From the NCBI GenBank assembly GCA_002418865.1, contig DIEY01000003.1, positions 31,062 to 95,061 of the forward strand: a stretch of DNA of 64,000 nt, in the 5' to 3' direction. Each line of letters opens with the position of its first letter. Positions within the stretch are counted from its first letter, which is position 1. Below, piece after piece: positions 1 to 64,000 of the stretch. The notes beneath the pieces were generated by a model. It was not told the origin of the DNA and ran no database searches. It was given only the letters and a program-made list of their open reading frames with translations. The stretch comes from Bacteroidales bacterium UBA5762. GTDB taxonomy: Bacteria; Bacteroidota; Bacteroidia; Bacteroidales; TTA-H9. The position numbers and the translations under genes were made by a program.

Positions 1-51
1 GACTTGGTAAAATATGCTATTAAACATCATCTCATCGAAATTAACCCATAG
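1..51 (+). CDS. 3' end of an upstream gene (partial). The C-terminal peptide is DLVKYAIKHHLIEINP*, possibly the tail of a LuxR/NarL-type HTH regulator.
   Basis: An open frame runs from base 1 to a TAG at 49-51. The tail resembles the last helix of LuxR-family HTH domains. Only 16 residues are visible. Confidence 0.3.
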   Translation, partial: DLVKYAIKHHLIEINP

Positions 52-262
52 CTAATTTATAATCATCACCTATAGCTTTTTATTATTGGTGTATTCCATT
101 CAACTTTACCTTCATCAAATATTAATCTAATGAATCATTTTGATTTTGATAGACCTTATTTATAATTTAGACTTAATTTGAACAACAAATAACACTCACC
201 TAACCTAATTTTTGCGAAATTTGCGCTTTAAAAAATTTTTACAACAACAATAGAATTTTACG

Positions 263-2443
263 ATGGAAAACCTGCGACTCAAAGCCTTAGAGAAGCTTCT
301 GGAACGTCAACCCAAGCATTTTCTTTTGCCCTCAAAGAAGGTTTCGGAATATTATGGGGAGCTTACTTTTGGAAAAGAAGCCATGCGAAACTATCTTACA
401 GAGGATGTATATAAAAAATTAATCAACAATATAGAAATGGGCGATGCCATTGATCGAGAGATTGCTGATCAAGTGGCCTCAGCATTAAAGGCCTGGGCCA
501 TTAGCAAGGGAGTTACCCATTTTTCGCATTGGTTTCATCCGCTTACTGGAGCAACTGCCGAGAAACACGATGCATTTATAGTTCCTACTGGATATGGAAA
601 AGCCATAGAAGTATTCAAAGGAGAGGAATTAGTTCAACAAGAACCCGATGCTTCGAGTTTCCCGAGTGGTGGAATAAGAAGTACTTTTGAAGCCAGAGGT
701 TATACGGCATGGGATCCTACTTCACCACCTTTTATTATTGATACGACCTTATGCATTCCGACTATATTTATTTCATACACTGCTGAAGCCCTCGACTATA
801 AAACGCCATTGTTAAGAATCCTATCAGAGCTTGACAAAGCTGCTACATCCGTAATGCAGCTTTTTAACGGCAATGCCAGGCATGTTATGGCTAATTTAGG
901 TTGGGAACAGGAATATTTTGTAGTTGATGCGGCCTTATTTTTGGCTCGCCCCGATTTAGTACTTACAGGAAGAACCGTTTTCGGACATCCATCGGCTAAA
1001 GATCAACAGCTAAGCGATCATTATTTTGGAGTAATCCCTGAGCGTGTAATTGAGTTTATGAAAGAATTTGAATACGAAGCCCACCGTTTAGGCATTCCAG
1101 TAAAAACGCGTCATAACGAAGTGGCACCCAATCAGTTCGAGCTTGCACCTGTATTCGAAGAAGTCAATCTTGCCGTTGATCATAATCAATTGGTAATGCT
1201 TTTATTACAAAAAGTCGCCAGTCGTCATCATTTACGTGTTCTTTTGCACGAAAAACCTTTTGCCAAAATTAATGGATCGGGCAAACACTGTAACTGGTCG
1301 ATGATGACAGATACTGGTGTTAATCTTTTGGCGCCTGGGAAAGATGAAAACGAAAACTTCAGGTTTATTACTATGATAGCCATTGTACTAAAAGCTGTAG
1401 AAACTCATGCCGACTTGCTTCGAGCCTCAATTGCTTCGGCCAGCAACGATCTCAGGCTTGGTGCCAACGAAGCTCCTCCGGCCATCATCTCTGCCTTTGT
1501 GGGTTCTTATTTAACCGAAACCCTCGAAGAAATCGAAAAAACTGGAACGATTAGAAATGGCTTTAAGGCTACACTCGATCACCATATTAGTAAAATTCCT
1601 CAAATTCTTAGAGACAATACCGACCGCAATCGAACCTCACCCTTTGCTTTTACAGGTAATAAATTCGAATTTAGAGCAGTTGGGGCATCACAAAATACTT
1701 CTTCGGCCATGATTGCCATCAACCTCATTGTTGCCGACCAAATGAAGCAATTCTTACAACAGGTTCAAACACATATAAATAACGGGATAGATAAAGACAA
1801 AGCCATTTATGAAGTAGTAAAGCAATATATTATAGATTCAAAACGCATTCGTTTCGAGGGAAATAGTTATAGTCATGAATGGATAGAAGAGTCTTCACGC
1901 CGTAATCTTAGCAATATCTCGTCAACCCCTGAAGCTTTGAAAGCCTATATTAGTCCTTCAACAATTGAAGTTTTCACTCGCAATCATGTGCTTACTGAAA
2001 GAGAGTTGCGTGCTCGTTATGAGATACAACTCGAAAATTACGTTCGAATGGTACAAATCGAAGCCAGAGTCATGGGAGATTTAGCCATTAACCACATTAT
2101 TCCTATCGCCATTCGTTATCAAAACACATTGTTAGAGAATGTTAGGGATTTGAAGGAAATCATAGATACAAAAACATTTAATACATTGGCCAAAAATCAA
2201 TTACAAACCATCAAAGCCATTTCGAATCATATATTTCAAATTAAGACTCAAGTAGATGAAATGGTTGAAGAACGCAAGAAGGCCAATAATCTGGAAACAA
2301 TAGAGGTAATGGCGGATGCCTATCTTCACAAGGTGTTACCTTACTTTGAACAAATTCGTTATCATACCGATAAGCTCGAAATGCTGGTTGACGATGAATT
2401 ATGGCCTTTGCCCAAATACAGAGAATTGCTTTTAATTCGGTAA
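263..2443 (+). CDS. glnN: Glutamine synthetase type III
   Basis: 726 aa, the typical GSIII length. It has the GS ATP/glutamate-site motif INGSGKHCNWS and HNEVAPNQFE. The long N- and C-terminal extensions are characteristic of Bacteroides-type GSIII. Confidence 0.9.
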   Translation: MENLRLKALEKLLERQPKHFLLPSKKVSEYYGELTFGKEAMRNYLTEDVYKKLINNIEMGDAIDREIADQVASALKAWAISKGVTHFSHWFHPLTGATAEKHDAFIVPTGYGKAIEVFKGEELVQQEPDASSFPSGGIRSTFEARGYTAWDPTSPPFIIDTTLCIPTIFISYTAEALDYKTPLLRILSELDKAATSVMQLFNGNARHVMANLGWEQEYFVVDAALFLARPDLVLTGRTVFGHPSAKDQQLSDHYFGVIPERVIEFMKEFEYEAHRLGIPVKTRHNEVAPNQFELAPVFEEVNLAVDHNQLVMLLLQKVASRHHLRVLLHEKPFAKINGSGKHCNWSMMTDTGVNLLAPGKDENENFRFITMIAIVLKAVETHADLLRASIASASNDLRLGANEAPPAIISAFVGSYLTETLEEIEKTGTIRNGFKATLDHHISKIPQILRDNTDRNRTSPFAFTGNKFEFRAVGASQNTSSAMIAINLIVADQMKQFLQQVQTHINNGIDKDKAIYEVVKQYIIDSKRIRFEGNSYSHEWIEESSRRNLSNISSTPEALKAYISPSTIEVFTRNHVLTERELRARYEIQLENYVRMVQIEARVMGDLAINHIIPIAIRYQNTLLENVRDLKEIIDTKTFNTLAKNQLQTIKAISNHIFQIKTQVDEMVEERKKANNLETIEVMADAYLHKVLPYFEQIRYHTDKLEMLVDDELWPLPKYRELLLIR

Positions 2444-2488
2444 TTCATTCATCGTTAAATTCAGTTTATTCTTGCAATAAAACTGTGA

Positions 2489-4033
2489 TCATCTGGGGAC
2501 TCGGAATAATTTATTCCACCTAATTTTTCCATCGGCAAGCGATTTATCTTTATCGAGACTAAGCCAAACAAAAACCGCTTTGCCAACAATATGATCTTCG
2601 GGAACAAAGCCCCAATAGCGAGAATCAGCCGAGTTATGCCGATTATCACCCATCATCCAGTAGTAATTTTGCTGAAAACAGTATGAATGAGCTTCTTTAT
2701 CATTGATAAAGATTTTATTGCCTTTGACATCCAATTTATTTTTTTCGTACACTTCGATGATTCTTCTATACAAAGGCAAATTTTTAAGGTTAAGTGAAAC
2801 TTCGTCTCCTTTGCGTGGAATATATAAAGGTCCGAAATTATCGACGTTCCAACGATAGGCTGAATCGAAAGGAAAAATGTCGGGCGACCATTCTCCTGCA
2901 GGAGCGAGCTGGGGTTTAACTTCTATAACCCCAGGTATTTTGCTAATTTGTTTCACATTGTCGTTTGTAAGAGGAAGTATAGCATATTGTTGAAACCATC
3001 CAATGTCTTCCTTTGAAATATCCAAACGTTCAAGAACTCGACTACTTAATCCACGACCCTCCGTGCGTATCAGATAATTAAATTGCAATAAAGGAGGATT
3101 AGGCATCTCTTTGCCATTAAGGTAAACCTGCCTGTCGATAATCTGTACGGTGTCACCTGGTAAGGCAATACAGCGTTTGATATAATTTTCTCGTTTATCA
3201 ATTGGCCGGGCTACCACATGATATGTACGCCATACGGCTTCTCGGCCCATACCCTCTCTGTATCGACTTCCCATTCCCATTTTGAATTCTTCCTCAGCCA
3301 TTCTCACTATTCGATAATAATCCTCGTTTTGACGTTCCAAAACGACAGTGTCTCCTGTGGGATAATTAAAAACAACCGGATCATTACGCTTTATTTTACC
3401 AAACCCCGGAAAACGGTAATAAGGCAATCGAAACCATTCGACATAAGATTTTGTATATCGGGTAAAAGGCAAAGTGTTGTGCACAAATGGAAAAGATATT
3501 GGAGTGTTGGGAACCCTAGGCCCATACGACATCTTACTTACAAAAAGGTAGTCACCTACCAAAAGTGTTTTTTCCATTGAAGGCGTAGGTATGGTATAGG
3601 CTTCGAAAATAAAGGTACGTATTATCAAGGCAGCTACTACCGCAAAAATTATGGCATCTACCCATTCCCGTAAGGCAGTTTTTTTAATCACAGGTTGTTT
3701 GGAAGGCTCAAGGTATTTTTCTTTGGACGATAATCCCAAATAAGGTAGGTATATCACAGGGAACAAAACGGCCAAGGCCTGATGCCCTAAATCATATTTC
3801 TGATAACACTTGGCAATTTCCACTTCCATTAAGAAGACCATAAAAACATTGATAAAGGGAACAAACAACAGTAAAAACCAATAAAGTTGCTTCCCTATGA
3901 TCTTATTCCACAAGTAATAATTATAAAATGGAATGAGTACTTTCCATGGCGCTATACCAACATCTTTGAAAATGGTTAGCAAGAAAACTGGGAAAAAAAT
4001 GAAGGCTAAAATAATGTAAACCAGAGGGTCCAT
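2489..4033 (-). CDS. lepB: Signal peptidase I with an extra N-terminal multi-pass membrane module
   Basis: S26 boxes are present: IPTPSMEKTLLVGDYLFVSK (Ser nucleophile), YIKRCIALPGD (Lys box) and GDNRHNSADSRYWGFVPEDHIVGKA. The first ~110 aa form 3-4 additional hydrophobic helices. Confidence 0.85.
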   Translation of the reverse strand: MDPLVYIILAFIFFPVFLLTIFKDVGIAPWKVLIPFYNYYLWNKIIGKQLYWFLLLFVPFINVFMVFLMEVEIAKCYQKYDLGHQALAVLFPVIYLPYLGLSSKEKYLEPSKQPVIKKTALREWVDAIIFAVVAALIIRTFIFEAYTIPTPSMEKTLLVGDYLFVSKMSYGPRVPNTPISFPFVHNTLPFTRYTKSYVEWFRLPYYRFPGFGKIKRNDPVVFNYPTGDTVVLERQNEDYYRIVRMAEEEFKMGMGSRYREGMGREAVWRTYHVVARPIDKRENYIKRCIALPGDTVQIIDRQVYLNGKEMPNPPLLQFNYLIRTEGRGLSSRVLERLDISKEDIGWFQQYAILPLTNDNVKQISKIPGVIEVKPQLAPAGEWSPDIFPFDSAYRWNVDNFGPLYIPRKGDEVSLNLKNLPLYRRIIEVYEKNKLDVKGNKIFINDKEAHSYCFQQNYYWMMGDNRHNSADSRYWGFVPEDHIVGKAVFVWLSLDKDKSLADGKIRWNKLFRVPR

Positions 4034-4075
4034 TTGTTTTATGGGTATAATTATGCAGATTTAACGCTACATGAG

Positions 4076-4083
4076 TAAATTTG
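4076..4083 (+). promoter_or_regulatory. Candidate Bacteroidetes -7 promoter element TAAATTTG upstream of recQ
   Basis: Exact match to TAnnTTTG, 120 nt upstream of the recQ ATG. I saw no good -33 TTTG. Confidence 0.3.
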
Positions 4084-4202
4084 TTGCAATTATAGTAAAA
4101 TTGGATGAAACGCTTAAATATTTTTATTCACCCAATATCTGCGAAATAATCTAAGCAGACATAAAATACACAAGTAACATGGTTTTGATATTGCATTAGA
4201 AT

Positions 4203-6131
4203 ATGGGCACAAGTAACAAATACGATATACATCAAATACTCTTTCAATATTTTGGATATAAGTCATTTAGGCCTTTGCAGGAGGATATCATTCGGTCGGT
4301 GTTAGAAGGAAAAGATACGCTTGCCTTACTTCCGACGGGTGGTGGGAAGAGTCTTTGCTACCAGGTTCCTGCAATTGCTATGGAAGGGCTTTGTTTAGTG
4401 GTTTCGCCGCTTATTGCATTAATGAGAGATCAGGTAGAAACGCTCAAAGGTAAAGGATTGGAATCCGAAGCCGTTTTTTCGGGCTTAAGCAATTATCAAA
4501 TAGAAAAAATTCTCGATCATGCAGCTTATGGAAGCTTAAAATTTTTATATCTATCACCTGAAAGGCTTATCACTTCCTCATTCAGAGACCGATTACCTTT
4601 TATGAAATTAAATATGATAGCTGTTGACGAAGCCCACTGCATTTCGCAATGGGGTTATGATTTTAGGCCTCCTTATCTGCGTATTGCGGAGATTAGAGAA
4701 TTTCATCCTCAAACACCCATTATTGCTCTTACTGCTACTGCTACCAAAGAAGTTATTAATGACATTCAAGACAAACTGTTGTTCAAAGAAAAAAATGTTT
4801 TAAGCCGAAGTTTCGATCGCCCCAATTTAATTTATGTAGTGCAAAATGAAAACAACAAAGCCAGGCGTTTACTAAAAATCTGCAACAATTTAAAAGGTTC
4901 GGGAATCGTTTATGTGCGCAACAGAAGAAAAACCGTTGAGATTGCAAAATTTCTGGTTCAAAATCACTATCCAGCTGGGGTCTATCATGCCGGCATGAAC
5001 CTCGCACAAAGAAACAATATACAAAACCGTTGGATGGAGAATCGTTTAAGAGTAATGGTAGCAACCAATGCTTTTGGGATGGGAATTGACAAACCCGATG
5101 TAAGATTTGTAGTGCACATGGATATTCCCGATTCACCTGAAGCTTATTTTCAGGAAGCCGGACGTGCAGGAAGAGATGGCAAGTTATCTTATGCCATATT
5201 ACTCTATGACGAAGCCGACATTACAGATATCAACGAAAACTTCAATAATTCTTGGCCAAGTTATGGCGTAATAAAAAATGTATATAATGCCTTGGGCAAT
5301 TATTATAATCTTGCCATTGGCTCAGGCAAGGATATTTCTTTCGATTTCGACTTAAATGAATTTTGCAAACGTTTTAATTTTAAATCACTCCCAACTTTCA
5401 ATGCTCTGAAAATCATCGAAAAAGAAGGTTACATAGCCTTGAATGATGCCTTCGATTCACCTTCCCAGCTTATGTTTCGGTTATCGGGTGACGAAATGTA
5501 CAATTTCCAAGTGGCCAACAAGAAATTCGATGGTTTCATTAAAATCATCTCTCGCTTATATGGTGGTGCACTTTATACAACCCACCAAAGAATTAATGAA
5601 GAAGCCATAGCCAAATATCTCAATATAAAAACCGATCAGGTGATTCAGCTTTTAACCGAACTCGACAAGCTCGAGGTGATATCTTACGTTCCACGAAAAA
5701 ATAAACCTCAACTCATTTTTGTAACCGAAAGACTAGATGCTTCTCAATTTTATTTATCTCCCGAGAATTACCAATTAAGAAAAAATGCCGCAAAAAAGCG
5801 ACTCGAAGCCATGATCGATTATATCAAAGATGAAAACCACTGCCGAAGTCAAATCCTATTATCTTATTTTGGCGAGAAAACCAAAGTACGCTGTGGCGCG
5901 TGTGATTACTGCATCAAACATCATCTCTTGGATTTGGATGAAAAAGAATATATCACTATCGAAACAGAATTGGAAAAAATTATCAAGGATCAGCCCATTA
6001 GCTTAGCAAACGTTTTAAAACAACTTCCTTCATATTTGGATGAAGACAAGGTGATGCAAGTAGTGGATTATTTGGTCGAAAATGGGAAATTACTTCGCGA
6101 TAACTATGGCATGCTGAGTTTCAGACCATAA
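4203..6131 (+). CDS. recQ: RecQ-family ATP-dependent DNA helicase
   Basis: Motifs: LPTGGGKSLCYQ (Walker A), VDEAHCISQWGYDFRPPY (DEAH box, RecQ signature), QEAGRAGRDG (motif VI) and the RecQ-Ct Zn cluster CRSQ...CGACDYC. Confidence 0.87.
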   Translation: MGTSNKYDIHQILFQYFGYKSFRPLQEDIIRSVLEGKDTLALLPTGGGKSLCYQVPAIAMEGLCLVVSPLIALMRDQVETLKGKGLESEAVFSGLSNYQIEKILDHAAYGSLKFLYLSPERLITSSFRDRLPFMKLNMIAVDEAHCISQWGYDFRPPYLRIAEIREFHPQTPIIALTATATKEVINDIQDKLLFKEKNVLSRSFDRPNLIYVVQNENNKARRLLKICNNLKGSGIVYVRNRRKTVEIAKFLVQNHYPAGVYHAGMNLAQRNNIQNRWMENRLRVMVATNAFGMGIDKPDVRFVVHMDIPDSPEAYFQEAGRAGRDGKLSYAILLYDEADITDINENFNNSWPSYGVIKNVYNALGNYYNLAIGSGKDISFDFDLNEFCKRFNFKSLPTFNALKIIEKEGYIALNDAFDSPSQLMFRLSGDEMYNFQVANKKFDGFIKIISRLYGGALYTTHQRINEEAIAKYLNIKTDQVIQLLTELDKLEVISYVPRKNKPQLIFVTERLDASQFYLSPENYQLRKNAAKKRLEAMIDYIKDENHCRSQILLSYFGEKTKVRCGACDYCIKHHLLDLDEKEYITIETELEKIIKDQPISLANVLKQLPSYLDEDKVMQVVDYLVENGKLLRDNYGMLSFRP

Positions 6132-6133
6132 AA

Positions 6134-6168
6134 AAAGCCCCCTGTTGACACATAGGGGCTTTCTTTTA
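6134..6168. terminator. Bidirectional rho-independent terminator between convergent recQ and hup
   Basis: Stem AGCCCC (6136-6141) pairs with GGGGCT (6155-6160). It is preceded by an A-run and followed by TTCTTTT. Confidence 0.7.
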
Positions 6169-6181
6169 AACAGAATTTCAA

Positions 6182-6454
6182 TTACTTAACTCCTTTTGAT
6201 AGTTCACTGCCGGGTTTGAATTTTACGACAGTTTTGGCGGGAATTTGGATAGGAGCCTTGGTTCGTGGATTGCGTCCTGTACGGGCACTTCTTTTGGCAA
6301 CACCAAAAGTTCCAAAACCAATCAGAGAAACTTTTTCGCCTTGTTTTAAGGCATCTGAAATAGCTAAGATGGTGGCATCCAAGGCCTTCTTCGAGGCTGC
6401 TTTTGTCAATCCGGCATTTGCAGCAATGGCATCAATTAATTCTGCTTTGTTCAT
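6182..6454 (-). CDS. hup: HU-family nucleoid DNA-binding protein
   Basis: The sequence MNKAELIDAIA...GFGTFGVAKRSARTGRNPRTKAPIQIPA is canonical HU/IHF. I place the start at the internal ATG (6454), not the ORF-track start (6532), because a promoter box lies inside the extension. Confidence 0.9.
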   Translation of the reverse strand: MNKAELIDAIAANAGLTKAASKKALDATILAISDALKQGEKVSLIGFGTFGVAKRSARTGRNPRTKAPIQIPAKTVVKFKPGSELSKGVK

Positions 6455-6489
6455 AATAATAGTTTTTAAGTTAACATTTAATGGTAATG

Positions 6490-6497
6490 CAAATATA
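6490..6497 (-). promoter_or_regulatory. Candidate -7 element TATATTTG for hup
   Basis: The minus strand reads TATATTTG (TAnnTTTG), 36 nt upstream of the 6454 ATG. A cTTG lies 19 nt further upstream. Confidence 0.45.
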
Positions 6498-6779
6498 TAT
6501 AAAAACTCTTTGAAATCAAGCGATGTATGCAATTTTTTGAAAAATTGTTCAAAAAATTATTAATTTGTTAATAACTTCACCTTCTCCTTCCAATGCATTG
6601 CCCTCTTCATACTCTCCAAAATCATCTAAATTCTTAAGTTGAATTTTTGGTAAAATTTTTATATAAAATCGAGGTAAAAAACCATTAATCAATATAAATT
6701 ATTGATTTATAATATTTTAAACATGTCAAAATGAGGATGTATTAAAAAATTAGATGACCTCAATTCTCTAAAAAGATTT

Positions 6780-7754
6780 CTAACGCATCGTCCAAAGAGC
6801 ATCGAGAGAAAATCCGCGTAAAAAGGAGACTATGTCCATGCGTTTTTTCCCACTGAGTTGTACTTCGGTCAGTTCTAAAAAACCATCGGTACAAGCCACT
6901 TTAACAAACGATTTTCCATCTGTGATCAAACTCCCAGGAGCCTTCGAATGATGATGATCTGACAAGGGATTTGCATAAAAAACTTTCAGAATAAAATTGT
7001 TTCCATTAGGTGATTGTAAAATAGTGAAAGCGCCTGGTGAAGGATTGAGAGCTCTAATTTGGTTGAAAATCTTTTGGACTGGGTTATGCCAGTAAATTTT
7101 ACAGTCTTGTCGAGTAATCTTTTTAGCATAATGCAAGACAATATTTTCTTCCATCAAATTATTTTGATCTTTGGGTTGAAAATCGCTTGTAGTAATAATA
7201 TGTAAAGTTTTTAGGATTAGTTCGGCACCCAATTGCATCATTCTGTCGTGAAGACTACCGGCTGTTTCATTCGGATGGATAGGTACAGCTTGCTGAAGTA
7301 TTATTTTTCCCTGGTCGATTCCTTCATCTATAAAAAAAGTCGTCAAACCTGTAATAGTTTCGCCATTCATAATAGCATGTTGAATAGGTGCTGCACCTCT
7401 ATAATTAGGCAAAAGGGAGGCATGCAAATTAATGGTTCCTATGCTGGCTATCTTCCATACTTCGGGTGGAAGCAGTCGAAAAGCAACGACTAAAATAACA
7501 TCGGGGGCCAAACTTTTGAGTTGTTCAATAAATTGTGGTTCTTTCATCGAGAATGGTTGTAACAATGGCAGACCCGTCGTTTGAGCATAAATTTTTACCG
7601 GACTGGATTGCAGATGTTGACCTCTTCCAGCTGGTTTATCTGGGACAGTTACAATAGCTTTCACACTGTAGTCATTGCTTATTAGAGCCTTCAAAGGGGC
7701 TACGGCAAATTCCGGAGTCCCCATATAAACCAGTTTCAAATCTTTCTCCGTCAT
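6780..7754 (-). CDS. fmt: Methionyl-tRNA formyltransferase
   Basis: Motifs: MGTPEFAV, HASLLPNYRGAAPIQHAIMNGE (formyltransferase SLLP motif) and a C-terminal Fmt domain. Confidence 0.9.
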   Translation of the reverse strand: MTEKDLKLVYMGTPEFAVAPLKALISNDYSVKAIVTVPDKPAGRGQHLQSSPVKIYAQTTGLPLLQPFSMKEPQFIEQLKSLAPDVILVVAFRLLPPEVWKIASIGTINLHASLLPNYRGAAPIQHAIMNGETITGLTTFFIDEGIDQGKIILQQAVPIHPNETAGSLHDRMMQLGAELILKTLHIITTSDFQPKDQNNLMEENIVLHYAKKITRQDCKIYWHNPVQKIFNQIRALNPSPGAFTILQSPNGNNFILKVFYANPLSDHHHSKAPGSLITDGKSFVKVACTDGFLELTEVQLSGKKRMDIVSFLRGFSLDALWTMR

Positions 7755-7799
7755 TCAAAAAAAATAAAAAGAAAGCCTGATTCCTTTTGAACCAGGCTT
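7755..7799 (-). terminator. Rho-independent terminator after the TPR gene, abutting the fmt start codon
   Basis: The minus strand reads AAGCCTG-13 nt loop-CAGGCTT, followed by TCTTTTTATTTTTTTT. The T-tract ends 2 nt before the fmt ATG. Confidence 0.55.
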
Positions 7800-7818
7800 A
7801 AGTTAAAACCTTATATGA

Positions 7819-8505
7819 TCATTTAAGCATACCTTTTGCCTTGGCAATAAAACGATCTATATCACGTGCTTCGTAACTTTTAGGATAGTTTGTTTGAATT
7901 TCTTCATAAACTTTTAAAGCATGGTCATAATCATTGAGCAGCTCATAAGTCAATCCTGCCTTCATCAGAAACATAGGTGTAGTTAGTTCATTTTTGTGTT
8001 TGGCTGCTTGCAGATAAAAATCGATAGCCTTTTCATTTTTGCCAAGTTCTAAATAGGCATCTCCAATTCCACCTAAAGCCATTGATTTAGCTAAAGGATT
8101 TTTTGAATCGAATTTTTTCAGATATCGAATAGCATTGTCAAAATCTTCCAGTTTTAAATAACATATTCCGGTATAGTATTTTGCGAGGTTGCCGGTCTTA
8201 GTTGATCCATATCTATCGACTATTTCGAGGAAGCCGGCATATTGTCCATCACCATTCAATGCTTGGTATATTGAATCCAGTTCGAAATAATTTTGTGCCA
8301 TGAAAATCTCATTGGCGGCCTTCACTTCTTTTGGGGCTACAATGAGTCTTTGATAGCCGAGAAATCCTAAAATTACAACAATTATAGCTCCTACTACTAT
8401 AAGAATTATTTTCTGATTCTCTTCTAAAAAACGTTCACTTTTTGTTAGTGCACTTTCAACTGCTTCTATTCTTCCTTCGGTTGCTTCTTTTTTCTTTTTA
8501 CTCAT
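7819..8505 (-). CDS. Membrane-anchored tetratricopeptide-repeat protein (YfgM-like)
   Basis: It has an N-terminal charged segment, one TM helix (IILIVVGAIIVVILGFLGY), then TPR-like repeats (AKYYTGICYLKLEDFDNAIRYL, GDAYLELGKNEKAIDFY, LTYELLNDYDHALKVY). Confidence 0.6.
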   Translation of the reverse strand: MSKKKKEATEGRIEAVESALTKSERFLEENQKIILIVVGAIIVVILGFLGYQRLIVAPKEVKAANEIFMAQNYFELDSIYQALNGDGQYAGFLEIVDRYGSTKTGNLAKYYTGICYLKLEDFDNAIRYLKKFDSKNPLAKSMALGGIGDAYLELGKNEKAIDFYLQAAKHKNELTTPMFLMKAGLTYELLNDYDHALKVYEEIQTNYPKSYEARDIDRFIAKAKGMLK

Positions 8506-8674
8506 TCTATTTATACGTTAATTTGGGCATGCAAAATTAAAAAATGATTGATAAATTTCACTATTTCTCCAGTTTAAAATTTAGAAAGTGATAATAGTAG
8601 GCCACAATGGATAAAAAAATTATTAAGTCTTACTTCATTTTTCATATAAACCAATAGATTGAAGTTTAAAAAAA

Positions 8675-9907
8675 TTAACCAAAAAACAGATAAGCCATAA
8701 AAATTGCAGTGATAATTCCTGCCAAATCGGCAATAAGTCCACAAACTACCGCATACCGGCTATTACGTATACCCACTGAACCAAAATAGAGGGCAAGAAT
8801 ATAAAAAGTTGTATCGGTAGATCCTTGGAAGAGGCATGACAAGCGGCCAACGAAAGAATCGGCACCAAAGTGTTTCATAGCTTCGAGCATCATTCCTCTG
8901 GCGCCACTTCCACTCAAAGGCTTCATCATAGCAGTTGGCAAAGCAGGCACAAATGAAGTATCGAGACCGGCCTTTTGTGCACACCAAGAAATGCCATTAA
9001 CTAAGGCATCCATGGCTCCAGATGCTCTGAAAACACCAATCGCCACTAAAATACCAACTAAATAAGGGATAATTCTTACTGCTATACTAAAACCCTCTTT
9101 GGCTCCTTCTATAAATTCGTCATATACTCTTACCTTTTTAATGGCAGCCAGAATCATAAACACGACAATGATAGAAAAAAGAATCACACTGCTGATGGCC
9201 GTTGAAATCCTATTCATAGTCTGCTGGTCAACGATGCTCAGATACCACACCAATCCACCTACTAAGGCAGTAAAACCCAGCAAATACAATAATATGGTTT
9301 TTTGGAAAAGATTTATTCTTTGGACCAAACTCACAGAGATAATCCCTATGAACGTTGAAGCGAAAGTGGAAAGCAAAATTGGAAGAAAAACATCGGCTGG
9401 ATTAGCAGCACCCAATTGGGCACGAAACACCATAATACTTACAGGTATAATAGTTAAGCCAGAAGTATTGATAACCAAAAACATAATCATGGCATTAGAA
9501 GCCCTTTCCTTTTCAGGATTCAACTCTTGAAGTTGGTTCATGGCCTTTAAACCTAAAGGTGTGGCAGCATTATCGAGGCCTAACATGTTAGCTGCAATAT
9601 TCAATAAAATGGAACCATTGACAGGGTGATTGGGTGGTATTTCAGGGAAAAGCCTTCGAAAAAGTGGATTGACAAGTTTAGCCAAGATATCGACCATTCC
9701 TCCCTTCTCTCCTATTCGCATTATACCAAGCCATAAGGTCATTACTCCAGTTAGTCCTAACGATAGCTCAAATCCGACCTTGGCATTATCGAAAGTCGAT
9801 TGTATAATGGCATCGAATACACTGGCATCCTGAAAAAAAATTAGATGGACCAATGCAATGATGAAGGCAATGATAAAGAAACCCAGCCAAATATAATTCA
9901 GTATCAT
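8675..9907 (-). CDS. Nucleoside-recognition (Gate) domain membrane protein, fused SpmA/SpmB-like
   Basis: Polytopic membrane protein starting MILNYIWLGFF, as SpmA-family proteins do. The ORF-track start at 9946 is a TTG, and the ATG at 9907 fits better. Confidence 0.65.
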   Translation of the reverse strand: MILNYIWLGFFIIAFIIALVHLIFFQDASVFDAIIQSTFDNAKVGFELSLGLTGVMTLWLGIMRIGEKGGMVDILAKLVNPLFRRLFPEIPPNHPVNGSILLNIAANMLGLDNAATPLGLKAMNQLQELNPEKERASNAMIMFLVINTSGLTIIPVSIMVFRAQLGAANPADVFLPILLSTFASTFIGIISVSLVQRINLFQKTILLYLLGFTALVGGLVWYLSIVDQQTMNRISTAISSVILFSIIVVFMILAAIKKVRVYDEFIEGAKEGFSIAVRIIPYLVGILVAIGVFRASGAMDALVNGISWCAQKAGLDTSFVPALPTAMMKPLSGSGARGMMLEAMKHFGADSFVGRLSCLFQGSTDTTFYILALYFGSVGIRNSRYAVVCGLIADLAGIITAIFMAYLFFG

Positions 9908-10141
9908 ACTACAAATTTCAAAATTTCCGGAGTTATCATTCGCCAAAACAATTTATTACGTGAACCGGTTCGATAAAAATAAGAAATTCAGATGTATGTC
10001 AACGTACTAATGCTAATTATTTGATGTCCTCATATTAATTTTTGACAGCCGCAATTGAATTGGCAAACCTACGAAATTTCGATTCAAAAAAAATTTTTAA
10101 AAAGTTAGGTAAGTCAGCAGTAAAAAACTCTAAAATAGCAT

Positions 10142-11437
10142 TCAAACGATTTCGGCCACCACAAAGGCACTTCCACTTACTAAAATCATGTCGCTGGATG
10201 AGGCCGAGGCAGATGCAGCACTAAAGGCTTCCTCCACGCTCGAATAAACATTCCCGTGCAAGCCAAATTCATTGGCTTCAGCAGCCAGTTGGTAAGCATC
10301 TTTTCCACGAGGAATATTGGGGCGGCAAAAATAATAAGTAGCCTCTTTAGGAAGTAGTTTCAAAATAGCATGGCTGTCTTTATCAGAAACCATCCCCAGC
10401 ACAAAATGCAAATGATCGTACCTCATCTTTCCCACTTGCTTCGTTAATTCTCCTATGCCAGGCTCATTATGAGAAATATCGGCTACAGTTAAGGGATTTT
10501 TCGATAGGATTTGCCAGCGCCCTTTCAATCCAGTATGGTGTATAACATTTCTAATTCCATCTATGATCATTGAGTCAGTCAATGAATATCCTAAATGTTT
10601 CAAAACCTCGATTGCAGCTATTACCGTTTTAATATTTTTTGTTTCATACTCCGCAGCAAGCGGACTGTTGAGGTCAAACACATTTCCCGAAGAGGTCTTC
10701 AGTCTAAGCTTCAAAACATCGTTTTCAAAATCATAGCTAAAATTTTCGATATTTATCATTTCATCAGCCCAATAAATAGATGCATTGGCTTCGAAAGCCT
10801 TTTCAATAAAAACAGAGTCGGTTTCGGGTTGATGTTCACCAATAACAACAGGTATATTGGGTTTGATGATGCCAGCCTTTTCTCTAGCTATTTGGGCAAG
10901 AGTAGAACCTAAAAATTGCTGGTGGTCAAGTCCAATGTTAGTAATTATACTCAATTCCGGCATAACAACGTTGGTTGAATCGAGTCTTCCGCCCATACCA
11001 GTCTCTATAATCGCAATATCTACCTTTTGTTCGCTAAACCATTTTGCTGCCAAGGCAAAACTCATTTCAAAAAATGAAGGTTCTATTATTTCGAATGAAA
11101 ATTTATTTTCTTGAATGAATTTGGCCACAAAGTCTTGGGGGATAAGCTCACCGTTTATGGTAATTCTTTCTCTAAAATCGCGTAAATGTGGTGAAGTAAA
11201 TAAAGCAGTTTTTGCACCCGATTCCATGAAAATAGAGGCTAAAAATGAGGCAATGCTACCTTTACCATTAGTTCCCGCAATATGAATTGAACGAAAGGCA
11301 AGATGAGGGTTCCCTAATTTTTCACAAAGGTAGATGGTGCGGCTTAAATCAGCTTTATAGGCAGCACCTCCAATTCGGGTAAACATGGGCAATTGCTGAA
11401 GAATATAATCCACAGCTTCTATATAAGTCATAAACAA
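10142..11437 (-). CDS. folC: Bifunctional folylpolyglutamate synthase / dihydrofolate synthase
   Basis: Mur-ligase P-loop HIAGTNGKGS, followed by TSPHL, GMGGRLDSTNV and ITNIGLDH. Confidence 0.87.
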   Translation of the reverse strand: MFMTYIEAVDYILQQLPMFTRIGGAAYKADLSRTIYLCEKLGNPHLAFRSIHIAGTNGKGSIASFLASIFMESGAKTALFTSPHLRDFRERITINGELIPQDFVAKFIQENKFSFEIIEPSFFEMSFALAAKWFSEQKVDIAIIETGMGGRLDSTNVVMPELSIITNIGLDHQQFLGSTLAQIAREKAGIIKPNIPVVIGEHQPETDSVFIEKAFEANASIYWADEMINIENFSYDFENDVLKLRLKTSSGNVFDLNSPLAAEYETKNIKTVIAAIEVLKHLGYSLTDSMIIDGIRNVIHHTGLKGRWQILSKNPLTVADISHNEPGIGELTKQVGKMRYDHLHFVLGMVSDKDSHAILKLLPKEATYYFCRPNIPRGKDAYQLAAEANEFGLHGNVYSSVEEAFSAASASASSSDMILVSGSAFVVAEIV

Positions 11438-11468
11438 TCTTTTTTGCTATGAAAGAACAAATTAAAAT

Positions 11469-13868
11469 TTAGAAAGGATAACCAATCCCAAAGTTCCAAA
11501 CAAGGTCTGATAGCTGAGATTTTGGAAGCAACCATCTCTGTCCTTCTGGTTTTGCAGGATCGAGAAGAGGTAAGGCAGCATCCAAACGAAATACAAAATA
11601 GGTAAAATCGAATCGAAAACCAATACCTGCGTCGAGGGCAATTTCCTTTAAGAAGGTCTTAGAGTTAAACAAACCACCCGGATATAAAGGGTTAGATTTA
11701 ACCAGCCAAATATTCCCTGCATCCATAAAAAAGGCTCCCCTAAAAAAGTTATAAATGGGGAAACGATATTCGAAGTTTGTTTCGAAGTGCACATCGCCCA
11801 TACGATTATAAGTTTGGCCTCCTTCTCCAGAAAAATGCCCTGGGCCTAACATTCGAAGAGTCCATCCTCGCATGCCGTTTGCACCTCCTGCAAAAAATCC
11901 TTTTTCAAAAGGCAGATAATTGCTGTTTCCATAAGGAATTGCAGCACCTGCAAAAACCCTCATTGCCAAAGTAGTATTCGGATTCAACATATAAAAATAT
12001 CGAAAATCGCTACTGGCTTTTAAATACTGGGCATAAGCAATTCCTAAAAAAGTAAATTCATTATTCAAATTTCGTGAAACATTGGCTATTTCATCAATAG
12101 CATATAGAACATTGCCCGATGATTCAAAATCGAAACGAAAATATTTATAATTATGAAATTTACCAATTTCCTGATTTGTAAATATATAACTGTATTTTAA
12201 GGCAGGTATCAAATGGTCGCTGTATTGACTACGAATTCCTTGGTCATTAAATGAATCGATAAGATGCTGAAACGAAGGTGTTGCATATATTTTTATGGCA
12301 TTCAATTCAATAGGCGTTAATAAATGACTCTTAAAATCGGAAACTCTCAATTGAAATGAAAAAGCTCCATTAGTTATATGTCGAATATAATCGGGACGAT
12401 TTTGATAATTATAGCCCACCATCAGATTTGATTTAGGACGCATTGAACTGGGCAGCTGAATTCCTTTCAAAGGCCATACAAAACGTGGAAACGAAAGATT
12501 TAATTCTGCTCCGGTTTCATAAGTATTAAATAAAAGCAGCTTGTTTTGAGAAGTTTGCCCAAACGATTTTTGCATTTCGGCGGCTCCTCTTAGTTTTAAT
12601 CTTAATAGCTCTGCACCTCTAAAAACATTTCTATTGGTATATACTATATTTCCCGATAATCCTAAATCACCTCCTGTATTTGTAACTTCGGTCTCGATAG
12701 TAAAACCTTGAACTTCAGTTCGTGATAAATAAATATAACAATCGAGCTGCCCGCGCCTTGTCTTCGTAATATCGGCAGTATCGGCTAATCTAAATTCTAT
12801 GTTGATAAATCGATAGATGGGAAACTCGGCTAAATCACGAAAAGTAAGCTCTGCATCATTTAATCGGTATATATCACCTGAATGTAAATAAATAGCTCGA
12901 GAAACTATTTTTGGCTGAATCTTCAAAGGTTCATTATAAATAAAATATAAATATTCAGTATTAGCTTCAGAAGTATCATCTGGTGAACGTTGGTATAATA
13001 AAGTATCTGAAAATGAATTTGCTTCCAATTGGCTGTTGTATTGTGGAAACACATAAATATTTCTAATAATATATTGATGATGCAAATTTGACCAATAGGT
13101 TGAAGGATCGGGGCTCGAACCTGTTAAACTTATGGGGTTCAGAATTAACATCTTTATATCTAAGCTATTCCGACCAACAGTAGTATCTAATTCATAGAAA
13201 ACATAATCATTCGTAAAGAAATAAAATCCTGAGTTTCTTAATTCTGTAGTTAACCTTTCTCTTTCACGTTCTAATAAATAATAATCGTAAGTCTCTCCAG
13301 ATCGAATGCTAGAATTTTTCATCATTTGTTGAGAATAGCGATATATGAGAGTATCTTCGGCTTCAATTTGAAAATTTCGTATTATGTAAGGTTGGTTTAA
13401 CTCGACGTGATAAACTACTTCGGCCTTTTTGTCCTTCAGAATCTCCTCACTTTTTACCGATGCATTGAAATATCCTTTGTTAATTAAATAATTTCTGATA
13501 TTTCTTTCGCTTGATATAGTAAGATTAGGATCATATATAGAGGGAGGCTTTCCGCCAAGACGTCTAAGCCAATCACGAAATTTCGTGGGTTTCCAATTTT
13601 CAGTTTCATTATATAGCCAAAGATTGATATGAAATAGACGAAGAAATTTCTTATTAGGGGCTTGCGAGATATATTTCTGTATTTCAGAAGAATTCATCTG
13701 TTTTTCAGGCTCTATCTTTACCTTGTTTTCTGTGAGTAAATATTTCTTGTCGGGTAGCTTTTTAGTTGGATTACAACCCGTTATAATTAAAAGTATAATG
13801 ATGAATACTATGCTATAATTGTTATTCAAGACTTCTGATCCTATTGTGCAAAGATAAAAATTGCACAT
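11469..13868 (-). CDS. BamA/TamA-family (Omp85, surface antigen D15) outer-membrane protein
   Basis: 799 aa with a signal/lipobox-like N-terminus (LLIITGCN) and POTRA-like repeats. The C-terminal beta-barrel ends in the aromatic terminus GIGYPF. Confidence 0.7.
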   Translation of the reverse strand: MCNFYLCTIGSEVLNNNYSIVFIIILLIITGCNPTKKLPDKKYLLTENKVKIEPEKQMNSSEIQKYISQAPNKKFLRLFHINLWLYNETENWKPTKFRDWLRRLGGKPPSIYDPNLTISSERNIRNYLINKGYFNASVKSEEILKDKKAEVVYHVELNQPYIIRNFQIEAEDTLIYRYSQQMMKNSSIRSGETYDYYLLERERERLTTELRNSGFYFFTNDYVFYELDTTVGRNSLDIKMLILNPISLTGSSPDPSTYWSNLHHQYIIRNIYVFPQYNSQLEANSFSDTLLYQRSPDDTSEANTEYLYFIYNEPLKIQPKIVSRAIYLHSGDIYRLNDAELTFRDLAEFPIYRFINIEFRLADTADITKTRRGQLDCYIYLSRTEVQGFTIETEVTNTGGDLGLSGNIVYTNRNVFRGAELLRLKLRGAAEMQKSFGQTSQNKLLLFNTYETGAELNLSFPRFVWPLKGIQLPSSMRPKSNLMVGYNYQNRPDYIRHITNGAFSFQLRVSDFKSHLLTPIELNAIKIYATPSFQHLIDSFNDQGIRSQYSDHLIPALKYSYIFTNQEIGKFHNYKYFRFDFESSGNVLYAIDEIANVSRNLNNEFTFLGIAYAQYLKASSDFRYFYMLNPNTTLAMRVFAGAAIPYGNSNYLPFEKGFFAGGANGMRGWTLRMLGPGHFSGEGGQTYNRMGDVHFETNFEYRFPIYNFFRGAFFMDAGNIWLVKSNPLYPGGLFNSKTFLKEIALDAGIGFRFDFTYFVFRLDAALPLLDPAKPEGQRWLLPKSQLSDLVWNFGIGYPF

Positions 13869-13972
13869 TTATCATATTCAATTTTACATTCTCATGACTT
13901 ATAATCTAAATTTGGATTATATTATTAAATTGAATCAATAAGATTGAATAGGTGATAATTTTTAACGAAAAA

Positions 13973-14005
13973 TTTGGAAGTATATGGAATAATACCTTAC
14001 CTTTG
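13973..14005 (+). promoter_or_regulatory. Bacteroidetes sigma-A type promoter for tRNA-Val
   Basis: TTTG at 13973-13976, a 21-nt spacer, then TACCTTTG (TAnnTTTG) at 13998-14005. The tRNA starts at 14021. Confidence 0.55.
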
Positions 14006-14020
14006 CCGCGCAAATGAAAG

Positions 14021-14095
14021 GGGAGCTTAGCTCAGTTGGTTTAGAGCATCTGCCCTACAAGCAGAGGGTCATAGGTTCGACTCCTATAGCTCCCA
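14021..14095 (+). tRNA. tRNA-Val (anticodon TAC)
   Basis: Cloverleaf folded by hand: acceptor GGGAGCT/AGCTCCC, D-stem GCTC/GAGC, anticodon stem TCTGC/GCAGA with loop CCTACAA, and T-arm ATAGG-TTCGACT-CCTAT. CCA is not encoded. Confidence 0.95.
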
Positions 14096-14103
14096 CAAGC
14101 CCG

Positions 14104-14137
14104 AGAGAATGTTGAAGAATTGACATTCTCTTTTTTG
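14104..14137 (+). terminator. Rho-independent terminator after tRNA-Val
   Basis: AGAGAATGT (14104-14112) pairs with ACATTCTCT (14123-14131) and is followed by TTTTTTG. Confidence 0.75.
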
Positions 14138-14427
14138 TTTCAAAACTTTAAATTTTGGAAAGATTCTAAAATTTTGTCAGAGACCGTAATAAGGATTCTC
14201 ATTGTTGAAAACTTTTTCATCTTTCTAAATTACGGAATTTTTACACCTTAAGATTATACCTTATCTTTTAAAAATACAGATTCATGATCTTATAGAATGG
14301 ATGCAGTATATGGCAAAATTTTTGCATATAAAATAGAGCATTCTATCTATTTAAGTTCCTTCATATTAATTGAATATGTTGGAATTACAAAAAGGGATTC
14401 TATAAAATTAAAAAGGAAGATTTATTG

Positions 14428-15018
14428 ATGAATAACGACGAAAAAAATAAACTGGCTTCAATCGTACTAGCTCCATATATTCAAAAAGCCTATGCTCTCA
14501 TCGGGATTCACCGCGAAACGGGTGGAAATCAGTTTAGACATGCTATGGCTACTATGAGTATTCTTATCGATTATCATTACATTGACCCCGTTCTTTTAAA
14601 AGCGGGCATACTTCATGACCTTTTAGAAGATTTTCATGAAGCAAGAGAAGAAAATATCCGTGAAATACAAGATGAAGATGTGGAAAATGTGATTAAACTC
14701 GTTAAAGAAGTGACACGCAATCCTCATGAAACTAAAAGAGAATTTTACGAAAGATTGCTTCATCATGGCAGTGAGAAAGCTAAAATATTGAAATGTGCTG
14801 ACGTAATTAGCAACCTTACCGATTTGCATATCGATAATATCTCCTCCAATAAAATTAAAACCAATTTGGATCTTTATGAAGAGATTATTCTTCCTATGGC
14901 ATGGGAAGTCAACAAAAATATGCACTATGAAATAGAAGACCTTATCCATTCGAGGCGTATTTATGTTAAGTCTTACCACAAGGATTGGCTCACGAGTCTT
15001 TTAAAAAAGAATATTTAA
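14428..15018 (+). CDS. Small stand-alone HD-domain protein, RelA/SpoT-hydrolase-like (possible small alarmone hydrolase)
   Basis: About 196 aa. Motifs are NQFRHAMAT and AGILHDLLEDF (compare LLHDVVED in the long RSH at 56160-58421). There is no synthetase, TGS or ACT domain. The ORF-track start at 14425 is a TTG, immediately followed by an ATG. Confidence 0.6.
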   Translation: MNNDEKNKLASIVLAPYIQKAYALIGIHRETGGNQFRHAMATMSILIDYHYIDPVLLKAGILHDLLEDFHEAREENIREIQDEDVENVIKLVKEVTRNPHETKREFYERLLHHGSEKAKILKCADVISNLTDLHIDNISSNKIKTNLDLYEEIILPMAWEVNKNMHYEIEDLIHSRRIYVKSYHKDWLTSLLKKNI

Positions 15019-15021
15019 ATT

Positions 15022-15870
15022 CTATGCATCGATTCGATGAAATTGCACCAACAAATCGATAGGATTTTGAATGACGACTGAAACCTGATAATGATAAGCT
15101 GAGGCAACTTGTCTTAATATTTCTTCAAAAGCCCAAGCCACTGAACCTGTAAAGCGTATCTCATTATCTCGATTCGAATCAGTGATGGGTTTTAACAGCT
15201 TGAAAAAATCATCAAATGAAGTATATACTATTGATTTCAATTGATTATCTTGCAAATTCGCCTTAACAAAAGATACTAAGCTTGCCAGAAATCGATTAGG
15301 AAAAGGTTTGGAATAAATGGTCTCTAAGAATTCAGAAAGTTGAAAAGGAAATTGCTGGCGAAATTTTTCGGCTAAAAATTCATCGAGTTGATCCTCTAAA
15401 TATTTTTTGAGCAAACGTTTACCGATATCTGCACCGCTTCCTTCGTCTCCCAGAATAAACCCTAAAGACTTCATGCTCCAAGTAATCTCATTTCCATCAT
15501 AATAACATGCATTACAACCAGTTCCTAAAATTCCTGTATAACCCGATCGATGTTGCCACAAAGCCCTACATGCGCCCAAAAGATCGGAAGCAACATTAAG
15601 ATGGGCTTCGGGAAATAATCTTCTTAAATTTTCCTCAATATTCCTTTGCTGAAGAGTATTCCCACACCCTGTTCCATAGTAATAAATTTTTGAGATTTTA
15701 CCCTCATGTATCCAATTTTCCGGCAGTTCTTTTAATAGTTGTTGCTGAATCGATTCCGCATCCATAAAATAGGGATTGATTCCTAAGGAAGTAATGGCCT
15801 GCACTCTACCATCATCCAACAATAAACGCCATTCTGTCTTCGTAGAGCCACTATCCACAATTAGAATCAT
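15022..15870 (-). CDS. BadF/BadG/BcrA/BcrD-type ATPase, N-acetylglucosamine kinase-like
   Basis: ASKHA-fold motifs: MILIVDSGSTKTEW (phosphate 1), GTGCG, GILGTGCNA and GDEGSGA. A start at 15870 gives an ATGA overlap with the dgkA stop. Confidence 0.7.
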   Translation of the reverse strand: MILIVDSGSTKTEWRLLLDDGRVQAITSLGINPYFMDAESIQQQLLKELPENWIHEGKISKIYYYGTGCGNTLQQRNIEENLRRLFPEAHLNVASDLLGACRALWQHRSGYTGILGTGCNACYYDGNEITWSMKSLGFILGDEGSGADIGKRLLKKYLEDQLDEFLAEKFRQQFPFQLSEFLETIYSKPFPNRFLASLVSFVKANLQDNQLKSIVYTSFDDFFKLLKPITDSNRDNEIRFTGSVAWAFEEILRQVASAYHYQVSVVIQNPIDLLVQFHRIDA

Positions 15871-16262
15871 AAGGATACTATAAATCGAACTATGTGAGGA
15901 AGAAAAACTATAAAACCTACAACAAACGCACAAACAGCGGCTATTAAAACTCCGCTGGCAGCAAGGTCTTTAATAACTTTAATCTTAGGATGATATTTCT
16001 CTGTAGAAACTTCGTTGCTAAGTTTTTCGATGGCAGTATTAAAAGCCTCGGCCAATAAGACCAGTCCCGAAGCCAAAATCACTGAAATCCATTCGTAGAT
16101 TCTGATTCTAAAAATAAAACCAGCTATTATGGTAATGATAAGAATTAGAATTTCGATACGAGCATTCTTCTGGCTTTTCATCATCTCCATCAGACCTTGG
16201 CCTGCATACTTGAAACTTTGAATCAGCCTCACCTTATTACTATTGTTGGTTTTTAGCTCCAT
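15867..16262 (-). CDS. dgkA: Diacylglycerol kinase / undecaprenol kinase family
   Basis: About 130 aa with three TM helices, SFKYAGQGL near the N-terminus, and AEAFNTAIEKL (DgkA signature E..NTAIE). Confidence 0.8.
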   Translation of the reverse strand: MELKTNNSNKVRLIQSFKYAGQGLMEMMKSQKNARIEILILIITIIAGFIFRIRIYEWISVILASGLVLLAEAFNTAIEKLSNEVSTEKYHPKIKVIKDLAASGVLIAAVCAFVVGFIVFLPHIVRFIVSL

Positions 16263-17430
16263 TATCGAGAATATTCAAAGCCTGCAAAACGTCATCAATC
16301 AATATTTCAGAAGATTCCAATCCACAATAAAAGCGTACAATACGCCATGAAAGTTCATTGGCTTCAGGATGTTCAAAATCATAAACAGTGATGGCAGGAT
16401 CGACCAAAGACTCGAATCCTCCCCAAGAAACAGCCTTTAAAAAATGTTTCAAATTATTACAGAACAGAATTACTTCATCAGGGGTATCTACATTCAATTC
16501 GATAGAAAACAAACCGCTACAGTCTTTCATTTGACTTCGAGCGATGTCGTTTTTAGGGTGTTGAGCATGAAAAGGATAAAAAATCCTTTTAATGCGAGGA
16601 TGGTTATCTATGGCCTTTATCAGTGCCTTAGCATTGGCAGTGCTTCGCTGAAGGCGAATTTCGAGAGTTCTTAAGCCTCTGAGCATTAACCAAGCTTCAA
16701 ATGGCAGCAACACAGCACCAAAGGCAAGATATTCGGAATCATAAATTTTGCGAATCATTTCTTTGTTACCGGCTAAAACTCCTGCTACTACATCACTATG
16801 ACCCGAAAGATATTTCGATGCCGAATGCAAAACAAGGTCAACCCCCAATGATAAAGGCGACTGATAGAGAGGGGTTGAATAACTATTGTCGATTATTGTT
16901 TTGATTCCTTTAGATCGTGCCACTTCAGCGACTGCTCTAATATCGGTTATCTCGAATGTAAAAGTATTGGGTGACTCTAAATAAAATAATTTTGTATTTG
17001 ATTGGCAAGCAGCCTCATAAGCCTGAGCACTTCCTTCTTCAACGAAAGTAGTCATTATGCCATATTTTGGCAATATTACCTTGCAAAAATGACTTACCCA
17101 AGTATAGGGTTTTCGAATGCAAACCAGATGATCGCCAGTGCGTAACTGGCTAAACAAGGCTGCAGCTATGGCACCGCAACCACTCGAAAAAACCAGTGCA
17201 TCTTCAGCACCTTCTAATTCGGCAATTTTATGCCTCAATATAGCTAAGGTAGGATTATTGCCCCTACTATATACAGAATAATCATATTCGTTACTCAAAG
17301 CAAGCCGCATTTGCTCAACAGTCGAAAAAACAAAATTGGAAGTTTGTATTAAAGGAGGGCTAACGGCATTGTAGTATTTCTCACGTTCTTCTCCTTCTTC
17401 GAACAAAATCTCACTTAGCGACTTCGACAT
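16240..17430 (-). CDS. Cys/Met-metabolism PLP-dependent enzyme (cystathionine beta-lyase / gamma-synthase family)
   Basis: YSRGNNPT, DNSYSTP and the PLP-lysine motif HSASKYLSGHSDVVAG. It overlaps the dgkA start by 23 nt. Confidence 0.8.
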   Translation of the reverse strand: MSKSLSEILFEEGEEREKYYNAVSPPLIQTSNFVFSTVEQMRLALSNEYDYSVYSRGNNPTLAILRHKIAELEGAEDALVFSSGCGAIAAALFSQLRTGDHLVCIRKPYTWVSHFCKVILPKYGIMTTFVEEGSAQAYEAACQSNTKLFYLESPNTFTFEITDIRAVAEVARSKGIKTIIDNSYSTPLYQSPLSLGVDLVLHSASKYLSGHSDVVAGVLAGNKEMIRKIYDSEYLAFGAVLLPFEAWLMLRGLRTLEIRLQRSTANAKALIKAIDNHPRIKRIFYPFHAQHPKNDIARSQMKDCSGLFSIELNVDTPDEVILFCNNLKHFLKAVSWGGFESLVDPAITVYDFEHPEANELSWRIVRFYCGLESSEILIDDVLQALNILDNGAKNQQ

Positions 17431-17630
17431 AAGCCAAAAATTTAATAATCCTGTTTAATATGAGGTTTAACGGCCACAAAATTATCCAAATAATCCCTGT
17501 AAAATATCATAGTTTCCTCCTTTATCATTTATCCCTCTTTTATTTCAATCCTTGACACAAGTCTATCCCCCCATCAGGATAGTAAAGTTTTAGTAATTTC
17601 GCAACTTATTAAAAATGAATCTAAATAACT

Positions 17631-18614
17631 ATGTTTTGCATTAACAATCAAAATATTAATCCTTATTTCAATTTAGCCAGCGAAGAATATCTTTTGAAGA
17701 ATTTTGAGGAAGAAATTTTTATGCTATGGAGAGATGAGCCTTCCATTATTATAGGCAAGCATCAAAATGCTCTGGCCGAAATCAATATAGATTATGTAAA
17801 AGAGAATCAAATTAAAGTTGTAAGGCGTTTAACGGGCGGAGGAGCTGTTTTTCATGATCTTGGCAATTTAAATTTTACTTTTATATCGAATTCGCCCAAT
17901 GGAAAAGCCGTTATGGATTTTGAAAAATATACTCGTCCCATTGTGGATGTTTTGATCAGTTTAGGTATTGATGCTCATTTCGAAGGGCGTAATGATATCG
18001 TTATAGATGGAAAGAAAATTTCGGGTAATGCAGAATGTGTCTATAGAAACAGGGTATTACATCATGGCACTATACTTTATTCGGCTCATTTACCCAATCT
18101 TTCATCTGCCTTAAAGGTCAATCCTTTGAAATTCCAAGACAAAGCCGTAAAATCTACCCGTAATAGGGTTGCCAACATAAGTGATTACTTGAAAAAACCC
18201 ATGGAAGTTGTCCAATTTCGTGATTTGATTTTTACCCATATCGCACAAATGTATGCTGATAGTAAGATTTATGAATTCACTACTGAAGATATTGCATTCA
18301 TTACTAATTTACAAAAGGGAAAATATGAAACATGGGAATGGAATTTTGGGAACTCTCCAGAATATAACTTTCGAAAGATTGTAAAAACTTCTGGTGGTTT
18401 TATAGAGTTTGACCTGATGGTAGAAAAAGGAATTATTACATCGGCTAAAATTTTTGGAGACTTTTTCAGCTCGAACGAGATTTCTGAAATAGAAACGGCT
18501 TTGAAAGGACTTCGACACGAATACAATGTGGTTAAACAAAAGCTGGAAGGATACGCAATAGAACGTTATTTTAATCGTGCAACACTCGATGAAGTTTTAG
18601 AAGGAATTTTCTGA
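17631..18614 (+). CDS. lplA: Lipoate-protein ligase A
   Basis: VVRRLTGGGAVFHDLGNLNF, KISGNA and HHGTILY (LplA/LipB catalytic-domain motifs), plus a C-terminal LplA domain. Confidence 0.87.
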   Translation: MFCINNQNINPYFNLASEEYLLKNFEEEIFMLWRDEPSIIIGKHQNALAEINIDYVKENQIKVVRRLTGGGAVFHDLGNLNFTFISNSPNGKAVMDFEKYTRPIVDVLISLGIDAHFEGRNDIVIDGKKISGNAECVYRNRVLHHGTILYSAHLPNLSSALKVNPLKFQDKAVKSTRNRVANISDYLKKPMEVVQFRDLIFTHIAQMYADSKIYEFTTEDIAFITNLQKGKYETWEWNFGNSPEYNFRKIVKTSGGFIEFDLMVEKGIITSAKIFGDFFSSNEISEIETALKGLRHEYNVVKQKLEGYAIERYFNRATLDEVLEGIF

Positions 18615-18624
18615 ACTTTGCTCG

Positions 18625-19536
18625 ATGAAAAATCAGAATAAAGCATATCTATACGTAGCCCTGGCCATTCTTGCATGGTCAACTATTGCTACGGCTTTCA
18701 AGATTACTTTAAGGTATATAAATTTTGTAGAATTACTCCTTTATGCCAGCCTGACTTCTACTCTTTTATTTTCGATTTATCTATTTATCAACAAAAGACT
18801 CAGGAAAGTATTTGAACGGCCTCGTAAAGAATTGTTGCGTTTGGCATTCAATGGAATATTAAACCCTTTTGTTTATTATCTTCTACTTTTAAGAGCCTAC
18901 GAATTGCTTCCAGCTCAGGAAGCCGGAACCTTAAATTATTTTTGGCCTATAATTTTAGTTTTACTCTCCATCCCCATGCTCGGCCAAAAAATAAGCTGGC
19001 TAAGCATAGTTTCCGTTTTCGTTAGTTTTATGGGAATTGTTATTATTAGTACACATGGAAAACCTTGGCTAATGCAATTCAGTAATCCCTTCGGGGTTAT
19101 ACTGGCTATTACCTGTCCCTTTATCTGGGCTATTTATTGGATTCTTAACATGAAAATAGCAGGCGATGAAGTCGAAAAACTCTTTATTGGTTTCTTAAGT
19201 GGTACCTCACTCATTATCATTTATTCGGCAATAACTCATCGCTTGAGTTTTCCACCTATAGAGGGATTAGCTGGGGCTGTGTATGTTGGAATATTCGAAA
19301 TGGGACTCACTTTTATCTTCTGGCTCAAAGCTTTAAGATATTCAAAAACAACGGCCAATATCAGCAATTTGGTTTTCCTTTCACCATTTCTTTCGCTGTT
19401 TTATATCAACTTTATTTTGAAAGAAAAAATATTGTTGAGTACCCTTGTAGGATTGATTTTGGTTATAGCAGGAATCATCATGCAGCGATATGTTCCTGAA
19501 TTAGAGCAGAAAAGGAAAGAAGTCAGGCAAAAATAA
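18625..19536 (+). CDS. EamA/DMT-family transporter
   Basis: Ten predicted TM helices in two EamA-like halves. Confidence 0.7.
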   Translation: MKNQNKAYLYVALAILAWSTIATAFKITLRYINFVELLLYASLTSTLLFSIYLFINKRLRKVFERPRKELLRLAFNGILNPFVYYLLLLRAYELLPAQEAGTLNYFWPIILVLLSIPMLGQKISWLSIVSVFVSFMGIVIISTHGKPWLMQFSNPFGVILAITCPFIWAIYWILNMKIAGDEVEKLFIGFLSGTSLIIIYSAITHRLSFPPIEGLAGAVYVGIFEMGLTFIFWLKALRYSKTTANISNLVFLSPFLSLFYINFILKEKILLSTLVGLILVIAGIIMQRYVPELEQKRKEVRQK

Positions 19537-19574
19537 ACTACAAACGAGAGAAAGGAATATATTAATTTTGCCGC

Positions 19575-20876
19575 ATGAATTCAGTAAAAGTCGCTTTTCA
19601 TACGCTGGGATGCAAATTAAATTTTGCTGAAACCTCCACTTTAATACGTAGATTTCGGGAGCATGGTTATCAAATTATTGATTTCGATAAAGAAGCCGAC
19701 ATTTATGTCATTCATACTTGTAGTGTTACATCGGTGGCTGAAAAGAAAAGCAGGGCAGCCATTTATCAGGCACACCGGCGAAATCCAAAGGCTTCAATAG
19801 CCGTTATTGGATGCTACCCAGAGCTTGAGGCTGAAAGATTGAAAGAGATCAGCGGAGTAAAATGGGTTTTAGGAAATCAGGAAAAATTTCAAATTGCAGA
19901 TCTGATCTCTCATGATTTTTCGGCAAAGCATGAAGTTTCAGTCGCATCAGCCGAAACTGCTGAAAACTTGCAAGAATTTTATCCTGCTTATTCGTCTGGC
20001 GACAGAACGCGTTCCTTTCTAAAAATTCAAGATGGATGCGACCATTTCTGTTCTTACTGTTCCATACCATACAGTCGTGGGCGCTCGCGGAGCTCATCTA
20101 TACAGGATACCCTCCAATGGGCACGAAAAGCTGCTGCAGAAGGTGTGAAAGAAATCGTTCTTACTGGTGTTAATATTGGTGACTTTGGTAGAAAAAATGG
20201 AGAATCACTCTTTGATTTGCTTCGTTGTTTCGATAAGGAAAGAATAGTAGAAAGAGTCCGACTTTCGTCAATAGAACCCGAATTATTAAGCAAGGAAATT
20301 ATTCGATTGGTGGCCGATTCACAGGTTCTGATGCCTCATTTCCATATTCCTTTGCAATCGGGCTCTAATACAATATTAAAAAGAATGAAAAGAAAATATA
20401 CAACTGAGGTTTTTGAAAGTCGGGTTAGATACATTAAACAATTAATGCCTTATGCTTGCATTGCTTGTGATGTAATTGTGGGCTTCCCGGGCGAAACCGA
20501 CGAACTTTTTGAAGAAACTTACCAGTTTATCGAAGACCTGCCTATATCTTATTTGCATGTATTCAGTTATAGCCAAAGAGCCAACACACTTGCCTTGAAA
20601 TTCACTGATGAAGTTCCACCTCTTATAAAGCACAGCAGAAGTCAAATTCTTCATCAGTGTTCAGCTATAAAACTCGATCAATTTTACAACTTTTGTCAGC
20701 ATCACTATGTAAATGTTCTTTTCGAATCGGAAAATACTGAGGGTATGATGTCGGGTTATTCCGAAAATTATATTCGCGTTGAAACCCCTTTCAGAGAAGA
20801 TTTTGTAAATCGAATCATACATTTGCCACTCGAGCAAAGAAATATTGCTGGAGACTATGTTTACTATCCTCAATAA
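19575..20876 (+). CDS. mtaB: tRNA t6A37 methylthiotransferase (radical SAM, MiaB/RimO family)
   Basis: UPF0004 N-domain TLGCKLN...HTCSVT...GC and radical-SAM cluster motif CDHFCSYCSIPYSRG. Confidence 0.85.
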   Translation: MNSVKVAFHTLGCKLNFAETSTLIRRFREHGYQIIDFDKEADIYVIHTCSVTSVAEKKSRAAIYQAHRRNPKASIAVIGCYPELEAERLKEISGVKWVLGNQEKFQIADLISHDFSAKHEVSVASAETAENLQEFYPAYSSGDRTRSFLKIQDGCDHFCSYCSIPYSRGRSRSSSIQDTLQWARKAAAEGVKEIVLTGVNIGDFGRKNGESLFDLLRCFDKERIVERVRLSSIEPELLSKEIIRLVADSQVLMPHFHIPLQSGSNTILKRMKRKYTTEVFESRVRYIKQLMPYACIACDVIVGFPGETDELFEETYQFIEDLPISYLHVFSYSQRANTLALKFTDEVPPLIKHSRSQILHQCSAIKLDQFYNFCQHHYVNVLFESENTEGMMSGYSENYIRVETPFREDFVNRIIHLPLEQRNIAGDYVYYPQ

Positions 20877-20902
20877 ATCATCATCCATTTAAACCATCTA
20901 AT

Positions 20903-22072
20903 ATGTATCCTAAAATCAGTGATTTAATCAACGATATTTTTGGAACTCACATTCAATTGCCCATTCAGTCGTATGGGATGATGATGGCAATTGCCTTTGT
21001 AGTAGGCGGCTTAATTCTCAATAGCGAATTGAAGCGCAAAGAAAGGGAGAAAATTTTAAAACCTCATTCTAAAAAAATAATAGAGGGTTTGCCAGCCACT
21101 CCTTTTGAGATTGCCTTGTCTGGCTTCATTGCTTTCATCCTTGGTTTCAAAATCATTGGCATTATTCTCGATTATAAATTTTTTGTCGATAATCCACAAG
21201 AATATATTCTATCATGGAAAGGAAGTTGGTTAGGAGGAATACTCGTCGGAGGATTTTCTGCTTATTACACATGGCATTCTAAAGAAAAGAAGAAGCTTTC
21301 CAAACCTAAGACCAAATTCGTAGAAATTCATCCACATGAATTAACGCTCAACATATTATTTGTAGCAGTGGTATTCGGTTTAATAGGAGCAAAGTTATTC
21401 GATATGATGGAACATTTGGATGAGTTATTTCGAGATCCTTTAGGCACCCTATTTTCGTTTAGTGGTCTTACATTTTATGGTGGTCTGATTCTGGGTGCCA
21501 TAGCCGTAATATTATATACTAAAAAACATGGTATAGCCTTCGAACATATAGCCGATGCAACTGCACCTGCTTTAATTTTGGCCTATGCCGTTGGCCGCAT
21601 TGGATGTCAGCTGGCCGGAGACGGTTGCTGGGGAATTCCTAATCCCAATCCCAAACCTCAATGGCTTTCCTTTTTACCTAATTGGTTATGGTCATTCAAT
21701 TATCCGCATAATGTAATTAATGAAGGTATTCCTATTCCTGGTTGCGAAGGTCAACATTGCTTTGTACTTCCACAACCTGTTTTTCCTACTCCCTTGTATG
21801 AAACAATAATTTGTACTTTGTTCTTTCTCATTCTATGGGGAATAAGAAAAAAACTCAACATTCCAGGTTTGTTATTTGGAATCTATTTAATGTTGAATGC
21901 ATTAGAAAGATTTTTTATAGAAGAAATTCGTGTTAACCGTAATTATAAAATCATAGGCTCTATAGAATTAAGTCAGGCCCAAATCATCGCCATTGCTATT
22001 TTTATTACTGGAGTGGTGCTTTCTTTTATTTTTTATCGTAAATACAAAAAACTACAAACTCAACGCATATGA
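20903..22072 (+). CDS. lgt: Prolipoprotein diacylglyceryl transferase
   Basis: Polytopic. Motifs are YGMMMAIAFVVG, FYGGLILG and GRIGCQLAGDGCWG (equivalent of the Lgt GRxGNFxNxE region), with a long insert typical of Bacteroidetes Lgt. Confidence 0.78.
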   Translation: MYPKISDLINDIFGTHIQLPIQSYGMMMAIAFVVGGLILNSELKRKEREKILKPHSKKIIEGLPATPFEIALSGFIAFILGFKIIGIILDYKFFVDNPQEYILSWKGSWLGGILVGGFSAYYTWHSKEKKKLSKPKTKFVEIHPHELTLNILFVAVVFGLIGAKLFDMMEHLDELFRDPLGTLFSFSGLTFYGGLILGAIAVILYTKKHGIAFEHIADATAPALILAYAVGRIGCQLAGDGCWGIPNPNPKPQWLSFLPNWLWSFNYPHNVINEGIPIPGCEGQHCFVLPQPVFPTPLYETIICTLFFLILWGIRKKLNIPGLLFGIYLMLNALERFFIEEIRVNRNYKIIGSIELSQAQIIAIAIFITGVVLSFIFYRKYKKLQTQRI

Positions 22073-22860
22073 ATTATGAAAATATCGCCTTCGAGGTAGA
22101 AAAGATTGCCAAAGAAGCCGCCAGATATATCTTAGACCGAAGAAAATCATTATCTGAATCGGACGTCGAAACCAAAGGTTTACATAACTATGTAACTTAT
22201 ATCGATAAAGGTTCGGAAAACTTAATAATAGACCATTTAAGGCCTTTGATAAACGATGCAGGATTTATAGCCGAAGAAAACACCCAAAATCTGAGAGCCG
22301 AGGAGTTGAACTGGATAATCGACCCTTTAGATGGAACTACAAATTTCATTCATGGGATTCCTATTTGCTCGGTCAGTATTGCCTTGATGCAAAATAGCGA
22401 GATTGTTGTGGGCGAGGTGCTCGAAATTTTTTCGGGAGAAAGCTTTTTAGCTTGGAAAGATGGACCTGCCCTTTGCAATGGGAAGCCCATACAAGTTTCT
22501 CGTCGTACGAATGTTAAAGAAATTTTATTGGCTACCGGATTTCCCTATTATGATTATGATTTATTGGAACAGTATTTAGAGGTATTTAAACATTTTATGA
22601 AGAACACTCGAGGTCTCAGGCGCTTAGGCTCTGCTGCCCTCGACCTTGCCTGGGTTGCCTGTGGACGTTTCGATGGATTTTATGAATATGGCTTGAACGA
22701 ATGGGATGTTGCGGCCGGTTCCTTCATTGTGGAAAGAGCCGGAGGGAAATGTTCCGATTTCAAAGGACAACCTAATCATGTATTTGGACGCCAAATCTTA
22801 AGCTCAAACGGAGTACTTCATCAAGAACTTTTAAATCAAATTCAAATATTTTTTCCTTAA
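22069..22860 (+). CDS. suhB: Inositol monophosphatase family protein
   Basis: WIIDPLDGTTNFIHG and GSAALDLAWVACGRFDGFYE motifs. It has a 4-nt overlap with lgt. Confidence 0.87.
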   Translation: MNYENIAFEVEKIAKEAARYILDRRKSLSESDVETKGLHNYVTYIDKGSENLIIDHLRPLINDAGFIAEENTQNLRAEELNWIIDPLDGTTNFIHGIPICSVSIALMQNSEIVVGEVLEIFSGESFLAWKDGPALCNGKPIQVSRRTNVKEILLATGFPYYDYDLLEQYLEVFKHFMKNTRGLRRLGSAALDLAWVACGRFDGFYEYGLNEWDVAAGSFIVERAGGKCSDFKGQPNHVFGRQILSSNGVLHQELLNQIQIFFP

Positions 22861-22890
22861 TAGGTTTATCCAGAAAAGACAACTAATTTC

Positions 22891-24291
22891 GTGATGGAAA
22901 CCGTATCATCGAAAATGAAACATTTATTATTGATCATGATTTTTCTTGGCATGGGTTCAATTTTATTGGCTGAGCAGGCAGTTACAGTCAAGAAAAGAAA
23001 TTTACCCGAAAAGGTGAGCAAAGTCTATATCATAGAAATGAAAGAAGAGATTGCCCCACCCATGCGACGAAAAGTTCAAAAAGGATTAAGAGAGGCCAGA
23101 GAAAATGGAGCCGATCTAATTATTATTCATATGAATACTTATGGAGGGACGCTGGATGCCGCCGACAGTATACGCACCATGATTTTGACTTCGTCATTAC
23201 CTGTGTGGGTTTTTATCGATAATAATGCAGCATCGGCTGGAGCACTCATCAGCATTGCCTGCGATTCTATATATATGAGACCAGGAGCTAATATTGGAGC
23301 TGCTACTGTAGTTGATCAGACCGGTGGAGCTTTACCGGATAAATATCAGTCTTACATGCGTTCTATGATGCGCTCAACAGCCGAAGCTAAAGGACGCGAC
23401 CCTCAAATTGCACAAGCTATGGTAGACACTCGAATCGTCGTCCCAGGCATAGATGATTCGACAACCGTAATAACCTTTACCACTAGTGAAGCCATCAAAT
23501 ATGGTTTTTGCGAAGGAGAAAGCGAAAATATACAAGAAATTCTGCAAAAATATGGATGGGATGACGCCATTATCATAACTCAGAAGTTGAGCGGTGTGGA
23601 TAAAATCATCAATTTCTTGATAAATCCCATTGTTTCGGCCATTTTAATCATGATGATCATAGGAGGAATTTATTTCGAACTTCAAACCCCTGGTATTGGT
23701 TTTCCATTGGCGGTTGCCATACTCGGTGCCATCTTGTATTTTGCCCCCTTATACCTTGAAGGATTGGCAGCACATTGGGAAATTCTACTTTTCATCATCG
23801 GACTCATTTTAATTGCTATAGAAATATTTGCCATTCCTGGTTTCGGAGTCACTGGAATTATTGGGATTATTCTCGTAGTAACAGGTCTTACGCTTAGCCT
23901 TGTGGGAAATTTCAGGGACATACCTGCCGGCCTAATCGCTCAGGATATTCTAAAGGCATTTTTCACGGTGGTCATAGCGGCATTCATTTCCTTGATCATT
24001 TCATTCTATGGCAGTAAGCGACTCTTCAGCCATCCCGTACCTTTCCTAGGAAATTTGGCCCTCGATACTACTCAAGACAAAGAACTCGGATATACTATTG
24101 CCGATAAGGATTATTCAAGTATGATTGGAAGAACCGGTTTTGCACTTACCATACTTCGACCCGCCGGAAAAATTAAGATAGAAGAAGAAGTATTCGATGC
24201 TGTTGCTATCAATGGATACATTTCGATGGGACAAGAAGTCGAAGTAATGCGTTACGAGAATGCTCAGCTTTATGTTAAAGTCAAAAACTAA
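22891..24291 (+). CDS. NfeD-family membrane-bound ClpP-class serine protease (long form)
   Basis: Signal sequence, ClpP-like domain (NTYGGTLDAA...ASAGALIS), four or more TM helices and a C-terminal NfeD OB domain. The likely true start is an internal ATG at 22894 or 22915. Confidence 0.78.
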   Translation: MMETVSSKMKHLLLIMIFLGMGSILLAEQAVTVKKRNLPEKVSKVYIIEMKEEIAPPMRRKVQKGLREARENGADLIIIHMNTYGGTLDAADSIRTMILTSSLPVWVFIDNNAASAGALISIACDSIYMRPGANIGAATVVDQTGGALPDKYQSYMRSMMRSTAEAKGRDPQIAQAMVDTRIVVPGIDDSTTVITFTTSEAIKYGFCEGESENIQEILQKYGWDDAIIITQKLSGVDKIINFLINPIVSAILIMMIIGGIYFELQTPGIGFPLAVAILGAILYFAPLYLEGLAAHWEILLFIIGLILIAIEIFAIPGFGVTGIIGIILVVTGLTLSLVGNFRDIPAGLIAQDILKAFFTVVIAAFISLIISFYGSKRLFSHPVPFLGNLALDTTQDKELGYTIADKDYSSMIGRTGFALTILRPAGKIKIEEEVFDAVAINGYISMGQEVEVMRYENAQLYVKVKN

Positions 24292-24302
24292 TAACTGGGA
24301 TC

Positions 24303-24836
24303 ATGGAAAGCTTAGAAAAAATAAAGAAAAGAATAGAAGTTATTCAAGGTGACATTACTCGATTTGAGGGAGATGCCGTAGTCAATGCGGCTAATTCTTC
24401 ATTGAGAGGTGGAGGTGGAGTAGATGGTGCAATTCATAGGGCTGCTGGGCCCCTTTTGCTCGAGGCTTGCAAAAAATTTGATGGTTGTCCAACAGGTGAT
24501 GCAGTATTAACACCTGGTTATAATTTAAAAGCGCAATGGGTGATACATACCGTAGGACCTATTTGGAGAGGTGGCAACCACGATGAAGCTAATCTTTTGG
24601 CATCGTGTTATCTGAAATGTTTAAGCCTGAGTTTCGAAAACAAATTCAGGCAGGTAGCTTTCCCCAATATTAGTACAGGAATTTATGGTTTCCCCAAAAA
24701 AGATGCAGCCCAAATTGCCATCAATACGGTTACACAATTCTTGCAATCGCATGAGTTTCCGCAAGAAGTCATCTTTGTGTGCTATGATACAGAGAATTAC
24801 TCGATTTACCGAGAAATGCTATCTTCAATTTTCTAA
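24303..24836 (+). CDS. ymdB: Macro-domain protein (O-acetyl-ADP-ribose deacetylase, YmdB-like)
   Basis: Motifs: GDITRFEGDAVVNAAN, GGGGVDGAIHRAAG and ISTGIYGFP. Confidence 0.87.
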   Translation: MESLEKIKKRIEVIQGDITRFEGDAVVNAANSSLRGGGGVDGAIHRAAGPLLLEACKKFDGCPTGDAVLTPGYNLKAQWVIHTVGPIWRGGNHDEANLLASCYLKCLSLSFENKFRQVAFPNISTGIYGFPKKDAAQIAINTVTQFLQSHEFPQEVIFVCYDTENYSIYREMLSSIF

Positions 24837-26140
24837 ATACCGATTTCCATTGCTTTTTTAGAAGATTTTTGAGGATTCCATGCATCACGGTATGATGATT
24901 TGAACAATATCTCCCTCAAATAAGCGATTGTTCTTACAGTCCTCATGTAATAACCATTATAAATCATCATGAGTGGAATATACATAAATAACTTCCATTC
25001 CTGGCTTCTACGTTCGGAAAGCATCATTGCCAAAGTAAACTGAAAAGTCGAACCTATGCCATAAATAATGAATTTGAGGGGAATAAGAAAGAGCAAAAAG
25101 TCAAAGTTGGTAACAAGAAGATTTATTGCATAAATCCACCAGAAAAAATCAAGAATTAAATTATAGAAAATATTTTCCCACAGCGCAAAGAAGTTAATGA
25201 ACGAAAAATTAGCCTGAGGCAAATAAATATCATGGTGTTTGCGGAGTCGAAAACGAATCAAAGATTTAGACCAACGCATACGCTGGCGTGAGAGTGCCGA
25301 GAAAGACGATGGAACGTTGGTAAGACTAACGGCATTGGCTGCAAAACGAATTTTAAAATCGAGTTTACGCATTTTAATGGTCAAGTCACCATCTAAACCT
25401 GGGCCTACGTCCCATCCGCCAAGTCGTAAGAGAACATCTCTTCTGAAAGCTCCAAAAGCCCCCGATATGATACGATATATTCCCAAATAAGAAGTCACAA
25501 CTCTCCCCACGCTAATTGTTTGAAGATATTCTATAGCCTGTAAACTTGTAGCAATACTTTCATGGATGTTTCTAACCTTTACATTGCCTCCCACTCCTCC
25601 TACATTATCTTCCATATAAAATGGAACAAGTATATTTTCAATTGCATTACGATCGAAAGAAGTATCGGCATCTACATGAATGACAAATTTTCCATGCGCA
25701 TATCTCAGTCCTAAATTAGCTGCACTGGCCTTTCCTCCCCTTATATCATTCCGTAAATAAACATCTATGAGTCCATTTTCCTTTAAATCCCTACATATCA
25801 GGTAAGTATCATCATCCGAAGCATCGTCTACGATGATAAATTCAAGATTAGTATAGGTTTGTTCCCTAAGGCCATTAACCAGTTTAAAAATATGTTGCCC
25901 TTCATTTCTTCCTGGTACAATGATAGAGACTAAGGGGTTCTCGGCTAAAAGTTCATAACGGGCGCGTTTGAAATTCAACTTGTTTCTTCGGCTTTGGAAC
26001 AGAATAATCCCTAAAATAATAACATCCAGTATTACAAAACGTGGGGCTTCAATATAGAAGTAATACCAAAATAAATTGATAATTCTAATCAACCCTTCAT
26101 GTTCAATACTATAAAAGAAATTATCCCAAAATGTAAACAT
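24833..26140 (-). CDS. Processive family-2 glycosyltransferase (PgaC/NodC/cellulose-synthase-like polysaccharide synthase)
   Basis: N-terminal TM helices, then SIIVPGRNEG, IVDDASDDD (aa 103-111), GGKASAANLG, HVDADT (DxD, aa 155-160), GLDGDLT (aa 248-254) and QRMRW (QxxRW, aa 286-290), followed by 3-4 C-terminal TM helices. Confidence 0.85.
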   Translation of the reverse strand: MFTFWDNFFYSIEHEGLIRIINLFWYYFYIEAPRFVILDVIILGIILFQSRRNKLNFKRARYELLAENPLVSIIVPGRNEGQHIFKLVNGLREQTYTNLEFIIVDDASDDDTYLICRDLKENGLIDVYLRNDIRGGKASAANLGLRYAHGKFVIHVDADTSFDRNAIENILVPFYMEDNVGGVGGNVKVRNIHESIATSLQAIEYLQTISVGRVVTSYLGIYRIISGAFGAFRRDVLLRLGGWDVGPGLDGDLTIKMRKLDFKIRFAANAVSLTNVPSSFSALSRQRMRWSKSLIRFRLRKHHDIYLPQANFSFINFFALWENIFYNLILDFFWWIYAINLLVTNFDFLLFLIPLKFIIYGIGSTFQFTLAMMLSERRSQEWKLFMYIPLMMIYNGYYMRTVRTIAYLREILFKSSYRDAWNPQKSSKKAMEIGI

Positions 26141-26157
26141 ATAATTTTCCCTTTATT

Positions 26158-27543
26158 TTATAACATGATGAGTTCGCCAATGATTTCGTTATGACTTTTA
26201 TACCCAGAAATAGGAATGGCTTTTATAATAAGGTTTATATGAATGTTTGGTAAACTACTTAAAAGAAGTTTTAAAAGCGATTGCCTTATATTTTCGAGCA
26301 CATTATGCAGCCGGGCTGGTTCGCTATCGGGTGAAATGATTAAAAATGTATTGTTGTTAATAAACGAAAGGATATCCGTAGACGTGGTTGCATTTTTCAT
26401 AAAATCGGCAATTTCAGTAACAAGTTTGCTATAACCTACCCCTAATTTATGCCTATCTGCATCGGCTAACGACAATATCAGACTTCCCGCCGAACTCAGG
26501 CGATTGTTATTTTTTGCCCTTTCGATTTCATATTTAAGGAAAATGTTGAAAGTTGTAAATGTAATAAATCCAGGTAGATCTAATTCTTCTTTTATTTCCT
26601 TTCCAAAACCATGTAAGGCGGTTTCTTCACCAATAGGTGTAAGTTCGAAGCTATAAATCTGCTTATCGATCAATGTTTCAACCGGATTATGTTTTTGACA
26701 CGAAAAGCAAAATGCTTCCATATTAGGTTCTTGAAAAGTATTCAAACAATTTCTACAGGTATAAACCAAAGAAGGTTTATCATAATCTACCCCTATATGT
26801 CTGAGCATACGGTTACATTTTGGACAAACCAAATAATCCCCACTGTGAAAATCATGCTCGGGCCCCACATAAGCGCATACAAAATGATGTATAAGGTTTT
26901 CGGTTACTAAATCTCCCGAACCACATTTTGGGCAAGTTTCTCTATAATTGATGAAACTCGAATAACAATTGCTGCATAAGTGTAAGCGATCGACAAACTT
27001 TGGCTTGAAAAATTCCCGATTAATCAAGTCATCTGTTAAACGAAACATATCCGAAATGTTCCCATTATTATAATGTTCGGAAAGAATAGGATAACTATAG
27101 CCTAAGCTCGAATGCGGGTCAACAATAGGCTGAAGTTTAATTTCTCTTGTATATAAATATCTCATGATCTTTGTCATGATTCTAATATCAGGTGTATCCG
27201 AATCAACAGTAGTCAGATTAGCCTGACGCGATTTTAGTTTATCAATTTTTGTAATAATTCCTTCAACCTGGAGAGACGAAATAATCCCATCGCTCATAGA
27301 TTCAACCTTTGGATCAATATTTTTTTCGATAGAATATATGAATATAGGGATTAAATAAATTGAGCCAATAAAGGAGGATCTGCACTGACGCAAGAGCTTC
27401 AAGCATCCTGTAGCATCGGTATAATCAAGAATCAAAGCATCATATAAAGCAAGCTGCCGAATATCAGATTCTTCGTAGAGAGTTATATAGGCTATTTCTC
27501 TATTATAAATGTTGGGTAGTTTAGTAATTCTTAGCTCAGCCAT
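26158..27543 (-). CDS. Cytoplasmic multi-CxxC zinc-ribbon protein with a degenerate GGDEF-like C-terminal domain (putative regulator of the adjacent synthase)
   Basis: Five CxxC pairs lie within aa 190-282 (CSNC, CPKC, CPKC, CRNC, CFSC). Residues 322-450 align by eye to a GGDEF fold, with NNNTF in place of GGDEF and TSTD in place of the RxxD I-site. There is no TM segment. Gaps to the neighbouring genes are 17 and 31 nt. Confidence 0.6.
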   Translation of the reverse strand: MAELRITKLPNIYNREIAYITLYEESDIRQLALYDALILDYTDATGCLKLLRQCRSSFIGSIYLIPIFIYSIEKNIDPKVESMSDGIISSLQVEGIITKIDKLKSRQANLTTVDSDTPDIRIMTKIMRYLYTREIKLQPIVDPHSSLGYSYPILSEHYNNGNISDMFRLTDDLINREFFKPKFVDRLHLCSNCYSSFINYRETCPKCGSGDLVTENLIHHFVCAYVGPEHDFHSGDYLVCPKCNRMLRHIGVDYDKPSLVYTCRNCLNTFQEPNMEAFCFSCQKHNPVETLIDKQIYSFELTPIGEETALHGFGKEIKEELDLPGFITFTTFNIFLKYEIERAKNNNRLSSAGSLILSLADADRHKLGVGYSKLVTEIADFMKNATTSTDILSFINNNTFLIISPDSEPARLHNVLENIRQSLLKLLLSSLPNIHINLIIKAIPISGYKSHNEIIGELIML

Positions 27544-27574
27544 ATATGAATTTTCTCCTATTTCGCATTGAAGC

Positions 27575-28645
27575 CTATAATTTAGAGATGGTTAATTTTA
27601 CCGTAAACTGGTAATAAGTAATCCATCGTACGCGCTCCAGTTCATCAAAAGGATAAACTTCAGCAATTACAGTCCTTTGATTTTTCCCTCTTATGGCTCT
27701 AAATTCTTCAGGTACTTCTTCTGTAATTAAATATATATCCTTGATGATTCCTTTACTACGAGAACCATCCATAAAACTTAGTTCAACTATATCGTTCAAC
27801 CTGAAATACTCAAGATTCTCCTGAGGAATGTAAGCCTTAATAAAGATTTTATCTAAATTGCTAATGAATAATGCAGCTTCCTTCTTATAAGTTATCCCTT
27901 TGAGTGGGGTATTAATTTTAGATATGATACCATTTACGGGTGAAATGTAGTAATAATCTATTCTTTGTTGACCACCGGCTCCCATAGAACTTCCACTTAT
28001 ACTTACATTAGCCGATAATTGCTGCTTCTGTAATTCTTCTAATTGCCTCAAATAAATATAAAGCTGAGAAAGTTCCTGATTCGATTTCGTTAAATCAATA
28101 CGATAGTCATCGAGTAACATTTTTTGCTGTTTCAGTACTACAGGAGGATACACATCGAGGTAAACTTCCAATTTCATTTTCTCAATCAAATCCTGCGTTT
28201 TACTAATTCTTTGTTTTACATCAGAGATATCAATTTGCTTTAACTGTATATTTCGCTTGGTAAGGCTAATTTCGCGCAAGAGCCAATTGCTCGTACCCTC
28301 TCCATCACTCAACGAAATAGTTGCATTTAGTTCATTATCATCATCGAAAAATTCAGTTCTGTATCTGAACAAAGTATCCCCAGCTTTTACCGTATCCCCC
28401 TCATTAACAAAATATTCCATAATCTTCATGTCATTCATCTCCATTACATCAAAACGACCCGTAATGACTTCACCCAAAGCCGAAGCAGATACATTACGGC
28501 GAATTAAATAAATGATAAGGCTCGTAATAAGCAAAATAAAGATAATCAAATAGATAATTCTATCTATATTGCTTCTTCTGCGGGGTTGCTCTTCCTTAAT
28601 CCCCGTTATTACACTCGCCTTATTTTGAAATTTAAACTGCTTCAC
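27575..28645 (-). CDS. HlyD-family periplasmic adaptor (membrane-fusion protein)
   Basis: One N-terminal TM helix (IIYLIIFILLITSLIIYLI), a lipoyl-like hairpin (VNEGDTVKAGDTLFRY ... SPVNGIISKI), a long coiled coil between them and a C-terminal beta-barrel. Confidence 0.8.
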   Translation of the reverse strand: MKQFKFQNKASVITGIKEEQPRRRSNIDRIIYLIIFILLITSLIIYLIRRNVSASALGEVITGRFDVMEMNDMKIMEYFVNEGDTVKAGDTLFRYRTEFFDDDNELNATISLSDGEGTSNWLLREISLTKRNIQLKQIDISDVKQRISKTQDLIEKMKLEVYLDVYPPVVLKQQKMLLDDYRIDLTKSNQELSQLYIYLRQLEELQKQQLSANVSISGSSMGAGGQQRIDYYYISPVNGIISKINTPLKGITYKKEAALFISNLDKIFIKAYIPQENLEYFRLNDIVELSFMDGSRSKGIIKDIYLITEEVPEEFRAIRGKNQRTVIAEVYPFDELERVRWITYYQFTVKLTISKL

Positions 28646-28679
28646 AAATTCTTCTATGCTATTAAATTATCGTATTCTT

Positions 28680-30806
28680 TTATTGAACTTTATTAATCGA
28701 TCGTGCATCATTCTCAAGTAATCTTCTTAAATCATGTATCGCTATTTCATTGATTCCCAATTTAATTATGATTTGATTGATGAAATTCTCCAACATAAGA
28801 CGATCAGTAAAATCATTTGGACTTAAAACTATTACAGTCTTGTCCTTGCTTATTTCCATTTCTTCTGAAAGTTTGCCTTCTACATAAGCAATATCAGGAT
28901 GCTCGTAGGCCATAACAAAAACCTTATCACTTAATCCGTAGATCATAGGTAAATAAGCTTCGGGATAAAAAACAGGAATGGAGACACTCAGCTCTAATTG
29001 ATGCTCATCGCAATACTGCCTGGCCGCATTCAACAAATCGAGATAAGCACCCATGCTGGCTTCCTGATTGGTTTTATATTGTGTAAGCGTATGAGGCTCA
29101 ATATCGAGATGTATGCCTTGTAAAACAACTTGCTGATATTTTCCCAATAATTCGAGAAGTGCTTCCTTGCCCTTGTCCAAAAGACTATTGTGCCCTATAA
29201 GCAAATGAACTTTAATATGTTGGCCGTTGCATTTAAAAACAAAATCTTGAAGTTTTGCAATATCGCTCTCCTGAGCTGAAACCAAGACTTCACTAATTCC
29301 ATTATTTTTAAGGTATGCTATAATGTGTTCATTTGTAACTTTTTTAAACTGTTCTGACCAGATATAAATGTATCTGTATCCATTGTATTTTATGCCCATT
29401 TCCTCAGGATTGAATACGGTAATAAAATCGTTAGGATTATCGGTATCAAGGTAAGTGAAAATCTTTAACAATTTCAAATACATATCTTTTTTCAAATCCA
29501 CGAGTTCAATTTCAACGGCCAATTTTTCATCCAGAATTTGCATGACACGGAGCGGGCTATAAGCTTCATCTTCGAAGTCACTCATAACGATTTCTTTTCT
29601 AAGTCGTTCTTCAATTAGTAACTTTTTGAAATAGAAAGAGGTAAATTGCATTTTCTTGAATTGAAATTCATAGTAATGATTGAGCAATTCATTTGCAGAG
29701 GCGAAATTTTCTATATCTTGTTCATTTTCTACTATCTGTAAACGAGCATCTATTTCTTTTGCTGAACTGCTACCAAACTTAATGGGCGCACTTGCAGCCA
29801 AACCTACCGAAGCATAATTTCTGAAATGAGAAGGTGTAGGCTGCATGATATTATAACGAAAAAATGGTCTGACTACGAAATCATTCCACCGCCAATGTTC
29901 GGCCTTATATCTTTCGAGCTGCAAAGCCTTTGCCTCTTCATGCATTCCCGATTGATTGAATAGGCTTATCATCTTTTCTGGGTCAATATCAAAAACCGGC
30001 AAGTAAGCATCGCGGAATGTCTCATCCATAAAAATTTCAGGAATGCCTTCCCTGAGTTTAGTATTAAAATATACTTTGTTATCATTAATTAATGCTTCGA
30101 GCTCAGCTGCCTTACTTTGAAGTTCAAGTAGCTGCTCCCAAGAAGCAATCCTTAGCAAATACATTTGTTGGGCAATACGAAGCTGCTCATCCACTACTTG
30201 TTTCCTATGTGCTAATAATAAAGCCTTCTCACGCTTGAAAAGATATGTAATATAAGCATATAAGTAAAGATAAGAGGTTTGTTTAGTTTGCAATTTCTGT
30301 TCTAATAAAGCTAAATCTCTTTGTTTTTCAATAGCCTTGACCTTGGATTTGTTGGCAAATAAACCGCTGTTGAGCAAATCCCATTCTATTCCGAGATACA
30401 ATCTGCGAACGTAGGAAATATCTTCATCAGTAATAACCCCTGTCTTAAAATTCTCCTGATAGTTAGTTACAAACCTTAAACCAGGGTCGGAACGATAATT
30501 CTTTATCTGACTTTCGTAGAGTTCGATAAATGCGTCTGATTGATTCATTAGGCTATAATCGTTTGCAAATAACATATGTAATAAAGCAGTATCACTTATC
30601 ATTTTTTGAGGTACTACCTGATTCAACTCTGTTAGTAAAAATGAATCAACCTGATAAGCTATTTGTTTTAGGCTCAAACTGTCAATGTTCTTTATGGGAT
30701 ACTTTAGTTTCTGAGCAAGTGTAAACCCCTCTGGGAACAACAAAATAACAGTAGCAATGAAAATTATCTTAAATAAATATTTCAATATATTAATTGGTAT
30801 ATGCAT
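28680..30806 (-). CDS. Fusion protein: TolC/OEP-like outer-membrane-factor N-terminal half plus a C-terminal (beta/alpha)8 glycoside-hydrolase-like domain
   Basis: A signal-like N-terminus ends in LAQ. Residues 40-460 alternate short amphipathic beta segments (GLRFVTNYQENF, LYLGIEWDLL, ASVGLAASAPI) with long heptad helices, as outer-membrane factors do. Residues ~475-708 show eight hydrophobic strand / helix repeats, with GIHLDIEP at the end of strand 4. Confidence 0.55.
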   Translation of the reverse strand: MHIPINILKYLFKIIFIATVILLFPEGFTLAQKLKYPIKNIDSLSLKQIAYQVDSFLLTELNQVVPQKMISDTALLHMLFANDYSLMNQSDAFIELYESQIKNYRSDPGLRFVTNYQENFKTGVITDEDISYVRRLYLGIEWDLLNSGLFANKSKVKAIEKQRDLALLEQKLQTKQTSYLYLYAYITYLFKREKALLLAHRKQVVDEQLRIAQQMYLLRIASWEQLLELQSKAAELEALINDNKVYFNTKLREGIPEIFMDETFRDAYLPVFDIDPEKMISLFNQSGMHEEAKALQLERYKAEHWRWNDFVVRPFFRYNIMQPTPSHFRNYASVGLAASAPIKFGSSSAKEIDARLQIVENEQDIENFASANELLNHYYEFQFKKMQFTSFYFKKLLIEERLRKEIVMSDFEDEAYSPLRVMQILDEKLAVEIELVDLKKDMYLKLLKIFTYLDTDNPNDFITVFNPEEMGIKYNGYRYIYIWSEQFKKVTNEHIIAYLKNNGISEVLVSAQESDIAKLQDFVFKCNGQHIKVHLLIGHNSLLDKGKEALLELLGKYQQVVLQGIHLDIEPHTLTQYKTNQEASMGAYLDLLNAARQYCDEHQLELSVSIPVFYPEAYLPMIYGLSDKVFVMAYEHPDIAYVEGKLSEEMEISKDKTVIVLSPNDFTDRLMLENFINQIIIKLGINEIAIHDLRRLLENDARSINKVQ

Positions 30807-31386
30807 CCCTATAATTATTCTTTTTTTAGTCTCTAATCTTATACCAGATGTCGATTATTCACCTTCTCTGTATGCACACATCTTCAGTTATCCATAAAAC
30901 TCTAAGAGTTTTTTGAATAGGAATCATTTACTTACAAAAACTAAGAATTTTTTCTAACATTAATATTTCAATCGTTCATTTCGAAAAATTTCGCAACACT
31001 TTCCTAAATATAGAAAAAGTCTGTTCCATTTTGAAACTAGTTGTTGAAGATCGTGAGACACTAAGTATATAAGAACGAATGAAATGTAGGATTCAAGCCT
31101 AAATTGTGCAAAAAGATGTATGGGGAAGTTTAAATGGGAATATTTCTACCAAAGGCTCACCCTTAAGTAATCTGCTTTAAATGCTGATTCTATTCCATTA
31201 AGAATTATATAGTGCAGAAAGTAAAAACAATTCAGTCGTATTTTTAATCCTCAAATTAAATATTTTATGGTGCCGATTCAGGCAAAACAAAATTAACATA
31301 AATGATGTCTATTCGAAAAAAGGCTTAATTTTACCAGAAACTTCAAGTAATAAAAATATTAGGTAATTTAAAATCCTTCTCTAGGA

Positions 31387-32970
31387 ATGGACATTTTTAT
31401 TATAGCAGACGATGATACTTCTGAGAGTTTAAAAAATTCTATCCAGAAGTTTGGGCACAGGGTAGTTGGAAGAAACGTAAATATAACCAAAGCCTTAAAT
31501 CTTATTGATGAAATAAAACCTAACATAGTAATCCAATCTTTAAGCAGCATTGTCGAAAATAGATGGGTAGAATTGGATAAGGTTATTAGGACGAAGGGTC
31601 TTTCAGTATTATATATCATCAGTCGCTCACAGGAAGAAGTATTAAAAAAAGAATTACCCGGAAAATCAGTAAATTATATTATTCAGCCTTTTAGTGATGA
31701 GGAGCTCAATCATGCAATTGAAGATAGCCTAAGTTCTTCCATTATTGATGAAACAGGATATGAAATCCATTTAATGGAACATCTCTTAAACGAAGTGAAT
31801 TTTGCCTTCATCCTAACCGATAAAGTTGGTATCATTTCATACATTAATAAATCGGCCATCGAATTACTCGATATCGAAAACAAAAATTCCACGCTAAGAG
31901 GTTTCTTATTACAAGATGTCGTCAATTTGCTGGATGAGACAACCGAAAACCCCATACACCTCATTTTCAGTTCTCAAAATCAACCCTCAGATAAAACCTA
32001 TGGTGAGGCTATATTACTGACTCATAGAGGACAAAAATTAAATGTTTTATACACATTTAAACCTTTGCATAATTTGGCAGAAGAAATGATAGGATTTTTA
32101 TTGTCATTTCAGGATATAAGTCCACTAAAAGAACTATTTGCCATTTTGCAACGCAAAAACGAGCTACTTGAAGCACGACTTACCGAAAGAACCAACAACT
32201 TATTAAATCAAAATATTTTGCTCGAAAAAGAAATCAATCAACGTTTAAGATTTGAAAAAGAACTTGAACAAGCTTTATTAAAAGCAAAAGAAAGCAATCG
32301 GTTTCGCAGCAATATAGTTTCAACGCTATCGCATGAATTTCGCACCCCACTCACTACTATACAAAGCTCGGTAGATATCATCGAACGCCTTATCGGCAAT
32401 TCTCCCGAAAACGATAAAATTCACAAACATTTTCTGCAGATAAAAAAGTCAATCAAAACTTTAAGTGAAATGCTTAACGATGTTCTCGAGATAGAGAAAG
32501 CAGATAATCAAGCAGAACTTGAGCTAAGCGTTATCAAGCCACTCGATTTTTTTGAAGAATTGATTGATAATTATCGATTAGGCATTGGAAGCAAGCATAA
32601 TATTGATTTTCAACATAATGCCATGCCCATGGAGATACAAACCAATCCAAAACTCCTCTCTCAAATTATGAGCAATTTGGTTTCTAATGCTTGCAAATAC
32701 TCTGAAGAGCATACCACGGTAAGAATTATTGTTTTATTTAAAGAGAATGAGTTACAAATACGCGTTTCTGACGAAGGGAAAGGGATATCCAACGAGGACT
32801 TACCGCATATTTTCGAAACTTTTTATCGAAGCAAATCGGTCGAGAACATTCCAGGTAGTGGTCTGGGTTTGTCAATTATAAAAAAAGCCATTGATGCCCT
32901 CCATGGTGAAATTAAGGTAAAAACCACCATCAATAAAGGAACCCGATTCACTATACATTTACCATTATAA
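31387..32970 (+). CDS. Soluble sensor histidine kinase: pseudo-receiver + PAS + HisKA + HATPase_c
   Basis: H-box STLSHEFRTPL, N-box NLVSNACKYS, G1 SDEGKGI and G2 GSGLGLSI. The N-terminal 115 aa have receiver topology (FIIADDD), but Q50 replaces the phospho-Asp and Q100 replaces the conserved Lys. No TM helices. Confidence 0.85.
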   Translation: MDIFIIADDDTSESLKNSIQKFGHRVVGRNVNITKALNLIDEIKPNIVIQSLSSIVENRWVELDKVIRTKGLSVLYIISRSQEEVLKKELPGKSVNYIIQPFSDEELNHAIEDSLSSSIIDETGYEIHLMEHLLNEVNFAFILTDKVGIISYINKSAIELLDIENKNSTLRGFLLQDVVNLLDETTENPIHLIFSSQNQPSDKTYGEAILLTHRGQKLNVLYTFKPLHNLAEEMIGFLLSFQDISPLKELFAILQRKNELLEARLTERTNNLLNQNILLEKEINQRLRFEKELEQALLKAKESNRFRSNIVSTLSHEFRTPLTTIQSSVDIIERLIGNSPENDKIHKHFLQIKKSIKTLSEMLNDVLEIEKADNQAELELSVIKPLDFFEELIDNYRLGIGSKHNIDFQHNAMPMEIQTNPKLLSQIMSNLVSNACKYSEEHTTVRIIVLFKENELQIRVSDEGKGISNEDLPHIFETFYRSKSVENIPGSGLGLSIIKKAIDALHGEIKVKTTINKGTRFTIHLPL

Positions 32971-33030
32971 TAAATTGATAAATAAAGGTTTGAATTTTAA
33001 AATCTAATATAAAGCGTCTCTTAGATGTGG

Positions 33031-34281
33031 CTATTTAGAAACCTGGTTAAATCTTGCAACGGTAGAAAAATTATAAACAATCCCATCATTAGACGTAATT
33101 TTTCCTATTATATAAATGCTTTGAGTACCTATTTGAGGGCGATCGGATTTTACTCGAAACTTAAGTGATACTTTATCCATATCGGGTAATGGATTGTAAT
33201 AAATTGCAACATTTCTTGAATTGGCCACAAAAACAGCCTCTTCGATTTCTTGGTCCAAAGCAGTATATTCCATTGGCAATAAAATCTTTATTTCGGCTCG
33301 GCCTTTTATTTCACCTTTGTTTATTTCAATAGAAACTATAAAACTTTCGTTGCCTTTCACCTGATCGGGTACCCAGCAAATTGCATCTACTTTATTGGCT
33401 TCTTTTGTTACAACATCCTTCGAGGATATCATTTCTTCCTTTTGGGTAGTTTCTTGAGCTTGTTGTTCAGAGCTCAACCCTTCTTGTAATTGTCGCTGTT
33501 TCCATGAAGCACTGGTTTCTTTTCCATTATCCGAAGTTGATGAAGGCTTATCGTTTTTAAAATTGAATGAATACCCCAAACCAACAGACGTATATTGTAA
33601 TACATCCTTCTTGCCAGTAGTTCCCTCATACGCATCCAGTTGGTCACTATTTGAACCTAAATAAGCTGTTTCGAGCGAAAGCAAGAATTTTTCAGACAAA
33701 TGAATATCGAAACCCAGCCCAAGAGAAAAATCACCCTCGAGCATGCGGCCATTAATTCCACTGCCTTCACCATCACCTACACTCCGTATAAATATTTCAG
33801 AGGGATACTTGTATAAATCTGCTTTATAGTTCATTAATCCAATGCCCGCAATCCCGTATAATCGCGTAGTGTATTCCTCCTTTTTATTTCTGAAAAAAGA
33901 AGTAAAATCATAAGTGGTTTCTAAACTCGTTTGAAAAAGATCGGATCTGAATGAATAATACTCAATCCCAACATCTCTGCGACCAGCATATTCCCCATTG
34001 ATTACTCTTCCTCTTACACCCCATGCTGGTGTTATTTGTTTGGTTAAGCTTAATCCATAACCCAATCTCCAGTCTCGAGGATATGGGATGGGATAAGATG
34101 CTCCCTTAATAACTACAAGATCACCATAATAAAACATTGCGCCCGAATGTAGATCTATACGCCAATTCTTCCAAAATGAGGATACTGTAGTATCCTGCTT
34201 TTGTGCCATTAGATGAATACTGCCGACCATCAGACTAATTAAGATCAACAGAACCTCTATATTCATTTTTCTCCTAAACAT
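33031..34281 (-). CDS. Outer-membrane beta-barrel protein with a Q/E/S-rich linker and a C-terminal beta-rich domain
   Basis: Signal peptide (LMVGSIHLMAQ). The first ~240 aa have alternating-hydrophobic strands ending in aromatics (GLGYSFNF). A low-complexity linker is followed by a ~130 aa domain of unknown function. Confidence 0.55.
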   Translation of the reverse strand: MFRRKMNIEVLLILISLMVGSIHLMAQKQDTTVSSFWKNWRIDLHSGAMFYYGDLVVIKGASYPIPYPRDWRLGYGLSLTKQITPAWGVRGRVINGEYAGRRDVGIEYYSFRSDLFQTSLETTYDFTSFFRNKKEEYTTRLYGIAGIGLMNYKADLYKYPSEIFIRSVGDGEGSGINGRMLEGDFSLGLGFDIHLSEKFLLSLETAYLGSNSDQLDAYEGTTGKKDVLQYTSVGLGYSFNFKNDKPSSTSDNGKETSASWKQRQLQEGLSSEQQAQETTQKEEMISSKDVVTKEANKVDAICWVPDQVKGNESFIVSIEINKGEIKGRAEIKILLPMEYTALDQEIEEAVFVANSRNVAIYYNPLPDMDKVSLKFRVKSDRPQIGTQSIYIIGKITSNDGIVYNFSTVARFNQVSK

Positions 34282-34458
34282 GGTGATATTTTTTTAAGAA
34301 CCTGAAGATTATTCTTTGCGTCAAAAAATATTCCATAAATGATAAAACAAAATCAATCAATATATTATATATCGAAAGATAAAATCATTAGAAAAATTAT
34401 GGAATAATGAAGTCTAATTTGGGAATGTATGCAATCACGTTCGATGATACGAGACTAT

Positions 34459-34486
34459 ACAAAAATAAGACCTTAAGGTCTTATTT
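34459..34486 (-). terminator. Terminator hairpin directly after tRNA-His
   Basis: The minus strand reads AAATAAGACC-TTAA-GGTCTTATTT, followed by TTG. The U-tract is partly within the stem. Confidence 0.5.
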
Positions 34487-34562
34487 GGGGTGGACGGTGG
34501 GATTCGAACCCACGACATCCGGAACCACAATCCGACGCTCTAACCGCTGAACTACGCCCACC
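34486..34562 (-). tRNA. tRNA-His (anticodon GTG), with encoded G-1 and CCA
   Basis: The reverse complement folds as G-1 + GTGGGCG acceptor, anticodon loop TTGTGGT, T-arm CGTGG-GTTCGAATC-CCACC region, discriminator C and then CCA. Confidence 0.95.
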
Positions 34563-34616
34563 ATATTGAGACGGCAAAATTACTATAATTTTTCAAATAA
34601 CAATTACATCTTATAA

Positions 34617-35696
34617 TTATTTGAAGTAATAGGCTGCTTCATTAATCTGATCAATGGTTTGGATTTGTTGTGGTGGTTTTAAATAAGTTCCTAAGAACCG
34701 ATATATCTTTACCCTGATTTCTTTAGCCGTTTTTGTGTCTATCCTGTCAAATGAATGGCCTCCTTCAACATCCTGATAGATTTCATATTCGAATTTCTTG
34801 TTCGCGGCTTTTAACGATTTAATCAGATGTTCTACTTCTAATACATTCACATCGTCATCGTTGGTGTTAGTATGAATCAATAAAGGCGTTTGTAGTTTTT
34901 CTGCATTCCAGACAGGTGATCTACGACGATATTCTGCAGTATTCTCAGCGGCAGTTTGGCCAAGATGATAATCGGCCGCAAAAAGTTCCTGATAAGATGG
35001 TCCATGATATCCCATCCTCGCTATCAAATCACTGACGGGTACGCCGGCAAAAACCACAGCATAATCCGATGGATGCTCGAAAACATCCATCAAGGCTATG
35101 AGCCCACCATGACTCCATCCCACCAAGCCTACCCTGTTCTTATCAACAAAAGAATAATTTTCAATCATATAATTACGGGCTGCATGAACATCCTCAATCT
35201 CAAGACCGCCATAATCTATTTTTTCGTAAAACGACTTGCCATATCCTGTTGAACCTCTGTATTCGGGTGCAATTACAATATATCCCTGATAAATCATCTC
35301 CCGAATTATATGTGTGTGATAGGTCGTAAAATCTGCGTGAACTCCTCCATGCGGCAACACAATTAATGGATATTTCTTCGAATAGTCGATCTGTCTCGGA
35401 ATAAAAACATAACAGTAAAATTTCAAAGGATTGTTTGCTCCAGTGGCATCAGGATTCTTTATAACCCGTGGGGGTGGCCCGGTTATGTAAACCTTATCAA
35501 TATAGGCCATGTCTCCTACTCTATCGAACCATAAAATATCGTCGCTAAGCTTCTTTAAAATATCGAACTCATGTGTTAGATCATCTATCTTTTTTTCTAA
35601 ACGACGCAAGGCCTCATCATTTGTAATCTCTTGAGCATGCATTTGCAATGCCAGTAAGGCGAAAACCAGCATTAAAGCGTACTTTTTTCTTTTCAT
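34617..35696 (-). CDS. S9 prolyl-oligopeptidase-family serine peptidase / alpha-beta hydrolase
   Basis: A signal peptide follows the internal start MKRKKYALML. Nucleophile elbow GLVGWSHGG, with downstream Asp (NDDDV) and His (EGGHSF) of the triad. Confidence 0.75.
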   Translation of the reverse strand: MKRKKYALMLVFALLALQMHAQEITNDEALRRLEKKIDDLTHEFDILKKLSDDILWFDRVGDMAYIDKVYITGPPPRVIKNPDATGANNPLKFYCYVFIPRQIDYSKKYPLIVLPHGGVHADFTTYHTHIIREMIYQGYIVIAPEYRGSTGYGKSFYEKIDYGGLEIEDVHAARNYMIENYSFVDKNRVGLVGWSHGGLIALMDVFEHPSDYAVVFAGVPVSDLIARMGYHGPSYQELFAADYHLGQTAAENTAEYRRRSPVWNAEKLQTPLLIHTNTNDDDVNVLEVEHLIKSLKAANKKFEYEIYQDVEGGHSFDRIDTKTAKEIRVKIYRFLGTYLKPPQQIQTIDQINEAAYYFK

Positions 35697-35797
35697 AGCC
35701 TCTGAAATTTTTACGACGTAAATATAAATCATTTCTTAATATATTGATCTGCTAAGCAAACCCTAAGCCTTTGAAAACTATTTAATGCAAACATAAA

Positions 35798-35805
35798 TAT
35801 CTTTG
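35798..35805 (+). promoter_or_regulatory. Candidate -7 element TATCTTTG for rlmN
   Basis: TAnnTTTG lies 18 nt upstream of the ATG. A TTTG lies 24 nt upstream, which is a longer spacer than the usual 19-21. Confidence 0.4.
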
Positions 35806-35822
35806 CAAACGAGCTGCAAAAT

Positions 35823-36833
35823 ATGGATAAATCGGCAAATCTCATTGGTAAAAACCTCCCTCAACTAAGTGATATTCTATCTAATGCGGGTTATCAAAAT
35901 GTAAATCCCTCTTTACTTGCTCATACCCTTTATAAAAAATTTGGACGACCACTTAGTAGTATTGCAACTTATCCAAAGTCATTGAGGCAATTTCTCGAAG
36001 AAAATTTTTCGACCGATGTCTTACAACCTATACTCAAACTCCAATCGACAGATGGTACTATAAAAGGTTTATTTGAGAACGAGGATGGAAAACTCTTTGA
36101 AGCAGCTTGGATTCCAGCTGTGAAACGAATGACTATTTGCGTGTCATCGCAAGCTGGGTGCAGATTTGGATGCAAATTCTGCTCAACAGGTCAAAATGGC
36201 TTTAAAGGAAATTTAAATGTATATGAAATTCTTTCACAAATTTTTGGATTGCAAAAACCGTTTAATCACATCGTCTTCATGGGTATGGGAGAACCACTCG
36301 ACAATTTTGCTAATGTCAAGAAAAGCATCGACATCCTGACGGCATGGTGGGGAGTTTCTTTGGCTCATAGATATATTACCATCAGCACTGTGGGCTTAAT
36401 TCCTGAACTTCAACTTGCTATCGAGCAATTGAGGTGCAATTTGGCCATTAGTTTGCACTCTCCTTTTCATAACGAAAGAAAGAGCATTATGCCGGTCGAA
36501 AACATTTACCCTATCCATGAAGTGATAAGTATGCTCAAAGCACAAAAGTTTACGCCCAAACGAAGGCTTTCTTTCGAATACCTTCTTATAAAAGATTTTA
36601 ATGACAGTAAATCTCATGCCATGGAAACAGGTAAATTACTAAAGGATATGGAAAGCCATGTAAATTTAATTGTTTATAATCCTATTCCTTCACAAAATTT
36701 CGGGGCACCCGATACGTCAACAATTGAAAACTTCAGAAAAATACTCAATCTACAAGGCCTTAGAGTAACCATCAGAAAATCATCTGGTTACGATATCTCG
36801 GCAGCATGTGGAATGATGACAGGTAGCAGATAA
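35823..36833 (+). CDS. rlmN: 23S rRNA/tRNA adenine-C2 methyltransferase (radical SAM)
   Basis: Motifs: CVSSQAGCRFGCKFCSTG (CxxxCxxC), MGMGEPLDN and the C-terminal SAACGM. Confidence 0.9.
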   Translation: MDKSANLIGKNLPQLSDILSNAGYQNVNPSLLAHTLYKKFGRPLSSIATYPKSLRQFLEENFSTDVLQPILKLQSTDGTIKGLFENEDGKLFEAAWIPAVKRMTICVSSQAGCRFGCKFCSTGQNGFKGNLNVYEILSQIFGLQKPFNHIVFMGMGEPLDNFANVKKSIDILTAWWGVSLAHRYITISTVGLIPELQLAIEQLRCNLAISLHSPFHNERKSIMPVENIYPIHEVISMLKAQKFTPKRRLSFEYLLIKDFNDSKSHAMETGKLLKDMESHVNLIVYNPIPSQNFGAPDTSTIENFRKILNLQGLRVTIRKSSGYDISAACGMMTGSR

Positions 36834-36984
36834 TCAAAATCCACTCTTCATTATCCCCTAAATTCAATTTCTTCACAGCTATCATTTCTTGCAATCTACT
36901 CCCATAATTTTTTGATAAGCTGCCATGCATTTCAATAAGAAATTAAAAAATCTTTTATAGAAATAACCTACCATTCATCCATAT

Positions 36985-37347
36985 TTAAACCATCAATTCA
37001 GAAATATTTTCTGGTGAATCTGTAATTTCTTTATGGGGTTTCAGTCTGTTGCAACTTTGTTTTTTATTAGAATAAAAGCGGTGGAATAAAAAGAGAGGGA
37101 CAGGATCAATGCCACTAGTTCCCCAAGGATGACAGCGCAAGATACGATTGAGGGCAAGCCCACCACCTTTCAGAATTCCATATCTTTCGATGGCTTGAAT
37201 GGCATAAGTGCTGCATGTAGGCCAATGCCTACAGCTCGCAGGTGTATAGGGTGAAATGGCATATTGATACACCCGAATTAAAGTAAGCAAAGGAAAACGT
37301 ATAATCTTCTTTAACACAATTGCAAAATTAATCGAAAAACAATTCAT
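36985..37347 (-). CDS. yidD: Membrane protein insertion efficiency factor YidD, with a ~35 aa C-terminal tail
   Basis: [35 protein letters not shown]...CHPWG is the YidD signature. Confidence 0.8.
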
Positions 37348-37407
37348 CTCAATGTATCCATAAGCTTGTAATTCAGTCTAAAAACAACAGCTTCAGACTT
37401 CATATTC

Positions 37408-37438
37408 TTTGCCGATCAAACTAATTATATTAATTTTG
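37408..37438 (+). promoter_or_regulatory. Bacteroidetes sigma-A type promoter for tRNA-Leu
   Basis: TTTG at 37408-37411, a 19-nt spacer, then TAATTTTG at 37431-37438. The tRNA starts at 37449. Confidence 0.55.
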
Positions 37439-37448
37439 CAAGCTCTTT

Positions 37449-37530
37449 GCGGATGTGTCGTAATTGGTAGCCGAGCCAGACTTAGGATCTGGTGCCGAAA
37501 GGCGTGGGGGTTCGAGTCCCTTCATCCGCA
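37449..37530 (+). tRNA. tRNA-Leu (anticodon TAG), class II with a long variable arm
   Basis: Acceptor GCGGATG/CATCCGC, anticodon stem CCAGA/TCTGG with loop CTTAGGA, variable arm GCC-GAAA-GGC and T-loop TTCGAGT. CCA is not encoded. Confidence 0.9.
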
Positions 37531-37593
37531 CCGTAAAATATTTATTTTCCAATAGCAAGAATATCTTTACTATAACTTTAAACAAAATTTTGA

Positions 37594-37887
37594 ATGGCCA
37601 GTATAAAAGAGACAAAAAAATACATCGAATATGCTATAGATGAAGTAATCTCCGACTGTTTAAATGTACTTCACTTATATCCAGGTAAAAAACATGAGGA
37701 AGTTTATAATTTAGTGAGAGAGCTCGTCGATATGCGCAACAACCTTATTTACAGGGTTAATCACATAGAAAACAAAGATGACCCCCATGCTGTTAAAGCT
37801 CATTTCAAGAGCATAGAAAAAGATTTAAACTATCAAATAGAGCAAGCCGTCGAAAAATTAAGCAACATTGTCAAATCCGATGAATAA
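37594..37887 (+). CDS. Small helical hypothetical protein (97 aa)
   Basis: An ORF with coding-like composition between tRNA-Leu and tig. I recognised no motif. Confidence 0.4.
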   Translation: MASIKETKKYIEYAIDEVISDCLNVLHLYPGKKHEEVYNLVRELVDMRNNLIYRVNHIENKDDPHAVKAHFKSIEKDLNYQIEQAVEKLSNIVKSDE

Positions 37888-37982
37888 AACATGCTCTATT
37901 CACTGCCTATACGAAACTATGGAAAGGTTTGAGGGCAGACATTTGACAAACCTCATTATTTTTAATTAAACCAAAATTATCC

Positions 37983-39428
37983 ATGGAAATTATTAAAGAA
38001 GATACCGGTGAATTAACGGCAACGCTTCATCTAAAGCTTTCAAAGCAAGACTATTTACCTCAAGTAGAAGCCGAACTTAAAAAACTACAACGCGATGCCT
38101 TCATCCCAGGATTCCGAAAAGGTAAAGTGCCTATGGGGCATTTAAAAAAATTATATGGGGATTCACTCATTATGGAACGTATCAATAAATTCGTATCTGA
38201 ATCTCTCAATCAGTATATATTAGAAAATCACTTGCCTATCATAGGATATCCAATATCTAACCCTCAAAACAAGCCATTTGATGTTGAATTTGATCAGGCT
38301 GACGAACACGAATTCCTTTTCGATATCGGACTTACACCCGAAATAGAAATTGATTTCTCTGAACTGCAACCAATAAAATATTATTTAATCACCCCTTCTC
38401 AAACCGATATTGATCGCCAGATTGAGGAATTAAGGGACCAGTTTGCTGAACTGGTTGAGATAGAATCTGCCGACGAAGAAGCTATCATAGAAGGGAAAGT
38501 ATTTGAAATAGACGATTTAAGCTCACCAAAGGAAAATGGATATGAACAATTCATAAGATTAGATTTAAAAGACGAAGCGCTACCTCAGCAAATTAAGGAT
38601 AAGCTATTGGGTATAAAAAAAGATCAAATCATCGACTTTCTGTTCGATTCGGCTGAAGACTTAGCCAGATTTATTAGAATCGACTTCAAAAAAGCAAAAG
38701 AAATACATTTGAATCTGCAATTTAAGGTTAGTGGCAATTTTCATAAAAGATTACCTGAGCTCAATCCAGATTTCTTTCATCAAGTCTTTCCCGAACAAAA
38801 CATAGAAACACTTGAAGAATTTCGAGCCGAAGCTGCAAAAAAAGTCCATGTAGATTTTCTGCAAAATCATAGCGATAAAACATTCTATTTGGCTATTATG
38901 CAACAACTGCTTAATCATGTAAACATTCCTCTACCCGAAGATTTTCTTAAAAGATGGATAGCCTTTCACGAAAACATGAATTCTGAAGAAGTCAATAAAA
39001 ATCTAGATAAATTTGTTGAATCGATTCGTATGGAAATATTAAGGAACCATCTTATAAACAAAGCTGAAATTAAAATTAATGAGGAAGAAATCAGAAATTA
39101 TTTTGCACATGAAATTATTGCCTCAAATTTTCCTTATTTTCAATACAATAACGATATTATTGAGAAAATTACACAGGTTGTGAATGTAGCAGTAGATGAA
39201 GCAATGAAGAATGAGAAGGATTTAGAACGCGCAAAAAATGAATTGACAGATGTTAAATTGATAGATTTTTTAAAGTCTAACCTTCCACTCGAAGTTATAG
39301 AAATAGATACTATAACTTATATTGATTCTCTCTCTCCAAAGCAAGAAGATAAGGCTTTAGAAGAACAGGCAGAAGAAAAAACTGAAATAATGGACAACAA
39401 TACTGAAAATCAAAAAAACAACGGATAA
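37983..39428 (+). CDS. tig: Trigger factor
   Basis: The N-terminal ribosome-binding motif GFRKGKVP is present. The gene order tig-clpP-clpX is conserved. It has an acidic C-terminal tail. Confidence 0.85.
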   Translation: MEIIKEDTGELTATLHLKLSKQDYLPQVEAELKKLQRDAFIPGFRKGKVPMGHLKKLYGDSLIMERINKFVSESLNQYILENHLPIIGYPISNPQNKPFDVEFDQADEHEFLFDIGLTPEIEIDFSELQPIKYYLITPSQTDIDRQIEELRDQFAELVEIESADEEAIIEGKVFEIDDLSSPKENGYEQFIRLDLKDEALPQQIKDKLLGIKKDQIIDFLFDSAEDLARFIRIDFKKAKEIHLNLQFKVSGNFHKRLPELNPDFFHQVFPEQNIETLEEFRAEAAKKVHVDFLQNHSDKTFYLAIMQQLLNHVNIPLPEDFLKRWIAFHENMNSEEVNKNLDKFVESIRMEILRNHLINKAEIKINEEEIRNYFAHEIIASNFPYFQYNNDIIEKITQVVNVAVDEAMKNEKDLERAKNELTDVKLIDFLKSNLPLEVIEIDTITYIDSLSPKQEDKALEEQAEEKTEIMDNNTENQKNNG

Positions 39429-39430
39429 TT

Positions 39431-40132
39431 ATGAATAATAATGATGAATTTTACAAGTTTGCAACTCGCCATGTTGGAATAAATCCATTGACTTTGCAAA
39501 AATACATTGCAGTACATGACAATTATATTTCGCCTACCATAATAGAGGAACGCCAGCTTAATGTAGCTACCATGGACGTATTCTCGAGGCTGATGATGGA
39601 TAGAATTATCTTTTTAGGTGTTCCCATAGATGATTATGTAGCCAATATCATTGAGGCCCAGCTTCTTTTTCTCGAAAGCGCCGATCCACGTAAGGATATT
39701 CAAATCTATTTGAACACGCCTGGAGGTTCAGTTTATGCTGGATTAGGGATATATGATACTATGCAATACATTGCAGCCGATGTAGCTACAATTTGTACTG
39801 GCATGGCGGCTTCTATGGGTGCAATCATTCTGTGTGCTGGAGCAAAGGGGAAGAGAACCGCCCTCAAGCATTCACGTATTCTAATACACCAGCCCATGGG
39901 AGGCGCTGAAGGTCAAGCCTCCGACATCGAAATCACTGCTAGAGAAATTCAAAAACTAAAAAAGGAACTCTATGAAATTATCGCCTATCATTCAGGACAA
40001 ACTTACGAAAAAATTTGGCAAGACGCCGACCGTGATTTCTGGATGACTTCAGATGAAGCTAAGGAATATGGAATGATTGACGAGGTTTTATATAGAGAAA
40101 AGAAGTCCAAAAATAGTGCGCAACAGTCTTAA
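39431..40132 (+). CDS. clpP: ATP-dependent Clp protease proteolytic subunit
   Basis: Motifs: RIIFLG, INTPGGSV, GMAASMGA (Ser) and ILIHQP (His). Confidence 0.93.
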   Translation: MNNNDEFYKFATRHVGINPLTLQKYIAVHDNYISPTIIEERQLNVATMDVFSRLMMDRIIFLGVPIDDYVANIIEAQLLFLESADPRKDIQIYLNTPGGSVYAGLGIYDTMQYIAADVATICTGMAASMGAIILCAGAKGKRTALKHSRILIHQPMGGAEGQASDIEITAREIQKLKKELYEIIAYHSGQTYEKIWQDADRDFWMTSDEAKEYGMIDEVLYREKKSKNSAQQS

Positions 40133-40182
40133 TCATGCTTTTATTCAATCTAATACATTCTAAAGGAGAAAAATATAAATAA

Positions 40183-41418
40183 ATGGCAAAGACTTTAGAA
40201 TACTGTTCATTTTGTGGCAGAAGCAAAAAAGAAGTCAATTTATTGATTAGCGGGATAAATGCTAACATTTGCGATAGTTGTGTAGAACAGGCACGCGATA
40301 TTGTGATGCAGGAATTAACTTCGGCAAAAAAGAAGAAAGTACAATTGAAAAAGATTTATAAACCTGCAGAAATTAAGGCCTATCTCGATCAATATGTCAT
40401 TGGCCAGGAAGAAGCTAAGAAAGTTCTATCGGTTGCAGTATACAATCATTATAAAAGGATAACACAACCCATTAATCGAAGCAATATTGATGAAGTAGAA
40501 ATCGAAAAATCGAATATTATTTTTGTGGGTGAGACAGGCACCGGAAAAACTCTTTTAGCGCAAACCATAGCGCGTTTGCTCAATGTACCTTTTTGTATAG
40601 CCGATGCAACTGTATTAACCGAAGCAGGTTATGTAGGAGAAGATGTTGAAAGCATTTTAACACGTTTACTTCAAGCTGCCGATTATGATGTGGCATCTGC
40701 AGAAATGGGTATTGTTTTTATTGACGAAATCGACAAAATATCTCGCAAAAGCGATAATCCAAGCATTACACGAGATGTATCGGGAGAAGGAGTTCAACAA
40801 GCCTTACTCAAACTCCTCGAAGGTAGCATCGTTAATGTTCCTCCACAAGGAGGCCGCAAACATCCCGAGCAAAAATTTATTCAGGTAAATACTCAGAATA
40901 TCCTGTTTATAGCCGGAGGTGCATTTGATGGCATTGAGAAAAAAATAGCCTCAAGACTCAGAACCAATATTGTGGGTTTTAAAAAGGAACCATTTACCGA
41001 AATAGAGAAAGATAATCTGCTGCAATACGTTTCGCCACCCGACTTGAGAGCCTATGGTCTTATTCCAGAACTCACAGGACGTTTTCCAGTGGTTTGTCAT
41101 CTTTCGCCATTAGATGCTAATTCTTTGAAACGCATCCTCATTGAGCCCAAAAATGCTTTGGTAAAACAGTACAAGAAAATTTTCGAATTAGATAATATTC
41201 ATTTGAGCTTCGATGATGAAGTACTCGATTTCGTGGTACAAAAATCCATAGAATTCAAACTTGGTGCTCGGGGTTTGCGCTCCATTATGGAAAGTATTCT
41301 TAAGGACTTAATGTTTGAGGCACCCTCAGGAAATCTCTCCACTCACCTTAACATTACCCTCGATTATGCCAAGGAAAAGTTTGAATCTTCTAACATTAGC
41401 CGCTTAAAAGTTGCATAA
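40183..41418 (+). CDS. clpX: ATP-dependent Clp protease ATP-binding subunit ClpX
   Basis: Zn-binding domain CSFCGRS...CDSC, Walker A GETGTGKT, Walker B FIDEIDK and the pore-loop GYVGED. Confidence 0.95.
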
Positions 41419-41450
41419 ACTATACAGGTCTCCTAATATTTAGTACACCC

Positions 41451-41500
41451 AAAAAAGCCCTGATTAAAAAATGCTTTACTCAGGGCTTTTTTATTTTTAT
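41451..41500. terminator. Bidirectional rho-independent terminator between convergent clpX and pfk
   Basis: AGCCCTGA (41456-41463) pairs with TCAGGGCT (41480-41487). It is flanked by an A-run upstream and a T-run downstream. Confidence 0.75.
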
Positions 41501-41535
41501 ATTCAATAAAAAAGAAATTTTCAACTCAAAAGGAA

Positions 41536-42630
41536 TTAATCCCCGAAGCAGATACCGACCCCGCGTGCTGTCTTTATTAAGGCAGTATCCATTTCCACGA
41601 AATTATATCTTTTAATGGCATCTTTCAGGGGGACGGAAGTAATGTAAGGATGACGGTATGAAACCATTTGTCCAAATTTTCCTTCGAGCACAAGTTCCAT
41701 TGCTTTAACACCAAACTGAGTAGCCAAAACGCGATCATAAGCAATAGGCACCCCTCCGCGTTGTACATGACCTAAGACAGTAGCGCGCATATCGTAAGGA
41801 CAACCTGCTTCTTTCAGCTCGTTCATTAGTCGCTCGGCAGCGCCCGAAAACTTAATATTGTGGTAACCTATTTCTCCAGTTTCCTTTTTGGCAAAATCAC
41901 CTCCTATTGGGCGAGCACCTTCTGAAATCACAATATTTATAAATCCACGCCCTTTCACAAATCGAGAATCAATTTTTTGAAGGACTTTATCGATATCGTA
42001 AGGAATTTCGGGAATAAGACATATCTCAGCTCCTCCAGCTACTGCAGCATTCATGGCAATCCATCCTGCATAGCGACCCATAACTTCGAGAATCAAAATA
42101 CGATTGTGGCTTGCAGCTGTTGTAACAAGTTTATCAACAGCCTCGGTACAAATCTGAACTGCAGTTTGAAATCCAAATGTAGAATCAGTTCCTACCAAAT
42201 CGTTATCAATCGTTTTAGGTACGCCAATAATATTGAGTCCTTTTTCGTATAAAGCATAAGAAATGGCCTGAGAACCTTCTCCTCCAATACTAATGACGGC
42301 ATCTACACCCAAATATTGCAACTTACGAAGCATTTCGTCGCTTCTATCGACTTCTTCCCAAGTTCCATCCGGCTTTTTTATCGGCCAGGCAAAAGGACCC
42401 CCTTTATTGGTAGTCCCTAAAATTGTACCACCCTGATAATGTATGCCCGAAACGGTCTTTTCGTCGAGGACCATTATCTCAGTGGGTTCTCTCAATATTC
42501 CATTAAATGCTTCGATGCTTCCTATTACTTCCCAATTCTTCTCTTGCCCAGCCCTTTTAACTATGGCTCGAATTACTGCATTTAATCCCGGGCAGTCACC
42601 ACCACCTGTTGCTACTAATACTCTATTCAT
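41536..42630 (-). CDS. pfkA: 6-phosphofructokinase (PfkA family; phosphoryl donor not resolved)
   Basis: Motifs: GGGDCPGLNAVIR, IGGEGS, PKTIDNDL and MGRYAGW. The residues at the donor-specificity positions are mixed (G in GGEGS, K in PKTIDND). Confidence 0.88.
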   Translation of the reverse strand: MNRVLVATGGGDCPGLNAVIRAIVKRAGQEKNWEVIGSIEAFNGILREPTEIMVLDEKTVSGIHYQGGTILGTTNKGGPFAWPIKKPDGTWEEVDRSDEMLRKLQYLGVDAVISIGGEGSQAISYALYEKGLNIIGVPKTIDNDLVGTDSTFGFQTAVQICTEAVDKLVTTAASHNRILILEVMGRYAGWIAMNAAVAGGAEICLIPEIPYDIDKVLQKIDSRFVKGRGFINIVISEGARPIGGDFAKKETGEIGYHNIKFSGAAERLMNELKEAGCPYDMRATVLGHVQRGGVPIAYDRVLATQFGVKAMELVLEGKFGQMVSYRHPYITSVPLKDAIKRYNFVEMDTALIKTARGVGICFGD

Positions 42631-42696
42631 TTGTTATAGATAGTTAGATTGAGTTAAATTTATTTCCTTATTATTTAAATTTTCCCATTTTGCGTG

Positions 42697-42704
42697 CAAA
42701 AATA
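42697..42704 (-). promoter_or_regulatory. Candidate -7 element TATTTTTG for pfk
   Basis: The minus strand matches TAnnTTTG, 67 nt upstream of the pfk ATG. Confidence 0.35.
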
Positions 42705-42762
42705 GTAAGGAATATGTATACGAATGTTTATTCGGGTATTAAATTTGCAATCCTTTAAAAAG

Positions 42763-42770
42763 TAATTTTG
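42763..42770 (+). promoter_or_regulatory. Candidate -7 element TAATTTTG (second copy TAAATTTG at 42740-42747)
   Basis: Two tandem TAnnTTTG matches lie 12 and 35 nt upstream of the 42782 ATG. Confidence 0.35.
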
Positions 42771-42781
42771 AGATTTTCGTC

Positions 42782-43366
42782 ATGAAAAAAATACTCCTAT
42801 CAGGCATCTTATTTTTATGCACTGCCTTGCTTGCCGAAGCTCAAAATACTTCGCCCATTATAGTTAAAGCCACGATTTTCGAAAATGATACTATTCCATT
42901 TATAGAACTTAAGCCAGTTACCATATATGGATTGCCAGTGTTTAAAAATAAGAAAGATCAGCGTCAATGGGAGAAACTTGTGCGTAACGTAAAAAAGGTT
43001 TACCCTTATGCAAGATTAGCCGGCATTAAATTTCAAGAATATGAGTACCTGATTTTAACTTCCAGATCGGACAAAGAAAGGAAGAATTATATCAACCGCC
43101 TAGAAAAAGAATTAACCAACCAATATGCTGATGAATTGGAAAAACTCACTTTTACTCAAGGGAAAATCCTTTTTAAACTCATCGACAGGGAAACAGGCAA
43201 CTCATCATACGAATTGGTCAAAGAGTTGAAAGGAAAGTTTATGGCTTTTTTCTGGAATTCGTTTGCTCGTATTTTTGGTTACAATTTAAAAGAGAAATAC
43301 GATCCTTATGGGAAAGATGCCAATATTGAACAAATTGTAGTTTTAATCGAAAACGGAGCTATTTAA
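42782..43366 (+). CDS. Secreted hypothetical protein, DUF4294-like
   Basis: Signal peptide (LFLCTALLAEAQ). The conserved-looking core VKKVYPYA...LTFTQGKILFKLIDRETG...FWNSFARIFGYNLK matches my recollection of the Bacteroidetes DUF4294 family. This was not verified. Confidence 0.45.
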   Translation: MKKILLSGILFLCTALLAEAQNTSPIIVKATIFENDTIPFIELKPVTIYGLPVFKNKKDQRQWEKLVRNVKKVYPYARLAGIKFQEYEYLILTSRSDKERKNYINRLEKELTNQYADELEKLTFTQGKILFKLIDRETGNSSYELVKELKGKFMAFFWNSFARIFGYNLKEKYDPYGKDANIEQIVVLIENGAI

Positions 43367-43371
43367 AAGTT

Positions 43372-44784
43372 TTATTTTCCTCTTCCTTGCAGGACAATCA
43401 TGATAGTATAGACCAAAATTTTGATATCCATTGCAATAGACATATTTTCCAGATAAATAAGGTCGAATTTAGCTCTTTCTATCATTTGGTCGAGGTTCTC
43501 GGCATAACCAAATTTTACTTGACCCCAACTCGTGATGCCTGGTTTAACTTTGAGCAACAGCTTATAATGAGGCATTTTTTGTATGATTTGTTCGATGTAG
43601 TAAGGTCGTTCAGGCCTTGGTCCTACTAATGACATATCTCCTTTCAATACGGTAAAAAACTGTGGAATTTCGTCGAGTCTATATTGCCGCATGATTTTTC
43701 CAAATGGAGTTATACGAGGGTCGTCTTTCGAGGACAATTGTGGTCCATTGCTCTCAGCATCTTGATACATAGAACGGAACTTTACCATTTTAAATATTTT
43801 ACCTCTTAAGCCTACACGTGGTTGGCAATAAAGAATAGGCCCTGGCGATGACAGTTTTACCCCTATAGCCGTAAATAAAAATACTGGCGAAAGAACAATA
43901 ATGGCTATCAACGAAACAACGATATCCATGGCTCGTTTTACTACCATTTGCCATGCAGGCATCAAATTAGTAGAAATTTCTATCAATGGAGAATAGATAG
44001 AAGAGGTTTTGACCGATCCTAAAAGAATATCTTGCATAATGGGAGCAATCTTAATAACTACGTTAGTTTCTTCCAATTCAGTAATCACACGTTCCACAGC
44101 ATCTTTCTCCGAGCGCTCAAAAGCTATAATAACTTCTTCAACCTTATGCTCTTCTACAATTCTTTTTAAATCTTTATAAGTTCCAAGATGGGGTATATAA
44201 TGATCCAGTAAATTTTCTTCAGAAACACCAGCATCGACAAATCCAATGAATTTATTCCCAGGCGATAGTGGCTGGTTTTCAATTTCTTGAAATATGGATA
44301 AGGCATTACCATTGCAGCCAACCATAACTGTATTAAACCCAATCTTTCGATGATGAATCTTGTTGTTAGTGATAGTAGTAAGTAAAAATCGAGCTAAATA
44401 AGTAAATGAAAAATGCAACACGAAAAGAACTATAAACGACTGATAATATGACTTATAGGAGCGTATGACATCATCCAAAATCAATACGAAAAAAATTATT
44501 AAAACCCCTATTAAGGTAATACTTAAAGTATGTCCCAATTCTTTCAGCCTCGATTTACGGTAAATTTTGCGATATTGACCCGAAATAGCATAAAGAATCA
44601 GCCAGAATATAGGAACTGCAATAATCCCATAGAAAAATTTAGGATCATCAAAAACTACGGTATAATGCTCTAGAAAATAAGGATCAACATAATATTTACG
44701 ATAAAAGAAAAACAAACTCCAAGCAAGTAAGGCAGTTATATAATCAGCAATAACATATTTAGCAATTTGTAGATTTTTATTCAT
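43372..44784 (-). CDS. Polyprenyl-phosphate glycosyl-1-phosphate transferase (WbaP/exopolysaccharide initiating sugar transferase)
   Basis: Four N-terminal TM helices, a central Rossmann-like domain and the C-terminal bacterial sugar transferase motif KRAMDIVVS...KFRSM...DPRITPFGKIMRQYRLDEIPQF...GDMSLVGPRPERP. Confidence 0.85.
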   Translation of the reverse strand: MNKNLQIAKYVIADYITALLAWSLFFFYRKYYVDPYFLEHYTVVFDDPKFFYGIIAVPIFWLILYAISGQYRKIYRKSRLKELGHTLSITLIGVLIIFFVLILDDVIRSYKSYYQSFIVLFVLHFSFTYLARFLLTTITNNKIHHRKIGFNTVMVGCNGNALSIFQEIENQPLSPGNKFIGFVDAGVSEENLLDHYIPHLGTYKDLKRIVEEHKVEEVIIAFERSEKDAVERVITELEETNVVIKIAPIMQDILLGSVKTSSIYSPLIEISTNLMPAWQMVVKRAMDIVVSLIAIIVLSPVFLFTAIGVKLSSPGPILYCQPRVGLRGKIFKMVKFRSMYQDAESNGPQLSSKDDPRITPFGKIMRQYRLDEIPQFFTVLKGDMSLVGPRPERPYYIEQIIQKMPHYKLLLKVKPGITSWGQVKFGYAENLDQMIERAKFDLIYLENMSIAMDIKILVYTIMIVLQGRGK

Positions 44785-44788
44785 AAAA

Positions 44789-45703
44789 CTACTTCGACTG
44801 ATTATTTAAATAAACCAATTTCATATTATCGAAATATATTTCAGTTTGCTCTTTCCCGCTATCGAGCATGGCTCCCCAAAAGAGTTTAAACTTTAGAACA
44901 TCATCAGAGCTGCTAACGTTTGGGGTGAGGTTGATATAAATTTTATTCCAGTTAGGAGATGGGTTTATATCGAGTATAGGAGATTGAATATATTGATCGA
45001 TTCCCAGAGCGATTATTCCAAAGGTAAAAGTATTGCTGCAGCGGTAATTCATTTCGAGAAAAACGGGCGATCCATTTCGGGGTAAACTTATTGCTTCTGA
45101 AGTCATGGCTTCGAAAATGCTATCAGATAGCGTAAGTGTAATTTTCCCAGAGTGCAAACCTTCGAATGTAGATGGGTCATTCTCGGCAGTAAGCTGAAAA
45201 TCGACATTGCTCTTCTTCGTAGTATCCAAAGCAAGATTGGCATCTTCAAAGTTTTCACTCCAAGCAAATTGAACCAAATCTTTGTAGGTTGTATAAATTG
45301 TATTTTTACCGTTAAATACATCTCCTTTTATAACAGTGACAGAATCGGGAGCAAGAATAATTTCGCGGTTTATTTGATTATAAAGGGGGTAATAAGCTCG
45401 CAATTGCACCATTCCATCCATTCTAATGCCCGGAATAATTGTAAGTCGGTGTTTTCCAGTATAAAGCAATGGAACAGTAGCTGGTAGTTCAAATGCGCCA
45501 ATGAGCTGCTCATCCACATAAATCCATGCATCCGTAATTTTACTCGATGCACTTCCCTGTGAAGGAGATTCAATTTTTAGGGCTATACTATCGATCTTTA
45601 AATAGGCGGGTATGTTCTGATCGCCTTCGAAATCATCGCAAGATGACAGGGTAAACAATAAAAGAAAAGGCAAACATAATATATTGAGGACTTTAATGCT
45701 CAT
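44789..45703 (-). CDS. Hypothetical lipoprotein
   Basis: Lipobox LFTLSSC. The protein is beta-rich. It ends 5 nt upstream of the sugar transferase start. Confidence 0.5.
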   Translation of the reverse strand: MSIKVLNILCLPFLLLFTLSSCDDFEGDQNIPAYLKIDSIALKIESPSQGSASSKITDAWIYVDEQLIGAFELPATVPLLYTGKHRLTIIPGIRMDGMVQLRAYYPLYNQINREIILAPDSVTVIKGDVFNGKNTIYTTYKDLVQFAWSENFEDANLALDTTKKSNVDFQLTAENDPSTFEGLHSGKITLTLSDSIFEAMTSEAISLPRNGSPVFLEMNYRCSNTFTFGIIALGIDQYIQSPILDINPSPNWNKIYINLTPNVSSSDDVLKFKLFWGAMLDSGKEQTEIYFDNMKLVYLNNQSK

Positions 45704-45795
45704 AAAAAATTGAAACTACATCAGCTTTGTTTTCAGAACGCAGATGTTAGCCTGAATATTATTGAAGTGAATAAATAAAATAAGGAGAAAAGCCT

Positions 45796-46773
45796 CTAAG
45801 CATTTATTTTCTCCATAATTTGGTATGCGAGGTTAAGGGCGTCAATTCCATCTTGGATAGTCACAGGAGGAATATCATCGTATATGATGGCAGAAGCGAA
45901 GCTTTCTAATTCCATTTTTATAGCATTGACGGGTAAGATAGGTGGATTCTCGAAGACAAATTGTTTTGCTGGTTTATTAGGACCCATGTCGAGTACCAAA
46001 TCGAAAGGTCCCTTGTGATTGGGCTCATAATCTTGGATGCGTATAATTTCAACCTTCTTGTCTAAAAAATCTACCGAGAGATATCTATCATACTGGAAAA
46101 AACGAATTTTTCTCATATTTTTCATACTCATCCGACTAGCAGTTAGGTTAGCCACGCAACCATTTTCGAACTCCAAACGGGCATTGGCGATATCGGGAGT
46201 GCTGCTGATTATAGCTACTCCACTTGCATGTACACGTCTGATATTGCTTTTCACTAAACTTAAAACGATATCAAGGTCATGTATCATCAAATCAAGGATA
46301 ACAGGCACATCAAGCCCACGAGGATTAAATGTAGAGAGTCGGTGAGCTTCAATAAACATTGGCTGGTTAAAATAAGGTTTGGCTGCCAAAAAAGCAGGAT
46401 TAAACCTTTCTACATGACCCACTTGTACTTTAACATTGGCTTCATAAGCCAGTTTCATAAGTTCACGTGCTTCATCGGGTGTAGCCACTATAGGCTTCTC
46501 GATGAATACATGACGCGACTCCCTTAATGCTCGCGAAGCACATGGAAAATGCTCAACAGTGGGAGTTACAATATCCACCACATCTACATCGTCTATTAAA
46601 GATTGAATATCATGATAAGCTTTCAATGAAAAATCTTCCGAGACTTTTGCAGCAGTCTGTTCGTCTGGATCATAAAAACCCATTAACTGATAAGATTCAA
46701 TTTCTCGTATGCAGCGAATATGAATTTTCCCTAAATGACCTGCACCTAAAACACCTATTTTTAACTTGTTCAT
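45796..46773 (-). CDS. Gfo/Idh/MocA-family NAD(P)-dependent oxidoreductase (sugar-nucleotide dehydrogenase-like)
   Basis: N-terminal Rossmann motif IGVLGAGHLGKIH, followed by EKP and a C-terminal GFO_IDH_MocA domain. Confidence 0.8.
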   Translation of the reverse strand: MNKLKIGVLGAGHLGKIHIRCIREIESYQLMGFYDPDEQTAAKVSEDFSLKAYHDIQSLIDDVDVVDIVTPTVEHFPCASRALRESRHVFIEKPIVATPDEARELMKLAYEANVKVQVGHVERFNPAFLAAKPYFNQPMFIEAHRLSTFNPRGLDVPVILDLMIHDLDIVLSLVKSNIRRVHASGVAIISSTPDIANARLEFENGCVANLTASRMSMKNMRKIRFFQYDRYLSVDFLDKKVEIIRIQDYEPNHKGPFDLVLDMGPNKPAKQFVFENPPILPVNAIKMELESFASAIIYDDIPPVTIQDGIDALNLAYQIMEKINA

Positions 46774-46914
46774 CCGTTTAAAAGTCCTTCATTTTTAAAA
46801 ACGTGCAAACGTAGGCAAAATCTCCTCATCAGACAAAACCATTTTAGTAGAAGCAACGAAATATGATACATTCACCTTTAAATCCTTAATTTCGCATTTC
46901 CAATCTACTGAATT

Positions 46915-47586
46915 ATGCTCCAGCGAAATTTCGAAGATAATTATCGCCATAAAGGATTGAGGAAAAAACTGGTAGAAGAAATTAAAAGAAAAGGCATTAG
47001 CGATGAGAATGTTTTGAAAGCCATTGAAGAAATTCCACGGCATTGGTTCCTCGATGCCGCTTTTCTTGAATTTGCCTATCAAGATAAACCTTTCCCTATT
47101 GCATGTCAACAAACCATTTCACAGCCCTATACTGTGGCTTTTCAAACTCAACTGCTCGATGTAAAACCCAGAGAAAAAGTATTGGAAATAGGAACGGGCT
47201 CAGGATATCAGGCTTGTGTATTGTCAAAACTTGGAGCAAAGGTGTTTACAATTGAAAGACAAAAAAAACTATATCAACAAACCAAGGAATTTTTAATAGC
47301 AGCAGGGTTCCCCGAAATCAAATGTTTTTACGGAGATGGATATAAAGGCTTACCTGCCTATGCTCCTTTTGACAAAATTATTATAACGGCAGGGGCGCCA
47401 GAAATTCCAGAGGCACTCATCGAGCAATTAAAACCAGGAGGCAGGCTGGTAGTGCCTGTGGGCGATTATTCATTTCAAATCATGACTTTGGTTATAAAAA
47501 ATGCCGACGGGAGCATAACCAAAGAAGAGCATGGCGTTTTTGCCTTTGTCCCCATGTTGAAAAATAAGGCAAACGATAATGTTTAA
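46915..47586 (+). CDS. pcm: Protein-L-isoaspartate O-methyltransferase
   Basis: Motifs: TISQPYTVA, VLEIGTGSGYQACVLS and GGRLVVPVG. Confidence 0.9.
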   Translation: MLQRNFEDNYRHKGLRKKLVEEIKRKGISDENVLKAIEEIPRHWFLDAAFLEFAYQDKPFPIACQQTISQPYTVAFQTQLLDVKPREKVLEIGTGSGYQACVLSKLGAKVFTIERQKKLYQQTKEFLIAAGFPEIKCFYGDGYKGLPAYAPFDKIIITAGAPEIPEALIEQLKPGGRLVVPVGDYSFQIMTLVIKNADGSITKEEHGVFAFVPMLKNKANDNV

Positions 47587-48743
47587 TTCGAATATTTTAC
47601 TACATCTTCGGCCGAAATAACACGTTCACACAGAATAGCCAATCTCTCCACCATATTTCGAAGTTCACGTACATTTCCTGTCCATTTTCGTTTTTTAAGC
47701 GCTTCGAGAGCATCGGGAGTAAATTCGAGAGAAGGTTTGCCCATTTCGGCCGATATTATCTCCATAAAGTGTTTTGTCAATAAAGGAATATCTTCTGTGC
47801 GTTCTTCTAAAGAAGGCACATGGATAATAATTACGCTCAAACGGTGGTATAGATCCTCTCTAAAGTTTCCTTTCGTAATCTCAGCTTTTAAATCTTTATT
47901 AGTAGCGGCGATAATGCGCACGTCAACTGGTATCTCCTTTTCACCTCCTACCCTTGTAATTTTATTTTCTTGCAATGACCTCAATACCTTAGCTTGAGCC
48001 GATAAACTCATATCGCCAACTTCGTCAAGAAACAAGGTTCCTCCATTGGCCAGTTCAAAATCGCCCTTTCTTTGTTTAATAGCCGAAGTGAAAGATCCTT
48101 TTTCATGTCCAAACAATTGGCTTTCGATGAGTTCGGAGGGTATAGCGGCACAGTTTACTTCAACAAATGGGCCATGAGCTCTTGGACTGTTTTCGTGCAA
48201 GGCCCTGGCAACTAATTCCTTGCCAGTTCCATTCTCACCCGTTATCAATACTCGTGCATTCGTCGGAGCAACTCTCTCTATCATAGCCAATACATTTTTT
48301 ATGGCTTCCGACTCCCCTATAATTTGATTATTCTTTAAAACCCTTTTCCTCAGATTACGCGTTTCATTCAAGAGTTTGGAACGATCAAGCGCATTTCTTA
48401 CACTAACCAGTAAACGATTGAGGTCGAGTGGTTTGCTAATATAGTCGAATGCACCTTTTTTAATGGCTTCTACGGCTGTATCAATGGTGCCATGTCCAGA
48501 TATCATAATAACTGGCGTTTCACCTTGCTCCTGCACCTTTTCTAAAACTTCTATCCCGTCAATTCCAGGCATCTTTATATCACACAACACCACATCATAA
48601 TCATTGGATTGAACTTTTTCTATGGCTTCCTGCCCATTTTGAGCTTCATCTACGCTATATTTTTCGTATTCAAGAATCTCTCTTAAAGTTTTACGTATAG
48701 CACGCTCATCATCAACTACAAGAATTCTTGGCATTTCAATCAA
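47583..48743 (-). CDS. Sigma-54-dependent response regulator (receiver + AAA+) lacking a C-terminal HTH domain
   Basis: Receiver motifs ILVVDDE, LCDIKMPGIDG and SKP. AAA+ motifs GENGTGKE, GSFTSA (in place of GAFTGA), LFLDEVGDM and GNVRELRN. The protein ends ~25 aa after the sensor II region. Confidence 0.85.
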   Translation of the reverse strand: MIEMPRILVVDDERAIRKTLREILEYEKYSVDEAQNGQEAIEKVQSNDYDVVLCDIKMPGIDGIEVLEKVQEQGETPVIMISGHGTIDTAVEAIKKGAFDYISKPLDLNRLLVSVRNALDRSKLLNETRNLRKRVLKNNQIIGESEAIKNVLAMIERVAPTNARVLITGENGTGKELVARALHENSPRAHGPFVEVNCAAIPSELIESQLFGHEKGSFTSAIKQRKGDFELANGGTLFLDEVGDMSLSAQAKVLRSLQENKITRVGGEKEIPVDVRIIAATNKDLKAEITKGNFREDLYHRLSVIIIHVPSLEERTEDIPLLTKHFMEIISAEMGKPSLEFTPDALEALKKRKWTGNVRELRNMVERLAILCERVISAEDVVKYSN

Positions 48744-48767
48744 TCCATTTCAGACTACAAACTTACT

Positions 48768-48775
48768 CATTTTCT
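48768..48775 (-). promoter_or_regulatory. Candidate -7 element TAAGTTTG for the sigma-54 activator gene
   Basis: The minus strand matches TAnnTTTG, 25 nt upstream of the ATG at 48743. Confidence 0.35.
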
Positions 48776-48848
48776 GAATATCCTTCTTGAGGCTTTGCAT
48801 CTTTTTTGCTTTTACCCCAAAAAATTTATATCCGAAACATTTCAATAT

Positions 48849-48879
48849 TTTGATAACCCAGTAAAATATAGTAATTTTG
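48849..48879 (+). promoter_or_regulatory. Bacteroidetes sigma-A type promoter of the rimP-nusA-infB operon
   Basis: TTTG at 48849-48852, a 19-nt spacer, then TAATTTTG at 48872-48879. The rimP ATG is at 48965. Confidence 0.55.
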
Positions 48880-48918
48880 CAAATGATTTAGAGTGCATTT
48901 TGGATGCAAAATCAAAGA

Positions 48919-48943
48919 TGGGGATTCAATCCCCAATTTTTAT
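48919..48943 (+). terminator. Terminator-like hairpin in the rimP leader (possible attenuator)
   Basis: TGGGGA-TTCAA-TCCCCA (48919-48935) is followed by ATTTTTAT. It lies between the promoter and the rimP start. Confidence 0.35.
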
Positions 48944-48964
48944 ATCTAAAATTATGATTCACAA

Positions 48965-49429
48965 ATGATTGAAAGCATTAAAATATTGGAAATCATTGAT
49001 TCGTATTTAGAAGGAAGCGATAAATTTCTGGTTGATTTAAAAGTAAAACCAGGCAATAAAATCCTTGTGTTTATAGATGGTGATCATGGCATAGATATTG
49101 AAGATTGCGTCGAGCTGAGTCGGTTCATAGAGTCGAAATTAAAGAGTGAAGAAGAAGATTATTCTTTGGAGGTTTCGTCGGCAGGTGCCGAGTCTCCCAT
49201 ACGACTAAAGCGCCAATATCATCGTCATATTGGCCGAATGTTTCGAATCATTTTAACCGATAAAATTCAGCTAAGAGGACAGCTTTTGCGAGTTGAACCG
49301 GAAGGCATAGTTTTAAATGTGCAGCAATCCACTACTACAGATAAAGGAAAGAAAAAAATCCAATGGGTTGAAAAGTATTATCCTTTCGAAAAGATTGATG
49401 AAGCCCGTATAGAATTAAGCTTTAAATAA
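48965..49429 (+). CDS. rimP: Ribosome maturation factor RimP
   Basis: 154 aa and located directly upstream of nusA. The LEVSSAGAESPI motif (RimP LEVSSPG-type) is present. Confidence 0.85.
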   Translation: MIESIKILEIIDSYLEGSDKFLVDLKVKPGNKILVFIDGDHGIDIEDCVELSRFIESKLKSEEEDYSLEVSSAGAESPIRLKRQYHRHIGRMFRIILTDKIQLRGQLLRVEPEGIVLNVQQSTTTDKGKKKIQWVEKYYPFEKIDEARIELSFK

Positions 49430-49457
49430 TTTTGCAATAATTTAACATTCTGATTTT

Positions 49458-50690
49458 ATGGAACATAATCTAATAACTTCTTTCACAGAATTCAAAGATT
49501 ATAAAAATATCGATAGAGAGATGCTGATGCGCATCTTAGAAGATGTTTTCCGTCACACCTTAATAAAGAAATTTGGTACCGACGAAAACTTCGACATCAT
49601 TGTAAACATTGACAAGGGCGACCTTGAAATATGGAGAACACTAACTATAGTGGAAGATGGCAAACTTACCGATCCCAACAAAGAAATAGAATATTCGGAA
49701 GCCATAAAGCTTGAACCCGATTTCGAAGTTGGCGAGCAAGTTTATCAAGAAATTAAGCTCGAAGATTTTGGGCGTCGAGAAATACTTACCATACGACAAA
49801 ATCTTATTAGCAAGATTCAGGAATACGAAAAAGATAATGTTTATCGTAAATATAAGGACAAGGTTGGGGAAATTATTACAGGAGAAGTTTATCAAATTTG
49901 GAAAAAGGAGATTCTTGTACTCGATGATGAAGGCATTGAGCTCACCTTGCCCAAAAGCGAACAGATACCTCACGATCATTACCGCAAGGGTGATACCATT
50001 AGAGCAGTAGTATCTAATGTTGAGCTGCGTAATAATCAACCCATTATCATTCTTTCGCGCACTTCACCGCTTTTTCTCGAAAAACTTATCGAACAAGAAG
50101 TACCCGAAGTTTATGATGGACTTATCACTATAAAGAAAATTGTAAGAGTCCCTGGCGAAAGAGCCAAGGTAGCTGTTGAATCTTATGATGATCGCATCGA
50201 CCCTGTTGGAGCTTGTGTGGGCATGAAAGGTTCACGAATTCATGGAATTGTGCGTGAGTTGCGAAACGAAAACATTGATGTGATTAATTATACCTCTAAC
50301 CCAAGTCTTTACATCCAGAGAGCCCTGAGCCCAGCAAAAGTTTCTTCCATCGTCATTGATGAAGAAAACAAGAGAGCCGAAGTTTATATGAAACCCGACC
50401 AAGTTTCGCTTGCCATTGGTAAAGGTGGTTATAACATCAAACTTGCCGGCAAACTCACAGGTTACGAAATCGACGTTTACCGTGACACTGATATTGAATA
50501 TGAAGATGTTGATTTACAGGAATTCTCAGATGAAATCGATCAATGGATTATCGAAACTTTCAAATCTATTGGCCTCGACACGGCTAAAAGCGTTTTGAAT
50601 GAAAGCGTAGAAGAATTGATCCGTAGAACCGACCTCGAGGAAGAAACTATCCTTGAGGTTAGAAAGATATTACAGGCCGAATTCGAATAA
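49458..50690 (+). CDS. nusA: Transcription termination/antitermination factor NusA
   Basis: N-terminal domain, S1 domain (GEIITGEVYQI), tandem KH domains (GACVGMKGSRI, AIGKGGYNIKLA). Confidence 0.95.
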   Translation: MEHNLITSFTEFKDYKNIDREMLMRILEDVFRHTLIKKFGTDENFDIIVNIDKGDLEIWRTLTIVEDGKLTDPNKEIEYSEAIKLEPDFEVGEQVYQEIKLEDFGRREILTIRQNLISKIQEYEKDNVYRKYKDKVGEIITGEVYQIWKKEILVLDDEGIELTLPKSEQIPHDHYRKGDTIRAVVSNVELRNNQPIIILSRTSPLFLEKLIEQEVPEVYDGLITIKKIVRVPGERAKVAVESYDDRIDPVGACVGMKGSRIHGIVRELRNENIDVINYTSNPSLYIQRALSPAKVSSIVIDEENKRAEVYMKPDQVSLAIGKGGYNIKLAGKLTGYEIDVYRDTDIEYEDVDLQEFSDEIDQWIIETFKSIGLDTAKSVLNESVEELIRRTDLEEETILEVRKILQAEFE

Positions 50691-50775
50691 GTTATCACAT
50701 TTATAAGTTATCTTCAAAAAACTAAAAAACCCTTGTCATAATACAATAAACACTTATTATTTCATAATTATCGAC

Positions 50776-50783
50776 TAATTTTG
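50776..50783 (+). promoter_or_regulatory. Candidate internal -7 element TAATTTTG upstream of infB
   Basis: Exact TAnnTTTG in the 123-nt nusA-infB spacer, 31 nt before the ATG. I saw no -33 TTTG. Confidence 0.35.
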
Positions 50784-50813
50784 CAAAAATTATAGGGTAT
50801 CGAAAAAACATTT

Positions 50814-53800
50814 ATGTCAGAAGAAAAAATATCGATAAGGCTCAGTAAAATTGCGACTGAATTCAATGTTGGGATTAGTACTATAGTGGAAGACCTGGCC
50901 AAAAAAGGTCATAAAATAGAAAATAATCCCAACACAAAGATTCCAGCCGAGCTATATGAATTATTACGAAAATTGTATGAACCTGACAAAAAAATAAAAG
51001 AGTCTGTCGACAAAAAAAACATTTCTTCCTTTAAAAAAGAAATTCCATTACCTGAAACTAAAAAGATAAAAGACGATGCTTTAGCTGAAACTGAAGCTGA
51101 AAGTATTATTATTAAAGAAAATCTGATAAGGCCAGAAATGCTTCCTTCAACTAGGATGACAACTGCCCCTACAGAAAAGGAAGTCGTTACCACTACCGAG
51201 AAACAGCTCACAGCAGAAAGTAAACATAATATTTCTAAAGAAGAAGTCGAAGAAATTCCTATTCAATCGACCATTCAAGAGATGATGCCAGGGCCTAAAA
51301 TCTTAGGCAAGATTGACCTCGAAAAACAGAAACCTCCTAAAAAAACAACTAAACCACCTATTCCAAAAAAGGAAACTCCAAAACAAAAAATTGAGCCTTC
51401 AATAAACGTAGCTAAAAATGTTGAAGAGGAATTTGCAGTCGACATTGAAACCACAACGCCCAAAGAAATTCCAACTACAGTTATACCCAAAGAAAAACAA
51501 ACGCCTAATCCACAACCTATAGCTGAAAATTTAACAAAAGCCGAAGACAAGACACCGCAGCCCGAATTTGCGGAATCTATCGAGCTAAATAAGGAATCTA
51601 TCGAAGAACCACAGTTTGAGATAGCGCAAAGCCCTAATATCGAAAGTGAAGAAATCAAAATAAAAGAAACTGCAGAAACGGAAAAAATTTCTGTTGATGA
51701 ACTAGAACTGAGTCCAAAATCTGAAATTAAAGAGGAGCCGCCCGCTGAAGAAGTTGCTACAGAAGAAAAAAACACAAAACCAGACAATTTTATTCCAACC
51801 CAAGTTGACAAATTATCCGGCCCTACTATTGTTGGGAAGATAGATTTAGAACAGGTTAAAGAAAACAAACACGTCACAAAGCAGCCAATAGCCACTTCTG
51901 CCGATGTAATTGGGAAAAAATCGAAAAAAAAGAAAAGGAAAAGAATTAGTAGCGAAAGTTCTGTAACAAACGAGAATGTTATTAAGAATGAAACAACGCC
52001 TAAAACACATAAGCCTGTAGTTCATAAAGTTAGTGAAAAAAAGGCCAAATTAAAAGAACGTAAGGAAATTAAAGAAGAGATAAAGCCTGAACTAAGCGAA
52101 GAAGAAATTCAAAAAAAGGTAAAAGAAACTCTTTCGGCACTCAAGTCACAAAGCAGCCCATCGTCGAAAACGGCTAAAATAAGGCGAGCTAAAAGAGCTG
52201 CCCAATTAGAAAAAAACGCTCGAAGACTCGAAGAAGAAGAAGAACAGAAAAAAATACTAAAAGTCAGCGAGTTCCTTACGGCTAACGAATTGGCCACATT
52301 AATGAATGTTCCCGTAAATGAGGTAATTAAGACCTGCTTAGATTTAGGTTTGTTCGTATCTATCAATCAGAGGATAGACGCCGAAACCATCAGTATAATC
52401 GCATCTGAGTTTGGTTATGAAGTAGATTTTTCAGAAGAAGAAATCCTCGAAGAAATGGATCAAAAATTTGAAGATAATCCAGAGGATTACATTCCGCGCC
52501 ATCCTATTGTTACAGTTATGGGTCATGTTGATCATGGCAAGACAAAACTTCTCGACTACATTCGCAATTCCAATGTTATTGCTGGGGAATATGGTGGAAT
52601 AACCCAACATATTGGTGCTTATGAAGTAACATTGAGTAATGGCAAAAAGATCACTTTTTTGGATACACCTGGTCATGAAGCCTTTACGGCCATGAGGGCT
52701 CGTGGAGCTAAAATTACAGACATTGCCATTATTGTTGTTGCAGCCGATGATGGAGTGATGCCCCAAACTAAGGAAGCCATCAATCATGCGCTAGCAGCAG
52801 GAGTTCCTTTGGTATTTGCCATCAATAAAATCGACAAACCTACGGCCAATCCCGCTAAAGTGAAGGAGGAGCTTGCCAATATGAATATTCTGGTGGAAGA
52901 TTGGGGAGGAAAATATCAATGTCAGGAGATTTCTGCAAAAACAGGACAAAATGTGGATTTGTTGCTCGAAAAAGTCTTGCTCGAAGCCGAACTGCTCGAC
53001 TTGAAAGCCAATCCCAAACGGCCAGCCACAGGCACAGTCATTGAATCCAGCTTGGATAAAGGTCGTGGTTATGTGGCTAAAATTCTGGTGCAAAATGGAA
53101 CCTTACATCAAGGTGATATCATTGTAGCAGGTAGTGTATATGGTAAGGTAAAAGCCATGTATAATGAACGTAATCAAATGGTGAAGGAAGTCGGCCCTTC
53201 ATCACCTATACTTATATTGGGTCTTACTGGCGCCCCCCAAGCGGGCGATAAATTCAGCGTCTTTCTCGACGATAAAGAAGCCAAAGCTGTTGCCAACAAG
53301 CGACAACAACTTCAACGTGAAATGGAAATTAGAACGCAAAAGCATATTACCCTTGAAGAAATAGGTCGTAGAATAGCTATTGGCGATTTTAAAGAACTCA
53401 ACTTAATTGTGAAAGGTGATGTAGATGGTTCGGTTGAAGCTCTTTCCGATGCTTTATTGAAACTCTCCACGGATGAGGTTCAGGTTAATGTGATCCATAA
53501 GTCGATAGGACAGGTTACGGAAACGGATGTATTGTTAGCTTCAGCCTCAAATGCCATTATTATAGGATTTCAAGTGCGTCCTTCGGCCAATGCCAAAAAA
53601 CTTGCCGAACATGAACAAATTGACATAAGGCTTTATTCTATTATTTATCAAGCAATTGATGAAATAAAAGCCGCCATCGAGGGAATGACATCTCCAAAAA
53701 TCGAAGAAAAAATCGTATGCAATCTCGAAGTAAAAGAGATCTTCAATATCAGCAAGGTTGGCACTGTAGCTGGTTGCATCGTTCTGGATGGTACTATCAA

Positions 53801-54005
53801 TCGGCATACAAGAATTAGGGTCATCCGCGATGGTATTGTTATTCATACAGGCCGTCTTGGTTCCCTCAAACGCTTTAAGGAAGATGTAAAAGAAGTAAAA
53901 GCTGGTCAGGAATGTGGGCTGAATATAGAAGGATTCAATGACATCAAGATCGGTGATATTATTGAGGGTTTCGAAGAAGTAGAAGTTAAAAAAACCATTA
54001 AATAA
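50814..54005 (+). CDS. infB: Translation initiation factor IF-2
   Basis: G-domain motifs [13 protein letters not shown] and NKID. There are two IF2_N-type helical modules and a ~430 aa K/E/P/T-rich low-complexity spacer. Confidence 0.95.
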
Positions 54006-54022
54006 AATCCCCCTTTTCTTTA

Positions 54023-54066
54023 TAAAAAAGGCTCCTCTTCCCATCAAAAAAGGAGCCTTAATATTT
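54023..54066. terminator. Bidirectional terminator between convergent infB and purA
   Basis: AGGCTCCT (54029-54036) pairs with AGGAGCCT (54051-54058). The A-run on the plus-strand 5' side gives a good U-tract for purA. The tract for infB is weaker. Confidence 0.7.
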
Positions 54067-54079
54067 TAATATGCGCTTA

Positions 54080-55426
<1,347 letters not shown>

Positions 55427-55558
55427 TTATCGAGGTTTATGAGCCTAATTCTCATTACTAAACAAGTAATGACTTTTTTAGATAACATAAAAAGACATTT
55501 TTCCGGAAGCGATCATTTCAACCGGAAAGAATATCTACAAAATTAAAAAAAGTTAAGA

Positions 55559-56026
55559 TTAGTTTTTAGTTTGTTTACGTTTTCCGAAAAAAATGAGGGA
55601 ATGGCCTTCAATTTCAACACCCAGAAGATGTTCTATGTCTTTTTGAATCTCCATGATTCGAGGGTCGCAAAACTCAAGAAGTTCTTTTACTTCACCGTTT
55701 TCGTAACAAACAACATGATCATGCTGCAGAAGTTTATATGATTTTTCATATACGGCAGCTGTTGAACCAAACTGATGCTTGCTCACCAAACCACAATCAA
55801 GCAATAATTCTATGGTATTATATAGCGTAGCACGGCTAACTTGATATTTATTTCGTTTCATGTGTAAAAAGAGGGATTCGATATCAAAATGACCTTCTGT
55901 TAAATAAATCTCTCTTAGGATAGCAAAACGTTCAGGAGTCTTTCTGTGACCCTTTTGTTGCAAATATTCAGCAAAAAAATTTTGAACGGTTTCTAAAGTA
56001 GCTTTATTTGTATTATTTTGATCCAT
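55559..56026 (-). CDS. fur: Fur-family transcriptional regulator
   Basis: Winged-helix region (RKTPERFAILREI...VSRATLYNTIELL) and the metal-site region HDHVVC. The two CxxC pairs of the structural Zn site are absent. Confidence 0.8.
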   Translation of the reverse strand: MDQNNTNKATLETVQNFFAEYLQQKGHRKTPERFAILREIYLTEGHFDIESLFLHMKRNKYQVSRATLYNTIELLLDCGLVSKHQFGSTAAVYEKSYKLLQHDHVVCYENGEVKELLEFCDPRIMEIQKDIEHLLGVEIEGHSLIFFGKRKQTKN

Positions 56027-56086
56027 AGCAAGTAAGAATTAAAGTATTCCCTATAGATTCTTCTTTTATAAGAACAACTCAGAAAC

Positions 56087-56094
56087 CAAAGTTA
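56087..56094 (-). promoter_or_regulatory. Candidate -7 element TAACTTTG for fur(-purA)
   Basis: The minus strand matches TAnnTTTG, 61 nt upstream of the fur ATG. Confidence 0.35.
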
Positions 56095-56159
56095 CAATTT
56101 TTATTTAAACTAATTTTAAATAGTAAGAATATGATCTAAGATATTCGTGAACTGGGGAA

Positions 56160-58421
56160 TTATCCGATGCGTGTAACATTTTGAACTCCAGAGACTTTTT
56201 TCAATTGTTTTATTAAGTCATTCAGTTGGTCGACATTGGTCACATATAAGGCAATATAACCTGCTGATATCCCATTATCGCTTTCGAAGTTGACCGATTT
56301 AATGTTGAGATTCAAGTCATTGGAAATAAGTTCAGAAATCTCTTTAAGTAAGCCTTTTCTGTCAATTGCATCTATTTTAATTCCTGCCAATACAGAGATT
56401 TTCGATCCTTCGAGCCATTTTACCTTCACGATGTTATTTCCAAAAGTAGAAGCCAAATGTATGGCTTGGCTGCATTGTGCCCTATGCACAACTATATTTC
56501 GATTATGATCAAGATAACCCATGACATCGTCACCTGGAATAGGTTTACAGCAATCGGCTATGATGTATTTTGCTTGTTCGAGATTACTATCAAGCATCTG
56601 AAGTTCAGGATTTTTACGTCCTATATTCATAACTTCGAACGACAAAGATTTACTTGGGTTATGTTTGCTTCGATGAAAAGGATTGACCGGTAACCAGCTA
56701 CGACTGGGTGGCGTCATTACCGATATCAGATATTTAGGATTGAGTAATCCCTGAGCCACCTCGTAATATAAATCGAGAAGGTTAGAACGATTAGTTTTTT
56801 GAAGCAACTCGTTCAGTTTTTCTTCAGTAAATGGCAGGTTTAATTTATTAAATATCTGATGAACTTGTTGTTCACCTGTATCATAATATTTTAATTTTTT
56901 TTCGCGAATATATTCTCTAATTCTTGCTTTAGCTCTTGAAGTTTTCACATGTTCCAACCAGTCTTCAGAAGGTTCTTGAATTTTTGAAGTCAAGATTTCT
57001 ATCTGATCTCCGCTTTTAAGTTCATAAAAGCGGCTCTGCAGTCGATGGTTCACATTGGCTCCTATGCAATGGTTACCTTCTTCGATACTGATGGCATAGG
57101 CAAAGTCGAGAACAGTACTTCCAGCCGGAAGTATACGAAGCTCTCCATCGAGTTTAAAGACAAAAACCTCGCTCGAGAAGAGATAACCCTGAACATCTTC
57201 GAGGAAGTCGAGTGCTCCGGCTTCTTCATTTTGAAGCATATCGCGGATGCGATCGAGCCAATTGTCGATGTTCTTATCGTCGTAATATTGTCCTTTGTAT
57301 TTCCAGTGTGCAGCATATCCTTTTTCGGCAATCTCATCCATACGCTCACTACGAATTTGCACTTCGACCCAACGTCCCTGCTTGCTCATAACGGTAGTAT
57401 GCAAAGCTTGATAACCATTAGCCCGGGGAATAGAAATCCAGTCTCTTAGGCGGTCGGGTTTCGGCCGATAATGAGAAGTAACTATGGAATAAGTTTGCCA
57501 ACAAGCGGCTCTTTCTTCTTTTATTGGAACATCAAGAATAATACGAATGGCAAATAAATCGTAAATTTCTTCAAAAGGGATACGTTTGTTTTTCATTTTG
57601 TTCCAAATAGAATATACCGATTTATTTCGTCTTAATATCCTGTAATTGAATCCCTTTTCTTTAAGATCTTTTTCTATAGGTTGAATAAATTCTTCGACGA
57701 AATTGGCTCTATCAGCGTCTGATTCGGCGAGGCGCCTTGAGATATCTTTATAAATTTCGGGTTCAATAAATTTAAGAGAAAGGTCTTCCATTTCACTCTT
57801 GATGTTGTAAAGACCAAGACGATGTGCCAGAGGTGCAAAAAGATAAGTAGTTTCGGCAGCAATTTTTAGTTGTTTTTCAGGATTCATGTATTCCAAGGTA
57901 CGCATGTTATGCAGACGGTCAGCAAGCTTGATAAGTATTACTCGAACGTCGTCGGATAACGTCAGCAACAATTTTCTGTAATGTTCGGCTTGATTAGAGG
58001 GTTGGGTATGATCGAAAATCTCCTTCATCTTGGTTAGGCCTTCACAAATACGAGCAATTTTATCACCGAAAATTCGGCGGATATCCTCAATAGAATACAA
58101 ATCGGAACGGTCTTCGACAACATCGTGAAGAAGAGCAGCGGCAATAGAAGTGGCTCCAAGTCCAATTTCTTCGGTACAAATGCGGGCAACTTCGAGTGGA
58201 TGATAGATATAGGGTTCGCCACTTTTGCGTCGCATATCTTTATGCGCATCTAAAGCTACTTCGAGAGCTTTTCGAATAAGAGCAAAATCTTCCTTGGCTT
58301 GCTCAGGCTTTGGATGAAAAACCGATAGCAGCCGCTTGTAACGTTTCAGAATCTCTTTTCGTTCGGCCTGAACATCATATCCCATTAATAAAAGTTTTTC
58401 GGTTTGCATCATTTTCTCCAC
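56160..58421 (-). CDS. Bifunctional long RelA/SpoT homologue, (p)ppGpp synthetase/hydrolase
   Basis: HD hydrolase domain (HPLEVARI...LLHDVVED), synthetase domain (RFYELKSG-upstream region with GYQALHTTV), and TGS and ACT C-terminal domains. Confidence 0.9.
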   Translation of the reverse strand: MEKMMQTEKLLLMGYDVQAERKEILKRYKRLLSVFHPKPEQAKEDFALIRKALEVALDAHKDMRRKSGEPYIYHPLEVARICTEEIGLGATSIAAALLHDVVEDRSDLYSIEDIRRIFGDKIARICEGLTKMKEIFDHTQPSNQAEHYRKLLLTLSDDVRVILIKLADRLHNMRTLEYMNPEKQLKIAAETTYLFAPLAHRLGLYNIKSEMEDLSLKFIEPEIYKDISRRLAESDADRANFVEEFIQPIEKDLKEKGFNYRILRRNKSVYSIWNKMKNKRIPFEEIYDLFAIRIILDVPIKEERAACWQTYSIVTSHYRPKPDRLRDWISIPRANGYQALHTTVMSKQGRWVEVQIRSERMDEIAEKGYAAHWKYKGQYYDDKNIDNWLDRIRDMLQNEEAGALDFLEDVQGYLFSSEVFVFKLDGELRILPAGSTVLDFAYAISIEEGNHCIGANVNHRLQSRFYELKSGDQIEILTSKIQEPSEDWLEHVKTSRAKARIREYIREKKLKYYDTGEQQVHQIFNKLNLPFTEEKLNELLQKTNRSNLLDLYYEVAQGLLNPKYLISVMTPPSRSWLPVNPFHRSKHNPSKSLSFEVMNIGRKNPELQMLDSNLEQAKYIIADCCKPIPGDDVMGYLDHNRNIVVHRAQCSQAIHLASTFGNNIVKVKWLEGSKISVLAGIKIDAIDRKGLLKEISELISNDLNLNIKSVNFESDNGISAGYIALYVTNVDQLNDLIKQLKKVSGVQNVTRIG

Positions 58422-58433
58422 TTGTGAAAAATA

Positions 58434-59786
58434 TTAACCAAAAATATACCGAATCATTTCATCCATACGATCTACTGGAATAATTTCCATGTTTTTATTT
58501 TGAGCGAATGACTTTTTATAGGCAAAACGCGAGATAATCATTTTTTTGAAACCTGACTTTTGTGCTTCTGCTATTCTAACATCGAGACGGGTAGCTGGCC
58601 TTATTTCACCCGAAAGCCCAATTTCAGCAGCAAAGCATAAATGAAGGGGCAAAGGAATATCTTCTGAAGACGACAGTAAGGCAGCTGATATGGCAAGATC
58701 GGCGGCAGGATCGTCGAGATGAATGCCCCCGGCTACATTCAGAAATACATCTTTACTCGAAAACCTAAATCCTAATCGTTTTTCCAAAACTGCCAAAATC
58801 ATATTCATGCGACGATAATCGAAACCTGTGGCAGAGCGTTGAGGAACACCAAAGCTTGAATTGGCCACAAGCGCCTGCACTTCGGCTAACATCGGCCGCA
58901 AACCTTCAACAACAGAAGCTATGGCTATTCCAGAAATATTGTCGGAATGTTGAGATATGAGCAATTCGGAAGGATTGGTAATTTCTCTCAATCCATTGGC
59001 ATTCATTTCAAAAATACCCAATTCGTTGGTCGAACCAAAACGATTTTTCATGGTACGTAAAATTCGATACCCATGATTGCGGTCTCCTTCAAACTGTAAA
59101 ACTGTATCTACCATATGTTCTAATACCTTAGGGCCTGCAAGCGTTCCATCCTTTGTAATATGACCAATTAAGATTACAGGAATATTGGTTGTTTTGGCAT
59201 ATTTTTGCAACTGTGCTGTGCATTCGCGCACTTGTGAAATACTTCCGGCTGGGCTGCCAATAATTTCCGTTTGCAAGGTTTGAATAGAATCGATAATCAA
59301 AATTTGAGGCTGCAATTGTTCGGCTTGTTGGAAAACTTCTTCAAGTTGTGAATCGGTAAAGATATAACATTGAGAATCATTTTTATGAAGTCTTTCGGCC
59401 CTCAGATGTAATTGAAGCTCCGACTCTTCGCCCGATACATACATAATTTTGTACTGTTTCATATCGAGGGCAACTTGCAGCAATAATGTTGATTTTCCTA
59501 TCCCTGGTTCACCTCCAATAAGGATAATGGAACCTGGAACAAAACCCCCTCCTAAAACTCTATCAAATTCGGAAGAATTGGTCGAAATTCTGATTTCTTG
59601 AATTGTTGGAACAGCGTCAATATGAATGGCTTGGTGTAAGCTTGTACTTTTTTTGTTCGTACTTCCCGATCTGCGGATAACTTCTTCTACATAAGTATTC
59701 CATTCGCCACAAACAGGACAGCGTCCAATCCATTTAGGGGACTCTGCACCACAATTACTACAGAAAAATGTACTTCTGGCCTTCAT
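58434..59786 (-). CDS. radA: DNA repair protein RadA
   Basis: Zn ribbon CSNCGAESPKWIGRCPVCGEWNT, Walker A GGEPGIGKST, the KNRFG motif and a Lon-like C-terminal domain. Confidence 0.95.
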   Translation of the reverse strand: MKARSTFFCSNCGAESPKWIGRCPVCGEWNTYVEEVIRRSGSTNKKSTSLHQAIHIDAVPTIQEIRISTNSSEFDRVLGGGFVPGSIILIGGEPGIGKSTLLLQVALDMKQYKIMYVSGEESELQLHLRAERLHKNDSQCYIFTDSQLEEVFQQAEQLQPQILIIDSIQTLQTEIIGSPAGSISQVRECTAQLQKYAKTTNIPVILIGHITKDGTLAGPKVLEHMVDTVLQFEGDRNHGYRILRTMKNRFGSTNELGIFEMNANGLREITNPSELLISQHSDNISGIAIASVVEGLRPMLAEVQALVANSSFGVPQRSATGFDYRRMNMILAVLEKRLGFRFSSKDVFLNVAGGIHLDDPAADLAISAALLSSSEDIPLPLHLCFAAEIGLSGEIRPATRLDVRIAEAQKSGFKKMIISRFAYKKSFAQNKNMEIIPVDRMDEMIRYIFG

Positions 59787-59827
59787 ACATTGATGGTGAT
59801 CGATCAGTGACCGAAATTACTTAAAAT

Positions 59828-60328
59828 TCAAGAACCTTGTCGTATTTTTTTTTCTATAAAACTTGTTGAATATCCTTGCAGATAAGGAAGAGTTACCACT
59901 TCGCCACCATTTCCGGTAACTATATCAGCTCCAACGATTTTCTCTGGTTTATAATCGGCTCCTTTCACCAGAATATCTGGCTGAATTAATCGAATGAGTT
60001 CTAAAGGGGTTTCCTGATCGAAAATGATAACCGCATCTACGAATAAAAAACTCGCAAGAAGTAAAGACCTGCTATTTTGATCCATGATAGGCCTCCCCTC
60101 TCCTTTTATGCGACGTGCACTGTCGTCGGAATTCAATCCAACCGCCAACACATCACCCAATTCAGCGGCACGAGTCAAATAATCGATGTGTCCCAAATGA
60201 ACCAAGTCGAAACAACCATTGGTAAAAACGATTTTTAAATTCTTGAATCTCCAGTGAGCCACCAGACGCTGTAATTCGACCGAATCGCTACTAAAGACTT
60301 TCTTCTGTACTAAATATTCTAAATCCAT
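59828..60328 (-). CDS. D-glycero-beta-D-manno-heptose-1-phosphate adenylyltransferase-like cytidylyltransferase (RfaE domain II type)
   Basis: VFTNGCFDLVHLGHIDYL (HxGH nucleotidyltransferase motif). About 160 aa. Confidence 0.78.
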   Translation of the reverse strand: MDLEYLVQKKVFSSDSVELQRLVAHWRFKNLKIVFTNGCFDLVHLGHIDYLTRAAELGDVLAVGLNSDDSARRIKGEGRPIMDQNSRSLLLASFLFVDAVIIFDQETPLELIRLIQPDILVKGADYKPEKIVGADIVTGNGGEVVTLPYLQGYSTSFIEKKIRQGS

Positions 60329-61331
60329 ACGAAACTTTATTATTAACGGGTAAAATAATCAATGATAATAGACCGGCAATGACAAGCATTACGGTTTGTG
60401 TAGCCCATAATAACCATCCCATGGCATAGCCGATGATGGAACTAATGCCATAAATAAAGAGGGTTTCGGCAACTATGGCCGGATATACACCTATTCCTCC
60501 TTGCACTAAAATGATTCCTATCGAACCAAAAACCAAAACTGCTAACCCAGCCCCCAAGCTTAAGCCAGAAGTCTCGGGCAAGCTCAGAAATACAATCCAC
60601 GACATGAAGAAATAAGCAATCCAAATGAAAAAAGTATGAAAAATAAATTCAAACGGCCGTTTCATTTTAAAAATAGACCAGATGCCGTCCCACATTCCTT
60701 GCCCCATGTCCCTAAGTTTTCGAACAAATTTAAATCGATAGAATTTTCTACGAAAAACAACTAATAAAACGATTAAAAGCACTATAACACCTATAATGGC
60801 CCACCTCAACATACTAACATTTTCGACCGATCCAAGGGAATTCATCAAGGGTGTATATATTTTTTCATTGACATATTGTCGAATAAGATCAATCTGAAGG
60901 ATGAGATTAAGAATAAATAAAAAAATAAAGACGAGCAAGTCGAGAGTTCTTTCGGTAATGACTGTACCAAGCGATTTATTGAAAGGGATTTTTTCGTAGC
61001 GAGCCAGCACGCCGCAGCGCCCAAGTTCACCCAAACGAGGTAAAGCCAAATTGACAAAATAACCTACAAAAACAGCCATTAAAACATTTGAATATCGAGG
61101 TTTATATCCCATAGATTCCATCAGTATGACCCAACGCCTGGCCCTCGACGCATGACTGGCCAATCCTATACAGATTGAAACAGCTATCCAAAAATAATTG
61201 GCGCGACGAAAAGAAGCAATAATTTCACTTCGTTCTTGAGGGGTGAGGTTACGAACAAAAATCCAAATAAAAAAAACACCAATAGCAAGGAAAAATAAAA
61301 AACGAAATACATTCAGTAATTTCTTCCTCAT
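60291..61331 (-). CDS. Lysylphosphatidylglycerol-synthase-TM-region / UPF0104 flippase-like membrane protein
   Basis: About eight TM helices, an N-terminal basic stretch, and RARRW after TM2, as in the family. Confidence 0.6.
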   Translation of the reverse strand: MRKKLLNVFRFLFFLAIGVFFIWIFVRNLTPQERSEIIASFRRANYFWIAVSICIGLASHASRARRWVILMESMGYKPRYSNVLMAVFVGYFVNLALPRLGELGRCGVLARYEKIPFNKSLGTVITERTLDLLVFIFLFILNLILQIDLIRQYVNEKIYTPLMNSLGSVENVSMLRWAIIGVIVLLIVLLVVFRRKFYRFKFVRKLRDMGQGMWDGIWSIFKMKRPFEFIFHTFFIWIAYFFMSWIVFLSLPETSGLSLGAGLAVLVFGSIGIILVQGGIGVYPAIVAETLFIYGISSIIGYAMGWLLWATQTVMLVIAGLLSLIILPVNNKVSYGFRIFSTEESL

Positions 61332-61333
61332 TA

Positions 61334-61681
61334 CTATGTAAGTTGATTATTCTTTCCAGGGAAAATAATAGTGGGTTTAAACTTTTTGGCCTCTTCAAAA
61401 TCCATACTGGCGTATGAAACAATAATCACCAAATCACCAATAGCCACCATACGCGCTGCTGCTCCATTAATGGCTATCACCCCACTTCCTCTTTTCCCCT
61501 TTATTACATAGGTTTCAAAACGTTGTCCATTATTGATATTGTAAATAAATACCCTTTCATTTTCGATGATATTGGCTGCATCCATTAAATCTTCATCAAT
61601 GGTTATGCTTCCAATATAATTCAAGTCGGCATCTGTTACAATAGCCCTATGAATTTTCGATTTCAATATTTCAATCATCAT
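61334..61681 (-). CDS. panD: Aspartate 1-decarboxylase
   Basis: [24 protein letters not shown] contains the self-processing G-S site. Confidence 0.93.
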
Positions 61682-61736
61682 AACACAGTCCTGAAGATAA
61701 ATTTCACAATTAAACCGTAATATAACAGAGAAATCA

Positions 61737-62585
61737 TCATGATGTTTTAAGAAGCATATTGTCGATTAAACGAACTTCACCCAAATACGCGGCTATAAAT
61801 GCTCTTATACTTTTAGCCTCATCCCAATCTTTGATGGGTTGAAGCGTTGTAGCATCGGCTATTTCGAAATATTCGAGCCTAAATGCTGGATGCTTTTGAA
61901 ACCTTTGAATAATCTCATTCTTTAGATCTTCGACTGGTATTATTCCGGCGTGATCACGCGCAAAAACGAGGTTTTGATATATAAATGAGGCCTGAGCGCG
62001 TTCAAACTCCGAGAGTCGCAGATTGCGCGAACTCATGGCCAATCCATCTATTTCTCTTACGATAGGGCAACCAATAATCTCAATGGGAAGCTGAAGCTGC
62101 TCGGTCATTTTCCGTATGATTATCATTTGTTGATAATCCTTTTCGCCAAAATAGGCTCGATGAGGATGAAGGATATCGAAAAAGCGACAAACTACTGTAG
62201 CTACACCATTAAAATGCCCCGGACGATAATATCCTTCCATCACCTCTTCCAAAGGACCGAAAGAATAAATTTCGGTTGGAGGTTTAGGATACATTTCTTC
62301 TACACTTGGTGCAAAAACCACATCACAATGTTGCGATTGAAGAAGCTCTAAGTCTTTATCTAAGTTTCGAGGGTATTTTTGCAGATCTTCAGAACTATTG
62401 AATTGTATAGGATTGACAAAAATACTAACGATGGTTATGTCGTTTTGTTGAGTAGAAAATTCTACCAATGACAGATGGCCCTTATGTAAGGCACCCATCG
62501 TTGGAACGAATCCAATTTTTTCCCCCTTCGATCTTGCTTCAAGAGAATACTTCTTAGCATCTGCCCGAGTTGTAAGCAACTGCAT
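61737..62585 (-). CDS. panC: Pantoate-beta-alanine ligase
   Basis: [13 protein letters not shown] (HxGH), FVNPIQF and MSSRN. Confidence 0.93.
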
Positions 62586-62591
62586 CTCGAT

Positions 62592-63122
62592 TTATTTCTG
62601 TTTCACAATATTGAGCAAATCGGCTTCAGGCCGGTTGGTAAATCTTTCTACTATACGTCCAATTTCCTTACCATTTCTATATAAGATAATAGTAGGAATC
62701 TTCTCGATATTGTATTTTTTTATATTGATATTACCAGCTTTTTTGTTTTTATCTACAGCAATCATTTCGAATTTTTCTGGATTAAGTGGGTCATATTCGG
62801 CCGTGTAGAGAACATTTAAAAGACGTGGTATTTCTTCCTGTGTGTCTGAACACCATGTACCCATAATTACTCTGAAAGTAATATCATCTAAGTATGGTTT
62901 CAAGGCTTGTACCAGAGAATCATTGGGTTCATAGTTATGAAGTCCATTATTATAAAAATCCTTGAAAATGTCGGCTTTTAGACCCTCCACATTCACATAG
63001 CCAATGTAGATATCTTCGCCTGTAGTTTCATCTTTAACAACTTGATTGTAAACTTTTTCGTGTTTGCAGCTCATCAGAGTAATCAATACAATTGCCAAAC
63101 TCCAGAAGGTTATTTTTTTCAT
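62592..63122 (-). CDS. Thioredoxin-fold lipoprotein (monothiol WCSDT motif)
   Basis: The internal start MKKITFW has the lipobox LMSC. The thioredoxin-like core has WCSDT where WCxxC is expected. Confidence 0.6.
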   Translation of the reverse strand: MKKITFWSLAIVLITLMSCKHEKVYNQVVKDETTGEDIYIGYVNVEGLKADIFKDFYNNGLHNYEPNDSLVQALKPYLDDITFRVIMGTWCSDTQEEIPRLLNVLYTAEYDPLNPEKFEMIAVDKNKKAGNINIKKYNIEKIPTIILYRNGKEIGRIVERFTNRPEADLLNIVKQK

Positions 63123-63164
63123 GGTGGTAGATTTTTTACATTTTAATGATAAAGAAAACATAAT

Positions 63165-63422
63165 TTAATCATTTGCAAAATTGACAGCTTCAACCGATTT
63201 AATTTCTGGTATAGCCTTAATCATAGCTTGTTCGACTCCATTTTTGAGGGTCATGATACTGAAAGGGCAAGCGCCACAAGCTCCAACAAGTTTTACGTTG
63301 ACTTTCATATCGTCGGTAAGATTAAGGAATTCAATATCTCCGCCATCGCGTTGAAGATAAGGACGAATCTGAGCAATGACATTACGAACCTTGTTTTCAA
63401 TTTCTAAGTTATTCATAAACAT
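63165..63422 (-). CDS. NifU C-terminal-domain (Nfu-type) Fe-S cluster scaffold/carrier
   Basis: IRPYLQRDGGDIEF...VKLVGACGACP, a CxxC motif in Nfu context. Confidence 0.8.
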   Translation of the reverse strand: MFMNNLEIENKVRNVIAQIRPYLQRDGGDIEFLNLTDDMKVNVKLVGACGACPFSIMTLKNGVEQAMIKAIPEIKSVEAVNFAND

Positions 63423-63450
63423 TTGATTTATATTAAATTATATCAATACT

Positions 63451-63483
63451 TGCGGGTCGGAAAAGTTTCTTTTCCGACCCGCA
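63451..63483 (-). terminator. Perfect 15-bp hairpin between the M49-like gene and nfu (probable terminator or processing site; no clean U-tract)
   Basis: TGCGGGTCGGAAAAG-TTT-CTTTTCCGACCCGCA, 50 nt downstream of the upstream gene's stop. Confidence 0.45.
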
Positions 63484-63533
63484 AAATTACTCCTTTTTAG
63501 TAAACTAAGACAATAATTTTGAACGAATTTAAA

Positions 63534-64000
63534 TTAGAGCCCAAGCACCTTTGGCCCTTGTTCGAAAACTATATCCTTGGGGATTCCGGCTTGGGCAACC
63601 TTGTCGAGCGTAGTTTGCATTTTTGGAGGAATATTACCCATATCGGCAATCAATTGTTTGGCCCTCTGATAATCACCATCACCTTGAATCTGAATGATTA
63701 AAGCCGAAAGATCACTAACTGCCTTTTTCATCTTTTCAAAATCTATACTATAAGTGCCAGTAGAAGGATCTATTTTGATGGCTTCATTTTGTAAAAAATA
63801 ATTAAATTGAATCATGTTAGCTTTACCGTGGGCACTTGACGCTCCAAACCTAACACTGCGAAAAATACCTGCCAAAAATGTAACATAATTTTCCATAAGA
63901 TCTCGATTGCTCATTTCTCCAATAGTGTGCATAGTAGTGATTAAATGCAAACCGGTGATATCGGCCTTGGCCTCTTCAAGCGTACTATAGGTATCCTTAA
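63534..64000 (-). CDS. Peptidase M49 (dipeptidyl-peptidase III)-like zinc hydrolase, C-terminal part (runs off the window)
   Basis: The frame stays open to base 64000 (KDTYSTLEEAKADITGLHL...). EEAKAD matches the second DPP III zinc motif EExR(K)AE(D). Confidence 0.5.
   Translation of the reverse strand, partial: KDTYSTLEEAKADITGLHLITTMHTIGEMSNRDLMENYVTFLAGIFRSVRFGASSAHGKANMIQFNYFLQNEAIKIDPSTGTYSIDFEKMKKAVSDLSALIIQIQGDGDYQRAKQLIADMGNIPPKMQTTLDKVAQAGIPKDIVFEQGPKVLGL

Follow-up and report, generated by a model that had tools for sequence, protein, structure and literature searches.

The four-gene block described here lies in a window of 64,000 nucleotides of Bacteroidales bacterium UBA5762 (GCA_002418865.1 DIEY01000003.1:31062-95061) and spans positions 30806..24833 on the minus strand. 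Gene 1 (30806..28680) encodes a 708-amino-acid (aa) outer membrane factor (OMF) fused to a TIM barrel, gene 2 (28645..27575) a 356-aa HlyD/EmrA-type membrane-fusion protein (MFP), gene 3 (27543..26158) a 461-aa cytosolic TackOD1 regulator, and gene 4 (26140..24833) a 435-aa PgaC-like processive GT2 synthase. An ORF check returned the same coordinates and the same intergenic gaps of 34, 31, and 17 nt as an earlier interpretation made without database searches (the sequence-only reading), and the short gaps suggest that the four genes are cotranscribed. A divergent intergenic region of 580 nt (30807..31386), in which the operon promoter is presumed to lie, separates gene 1 from a plus-strand gene (31387..32970) encoding a 527-aa PAS-HisKA-HATPase sensor kinase, as assigned by Pfam. 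This leader has no Rfam match to a known RNA element at an E value of ≤1 and no sigma-70 excess, and a single TAnnTTTG box is located 489 nt upstream of the operon start codon.

The order OMF, MFP, TackOD1 protein, and glycosyltransferase (GT) is kept in about 76 of the 80 loci fetched, which come from different genomes and have varying flanks, and this synteny places the association of the four genes far above chance. A Nitrospirota contig of 57% GC carries the same order. Relatives of the TackOD1 protein were found in at least 575 species genomes, mostly of Bacteroidota, with credible carriers in Nitrospirota and other groups. The sequence-only reading had considered the block within Bacteroidota, which covers most carriers but is too narrow, and a lack of synteny in related genomes had been named as grounds for abandoning the reading; the four genes are strongly syntenic over genomes and phyla. 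Neither the operon nor the approximately 76 syntenic loci contain an ABC, RND, or MFS transporter gene, and the GT2 is the sole polytopic inner membrane protein encoded in the operon.

The gene 4 product carries DD (aa 105-106), DAD (aa 157-159), and QRMRW (aa 286-290) at the positions given in the sequence-only reading, to which GD at aa 251 is added here. One transmembrane (TM) helix lies at its N terminus, further TM helices follow QRMRW in the C-terminal part, and the protein ends soon after the last of them. The Pfam family Glycos_transf_2 matches at 84.4 bits, with Chitin_synth_2 also among the GT2 families matched, and neither Pfam nor NCBIfam detected PilZ or any other sensor domain in it. 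The best NCBIfam model is TIGR03937 (PgaC_IcaA), which aligns with aa 33-409 at 152 bits against a cutoff of 422, and the identity with Escherichia coli PgaC is 28% (E value, 2e-28). The NodC model matches at 72 bits and TIGR03030 (CelA) at only 9.2 bits. A BcsA/CelA-type catalytic subunit was excluded by this CelA score, the lack of PilZ, and the short C terminus after the last TM segment. In sequence, the synthase comes closest to PgaABCD/IcaADBC and shares their motif set and TM layout. However, the present module is without PgaD, a CE4 deacetylase, and the PgaA TPR-porin, and the gaps of 17 to 34 nt leave no room for a PgaD gene. A PgaABCD PNAG system was excluded on these scores (152 versus 422 bits and 28% identity to PgaC) and on the comparison of the gene 1 barrel with PgaB, a CE4 plus GH153 protein, which detected no relation (E value, 0.22). 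Membership of homologs in a characterized, named pathway, another of the grounds named for abandoning the reading, was not found: the PgaC/IcaA match is well below the equivalog cutoff at the identity given above, and no publication describing the module was found in the literature.

The gene 1 product begins with a signal peptide, recognized by hydropathy as a hydrophobic stretch at aa 7-29, and contains no lipobox cysteine. The sequence-only reading depended on an OEP/TolC fold in the N-terminal half of this protein, and a Foldseek search with the AF2 model (pLDDT, 81) revealed a complete TolC fold there. The OMF domain (about aa 45-455; 29442..30674, minus strand) matches Pfam OEP at 29.1 bits, above the cutoff of 22, and has beta-hairpins at aa 110-142 and 311-339, with very long helices after each. 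The model aligns with TolC (7ng9; E value, 5e-12), SilC, CusC, OprM, CmeC, and MtrE over about 420 columns at TM scores (target) of about 0.6. The OMF-barrel fusion is a coherent family, comprising 223 cluster representatives at an E value of ≤1e-30, and among the matches listed nearly all span both halves unbroken.

The C-terminal part of gene 1 (about aa 460-708; 28683..29429, minus strand), previously described only as hydrolase-like, is a (beta/alpha)8 TIM barrel with a GH18-like core according to DSSP, Foldseek, Pfam, and hhalign. Foldseek aligns it with GH18 structures (SleL, chitinases, and an ENGase) at about 1e-4, and hhalign matches it moderately to the GH18 profile (probability, 65%; E value, 6e-5). 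Pfam GH18 matches 9 of 24 diverse members (best E value, 6e-7), with the window's own barrel scoring 17.8 bits for PF00704, below the cutoff of 29.6. A comparison with a single chitinase gave no significant match, and the best PDB profile match is an entry labeled "putative GH97." GH18 is marked by DxxDxDxE in strand 4 and by MxYD in strand 6. In the alignments, H566-L-D568-I-E570, a putative catalytic motif where strand 4 ends (29097..29111, minus strand), corresponds to the D-x-D-x-E of GH18, and M632-A-Y634-E on strand 6 corresponds to M-x-Y-D. Residues D568, E570, and Y634 are located at the C-terminal ends of strands 4 and 6 and are invariant in 16 close homologs and at least 90% conserved in 24 diverse members, and the acid is swapped or lost in some clades (HYEID in variant L017 and HLDVD in L073). 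The barrel is predicted to be periplasmic, since some variants, such as L017, carry a SPOR domain as a tail after it.

By its profile matches and modeled fold, the barrel is glycoside hydrolase-like and a putative hydrolase. It could instead be a noncatalytic module, either chi-lectin-like and polysaccharide binding or peptidoglycan anchoring; the canonical DxxDxDxE is reduced to HxDxE, the acid has changed in the L017 and L073 clades, the GH18 scores are subthreshold, and many GH18 members are inactive lectins. The conservation of D568, E570, and Y634 and their placement at the strand ends where GH18 catalysis occurs make this alternative rather unlikely. A hydrolase tethered to an exit channel could also serve as a ruler, in which case the GH18-like domain would determine how long the chains of a short oligosaccharide product become, with candidates such as NodC-like chito-oligomers or similar signals. 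The NodC (72 bits) and Chitin_synth_2 matches of the GT and the absence of a deacetylase or other modifying enzyme agree with such a product. However, the match to PgaC/IcaA has double the strength and is full length, extending through the TM region at the C terminus. A conduit on the TolC scale, with an adaptor dedicated to it, would be excessive for oligomers, and the normal exporters of NodC products are ABC transporters of the NodIJ type, so an oligosaccharide product is considered very unlikely.

The gene 2 product has a single N-terminal TM helix (aa 30-48). Its match to Pfam HlyD_D23 (28.1 bits) is just under the cutoff of 30, and its NCBIfam matches are also weak. The identification as an HlyD adaptor, already made from the sequence, is borne out at the family level, with the MFP family profile matching HlyD (8dck) at 3.3e-9 and EmrA (4tko) at 4e-9 and Pfam HlyD_3 matching 21 of 22 members. 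Adaptors of the HlyD/EmrA type work with partners in which large periplasmic domains are absent. As these closest structures come from the HlyBD and EmrAB systems, the MFP and OMF might form an ordinary efflux or type I conduit on a transporter encoded elsewhere, with the GT merely coregulated, for example, in envelope remodeling, and its product bypassing the channel. TolC-family channels are promiscuous (PMC13438883), and the TolC role in both exopolysaccharide precedents discussed below could be indirect (PMC13438883, PMC12430437). This explanation is nevertheless quite unlikely. A TolC-fold OMF and an MFP are present as in tripartite efflux and type I systems, but no energized inner membrane transporter is encoded within the cassette in the approximately 76 loci, whose flanks are otherwise unrelated. 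In addition, the four-gene order is strictly kept over phyla, and the OMF bears a polysaccharide hydrolase-like barrel without an obvious role in drug or protein export.

The gene 3 product, modeled by AF2 at a pLDDT of 88, has no TM helix and contains, all on the minus strand, a REC-like domain (aa 1-110; 27214-27543) and a degenerate GGDEF fold (aa 325-461; 26161-26571), both recognized by Foldseek, on either side of a TackOD1 zinc ribbon (aa 123-301; 26641-27177) recognized by Pfam. TackOD1 (PF18551) scores 190.9 bits against a cutoff of 32 (E value, 2e-56), and its CxxC/HxxC residues C190, C193, C223, C240, C243, C279, C282, and H219/H220 are invariant. Foldseek matches include WspR, PleD, and DgcR, with an rmsd of about 3 Å over about 140 aa for the GGDEF domain. 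The earlier description of a Zn-ribbon/GGDEF-like regulator thus holds for the domains, which include a REC-like one, and is corrected for the GGDEF active-site motif, which is lost: in the window, GGDEF has become NNNTF and the I-site RxxD has become TSTD, and GG[DE]EF is absent from all 60 aligned homologs and all 78 locus copies. Judged by these motifs, no member examined has a catalytically active GGDEF domain. WspR and PleD align with the REC-like fold through their REC domains, and helix 1 is missing from it in the AF2 model. Of 60 homologs, 52 retain Asp40, which lies where strand 3 ends. Pfam Response_reg did not match this domain, in which the acidic pair and the lysine were not identified.

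The RxxD I-site is present in 29 of 70 scorable loci. Of the 80 fetched loci, 41 contain a kinase of the cluster to which the window's divergent kinase belongs (c4; REC/HisKA/HATPase), and in 39 such a kinase lies within two genes of the cassette. In counts over the 70 scorable loci, uncorrected for phylogeny, 29 have the I-site only, 32 have an adjacent c4 kinase only, 9 have neither, and none has both. Asp40 persists in 35 of the 39 loci with a linked kinase versus 13 of the 29 with an I-site, and 11 I-site loci carry a different kinase (HisKA_2/MASE6) downstream. That the I-site never occurs alongside the c4 REC-type hybrid kinase suggests that the input differs between lineages. The regulator in the window is of the kinase-linked type, and the divergent PAS kinase is likely its signaling input in this lineage; in the I-site lineages, the input is likely c-di-GMP, which would be bound at the retained RxxD.

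TackOD1 was defined as an archaeal response-regulator output domain and resembles the Zn-binding insert of PriA (PMC5847659). This origin and likeness, together with the absence of a recognized element in the 580-nt leader, would fit a protein acting on transcription through a response-regulator-like, DNA- or nucleic acid-binding zinc ribbon, and not as an allosteric partner to the synthase. However, the gene always lies between those of the MFP and the GT inside the operon, the synthase itself is without a sensor domain such as PilZ, and the degenerate REC-GGDEF proteins of exopolysaccharide (EPS) systems, BcsE and PelD, are post-translational (PMC8892547). A transcriptional role is therefore unlikely, and the gene 3 product is probably a post-translational switch analogous to BcsE or PelD, most likely receiving a phosphoryl signal from the divergent PAS histidine kinase in the window and likely being set by c-di-GMP at the retained RxxD I-site in other lineages. 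Like BcsE (the "GIL" c-di-GMP sensor) and PelD, it has a cytosolic dead GGDEF fold after a degenerate receiver-like domain and is encoded in what is here a probable EPS operon. It differs in the 180-aa multi-CxxC TackOD1 between the REC-like and GGDEF-like domains, in the loss of the I-site in the window's lineage, and in the adjoining REC-type hybrid kinases, and at the sequence level it showed no homology with either protein.

The four proteins, identified by sequence and fold, strictly co-occur, and the GT aligns end to end with PgaC/IcaA and has the full processive signature. The operon is therefore likely to be a self-contained module for the synthase-dependent production and export of a polysaccharide, with an efflux-pump-type conduit. 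The GT2 would polymerize a nucleotide-sugar at the inner membrane and thread the chain via its own TM channel, the HlyD/EmrA-type adaptor would bridge the synthase to a trimeric TolC-type channel, and this channel would take the polymer over the periplasm and outer membrane. Adaptor and channel would thus stand in for the TPR scaffold and 16- to 18-strand porin of Pga, Bcs, Alg, and Pel. By analogy with BcsZ, the PgaB C-terminal domain, PelA, and AlgL, the GH18-like barrel may trim the polymer or remove misrouted polymer. The weakest step concerns the polymer, which is probably beta-linked, possibly with a high N-acetylhexosamine content, and PNAG-like or chitin-like. The elements of the sequence-only reading that could be tested computationally were all borne out, and none of the sequence-based grounds that it gave for its own rejection was encountered.

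Synthase-dependent EPS systems, in the definition of Whitney and Howell, reportedly comprise a processive GT, a c-di-GMP receptor/copolymerase, a TPR scaffold with a 16- to 18-strand porin, and a periplasmic hydrolase, lyase, or modifier. The present operon encodes a processive GT with D, D, D, and QxxRW and its own TM channel, a degenerate GGDEF fold (TSTD here and RxxD in 29 of 70 loci), and a putative hydrolase in the GH18-like barrel; it contains no TPR scaffold or porin and has an HlyD-type MFP and a TolC-fold OMF instead. In alginate synthesis, the GT2 Alg8 works with Alg44, a partner with a periplasmic MFP-like domain, which resembles the pairing seen here. However, Alg44 carries PilZ, and the polymer is handed to AlgK/AlgE, a TPR scaffold and porin, rather than to a TolC-type channel.

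The conserved, uncharacterized module provides strong genomic evidence for a second bacterial exopolysaccharide export route, the function being the one proposed above. Before this, only the cellulose system of cyanobacteria and the mixed-linkage glucan system of rhizobia had been proposed to use such a route, and in both TolC is encoded elsewhere. The sequence-only reading had limited the synthase-HlyD-TolC arrangement to the former, which overlooks the Sinorhizobium meliloti mixed-linkage glucan system BgsBA, in which TolC is genetically required for polymer production and a tripartite complex was proposed (PMC13438883). BgsBA similarly has a two-gene core of an MFP (BgsB) and a GT2 synthase (BgsA); however, its TolC is a housekeeping protein encoded elsewhere, BgsA itself binds c-di-GMP, the polymer is a glucan, and there is no hydrolase fusion or zinc-ribbon regulator (PMC13438883). 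In the Xcs cellulose system (Maeda 2018, as reviewed in PMC12430437 and PMC8892547), XcsA is the synthase, XcsB is HlyD-like, Tlr1605 is TolC-like, and XcsC is an endoglucanase. A GT2, an HlyD-type adaptor, and a TolC-type channel likewise replace BcsB/BcsC there, with an associated glycoside hydrolase, and TolC lies outside the operon in a model given as unvalidated (PMC12430437). Unlike in Xcs, the present operon encodes a dedicated OMF that itself carries the hydrolase-like domain, and it has its regulator in a separate protein with TackOD1 and a degenerate GGDEF fold.

The four minus-strand genes constitute a compact, widespread and uncharacterised module that probably represents a novel variant of synthase-dependent exopolysaccharide (EPS) secretion. 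Gene 1 (window 30806..28680) encodes an outer-membrane factor (OMF) fused to a barrel (OMF-barrel, 708 aa), gene 2 (28645..27575) a membrane-fusion protein (MFP, 356 aa), gene 3 (27543..26158) a TackOD1 regulator (461 aa), and gene 4 (26140..24833) a GT2 glycosyltransferase (GT) synthase (435 aa). The sequence-only reading had described four co-directional open reading frames (ORFs) with short gaps, and they were found at exactly the same coordinates, separated by 34, 31, and 17 nt. Neither the operon nor the 580-nt leader preceding it gave a match to a known RNA family or riboswitch at E ≤ 1, and only three tRNAs were found across the whole window. Sigma-70 promoter and intrinsic terminator signals within the operon did not exceed those of shuffled sequences; the lack of a sigma-70 excess is expected for Bacteroidota, and a single TAnnTTTG box is located 489 nt upstream. 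The stop codon of the GT gene overlaps by 4 nt (24833-24836) the end of a convergent plus-strand gene encoding 177 aa (24303..24836), which leaves no space for a terminator between them. PADLOC returned no anti-phage defence match.

Relatives of gene 3 were present in at least 575 genomes when one genome was scanned for each species. Among the 80 best loci, tblastn located the complete set, arranged as OMF-barrel, MFP, TackOD1, and GT with short gaps, in approximately 76, and those without the full order mostly lie at contig ends. The flanks vary from clade to clade, which indicates that the four genes behave as a unit. GT9, small GT2, Crp-family regulators, USP-like proteins, and aromatic amino-acid genes were rejected as module members, being clade-specific flanks. 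As the sequence-only reading had noted for the usual EPS partners, the conserved set contains no porin, TPR protein, deacetylase, or PgaD-like gene, nor does it contain an ABC, RND, or MFS transporter. The carriers are mostly Bacteroidota, including Bacteroidales, Prolixibacteraceae/Draconibacterium, Flavobacteriales (with Crocinitomicaceae and Salibacteraceae), Roseivirga, and Chitinophaga, and the cassette is also found on contigs assigned by binning to Nitrospirota, Desulfuromonadales, and Hydrogenothermaceae. The occurrence in Nitrospirota is credible because the G+C content is 57% along the whole contig. Among the cultured carriers are Prolixibacter denitrificans DSM 27267, Roseivirga spongicola, Crocinitomix catalasitica ATCC 23190, and Salibacter halophilus KCTC 52047. 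A contig binned as Arenicella sp. (locus L062; G+C content of 36.5%) is probably mis-binned; its flanking protein clusters (c5, c13, c14, c11, c39-42, and c55-56) are those of Crocinitomicaceae loci. Locus L027, from the Bacteroidota metagenome-assembled genome ELA429, lacks both OMF and GT; its TackOD1 protein is accompanied by a truncated MFP-like ORF, and RNase R follows instead. The locus is probably a cassette that has decayed or been rearranged.

Gene 4 matches several GT2 Pfam families, including Chitin_synth_2, and carries the DD (105-106), DAD (157-159), and QRMRW (286-290) motifs where they had been placed by eye, together with GD at 251, at the position of the catalytic-base motif. 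Its best NCBIfam model is PgaC_IcaA (aa 33-409), with 152 bits against a cutoff of 422, followed by NodC (72 bits) and CelA (9 bits), and it shares 28% identity with Escherichia coli PgaC across the catalytic domain (E = 2e-28). Gene 4 lacks a PilZ domain and any other sensor domain. The protein is predicted to be a processive synthase that resembles PgaC but belongs to a family of its own. The window's MFP alone gave only sub-threshold matches to HlyD models, whereas a profile of 22 orthologues reached HlyD in the HlyBD complex (8dck; 3.3e-9) and EmrA (4e-9), as well as ZneB and MacA, and Pfam HlyD_3 matched 21 of the 22, in agreement with the proposed HlyD-type adaptor. The MFP has a single N-terminal transmembrane helix (aa 30-48). 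A conserved motif at aa 26-32 (protein at window 27575-28645), cytoplasmic and preceding the helix, has N26 and Y32 invariant and W27 and D28 in at least 90% of the 22 orthologues, and it may serve to contact the synthase or the regulator.

The N-terminal half of gene 1 is a TolC-type channel. Pfam reports one OEP repeat (29.1 bits against a curated cutoff of 22), and searching the PDB with the 708-aa sequence gave no match, so structure prediction was required. An AlphaFold2 model built from 16 homologues (pLDDT 81) has the topology of a TolC protomer, with helices of 60 to 70 residues after each of two beta-hairpins (110-142 and 311-339). Foldseek matched the model to TolC, ST50, SilC, CusC, OprM, OprN, CmeC, VceC, and MtrE over approximately 420 columns, nearly the whole target, with a best E value of 5e-12 and a TM score on the target of about 0.6; the TolC-like fold suggested earlier is thereby borne out. 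A signal peptide is present, and a lipobox cysteine is absent. When 1.84 billion cluster representatives were searched exhaustively, 582 relatives emerged, of which 223 had E ≤ 1e-30. Among the 150 matches listed, nearly all match over both halves in a single stretch, with lengths of about 660 to 720 aa, and the fusion is no local accident.

Residues ~460-708 of gene 1 are modeled as an eight-stranded beta/alpha barrel, whose Foldseek neighbors, apart from generic aldolase barrels, are all GH18 enzymes (E of about 1e-4), namely, SleL, chitinases, and one endo-beta-N-acetylglucosaminidase. Across 24 diverse copies that were aligned, H566, D568, E570, Y634, and several other residues show conservation of 90% or more, and H566-L-D568, E570, and M632-A-Y634 are invariant among 16 closer homologues. 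Pfam GH18 matches 9 of the 24 diverse copies (best E = 6e-7) and stays below threshold for the window's barrel (17.8 bits against 29.6). The family profile reaches chitinases and chitotriosidase at E values of 0.01 to 0.04, and these alignments pair GIHLDIE with DGIDVDWE and MAYE with MAYD. Comparison by hhalign with a profile assembled from nine annotated GH18 domains gave an 88-column alignment in the same register with 65% probability (E = 6e-5), and comparison with a single-sequence chitinase template was not significant. The model places HLDIE and MAYE where GH18 enzymes have the corresponding motifs, at the C-terminal ends of strands 4 and 6. The best PDB match of the profile is an entry labeled "putative GH97 from Cellulomonas fimi" (5.5e-5). 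Because of this match and the mixed GH18 scores, the hydrolase-like domain proposed for the channel is best described as a putative glycoside-hydrolase-like, TIM-type barrel with a GH18-like core, and it is not assigned as a member of GH18. A PgaB-type hydrolase was also considered, and no significant similarity to PgaB was detected. Searching with a profile for barrel relatives that carry annotation retrieved only 8 proteins, all unannotated, two of them standalone copies. Standalone barrel homologues of about 240 to 265 aa occur outside cassettes in unrelated contexts (P0145, locus L082:5145-5936; P0147 of Salinibacter, locus L081:3651-4370).

Longer OMF-barrel variants with a low-complexity linker and a C-terminal tail occur at loci L013-L025 and L028-L037. 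In the Draconibacterium-type OMF of L017 (971 aa), the C terminus is a SPOR peptidoglycan-binding domain (L017:8582-8851; 24.7 bits against a Pfam cutoff of 21); the similar-looking tail of the L028 OMF gave no significant SPOR match. The C terminus of TolC is expected to be periplasmic, and a predicted SPOR domain after the barrel fits a periplasmic location of the barrel.

The Zn-ribbon/GGDEF-like regulator of the sequence-only reading proved to contain an unambiguous TackOD1 domain (Pfam, 190.9 bits) with invariant CxxC and HxxC residues and to have kept the GGDEF fold and lost its motif. In the model of gene 3 (pLDDT 88), TackOD1 is flanked by two further domains that align with REC-GGDEF proteins such as WspR, PleD, and DgcR in Foldseek; superposition of the last 140 residues on GGDEF domains gives about 3 Å. 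The GGDEF motif is NNNTF in the window copy and was found in none of 60 aligned homologues and none of 78 locus copies, so that gene 3, judging from its sequence, cannot be a diguanylate cyclase. It has no transmembrane segment. The function of TackOD1 has been called obscure in the only paper found that names the domain (PMC5847659).

REC/HisKA/HATPase hybrid kinases (neighbor cluster c4) are the only neighbors recurring across clades, being present in 41 of the 80 loci and flanking the cassette in 39; that of the window is a divergent PAS-HisKA-HATPase protein (31387..32970). The c-di-GMP-binding I-site was scored per locus at the position homologous to the RxxD of GGDEF domains, and 70 loci with at least three of four flanking genes visible were counted. 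RxxD and an adjacent c4 kinase never occurred together (0 loci), with 29 loci having only RxxD, 32 only the kinase, and 9 neither. The two are mutually exclusive (Fisher's exact p = 7.6e-12, a value that overstates independence because the loci are phylogenetically clustered). Asp40, the REC-like phospho-acceptor position, is retained in 35 of 39 kinase-linked copies versus 13 of 29 I-site copies. These patterns suggest one switch protein with two interchangeable inputs, within which the window copy, with TSTD, Asp40, and a divergent kinase, would be of the phosphorelay type. The Crocinitomix copy, by comparison, has RSSD at the I-site. At 11 Crocinitomicaceae-type I-site loci, a different, convergent kinase (HisKA_2/MASE6) lies downstream, a position that may be local synteny only.

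The sequence-only reading held that a synthase-HlyD-TolC arrangement had been proposed only for cyanobacterial cellulose. Such a route was proposed there (Maeda 2018, as reviewed in PMC12430437), and the review names the missing operon linkage of TolC as the weak point. It is not the sole case, since TolC was reported in 2026 to be genetically required for the mixed-linkage glucan of Sinorhizobium meliloti (BgsBA), where its role may be indirect (PMC13438883). The TolC gene lies elsewhere in both precedents, whereas the module has a dedicated OMF in its operon. Unlike both systems, it also has a hydrolase-like domain fused to the OMF, a PgaC-like rather than BcsA-like synthase, and a separate TackOD1-containing regulator. 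A full-text search of literature that covers only part of the subscription papers found no published description of the module, in line with the earlier view that no described Bacteroidota equivalent was known.

The polysaccharide-module interpretation is supported as far as computation allows, with folds, motifs, and strict genetic linkage established computationally and the steps of the mechanism inferred. The GT would polymerise and translocate a polysaccharide, the MFP and TolC-type channel would form an envelope conduit replacing the TPR-porin, and the tethered barrel may trim the polymer or clear it from the periplasm. That the polymer contains N-acetylhexosamine is a guess, the least secure step, made because of the affinity of the GT to PgaC, NodC, and chitin synthase and the GH18-like core of the barrel. 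GH18 chemistry depends on the N-acetyl group of the substrate. The cytosolic REC-like/TackOD1/degenerate-GGDEF protein would gate the synthase, by analogy with BcsE and PelD in their systems (PMC8892547). The chances appear evenly balanced that such modules form an unrecognised, widespread class of EPS machine, a portable four-gene unit in which a TolC-type channel with its own periplasmic glycosidase and a HlyD-type adaptor replace the TPR-porin, and in which the switch has been rewired between c-di-GMP (RxxD lineages) and a phosphorelay (kinase-linked lineages, including the window). If so, TackOD1 would gain its first functional context. Direct polysaccharide export by TolC-type channels is at stake, as the role of TolC in both proposed cases could be indirect; a synthase, adaptor, and dedicated channel in one operon across hundreds of species are, in genomic terms, the predicted signature of a physical complex, and the module offers a compact four-gene system for testing this export model. 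It also provides a natural experiment in which second-messenger and phosphorelay control of a synthase are swapped, and it may point to a matrix polymer, so far uncharacterised, that environmental and anaerobic Bacteroidota would make.

Several further features were observed. At Fluviicola-/Vicingaceae-type loci, the cassette is directly adjoined by a roughly 1000-aa protein that combines Lamin-tail and CotH-kinase domains with Por_Secre_tail, a domain for type IX secretion sorting (L061:12609-15632; cluster c24 in L045, L046, L047, L061, L063, L068, L069, and L080). In the window, a 416-aa protein with a weak OMP_b-brl match (33031-34281, minus strand) is encoded convergently to the sensor kinase; homologues of it, grouped in cluster c12, occupy the same position in 11 related Bacteroidales loci, and it could be a local regulon member or merely conserved synteny. 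The AT skew of the window peaks strongly at 50001-54000 (0.26 and 0.16, versus approximately 0.0 to 0.1 elsewhere), coinciding with a 1063-aa ORF (50814..54005, plus strand).

Follow-up and report, generated by a model that had tools for sequence, protein, structure and literature searches.

A TackOD1 protein with receiver-like and degenerate GGDEF domains, encoded inside a Bacteroidales synthase cassette: a candidate regulatory subunit of an exopolysaccharide machine

Why would a bacterium encode, between the genes of a predicted exopolysaccharide export machine, a soluble protein assembled from a shortened receiver-like domain, a TackOD1 domain and a degenerate GGDEF domain? The 461-residue protein that raises this question comes from Bacteroidales bacterium UBA5762 and is encoded within the 64-kb stretch of DNA (64,000 nucleotides) that we analyzed as a whole and refer to as the window (Table 1). 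The protein is an unstudied relative of the c-di-GMP-sensing synthase regulators, in whose lineage the I-site arginine has been lost. On balance, we consider it likely that the protein works in the cytoplasm, as the regulatory or adaptor subunit of an exopolysaccharide machine that is synthase-dependent and encoded by four genes.

Table 1. Features of the cassette and its flank, in window coordinates, with the evidence for each.
Feature	Position	Strand	Basis
Gene for the protein with degenerate receiver, TackOD1 and degenerate GGDEF domains	26158..27543	-	ORF, 461-aa soluble protein
Shortened pseudo-receiver, residues 1-112	27208..27543	-	AlphaFold secondary structure and hhalign
TackOD1 domain, residues 123-301	26641..27177	-	Pfam PF18551, E 2.1e-56
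Candidate metal ligands (12) and RHIGVDYDKPS, residues 190-282	26698..26976	-	Motif positions
Degenerate GGDEF domain, residues 323-461	26161..26577	-	Profile matches to solved cyclases, Foldseek, jackhmmer
TSTD, residues 387-390, at the RxxD I-site position	26374..26385	-	Aligned to RKSD of DgcR
NNNTF, residues 396-400, at the GG[DE]EF hairpin position	26344..26358	-	HMM alignment to DgcR and 3ign
Processive GT2 synthase, 435 aa	24833..26140	-	Pfam Glycos_transf_2, 1.1e-23; 17 nt downstream
HlyD-like periplasmic adaptor, 356 aa	27575..28645	-	HlyD_D23, 1.5e-6; 31 nt upstream
TolC-type outer-membrane efflux-like protein with probable GH18-like C-terminus	28680..30806	-	Pfam OEP, 1e-6
Hybrid histidine kinase, divergent	31387..32970	+	Pfam: receiver-like N-terminus, PAS, HisKA, HATPase

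A first-pass annotation of the window had assigned these three domains by eye, and each assignment has been upheld, that of the receiver-like N-terminus with moderate support. The AlphaFold model of the whole protein has a pLDDT of 88.5, with low confidence in the linker that joins TackOD1 to the degenerate GGDEF domain (residues 302-322; pLDDT below 50 at 315-319). No hydrophobic segment was found in the protein (maximum Kyte-Doolittle hydropathy of 1.40 in a 19-residue window), whereas all three cassette partners possess membrane segments.

The C-terminal domain is a GGDEF fold that has lost its catalytic residues. Family profiles were needed to recognize it: by itself the 461-residue protein scores 12.2 bits against Pfam GGDEF (PF00990), below the cut-off of 23.8 (E 0.16), and Pfam and NCBIfam searches with the single protein, in which TackOD1 alone exceeded its cut-off, gave sub-threshold matches to DgcR (0.016) and SiaD (0.17). 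A family profile of the C-terminal region matched the solved diguanylate cyclases DgcR (6zxm, 8.4e-8) and 3ign (1.6e-7), Pfam GGDEF was matched independently by 12 of 22 relatives (best 1.2e-7), and a jackhmmer search started from the GGDEF domain of 3ign recovered residues 322-445. With the AlphaFold model, Foldseek returned 68 matches at E<=0.001; the best 50 of these 68 are all GGDEF-domain proteins, and on them the model superimposes with a TM of about 0.65, target-normalized TM-scores (TMt) of 0.56-0.73 and an rmsd of ~3 A over ~140 columns. Profile and structure thus both uphold the dead GGDEF fold, and the motif correspondences, that had been proposed by eye. HMM alignment places NNNTF on GGEEF and TSTD on RKSD, retaining the canonical five-residue spacing, so that the I-site Asp is kept and the Arg, as the first-pass annotation had pointed out, is lost. 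By the same alignment, the protein also lacks the Mg-binding DxD/FK..ND..GH segment. Judged by its residues, the protein cannot make c-di-GMP, since it has neither GG[DE]EF nor the Asp that binds Mg nor the Asn that binds guanine. An intact GG[DE]EF occurs in 0 of 248 relatives, and cyclase chemistry is, on sequence grounds, lost family-wide.

The TackOD1 domain is the best-defined part of the protein by profile. The resemblance proposed in the first-pass annotation proved to be a match scoring 190.9 bits (cut-off 32) that spans positions 10-188 of the 188-position profile. In the domain a helical head comes first, then a beta-rich body that is predicted to bind metal; AlphaFold models residues 118-302 with a pLDDT of 93.8. 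The cysteine motifs stand exactly where they had been placed: CSNC at 190-193, CPKC at 204-207, CPKC at 240-243, CRNC at 263-266 and CFSC at 279-282, with HHFVC (219-223) between the second and third CxxC. Shuffling the 461-residue protein produced at least five CxxC motifs in 0 of 20,000 shuffles. TackOD1 was defined by eleven conserved cysteines in five CxxC motifs plus an HxxC (Galperin et al. 2018), and that pattern is found here. Counting the five CxxC motifs, His219/His220 and Cys223, the twelve candidate ligands would be enough for three tetrahedral metal sites. Within the family no variation is seen at C190, C193, H219, H220, C223, C240, C243, C279 or C282, and almost none at C263; of 80 sequences, 69 retain every ligand position. 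The region's most conserved motif is RHIGVDYDKPS (248-258). The knuckles at 204/207 and 263/266 are lost jointly, in one clade, and because of this co-loss they perhaps form one shared site; weak alignments to MsrB1 and to a carboxylase instead pair 190/193 with 240/243.

What does the TackOD1 fold resemble? No significant relative of the model was found among solved folds at E<=0.001 (best Foldseek E 0.12), and the sequence profile reached no better than 0.02 in the PDB (acetophenone carboxylase beta), followed by 0.16 (MsrB1). Foldseek matches to Fur/PerR, MCM, tRNA-ligase and ribosomal zinc ribbons were set aside as noise or local knuckles. A resemblance of TackOD1 to the double zinc ribbon (DZR) has been seen by HHpred (Galperin et al. 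2018); our protein scores 16.2 bits against DZR (PF12773), below the cut-off of 27.3, and the published HHpred link from TackOD1 to YfgJ (2JNE) was not reproduced here. Full-text searching of the literature turned up TackOD1 in a single paper. Since the fold has no solved relative, any role given to the domain is a guess.

Beta and alpha elements alternate through residues 1-112 in the AlphaFold secondary structure. By hhalign this region matches the receiver profile with a probability of 49.7%, an E-value of 1.7e-4 and a score of 25.3, covering only beta3 to alpha5; the maximum score among 30 column-shuffled profiles was 10.1. We therefore hold, with moderate confidence, that the N-terminus resembles receiver strands beta3 to alpha5, and the earlier description of a shortened receiver-like domain without the acidic pair gains moderate support from the same margin over the shuffled controls. 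In the alignment D40 falls on D57 of CheY, the phospho-acceptor, and S71 on T87. The acidic pair of beta1 and a counterpart of Lys109 are absent, which makes classical phosphorylation of this domain doubtful. None of 21 N-terminal domains matched Pfam Response_reg (PF00072) in hmmscan at E<=10; the N-terminus of one relative matches OKR_DC_1_N at 0.0059, presumably a CheY-like fold. R55, Y63, L64 and D85 do not vary across the family. Against the PDB, the N-terminal profile matched only de novo TIM barrels, which we regard as spurious.

The setting of the gene is conserved, too. On one strand, the cassette encodes a TolC-like outer-membrane protein, an HlyD-like adaptor, the TackOD1-GGDEF protein and a processive GT2, and this order is kept in 80 of 80 fetched loci as far as each contig extends. 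These loci come mainly from Bacteroidota, together with single MAG loci labelled Nitrospirae, Desulfuromonadales, Desulfobacteraceae, Arenicella and Hydrogenothermaceae. The location inside a synthase operon, which had been noted before, holds for the window, where both flanking genes are close and on the same strand, and the HlyD-like gene occupies the equivalent position in all 78 loci whose contig reaches upstream. The gap from the TackOD1-GGDEF gene to the GT2 gene has a median of -1 nt, and the two overlap in 43 of 78 loci; such spacing is more in keeping with subunits translated together than with a regulator acting in trans. A scan of 24000-31600 for sigma-70 promoters and terminators gave counts no higher than the shuffled expectation, Bacteroidota promoters being outside its model.

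In the GT2, QRMRW lies at residue 286, D-rich motifs are present, and both termini carry membrane segments. It resembles PgaC, NodC, chitin synthase and hyaluronan synthase; its best NCBIfam match is PgaC_IcaA (2.2e-44, below the model cut-off), and its solved relatives include hyaluronan and chondroitin synthases. The HlyD-like protein has a single N-terminal membrane segment (residues 25-53) and scores 28.1 bits against HlyD_D23, just below the cut-off of 30; TIGR01843 is also matched below cut-off (4.4e-6), and no match was found among PDB sequences. The outer-membrane protein scores 29.1 bits against OEP, for which the cut-off is 22, and OEP is matched by 9 of 19 orthologs. Its C-terminal domain is probably GH18-like, to judge from Pfam GH18 matches in 2 of 19 orthologs (5.4e-6), weak matches of the C-terminal profile to the GH18 proteins YaaH and chitinase, and an HLDIE motif at 566-570 in which H566, D568 and E570 are conserved.

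How widespread is this arrangement? Full-length homologs of 440-490 residues form ~1,026 clusters (50% identity, E<=1e-30), and the four-gene machine is present in >500 species genomes. The domain combination, which the first-pass annotation had not seen described, is not rare: it defines this family, whose members are deposited as 'TackOD1 domain-containing metal-binding protein' or 'GGDEF domain-containing protein'. Full-text searching of the literature found no description of the family or its cassette; a bacterial GGDEF fusion seems to be recorded in Table S5 of Galperin et al. 2018, although the wording there may mean the double zinc ribbon domain.

Among relatives, the I-site divides the family. 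Of 133 diverse representatives, 70 carry RxxD with the canonical spacing, as do 34 of the 79 loci, but nowhere in the window's clade is it kept. By analogy with PelD and BcsE, the RxxD-bearing half of the family probably senses c-di-GMP. A canonical GGDEF enzyme lies within 8 kb of the cassette in 1 of 80 loci (L064) and none is encoded in the window, so local synteny gives no support for a c-di-GMP link. Orthologs of the hybrid histidine kinase beside the cassette (>100 bits) adjoin it in 29 loci, every one of them RxxD-less, and often a second REC-HisKA-HATPase protein stands alongside. Kinase-flanked loci without RxxD and loci that carry it were separated by what is essentially a single event on the tree, and the correlation of RxxD loss with the kinase therefore carries little statistical weight.

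How might such a protein act? The machine would be built like a tripartite efflux pump, with an inner-membrane GT2, an HlyD-type adaptor and a TolC-like channel that likely bears the GH18-like domain. The 461-residue protein probably originated from a PleD/WspR-type receiver-GGDEF cyclase into which a triple-metal TackOD1 module was inserted. In the RxxD-bearing relatives, c-di-GMP sensing most likely licenses polymerization, as it does for PelD, BcsE and PssE. For the window's clade, docking of the protein on the synthase or the adaptor probably persists, via TackOD1 and the strongly conserved hairpin of the degenerate GGDEF domain; its input is probably something other than c-di-GMP at the canonical site. 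The analysis shows which domains the protein has (with moderate support at the N-terminus), that catalytic and I-site residues are lost, that it is soluble and that its place in the operon does not vary. We infer that it would contact the synthase and activate polymerization, what kind of input it would take, and that the product would contain GlcNAc; synteny is the sole pointer to the link between protein and synthase. Post-translational control of the synthase on the PelD model, as suggested in the first-pass annotation, is made more credible by the tight or overlapping genes of 80 conserved cassettes out of 80 and by the persistence of RxxD in roughly one family member in two.

How synthase-dependent exopolysaccharides are regulated is known almost wholly from Proteobacteria and Firmicutes, where polymerization is gated by c-di-GMP receptors: PilZ domains, PelD, BcsE, PgaCD and PssE. 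The present family offers a candidate for the corresponding point of control in Bacteroidota and in a small number of further phyla. BcsE, the GIL-domain protein of enterobacterial cellulose secretion, is likewise soluble, encoded in a synthase operon, and equipped with a degenerate receiver and GGDEF pair derived from a PleD-like cyclase. It binds c-di-GMP via RxxD, helps to assemble and activate the synthase, and has PelD as its closest structural relative. However, BcsE begins with an NTPase-like domain and is without a zinc module, whereas the window protein carries the 180-residue TackOD1 between its receiver-like and GGDEF-like domains; the partners of BcsE are BcsAB and BcsC rather than a GT2, an HlyD-like and a TolC-like protein, and the RxxD through which BcsE senses is without its Arg here. 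Membership of the 461-residue protein in the BcsE family was not found at the sequence level.

PelD and PssE offer a second comparison, each being a dead GGDEF domain encoded with a synthase-dependent polysaccharide operon. PelD senses c-di-GMP via its I-site, and c-di-GMP at RxxD is needed for polymerization of the Pel polysaccharide; PssE reportedly imposes the same requirement on Listeria EPS. PelD differs from the window protein in being membrane-anchored, with a GAF domain and a GT4 partner, and PssE in being a small membrane protein; neither possesses TackOD1 or a receiver-like domain, and the window protein does not carry the RxxD of both. Because the I-site Arg is lost, the PelD analogy fails for the ligand of the window protein. 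PleD and WspR share with the 461-residue protein the receiver-then-GGDEF order, the C-terminal fold (TMt up to 0.73 among the best 50 of 68 matches) and the position and spacing of the I-site, but in the latter the receiver is truncated, TackOD1 is inserted and the catalytic residues are missing.

Other known systems resemble the machine or the TackOD1 domain. The mixed-linkage beta-glucan system is controlled by c-di-GMP. There the c-di-GMP site lies in the synthase itself, at the BgsA C-terminus, as does the PilZ domain of the cyanobacterial cellulose synthase; in our cassette, by contrast, the candidate sensor is a separate soluble protein. In both BgsBA-TolC and cyanobacterial cellulose (Maeda et al. 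2018), and by prediction here, a GT2, an HlyD-type and a TolC-type protein replace the BcsB/BcsC route. Unlike in those systems, the outer-membrane protein here is dedicated, operon-encoded and fused to a GH18-like domain, and the GT2 is nearest PgaC/NodC, not cellulose synthase. In the archaeal REC-TackOD1 proteins the same TackOD1, with five CxxC motifs and an HxxC, follows a receiver-type domain, and their genes are found in type IV pilus loci (Galperin et al. 2018). The archaeal receiver is canonical and GGDEF is absent, whereas the bacterial family adds the degenerate GGDEF domain and resides in polysaccharide synthase operons.

If not c-di-GMP at an I-site, what could the protein respond to, if anything? 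It is unlikely that, in the window's clade, the adjoining hybrid kinase or kinases signal by phosphorelay to the receiver-like N-terminus or to the whole protein, replacing c-di-GMP and switching the synthase on. The REC-PAS-HisKA-HATPase kinase accompanies 29 loci of the RxxD-less clade, frequently with a second kinase; the Asp at the D40 position is found in 41 of 45 RxxD-less proteins versus 14 of 34 RxxD-bearing ones, a second RxxD-less sub-clade included; three relatives (P0180, P0217 and P0249) possess an extra canonical receiver directly before TackOD1; and the archaeal TackOD1 proteins are themselves response regulators. Nevertheless, the window protein is without the beta1 acidic pair, the conserved Lys or a Pfam Response_reg match, the window kinase has Gln at both the phospho-Asp and the Lys positions of its own receiver, and the kinase association is a single tree branch in a phylum where histidine kinases are so abundant that adjacency could be chance inheritance. 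Quite improbable, in our estimate, is that the protein still binds c-di-GMP or another nucleotide non-canonically, for example at the hairpin KNATxSTDILSFINNNTFLIISP or in TackOD1. Degenerate GGDEF domains have repeatedly been reused as nucleotide sensors, the I-site Asp and its surrounding hairpin are highly conserved in the clade although the Arg is lost, and the canonical I-site would be ancestral, being kept in non-Bacteroidota loci (L034, L036, L038 and L064) that group in the RxxD-bearing clade. But the RxxD Arg is required in known I-site receptors, an I-site mutant of BcsE serving as the non-binding ITC control; no other known c-di-GMP motif is recognized in the window protein; the 64 kb of the window hold no canonical GGDEF protein; and an early census of the first four sequenced Bacteroidetes genomes counted zero diguanylate cyclases. 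That the three sensor-type domains are relics in the window's clade, and the protein just a constitutive scaffold that assembles or stabilizes the synthase-adaptor complex, strikes us as similarly improbable. All three signaling signatures are degenerate in the window protein while the gene remains strongly conserved and invariant in operon position, yet over ~1,000 clusters there is almost no variation in the RHIGVDYDKPS loop or at the twelve metal-ligand positions, and this conservation, together with the flexible linker between TackOD1 and the degenerate GGDEF domain, suggests a regulated, multi-state protein over a passive brace.

The metal-binding module invites two further explanations. 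Zinc ribbons are often nucleic-acid binders, a PriA insert with eight similarly placed cysteines has been cited as an analog, archaeal REC-wHTH-TackOD1 architectures are known, and there is weak Foldseek similarity to Fur/PerR (probability ~0.1); a transcription regulator that controls operon expression through the zinc ribbons and helical head of TackOD1 is nonetheless very unlikely, as the Fur/PerR matches are non-significant, no HTH family is matched in Pfam, and the gene is always operon-internal between membrane-machine genes, often overlapping them, which is atypical for such a regulator. We give still less credence to a redox or metal switch in which Cys-rich TackOD1 frees zinc on oxidation, or senses metal, and so ties oxidative stress to a protective polymer in an anaerobe. 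Twelve conserved Cys/His ligands are in place, and Zn(Cys)4 redox switches exist elsewhere, as in PerR, itself among the weak structural matches, but the argument is pure analogy from non-significant matches, and the dispensability of one predicted metal site in one clade fits a structural role better.

A regulatory or adaptor role beside the synthase remains the reading we prefer, and it would give TackOD1, a domain with a confident predicted fold, its first bacterial functional context. A wider proposal, which we hold to be rather unlikely, is that TackOD1 is a hitherto unrecognized effector module that links inputs of the response-regulator type to machines building envelope polymers in archaea and bacteria alike, namely type IV pili in Thaumarchaeota and the tripartite polysaccharide synthase in bacteria, and that the window's clade (mostly Bacteroidales and relatives) has swapped I-site c-di-GMP for a two-component phosphorelay. 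If true, the clade would illustrate how nature can rewire the receptor of a second messenger where c-di-GMP signaling is sparse. Orthologs that keep the I-site and those that are I-site-less and kinase-flanked form a natural comparison, in which a change of regulatory input is directly testable. In marine and anaerobic habitats, the role of the machine could be the formation of a biofilm matrix or attachment to particles.

The open reading frame and its 461-residue product were confirmed, and residues 123-301 match Pfam TackOD1 (PF18551) with an E-value of 2.1e-56, well over the cut-off. This bears out the first-pass annotation, which had likened the region to TackOD1 on account of five CxxC motifs, all of them present where it had placed them; shuffling the protein 20,000 times never produced as many as five. 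Galperin et al. (2018) defined TackOD1 by eleven conserved cysteines, five CxxC plus HxxC. They reported it from response regulators of archaea, of REC-TackOD1 and REC-wHTH-TackOD1 architecture and encoded in type IV pilus loci, and also from some bacteria; its function they described as obscure. In their Table S5 bacterial fusion to GGDEF (diguanylate cyclase) domains is said to be frequent, in wording that may mean either TackOD1 or the double zinc ribbon domain. Our literature search found TackOD1 mentioned in that paper alone, and no paper describing the present family, its cassette or an experiment on either.

The AlphaFold model of residues 118-302 (pLDDT 93.8) begins with a helical head and continues as successive beta-hairpins. 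Searched against the PDB with Foldseek, this model has no match at E<=0.001 (its best hit has 0.12), and the best E-value in the sequence-profile search was 0.02. TackOD1 is thus a confidently predicted fold without a solved relative. C190, C193, H219, H220, C223, C240, C243, C279 and C282 are invariant across the family, the RHIGVDYDKPS loop (248-258) is almost so, and the complete set of candidate metal-ligand positions is found in 69 of 80 sequences. One clade of the Salibacter/Cryomorphaceae type (loci L024, L025 and L027-L031) has lost C204/C207 and C266 together, and often C263 as well, while the remaining ligands are invariant; this joint loss suggests that knuckles 2 and 5 (C204/C207 and C263/C266) form one dispensable site among three predicted metal sites. 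Since no hydrophobic segment occurs in the window protein, it is predicted to be soluble and is presumably cytoplasmic.

The first-pass annotation regarded the domain combination as one it had not seen described. The architecture is not unique to the window and defines a large family, for which a word-indexed search gave 148 close relatives (nearly all those listed being 455-490 aa long, truncated entries aside) and an exhaustive profile search 1,026 cluster representatives at E<=1e-30, most of the same length and with full coverage. The nearest named relatives come from Bacteroidales metagenome-assembled genomes (MAGs), at 72-73% identity, which places the window in an uncultured, Bacteroidales-like organism. 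Databases annotate the family by domain name only, and the 2018 supplement may already mention the GGDEF fusion. At least 560 loci encoding a relative were detected by a pattern scan of species-representative genomes, and the best 80 of these formed the synteny set. They are chiefly from Bacteroidota (Bacteroidales, Prolixibacter, Salibacter, Roseivirga, Crocinitomicaceae and Fluviicola), with single loci from MAGs labelled Nitrospirae, Desulfuromonadales, Desulfobacteraceae, Arenicella and Hydrogenothermaceae. The placement of the gene inside a synthase operon, proposed from the window, recurs in all 80 loci: the TackOD1-protein gene lies between the HlyD-like and GT2 genes on one strand, and an OEP/TolC-like gene (product ~680-970 aa) lies upstream wherever the contig extends far enough. 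The median gap to the GT2 gene is -1 nt, with overlap in 43 of 78 pairs; the three intergenic gaps of the window cassette are 34, 31 and 17 nt.

Features of the window and of related loci (locus coordinates where a locus is named)
Feature	Position	Strand	Remarks
TackOD1-protein gene	26158-27543	-	
Cys motifs of its product	residues 190, 204, 219-223, 240, 263, 279		CSNC, CPKC, HHFVC, CPKC, CRNC, CFSC
GT2 synthase gene	3' end at 24833	-	QRMRW, D-rich motifs, N- and C-terminal membrane segments
OEP/TolC-like outer-membrane protein gene	28680-30806	-	passes OEP threshold
Hybrid kinase gene	31387-32970		divergent upstream of cassette
N-terminus of hybrid kinase, with degenerate receiver	31387-31800	+	
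Macro-domain gene	24303-24836	+	Pfam Macro 1e-46
NfeD-type membrane protease-like protein	22891-24291	+	
Outer-membrane beta-barrel-like protein	33031-34281	-	416 aa, long C-terminal extension
Second GT2-like gene (L067, L069, L071, L073)	~3535-4570		one sub-clade
Downstream kinase pair (L009, L010, L024, L025, L029-L033, L035, L037, L063)	~10.6-13.5 kb		
Canonical GGDEF-motif protein (L064, Hydrogenothermaceae MAG)	11605-13764	+	719 aa

What does the cassette make? The nearest models of the GT2 protein are PgaC/IcaA (2.2e-44, under that model's cut-off), NodC and chitin synthase, and its nearest solved structures are chondroitin and hyaluronan synthases. At its C-terminus the outer-membrane protein has a conserved domain of ~230 aa that contains an HxDxE motif (HLDIE, 566-570). 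A profile of this domain weakly matches the GH18 proteins YaaH and chitinase; Pfam GH18 itself is matched by 2 of 19 orthologues (5.4e-6). Taken together, the features of the partner proteins indicate that the cassette is a synthase-dependent exopolysaccharide machine of efflux-pump-like layout, a layout shared with the mixed-linkage glucan system (BgsBA plus TolC) and the cyanobacterial cellulose system. A GlcNAc-containing polymer is hinted at by the fusion of an outer-membrane channel to a chitinase-like domain and is plausible on two grounds, namely the PgaC/NodC/chitin-synthase similarity and the GH18-like domain. One outer-membrane-protein orthologue additionally carries a LysM domain. 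In four loci a second, shorter GT2-like gene lies directly upstream of the outer-membrane gene; through it the polymer may gain a second sugar or a modification.

Against Pfam GGDEF, the window protein alone scores 12.2 bits, under the 23.8 threshold, and NCBIfam gives mere hints of the domain (DgcR, 0.016). The family's C-terminal-domain profile matches solved diguanylate cyclases (DgcR 6zxm, 8.4e-8; 3ign, 1.6e-7) as well as DosC, GcbC, SiaD and FimX, and PF00990 is matched individually by 12 of 22 relatives. The full-length AlphaFold model (pLDDT 88.5) superposes on GGDEF domains including those of WspR, DgcR, PleD and DosC (target-normalised TM-score 0.56-0.73, rmsd ~3 Å). With the GGDEF domain of 3ign as seed, an iterative search reaches residues 322-445 of the window protein; the same seed without iteration directly matches the non-Bacteroidota members L064, L034 and L038. 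The family profile, the relatives' Pfam matches and the predicted model's superposition together establish the GGDEF homology and fold that had been proposed by eye. The motif correspondences drawn at that stage hold as well: NNNTF (396-400) aligns on GGEEF, and TSTD (387-390), at the canonical spacing of five residues, on the RKSD I-site. The window protein lacks the Mg-binding DxD/FK..ND..GH segment. Because GG[DE]EF occurs in none of 248 relatives, catalytic loss is, as judged by motif, a trait of the whole family.

The N-terminus had been read as a shortened receiver lacking the acidic pair. None of the N-terminal domains scanned has a Pfam receiver match; the predicted secondary structure alternates beta and alpha elements. 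In profile-profile alignment with a receiver profile that jackhmmer built from CheY, using the ORFs of the analysed DNA, the N-terminus scores 25.3 (probability 49.7%, E 1.7e-4), and column-shuffled controls reach at most 10.1 (n=30); a smaller receiver profile gave 20.7% probability. The alignment spans beta3 to alpha5 and places D40 on CheY D57 and S71 on T87; Lys109 has no counterpart. The window protein lacks the beta1 acidic pair, and many relatives have one Asp there. A "shortened pseudo-receiver" is therefore a reasonable but moderately supported description. In a minority architecture of 588-608 aa, the relatives P0180, P0217 and P0249 carry an extra receiver domain between their own pseudo-receiver and TackOD1, recreating the archaeal REC-TackOD1 arrangement within a bacterial protein. 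In the two of these scanned against Pfam, the extra domain is clearly canonical in P0180 (Response_reg E 1.5e-19) and falls under the cut-off in P0217 (1.8e-4).

RxxD at canonical spacing is found in 34 of 79 loci and, among diverse representatives, in 70 of 133; its carriers include L034, L036, L038 and L064, which lie outside Bacteroidota. By neighbour joining, the 80 proteins fall into two clades. Clade II is mostly RxxD-bearing and has no adjoining kinase. Clade I, which holds the window, Bacteroidales, Prolixibacter, Salibacter/Cryomorphaceae and Roseivirga proteins, has RxxD in none, and in 29 of its loci a homologous REC-PAS-HisKA-HATPase hybrid kinase adjoins the cassette, often accompanied by a second REC-HisKA-HATPase protein of ~365 aa. 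This kinase lies either divergently upstream, as in the window, or downstream of GT2; no kinase of this type stands beside an RxxD-bearing locus in the 80-locus set. The downstream pair, found there and not upstream of the outer-membrane gene, comprises the ~365-aa protein on the opposite strand and then a REC-(PAS)-HisKA-HATPase kinase. Occurrence at either end means that the association survives rearrangement. The anti-correlation of RxxD and kinase is suggestive rather than statistical, since it reflects essentially one evolutionary split. Retention of an Asp at the phospho-acceptor position (D40) points the same way, with 41 of 45 RxxD-less proteins (a count that takes in a second RxxD-less, kinase-less sub-clade inside clade II) versus 14 of 34 RxxD-bearing ones, as do the extra-receiver relatives. 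Within the family there appears to have been a switch between forms with an I-site and forms associated with a kinase.

How might such a protein act? On synteny and domain logic, the only grounds for a functional reading, the best-supported role would be that of a cytoplasmic subunit of the synthase machine with a regulatory or adaptor function, and we rate the protein as a putative regulator with a degenerate GGDEF domain, belonging to a synthase-dependent polysaccharide system of tripartite layout. A receiver-GGDEF cyclase ancestor would have lost catalysis and gained the TackOD1 insertion. The closest precedent is BcsE, whose "GIL" domain, a tandem of degenerate receiver and GGDEF domains, uses RxxD to bind c-di-GMP and has PelD as its nearest structural relative. 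Where RxxD is retained, in about half of the family, the obvious model would be that c-di-GMP licenses polymerisation. In known I-site receptors the RxxD Arg is essential, whereas in the window's clade it is gone; yet the surrounding hairpin, KNATxSTDILSFINNNTFLIISP, is extremely conserved, which favours retained docking on the synthase with an input that would have been changed or lost.

Among the candidate inputs a phosphorelay comes first, as the hybrid kinase beside clade I cassettes, the retained D40 and the extra receivers would suggest. The window protein itself has neither the acidic pair nor the Lys, however, and the receiver of its own kinase has Gln at both the phospho-acceptor Asp and Lys positions, unlike the orthologues (VIQSLSS in the window for MDINLPG at the phospho-Asp segment); Pfam calls that receiver in both orthologues scanned (L009 and L032) but not in the window copy. 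A non-canonical nucleotide site comes next in order, followed by no input at all. Readings as a DNA-binding protein or a redox switch have only non-significant resemblances as their basis.

A canonical GGDEF-motif protein lies within 8 kb of the cassette in 1 of 80 loci, L064. The TackOD1 protein of that locus keeps RKSD at the I-site and, of the relatives, stands nearest to bona fide GGDEF domains. In the window, the GT2 and Macro-domain genes converge, with a 4-nt overlap of their 3' ends and no terminator-like hairpin found between them. Conservation of the beta-barrel-like protein beside the kinase is confined to the nine closest loci.

What the first reader, a model, noticed from the sequence alone, without database searches (positions are those of the whole stretch)
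28680..29384. C-terminal (beta/alpha)8-like domain with a GH18-type D-x-E motif, fused to an outer-membrane-factor-like protein
Residues ~475-708 show eight regularly spaced hydrophobic strands: YIYIWS, EVLVSA, KVHLLIG, GIHLDIEP, ELSVSIP, KVFVMAYE, TVIVLSP and EIAIHDL. Amphipathic helices separate them, which is the pattern of a TIM barrel. Strand 4 ends in QGIHLDIEP, resembling the GH18/GH20-type DGxDxDWE block and keeping the D-x-E pair (D568, E570). Those enzymes use that pair for substrate-assisted cleavage of N-acetylhexosamine polymers. Many EPS systems pair a synthase with a periplasmic hydrolase or lyase (BcsZ, PgaB, PelA, AlgL). Fusing such a domain to the putative outer-membrane channel would be new. 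It also hints that the polymer contains GlcNAc or GalNAc, which would fit a PgaC/NodC-like synthase. That last step is speculative.
Basis: inference. Interest (0 to 1): 0.65.

Follow-up and report, generated by a model that had tools for sequence, protein, structure and literature searches.

The report
Chitinase-like barrel fused to TolC-type channel
The tail of an outer-membrane exit-duct protein is a compact enzyme barrel distantly related to chitinases, with its catalytic residues conserved; it probably trims the sugar polymer that a conserved four-gene export machine in Bacteroidota makes, and this fusion has not been described before.

Summary
Residues 465-708 of the 708-aa ORF (28680-30806, minus strand) fold into a confident (beta/alpha)8 barrel (pLDDT 93.8).

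D568 and E570 sit just after strand 4 and are kept in 99% of 336 distinct homologous domains. H566, M632 and Y634 are kept equally often.

No Pfam or NCBIfam model covers the domain. Profile-profile comparison links it specifically to GH18 (91% probability, E 1e-6). Controls were GH114 21%, GH20 8%, GHL10 3%, and GH25 and PgaB about 0. The DxE and M-x-Y-E motifs align with the GH18 catalytic motifs, most like SleL/YaaH.

The N-terminal 464 residues are a genuine TolC-type protomer, so the barrel hangs in the periplasm at the equatorial domain.

All 80 related genomic loci keep the same gene order wherever the contig reaches: OMF-barrel, HlyD-like adaptor, TackOD1 protein, PgaC-like GT2. A sister cassette that gains a TviB-like UDP-GlcNAc dehydrogenase lacks the barrel.

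Best reading: a tethered periplasmic hydrolase for an N-acetylhexosamine exopolysaccharide, a new variant of the tripartite synthase-adaptor-TolC systems. Enzyme activity and substrate are untested.

The parts
28680..30806 (-). Complete 708-aa ORF: signal peptide, TolC-type outer-membrane factor (residues ~1-464), and C-terminal (beta/alpha)8 barrel (465-708)
   Evidence: ORF list and translation. Full-length AF2 model, pLDDT 86.7. Foldseek matches TolC, CusC and OprM at E about 1e-12.
29415..30806 (-). TolC-type OMF protomer: two beta-hairpins (residues 110-142 and 311-339) and four long helices (149-217, 223-254, 347-410, 418-452), ending at the equatorial domain
   Evidence: Pfam OEP PF02321 scores 29.1 bits against a cut-off of 22. 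DSSP of the AF2 model. Foldseek hits 7ng9 at 1.8e-12 and 1ek9 at 1.2e-11.
28683..29414 (-). C-terminal (beta/alpha)8 barrel, residues 465-708 (barrel proper 477-706); a divergent GH18-like domain that no Pfam or NCBIfam model covers
   Evidence: AF2 pLDDT 93.8, pTM 0.91, eight beta/alpha units. Foldseek finds TIM barrels, with GH18 giving the best TMq of 0.64-0.66. hhalign to GH18 gives 91%. No model passes its cut-off.
29091..29111 (-). Strand-4 catalytic motif H566-L-D568-I-E570-P-H572
   Evidence: Translation. H566, D568 and E570 are each 99% conserved and P571 98% in 336 distinct domains. The motif aligns on the GH18 D-x-D-x-E block and on IHFDFE of SleL.
28902..28913 (-). Strand-6 motif M632-A-Y634-E635, the counterpart of GH18 M-x-Y-D
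   Evidence: Translation. M632 99%, Y634 99%, E635 81%. It aligns on MTYD of GH18 and MTYE of SleL.
27575..28645 (-). HlyD-like periplasmic adaptor (membrane fusion protein), 356 aa
   Evidence: Pfam HlyD_D23 E 1.5e-6, just below its cut-off; TIGR01843 E 4.4e-6. It lies immediately downstream of the OMF-barrel gene in 77 of 80 related loci.
26158..27543 (-). TackOD1 zinc-ribbon protein with a degenerate GGDEF-like C-terminus, 461 aa
   Evidence: Pfam PF18551 E 2.1e-56. Present in the same position in 74 of 80 loci.
24833..26140 (-). Membrane-embedded family-2 glycosyltransferase, PgaC/NodC-like synthase, 435 aa
   Evidence: PF00535 E 1.1e-23. TIGR03937 PgaC_IcaA E 2.2e-44, below its equivalog cut-off. 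28% identical to E. coli PgaC, E 2e-28. The most conserved cassette member, 50-74% identity.

Best explanation
Fold and family. The last ~240 residues form a compact (beta/alpha)8 barrel. It is a divergent offshoot of the GH18 (chitinase-like) superfamily. It keeps the strand-4 Asp-x-Glu pair, with His in place of the upstream Asp as in the spore-cortex GH18 enzyme SleL. It also keeps the strand-6 Met-x-Tyr-Glu motif.

Position. The barrel is covalently attached to the C-terminus of a TolC-type outer-membrane factor. That C-terminus ends at the equatorial domain. On the assumption that this OMF trimerises like TolC (not tested here), three barrels would hang in the periplasm around the trimeric duct.

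Gene context. The gene is the first of a strictly conserved four-gene module: OMF-barrel, HlyD-like adaptor, TackOD1/pseudo-GGDEF protein, and a PgaC/NodC-like processive GT2. The module looks like a tripartite synthase-adaptor-TolC exopolysaccharide secretion system.

Proposed mechanism. The barrel is a retaining, substrate-assisted endo-beta-N-acetylhexosaminidase. E570 would act as acid/base, and D568 and Y634 would position the C2-acetamido group. It would trim, release or clear the HexNAc polymer made by the GT2. This is the role played by the separate enzymes BcsZ, PgaB-GH153, PelA, AlgL and XcsC in other synthase-dependent systems.

Status of each step. Shown here: the fold, residue conservation, remote GH18 homology, TolC fold, fusion topology and synteny. 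Inferred: catalysis, the HexNAc substrate and the physiological role.
For: - Fold: AF2 pLDDT 93.8, eight beta/alpha units.
- Active-site face: every position conserved at 89% or more lies at or just after the C-terminal end of a beta-strand, the canonical TIM-barrel active-site face. These are Y481 and W483 (b1), S510 (b2), N540 (b3), H566/D568/E570/P571 (b4), S609/P611 (b5), M632/Y634 (b6), D665/F666 (b7) and H691/D692 (b8).
- Homology: hhalign of 89 domains against 12 Bacteroidota GH18 sequences gives 91% probability and E 1.1e-6, with motif-on-motif alignment. Controls: GH114 21%, GH20 7.8%, GHL10 3.4%, GH25 0.1%, PgaB 0.2%.
- PDB profile search: SleL (GH18) is second best, with IHFDFE/MTYE aligned to IHLDIE/MAYE.
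- Direct family hits: Pfam GH18 E 0.0027 on the domain and 1.5e-5 on one homologue. UniRef names homologue P0298 'GH18 domain-containing protein'.
- TolC fold.
- Synteny: 80 of 80 loci keep the gene order wherever the contig is long enough.
- Substrate hint: the GT2 is PgaC-like.
- Comparative evidence: in five sister cassettes the GT2 is 54-55% identical, a TviB-like UDP-GlcNAc 6-dehydrogenase (E 1.8e-140) and a DUF4114 lipoprotein are inserted, and the OMF lacks the barrel. The barrel therefore tracks polymer chemistry rather than the duct itself.
- Precedent for tripartite EPS export: BgsAB-TolC (PMC13438883) and XcsAB-TolC with the endoglucanase XcsC (PMC12430437).
Against: - No activity data exist.
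- The domain fails the Pfam GH18 gathering score (17.8 against 29.6 bits), and only 1 of 70 homologues hits GH18 on its own.
- The first two Asp of DxxDxDxE and the SxGG motif are absent.
- Foldseek matches are only generic in strength: E about 1e-6, TM 0.5-0.66, with tryptophan synthase and aldolases ranking alongside GH18.
- If the adaptor-TolC conduit is sealed, as in efflux pumps, a barrel on its outside would not see the polymer in transit.
- Stand-alone secreted copies sit in housekeeping neighbourhoods with no synthase nearby.
- One lineage keeps the cassette with only a vestigial barrel, so the domain is not indispensable.
- E635 is replaced by Gly, Lys or Gln in about 19% of homologues.
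Confidence: 0.6

Rival explanations
1. Peptidoglycan-directed enzyme or anchor. The barrel is a SleL-like N-acetylglucosaminidase, or a peptidoglycan-binding module. It would open or grip the sacculus at the level of the TolC equatorial domain so that the trans-envelope conduit can assemble.
For: The closest characterised GH18 by profile is SleL/YaaH, a cortex peptidoglycan hydrolase that shares the His-x-Asp-x-Glu and M-x-Y-E variants. The attachment point is the equatorial domain, part-way down the periplasmic helical barrel. From published work I recall that the peptidoglycan lies near this level; this was not tested here. Stand-alone secreted copies lie among housekeeping genes rather than EPS genes.
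Against: All 80 genomic loci retrieved with the barrel as query carry it fused to an OMF inside this synthase cassette; no survey of other efflux or type I secretion OMFs was run. It is lost exactly where the cassette gains a UDP-GlcNAc dehydrogenase and a different lipoprotein, while the OMF and adaptor stay. That pattern is hard to explain if its substrate were the cell wall. The cassette has no other glycosidase to fill the role that synthase-dependent systems normally include.
Confidence: 0.12
2. Non-catalytic carbohydrate-binding or docking module. Like chitinase-like lectins, or like PgaB's C-terminal domain as first described, it would hold the nascent chain or the adaptor at the duct without cutting.
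For: Several GH18 signature residues are missing (first two Asp, SxGG). Some homologues carry a second, clearly degenerate barrel, for example P0100 and P0207 with D-to-N/Q changes or loss of the Glu. One lineage keeps only a remnant.
Against: The acid/base Glu (99%), its partner Asp (99%) and the strand-6 Tyr (99%) are the most conserved residues of the family. Chitinase-like lectins characteristically lose this Glu (established knowledge, not tested here). The His variant at the upstream Asp position also occurs in SleL, which I recall from the literature to be an active GH18 N-acetylglucosaminidase (not checked here).
Confidence: 0.13
3. A glycosidase of another TIM-barrel lineage or chemistry. 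Examples are a GH114/GH135/GH166-like endo-alpha-1,4-(N-acetyl)galactosaminidase, or the uncharacterised family of the Cellulomonas fimi protein deposited as 'putative GH97'. In this reading the GH18 resemblance is convergent or too remote to predict mechanism.
For: The best PDB sequence hit is 10yv_A, 'Putative GH97 from Cellulomonas fimi' (E 3.3e-7, LDVEPWTL aligned to LDIEPHTL). One homologue hits Spherulin4 (GH135) at E 0.0017. hhalign to GH114 is weak but not zero, 21%. In the full-length Foldseek search the first non-OMF hit is PgaB (E 2.1e-5).
Against: GH18 scores far above GH114, GH20, GHL10, GH25 and PgaB in the same test, and aligns both catalytic motifs in register. The 275-aa C. 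fimi protein is too short to be a canonical GH97 (recalled length of GH97 enzymes, not tested here), and it keeps the same D-x-E-P motif, so it is more likely a member of this same GH18-like family. GH135 and GHL13 control sets could not be built.
Confidence: 0.1

Closest known systems
GH18 chitinase-like hydrolases, especially SleL/YaaH-type peptidoglycan N-acetylglucosaminidases (PDB 4s3k)
   Same: (beta/alpha)8 barrel. Asp-x-Glu directly after strand 4, with His at the upstream Asp position (IHFDFE in SleL, IHLDIE here). M-x-Y-E after strand 6. hhalign 91%, E 1.1e-6.
   Different: About 230 residues with no alpha+beta insertion domain and no LysM or CBM modules. No SxGG motif, and the first Asp of DxxDxDxE is absent. 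Below the Pfam GH18 threshold. Fused to an outer-membrane factor.
PDB 10yv, 'Putative GH97 from Cellulomonas fimi' (275 aa)
   Same: Nearest solved relative by sequence profile (E 3.3e-7), covering strands 2-5 and sharing the LD(V/I)EP(W/H)TL motif.
   Different: A stand-alone actinobacterial protein. No publication was found. Its coordinates were not among the Foldseek matches, so the folds could not be compared. Its function is unknown.
Tripartite synthase-adaptor-TolC exopolysaccharide systems: XcsA/XcsB/TolC with endoglucanase XcsC (cyanobacterial cellulose) and BgsA/BgsB/TolC (rhizobial mixed-linkage glucan)
   Same: A processive GT2 synthase, a HlyD-like adaptor and a TolC-type duct. Xcs also needs a glycosidase (PMC12430437; PMC13438883).
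   Different: Here the OMF is dedicated and encoded in the operon. The glycosidase is fused to it and is GH18-like rather than a cellulase. The regulator slot holds a TackOD1/pseudo-GGDEF protein instead of a PilZ or c-di-GMP-binding synthase tail. The GT2 is PgaC-like rather than BcsA-like.
PgaB (GH153)-PgaA, PelA (GH166)-PelB, BcsZ and AlgL: periplasmic polymer-processing enzymes of synthase-dependent systems
   Same: A periplasmic TIM-barrel or other glycosidase or lyase that acts on the system's own polymer and is held near the outer-membrane exporter. Examples are the PgaA TPR domain modulating PgaB (PMC9384988) and the PgaB hydrolase (PMC5933820).
   Different: Those enzymes are separate proteins docked on TPR-porin exporters. 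There is no detectable sequence relation to PgaB, and structural similarity is only weak.

Membership tests
GH18 (Pfam PF00704, CAZy GH18) | (beta/alpha)8 TIM-barrel catalytic domain | tested here: met
   AF2 pLDDT 93.8 with eight strand-helix units. GH18 structures give the highest query TM-scores, 0.64-0.66.
GH18 (Pfam PF00704, CAZy GH18) | Scores above the curated Pfam gathering threshold | tested here: not met
   17.8 bits against a cut-off of 29.6, E 0.0027. Only 1 of 70 homologues hits PF00704, at E 1.5e-5.
GH18 (Pfam PF00704, CAZy GH18) | Catalytic Asp-x-Glu at the end of strand 4 | tested here: met
   D568 and E570 are each 99% conserved in 336 domains. They align on the GH18 D-x-E.
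GH18 (Pfam PF00704, CAZy GH18) | Full DxxDxDxE signature (both upstream Asp present) | tested here: not met
   The sequence is Q-G-I-H-L-D-I-E. The position of the second Asp is an invariant His (H566, 99%) and the first is not Asp. SleL shows the same His variant.
GH18 (Pfam PF00704, CAZy GH18) | Strand-6 M-x-Y-D motif (Tyr and acid that orient the acetamido group) | tested here: met
   M632 99%, Y634 99%, E635 81% (Glu in place of Asp, as in SleL's MTYE).
GH18 (Pfam PF00704, CAZy GH18) | Strand-3 SxGG motif | tested here: not met
   The strand ends L-L-I-G-H-N. G538 is 86% and N540 91% conserved, with no conserved Ser.
GH18 (Pfam PF00704, CAZy GH18) | Profile-level homology that is specific relative to other TIM-barrel GH families | tested here: met
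   hhalign 91%, E 1.1e-6. Controls: GH114 21%, GH20 7.8%, GHL10 3.4%, GH25 0.1%, PgaB 0.2%.
GH18 (Pfam PF00704, CAZy GH18) | Retaining, substrate-assisted hydrolysis of beta-linked GlcNAc polymers | not testable with these tools
   Requires an enzyme assay.
TolC-type outer-membrane factor (PF02321 OEP) | Pfam OEP above the gathering threshold | tested here: met
   29.1 bits against a cut-off of 22, residues 81-241. 44 of 70 homologues hit OEP.
TolC-type outer-membrane factor (PF02321 OEP) | Protomer with two beta-hairpins and four long helices in a tandem repeat | tested here: met
   DSSP of the full-length model. Foldseek matches TolC, ST50, CusC and OprM at E 1.8e-12 to 1e-9, target TM about 0.6.
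TolC-type outer-membrane factor (PF02321 OEP) | Trimer forming a 12-stranded barrel and a helical tunnel | not testable with these tools
   Only a monomer could be modelled.
Tripartite synthase-adaptor-OMF exopolysaccharide secretion (Xcs/Bgs type) | Membrane-embedded processive GT2 synthase in the same locus | tested here: met
   PF00535 E 1.1e-23, PgaC_IcaA E 2.2e-44. 28% identical to E. coli PgaC. Present in 71 of 80 loci, and missing only where the contig ends.
Tripartite synthase-adaptor-OMF exopolysaccharide secretion (Xcs/Bgs type) | HlyD-type membrane fusion protein in the same locus | tested here: inconclusive
   HlyD_D23 E 1.5e-6 (28.1 bits against a cut-off of 30) and TIGR01843 E 4.4e-6. 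Both are below the curated cut-offs, but all hits agree. Syntenic in 77 of 80 loci.
Tripartite synthase-adaptor-OMF exopolysaccharide secretion (Xcs/Bgs type) | c-di-GMP receptor on the synthase (PilZ or the BgsA C-terminal domain) | tested here: not met
   No PilZ or comparable domain was found on the GT2. A separate TackOD1 protein with a degenerate GGDEF-like tail is present instead.
GH153 (PgaB C-terminal domain, Pfam GHL13) | Sequence or profile similarity to PgaB | tested here: not met
   hhalign of the domain profile against E. coli PgaB gives 0.2% probability. There is only a weak Foldseek match, 4f9j at E 2.1e-5.
GH114 (PF03537) | Profile similarity to GH114 | tested here: not met
   hhalign 21%, E 1e-3, restricted to strands 2-4. 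No Pfam hit.

The most novel reading that the evidence does not exclude
The barrel founds a new glycoside-hydrolase family within the GH18 clan. Its members are built into the TolC-like exit duct and act as the chain-releasing or length-setting step of a self-contained synthesise-export-cut machine. Bacteroidota, and some Desulfuromonadales and Nitrospirae, would use it to secrete a so far undescribed chitin-like or PNAG-like poly-N-acetylhexosamine.
Probability: 0.2. Interest if true: 0.8.

Novelty: new variant of a known kind. Interest (0 to 1): 0.6.

Why it matters
Synthase-dependent exopolysaccharide systems almost always include a periplasmic glycosidase or lyase, and its role (quality control, chain release or export licensing) is still debated. 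Here that enzyme is covalently fixed to a defined point of a TolC-type duct, which limits where it can act.

The module has four genes and is found in at least 328 species' genomes, including cultured strains: Prolixibacter denitrificans DSM 27267, Salibacter halophilus KCTC 52047 and Crocinitomix algicola.

It offers three things:
- a compact model for the recently proposed tripartite route of polysaccharide export;
- a probable new GH18-clan family of about 230 residues that Pfam does not cover;
- a lead to an unknown HexNAc biofilm polymer in Bacteroidota.

Tried and rejected
- Direct family scans of the domain gave nothing above threshold: Pfam and NCBIfam, alone or over 70 homologues.
- A single-sequence PDB search found nothing meaningful.
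- GH25 was considered because it has an 'LDxE' motif. It was rejected: hhalign 0.1%, and the model is a full eight-fold barrel.
GHL10 was rejected at 3.4%.
- GH114 was weak at 21%. PgaB/GH153 was rejected by sequence.
- Control sets for GH135 (Spherulin4) and GHL13 could not be built. Neither family was found in 151 and 201 Bacteroidota genomes respectively.
- My first control alignments were invalid because loci on the minus strand had not been reverse-complemented. They were rebuilt.
- A literature search for the C. fimi 'GH97' structure found no relevant paper.
- The idea that stand-alone copies would sit in equivalent cassettes with a separate OMF was tested and not borne out. Both copies examined lie among housekeeping genes.
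Full report
**What is there.** The minus-strand ORF at 28680-30806 encodes a 708-aa protein with an N-terminal signal peptide. The finding's coordinates, 28680-29384, cover residues 475-708.

I modelled residues 465-708 with AlphaFold2, using an alignment of 88 homologues. The model has mean pLDDT 93.8 and pTM 0.91.

A D-x-E triplet on its own is expected about once by chance in a stretch of this length. It matters here because of where it sits and how well it is conserved.

**Conservation.** Three searches defined the family:
- A word-indexed search found 94 full-length relatives.
- An exhaustive HMMER search of 1.8 billion cluster representatives found 451 clusters.
- A scan of one genome per species found relatives in 328 genomes.

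In 336 distinct domain sequences the most conserved residues are:

| Residue | Conservation |
|---|---|
| H566, D568, E570, P611, M632, Y634 | 99% each |
| P571, F666 | 98% |
| W483, D665 | 97% |
| Y481 | 96% |
| H691 | 94% |
| D692 | 89% |
| E635 | 81% |

Set against the DSSP assignment of the model, every one of these residues lies at or just after the C-terminal end of a beta-strand. That is the face where TIM-barrel enzymes carry their active sites.

**Which family.**
- No Pfam or NCBIfam model reaches its threshold. The best is Pfam GH18 at E 0.0027 (17.8 bits against a cut-off of 29.6) on strands 4-6.
- Of 70 homologues scanned singly, one hits GH18 (1.5e-5) and one hits Spherulin4/GH135 (0.0017).
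- Foldseek against the PDB returns generic TIM barrels at E about 1e-6. GH18 enzymes (SleL 4s3k, Ostrinia chitinases, 7z64) give the highest query TM-scores, 0.64-0.66.

To test specificity I built alignments of GH18, GH114, GH25, GH20 and GHL10 proteins from Bacteroidota genomes and compared them with the domain alignment using hhalign.

| Family | hhalign probability | E-value |
|---|---|---|
| GH18 | 91% | 1.1e-6 |
| GH114 | 21% | 1e-3 |
| GH20 | 7.8% | 4.5e-3 |
| GHL10 | 3.4% | 0.013 |
| GH25 | 0.1% | 0.43 |
| E. coli PgaB (single sequence) | 0.2% | 0.3 |

GH18 itself scores 30% or less against the same controls.

The GH18 alignment places KVHLLIG on the strand-3 K-V-x-x-S-x-GG block, GIHLDIE on DGIDIDWE, LSVSIP on the strand-5 block, and VMAYE on IMTYD.

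A profile search of the PDB gives two notable hits. The first is 10yv_A, 'Putative GH97 from Cellulomonas fimi' (275 aa, E 3.3e-7, LDVEPWTL aligned to LDIEPHTL). The second is the GH18 spore-cortex enzyme SleL/YaaH (E 0.018), whose IHFDFE and MTYE align with IHLDIE and MAYE. The His at the upstream Asp position and the Glu after Tyr are therefore variants already seen in a GH18 enzyme.

UniRef names one homologue 'GH18 domain-containing protein'.

I conclude that the domain is a divergent, minimal relative of GH18 of about 230 residues. It is not a canonical member. It fails the Pfam cut-off, lacks SxGG and lacks the first two Asp of the signature.

**The rest of the protein.** The full-length model (pLDDT 86.7) shows a classical TolC protomer:
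- two beta-hairpins, residues 110-142 and 311-339;
- two long descending helices, 149-217 and 347-410;
- two half-length ascending helices, 223-254 and 418-452;
- short equatorial elements.

Foldseek matches TolC, ST50, CusC, SilC and OprM at E 1.8e-12 to 1e-9, and Pfam OEP passes its threshold. The barrel starts about 25 residues after the last ascending helix, at the equatorial domain. It must therefore be periplasmic, on the outside of the helical tunnel. If this OMF trimerises like TolC, which was not tested, there would be three copies per duct.

**Context.** Downstream on the same strand lie three genes, separated by gaps of tens of bases:
- a HlyD-like adaptor (27575-28645);
- a TackOD1 zinc-ribbon protein with a degenerate GGDEF-like tail (26158-27543; PF18551 E 2e-56);
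- a PgaC/NodC-like GT2 (24833-26140; TIGR03937 E 2e-44; 28% identical to E. coli PgaC).

In the 80 best loci from the species-genome scan, the order OMF-barrel, adaptor, TackOD1, GT2 is kept without exception. A gene is missing only where the contig ends. Most loci are from Bacteroidota, including Salibacter halophilus, Prolixibacter denitrificans, Crocinitomix algicola and Chitinophaga. A few are from Desulfuromonadales, Nitrospirae and Deltaproteobacteria MAGs.

**Variant cassettes.** Searching with the TackOD1 protein in 300 further Bacteroidota genomes found ten more cassettes.
- Four have the fused barrel.
- Five lack it. Between the adaptor and the TackOD1 gene these five carry a TviB-like UDP-GlcNAc C-6 dehydrogenase (E 1.8e-140) and a 650-aa DUF4114/LVIVD lipoprotein.
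- One (L159) has a 536-aa OMF with a remnant of about 120 residues that keeps strands 1-3 and 8 but has lost strands 4-7.

So the barrel goes with one version of the polymer chemistry and is replaced when the sugar precursor changes. This fits a polymer-directed enzyme better than a cell-wall-directed one. The five barrel-less cassettes come from one family, however, and may represent a single evolutionary event.

The TviB-like enzyme next to a GT2 that is 54-55% identical also supports the view that these synthases use UDP-HexNAc-derived donors.

**Observations that do not fit neatly.** Stand-alone copies with signal peptides or lipoprotein signals exist. The two I located lie among housekeeping genes with no synthase nearby. 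Two homologues of about 1000 residues carry two barrels in tandem, the first with degenerate catalytic residues.

**Comparison with known systems.** Tripartite export of a synthase-made polysaccharide through a HlyD-like adaptor and TolC has been proposed twice. One case is cyanobacterial cellulose (XcsA/XcsB/TolC, with the endoglucanase XcsC), described in PMC12430437, which cites Maeda et al. 2018. The other is rhizobial mixed-linkage glucan (BgsA/BgsB/TolC) in PMC13438883.

Periplasmic hydrolases held at the outer-membrane exporter are known for PNAG (PgaB with the PgaA TPR domain; PMC5933820, PMC9384988) and for Pel (PMC12022489).

I found no paper describing an OMF-glycosidase fusion or this cassette. 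'TackOD1' occurs in a single paper, which does not treat it.

**Mechanism proposed.**
- Shown here: the fold, conservation of the putative active site, specific remote homology to GH18, the TolC fold, the periplasmic attachment point and the conserved four-gene module.
- Inferred: E570 is the acid/base, and D568 and Y634 orient a C2-acetamido group for substrate-assisted, retaining cleavage. This follows the established GH18 mechanism, which I give from my own knowledge.
- Also inferred: the substrate is the HexNAc polymer made by the GT2, and the role is trimming, release or clearance of chains in the periplasm.

An open problem is how a barrel outside a sealed adaptor-TolC tunnel would reach the chain. 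Either the conduit is not sealed, or the enzyme deals with chains that escape, as has been proposed for AlgL.

**Rivals.**
- A peptidoglycan-directed SleL-like enzyme at the level of the sacculus (0.12).
- A non-catalytic binding module (0.13).
- A different TIM-barrel chemistry (0.10).

**Verdict.** This is a new variant of a known kind of system, built on an uncharacterised GH18-clan domain family. Interest 0.6.

One planned check could not be done.

Noticed in passing
L154-L158 (e.g. L154:881-9964): Sister cassettes in one Bacteroidota family have an OMF without the barrel. Between the adaptor and the TackOD1 gene they carry a 650-aa DUF4114/LVIVD lipoprotein and a TviB-like UDP-GlcNAc C-6 dehydrogenase (E 1.8e-140). 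This suggests a uronic-acid version of the polymer with a different processing protein.
   Followed up: partly
L159:9895-11505 (minus): A 536-aa OMF in an otherwise complete cassette ends in a remnant of about 120 residues. The remnant keeps strand 1-3-like and strand 8-like segments (..IFEIHDINRLVDID..) but lacks strands 4-7 and all catalytic motifs. This looks like domain decay in one lineage.
   Followed up: partly
P0100 (998 aa), P0207 (996 aa): Homologues with two barrels in tandem after the OMF. The first copy has degenerate catalytic residues (HLNVE in P0100; HFQLG and loss of the Tyr in P0207). It may be a binding-only module.
   Followed up: no
L139:8001-8780; L141:8001-8801: Stand-alone secreted copies of the barrel (259 and 266 aa, with signal peptides) lie among housekeeping genes such as ribosomal protein L19, RuvX, NUDIX and two-component genes. 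No synthase, adaptor or OMF is nearby.
   Followed up: partly
P0305 (400 aa), P0306 (496 aa): Distant homologues (E about 1e-6) keep (M/L)D(L/I)EPH and LMAYE. P0305 ends in a tail that looks like a PEP-CTERM sorting signal (..VPEPPTWMLV..RR..). If so, this branch of the family may be linked to exosortase-type EPS systems.
   Followed up: no
window 26158-27543 (minus): The TackOD1 protein ends in a GGDEF-like domain in which the GGDEF motif reads INNNTF. By eye I saw no RxxD I-site motif in front of it. It is probably neither a cyclase nor a classical I-site c-di-GMP receptor (sequence; weak DgcR and SiaD hits).
   Followed up: no
G000:C23:46428-47135 (another contig of the same genome): The genome also encodes one canonical GH18 domain (PF00704, E 3.5e-37) in a 593-aa frame. 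The barrel studied here is therefore not the organism's only GH18-type protein.
   Followed up: no
G007:C119:7889-9949: The orthologue in one related genome has a single in-frame TGA. This could be a pseudogene or a sequencing error.
   Followed up: no
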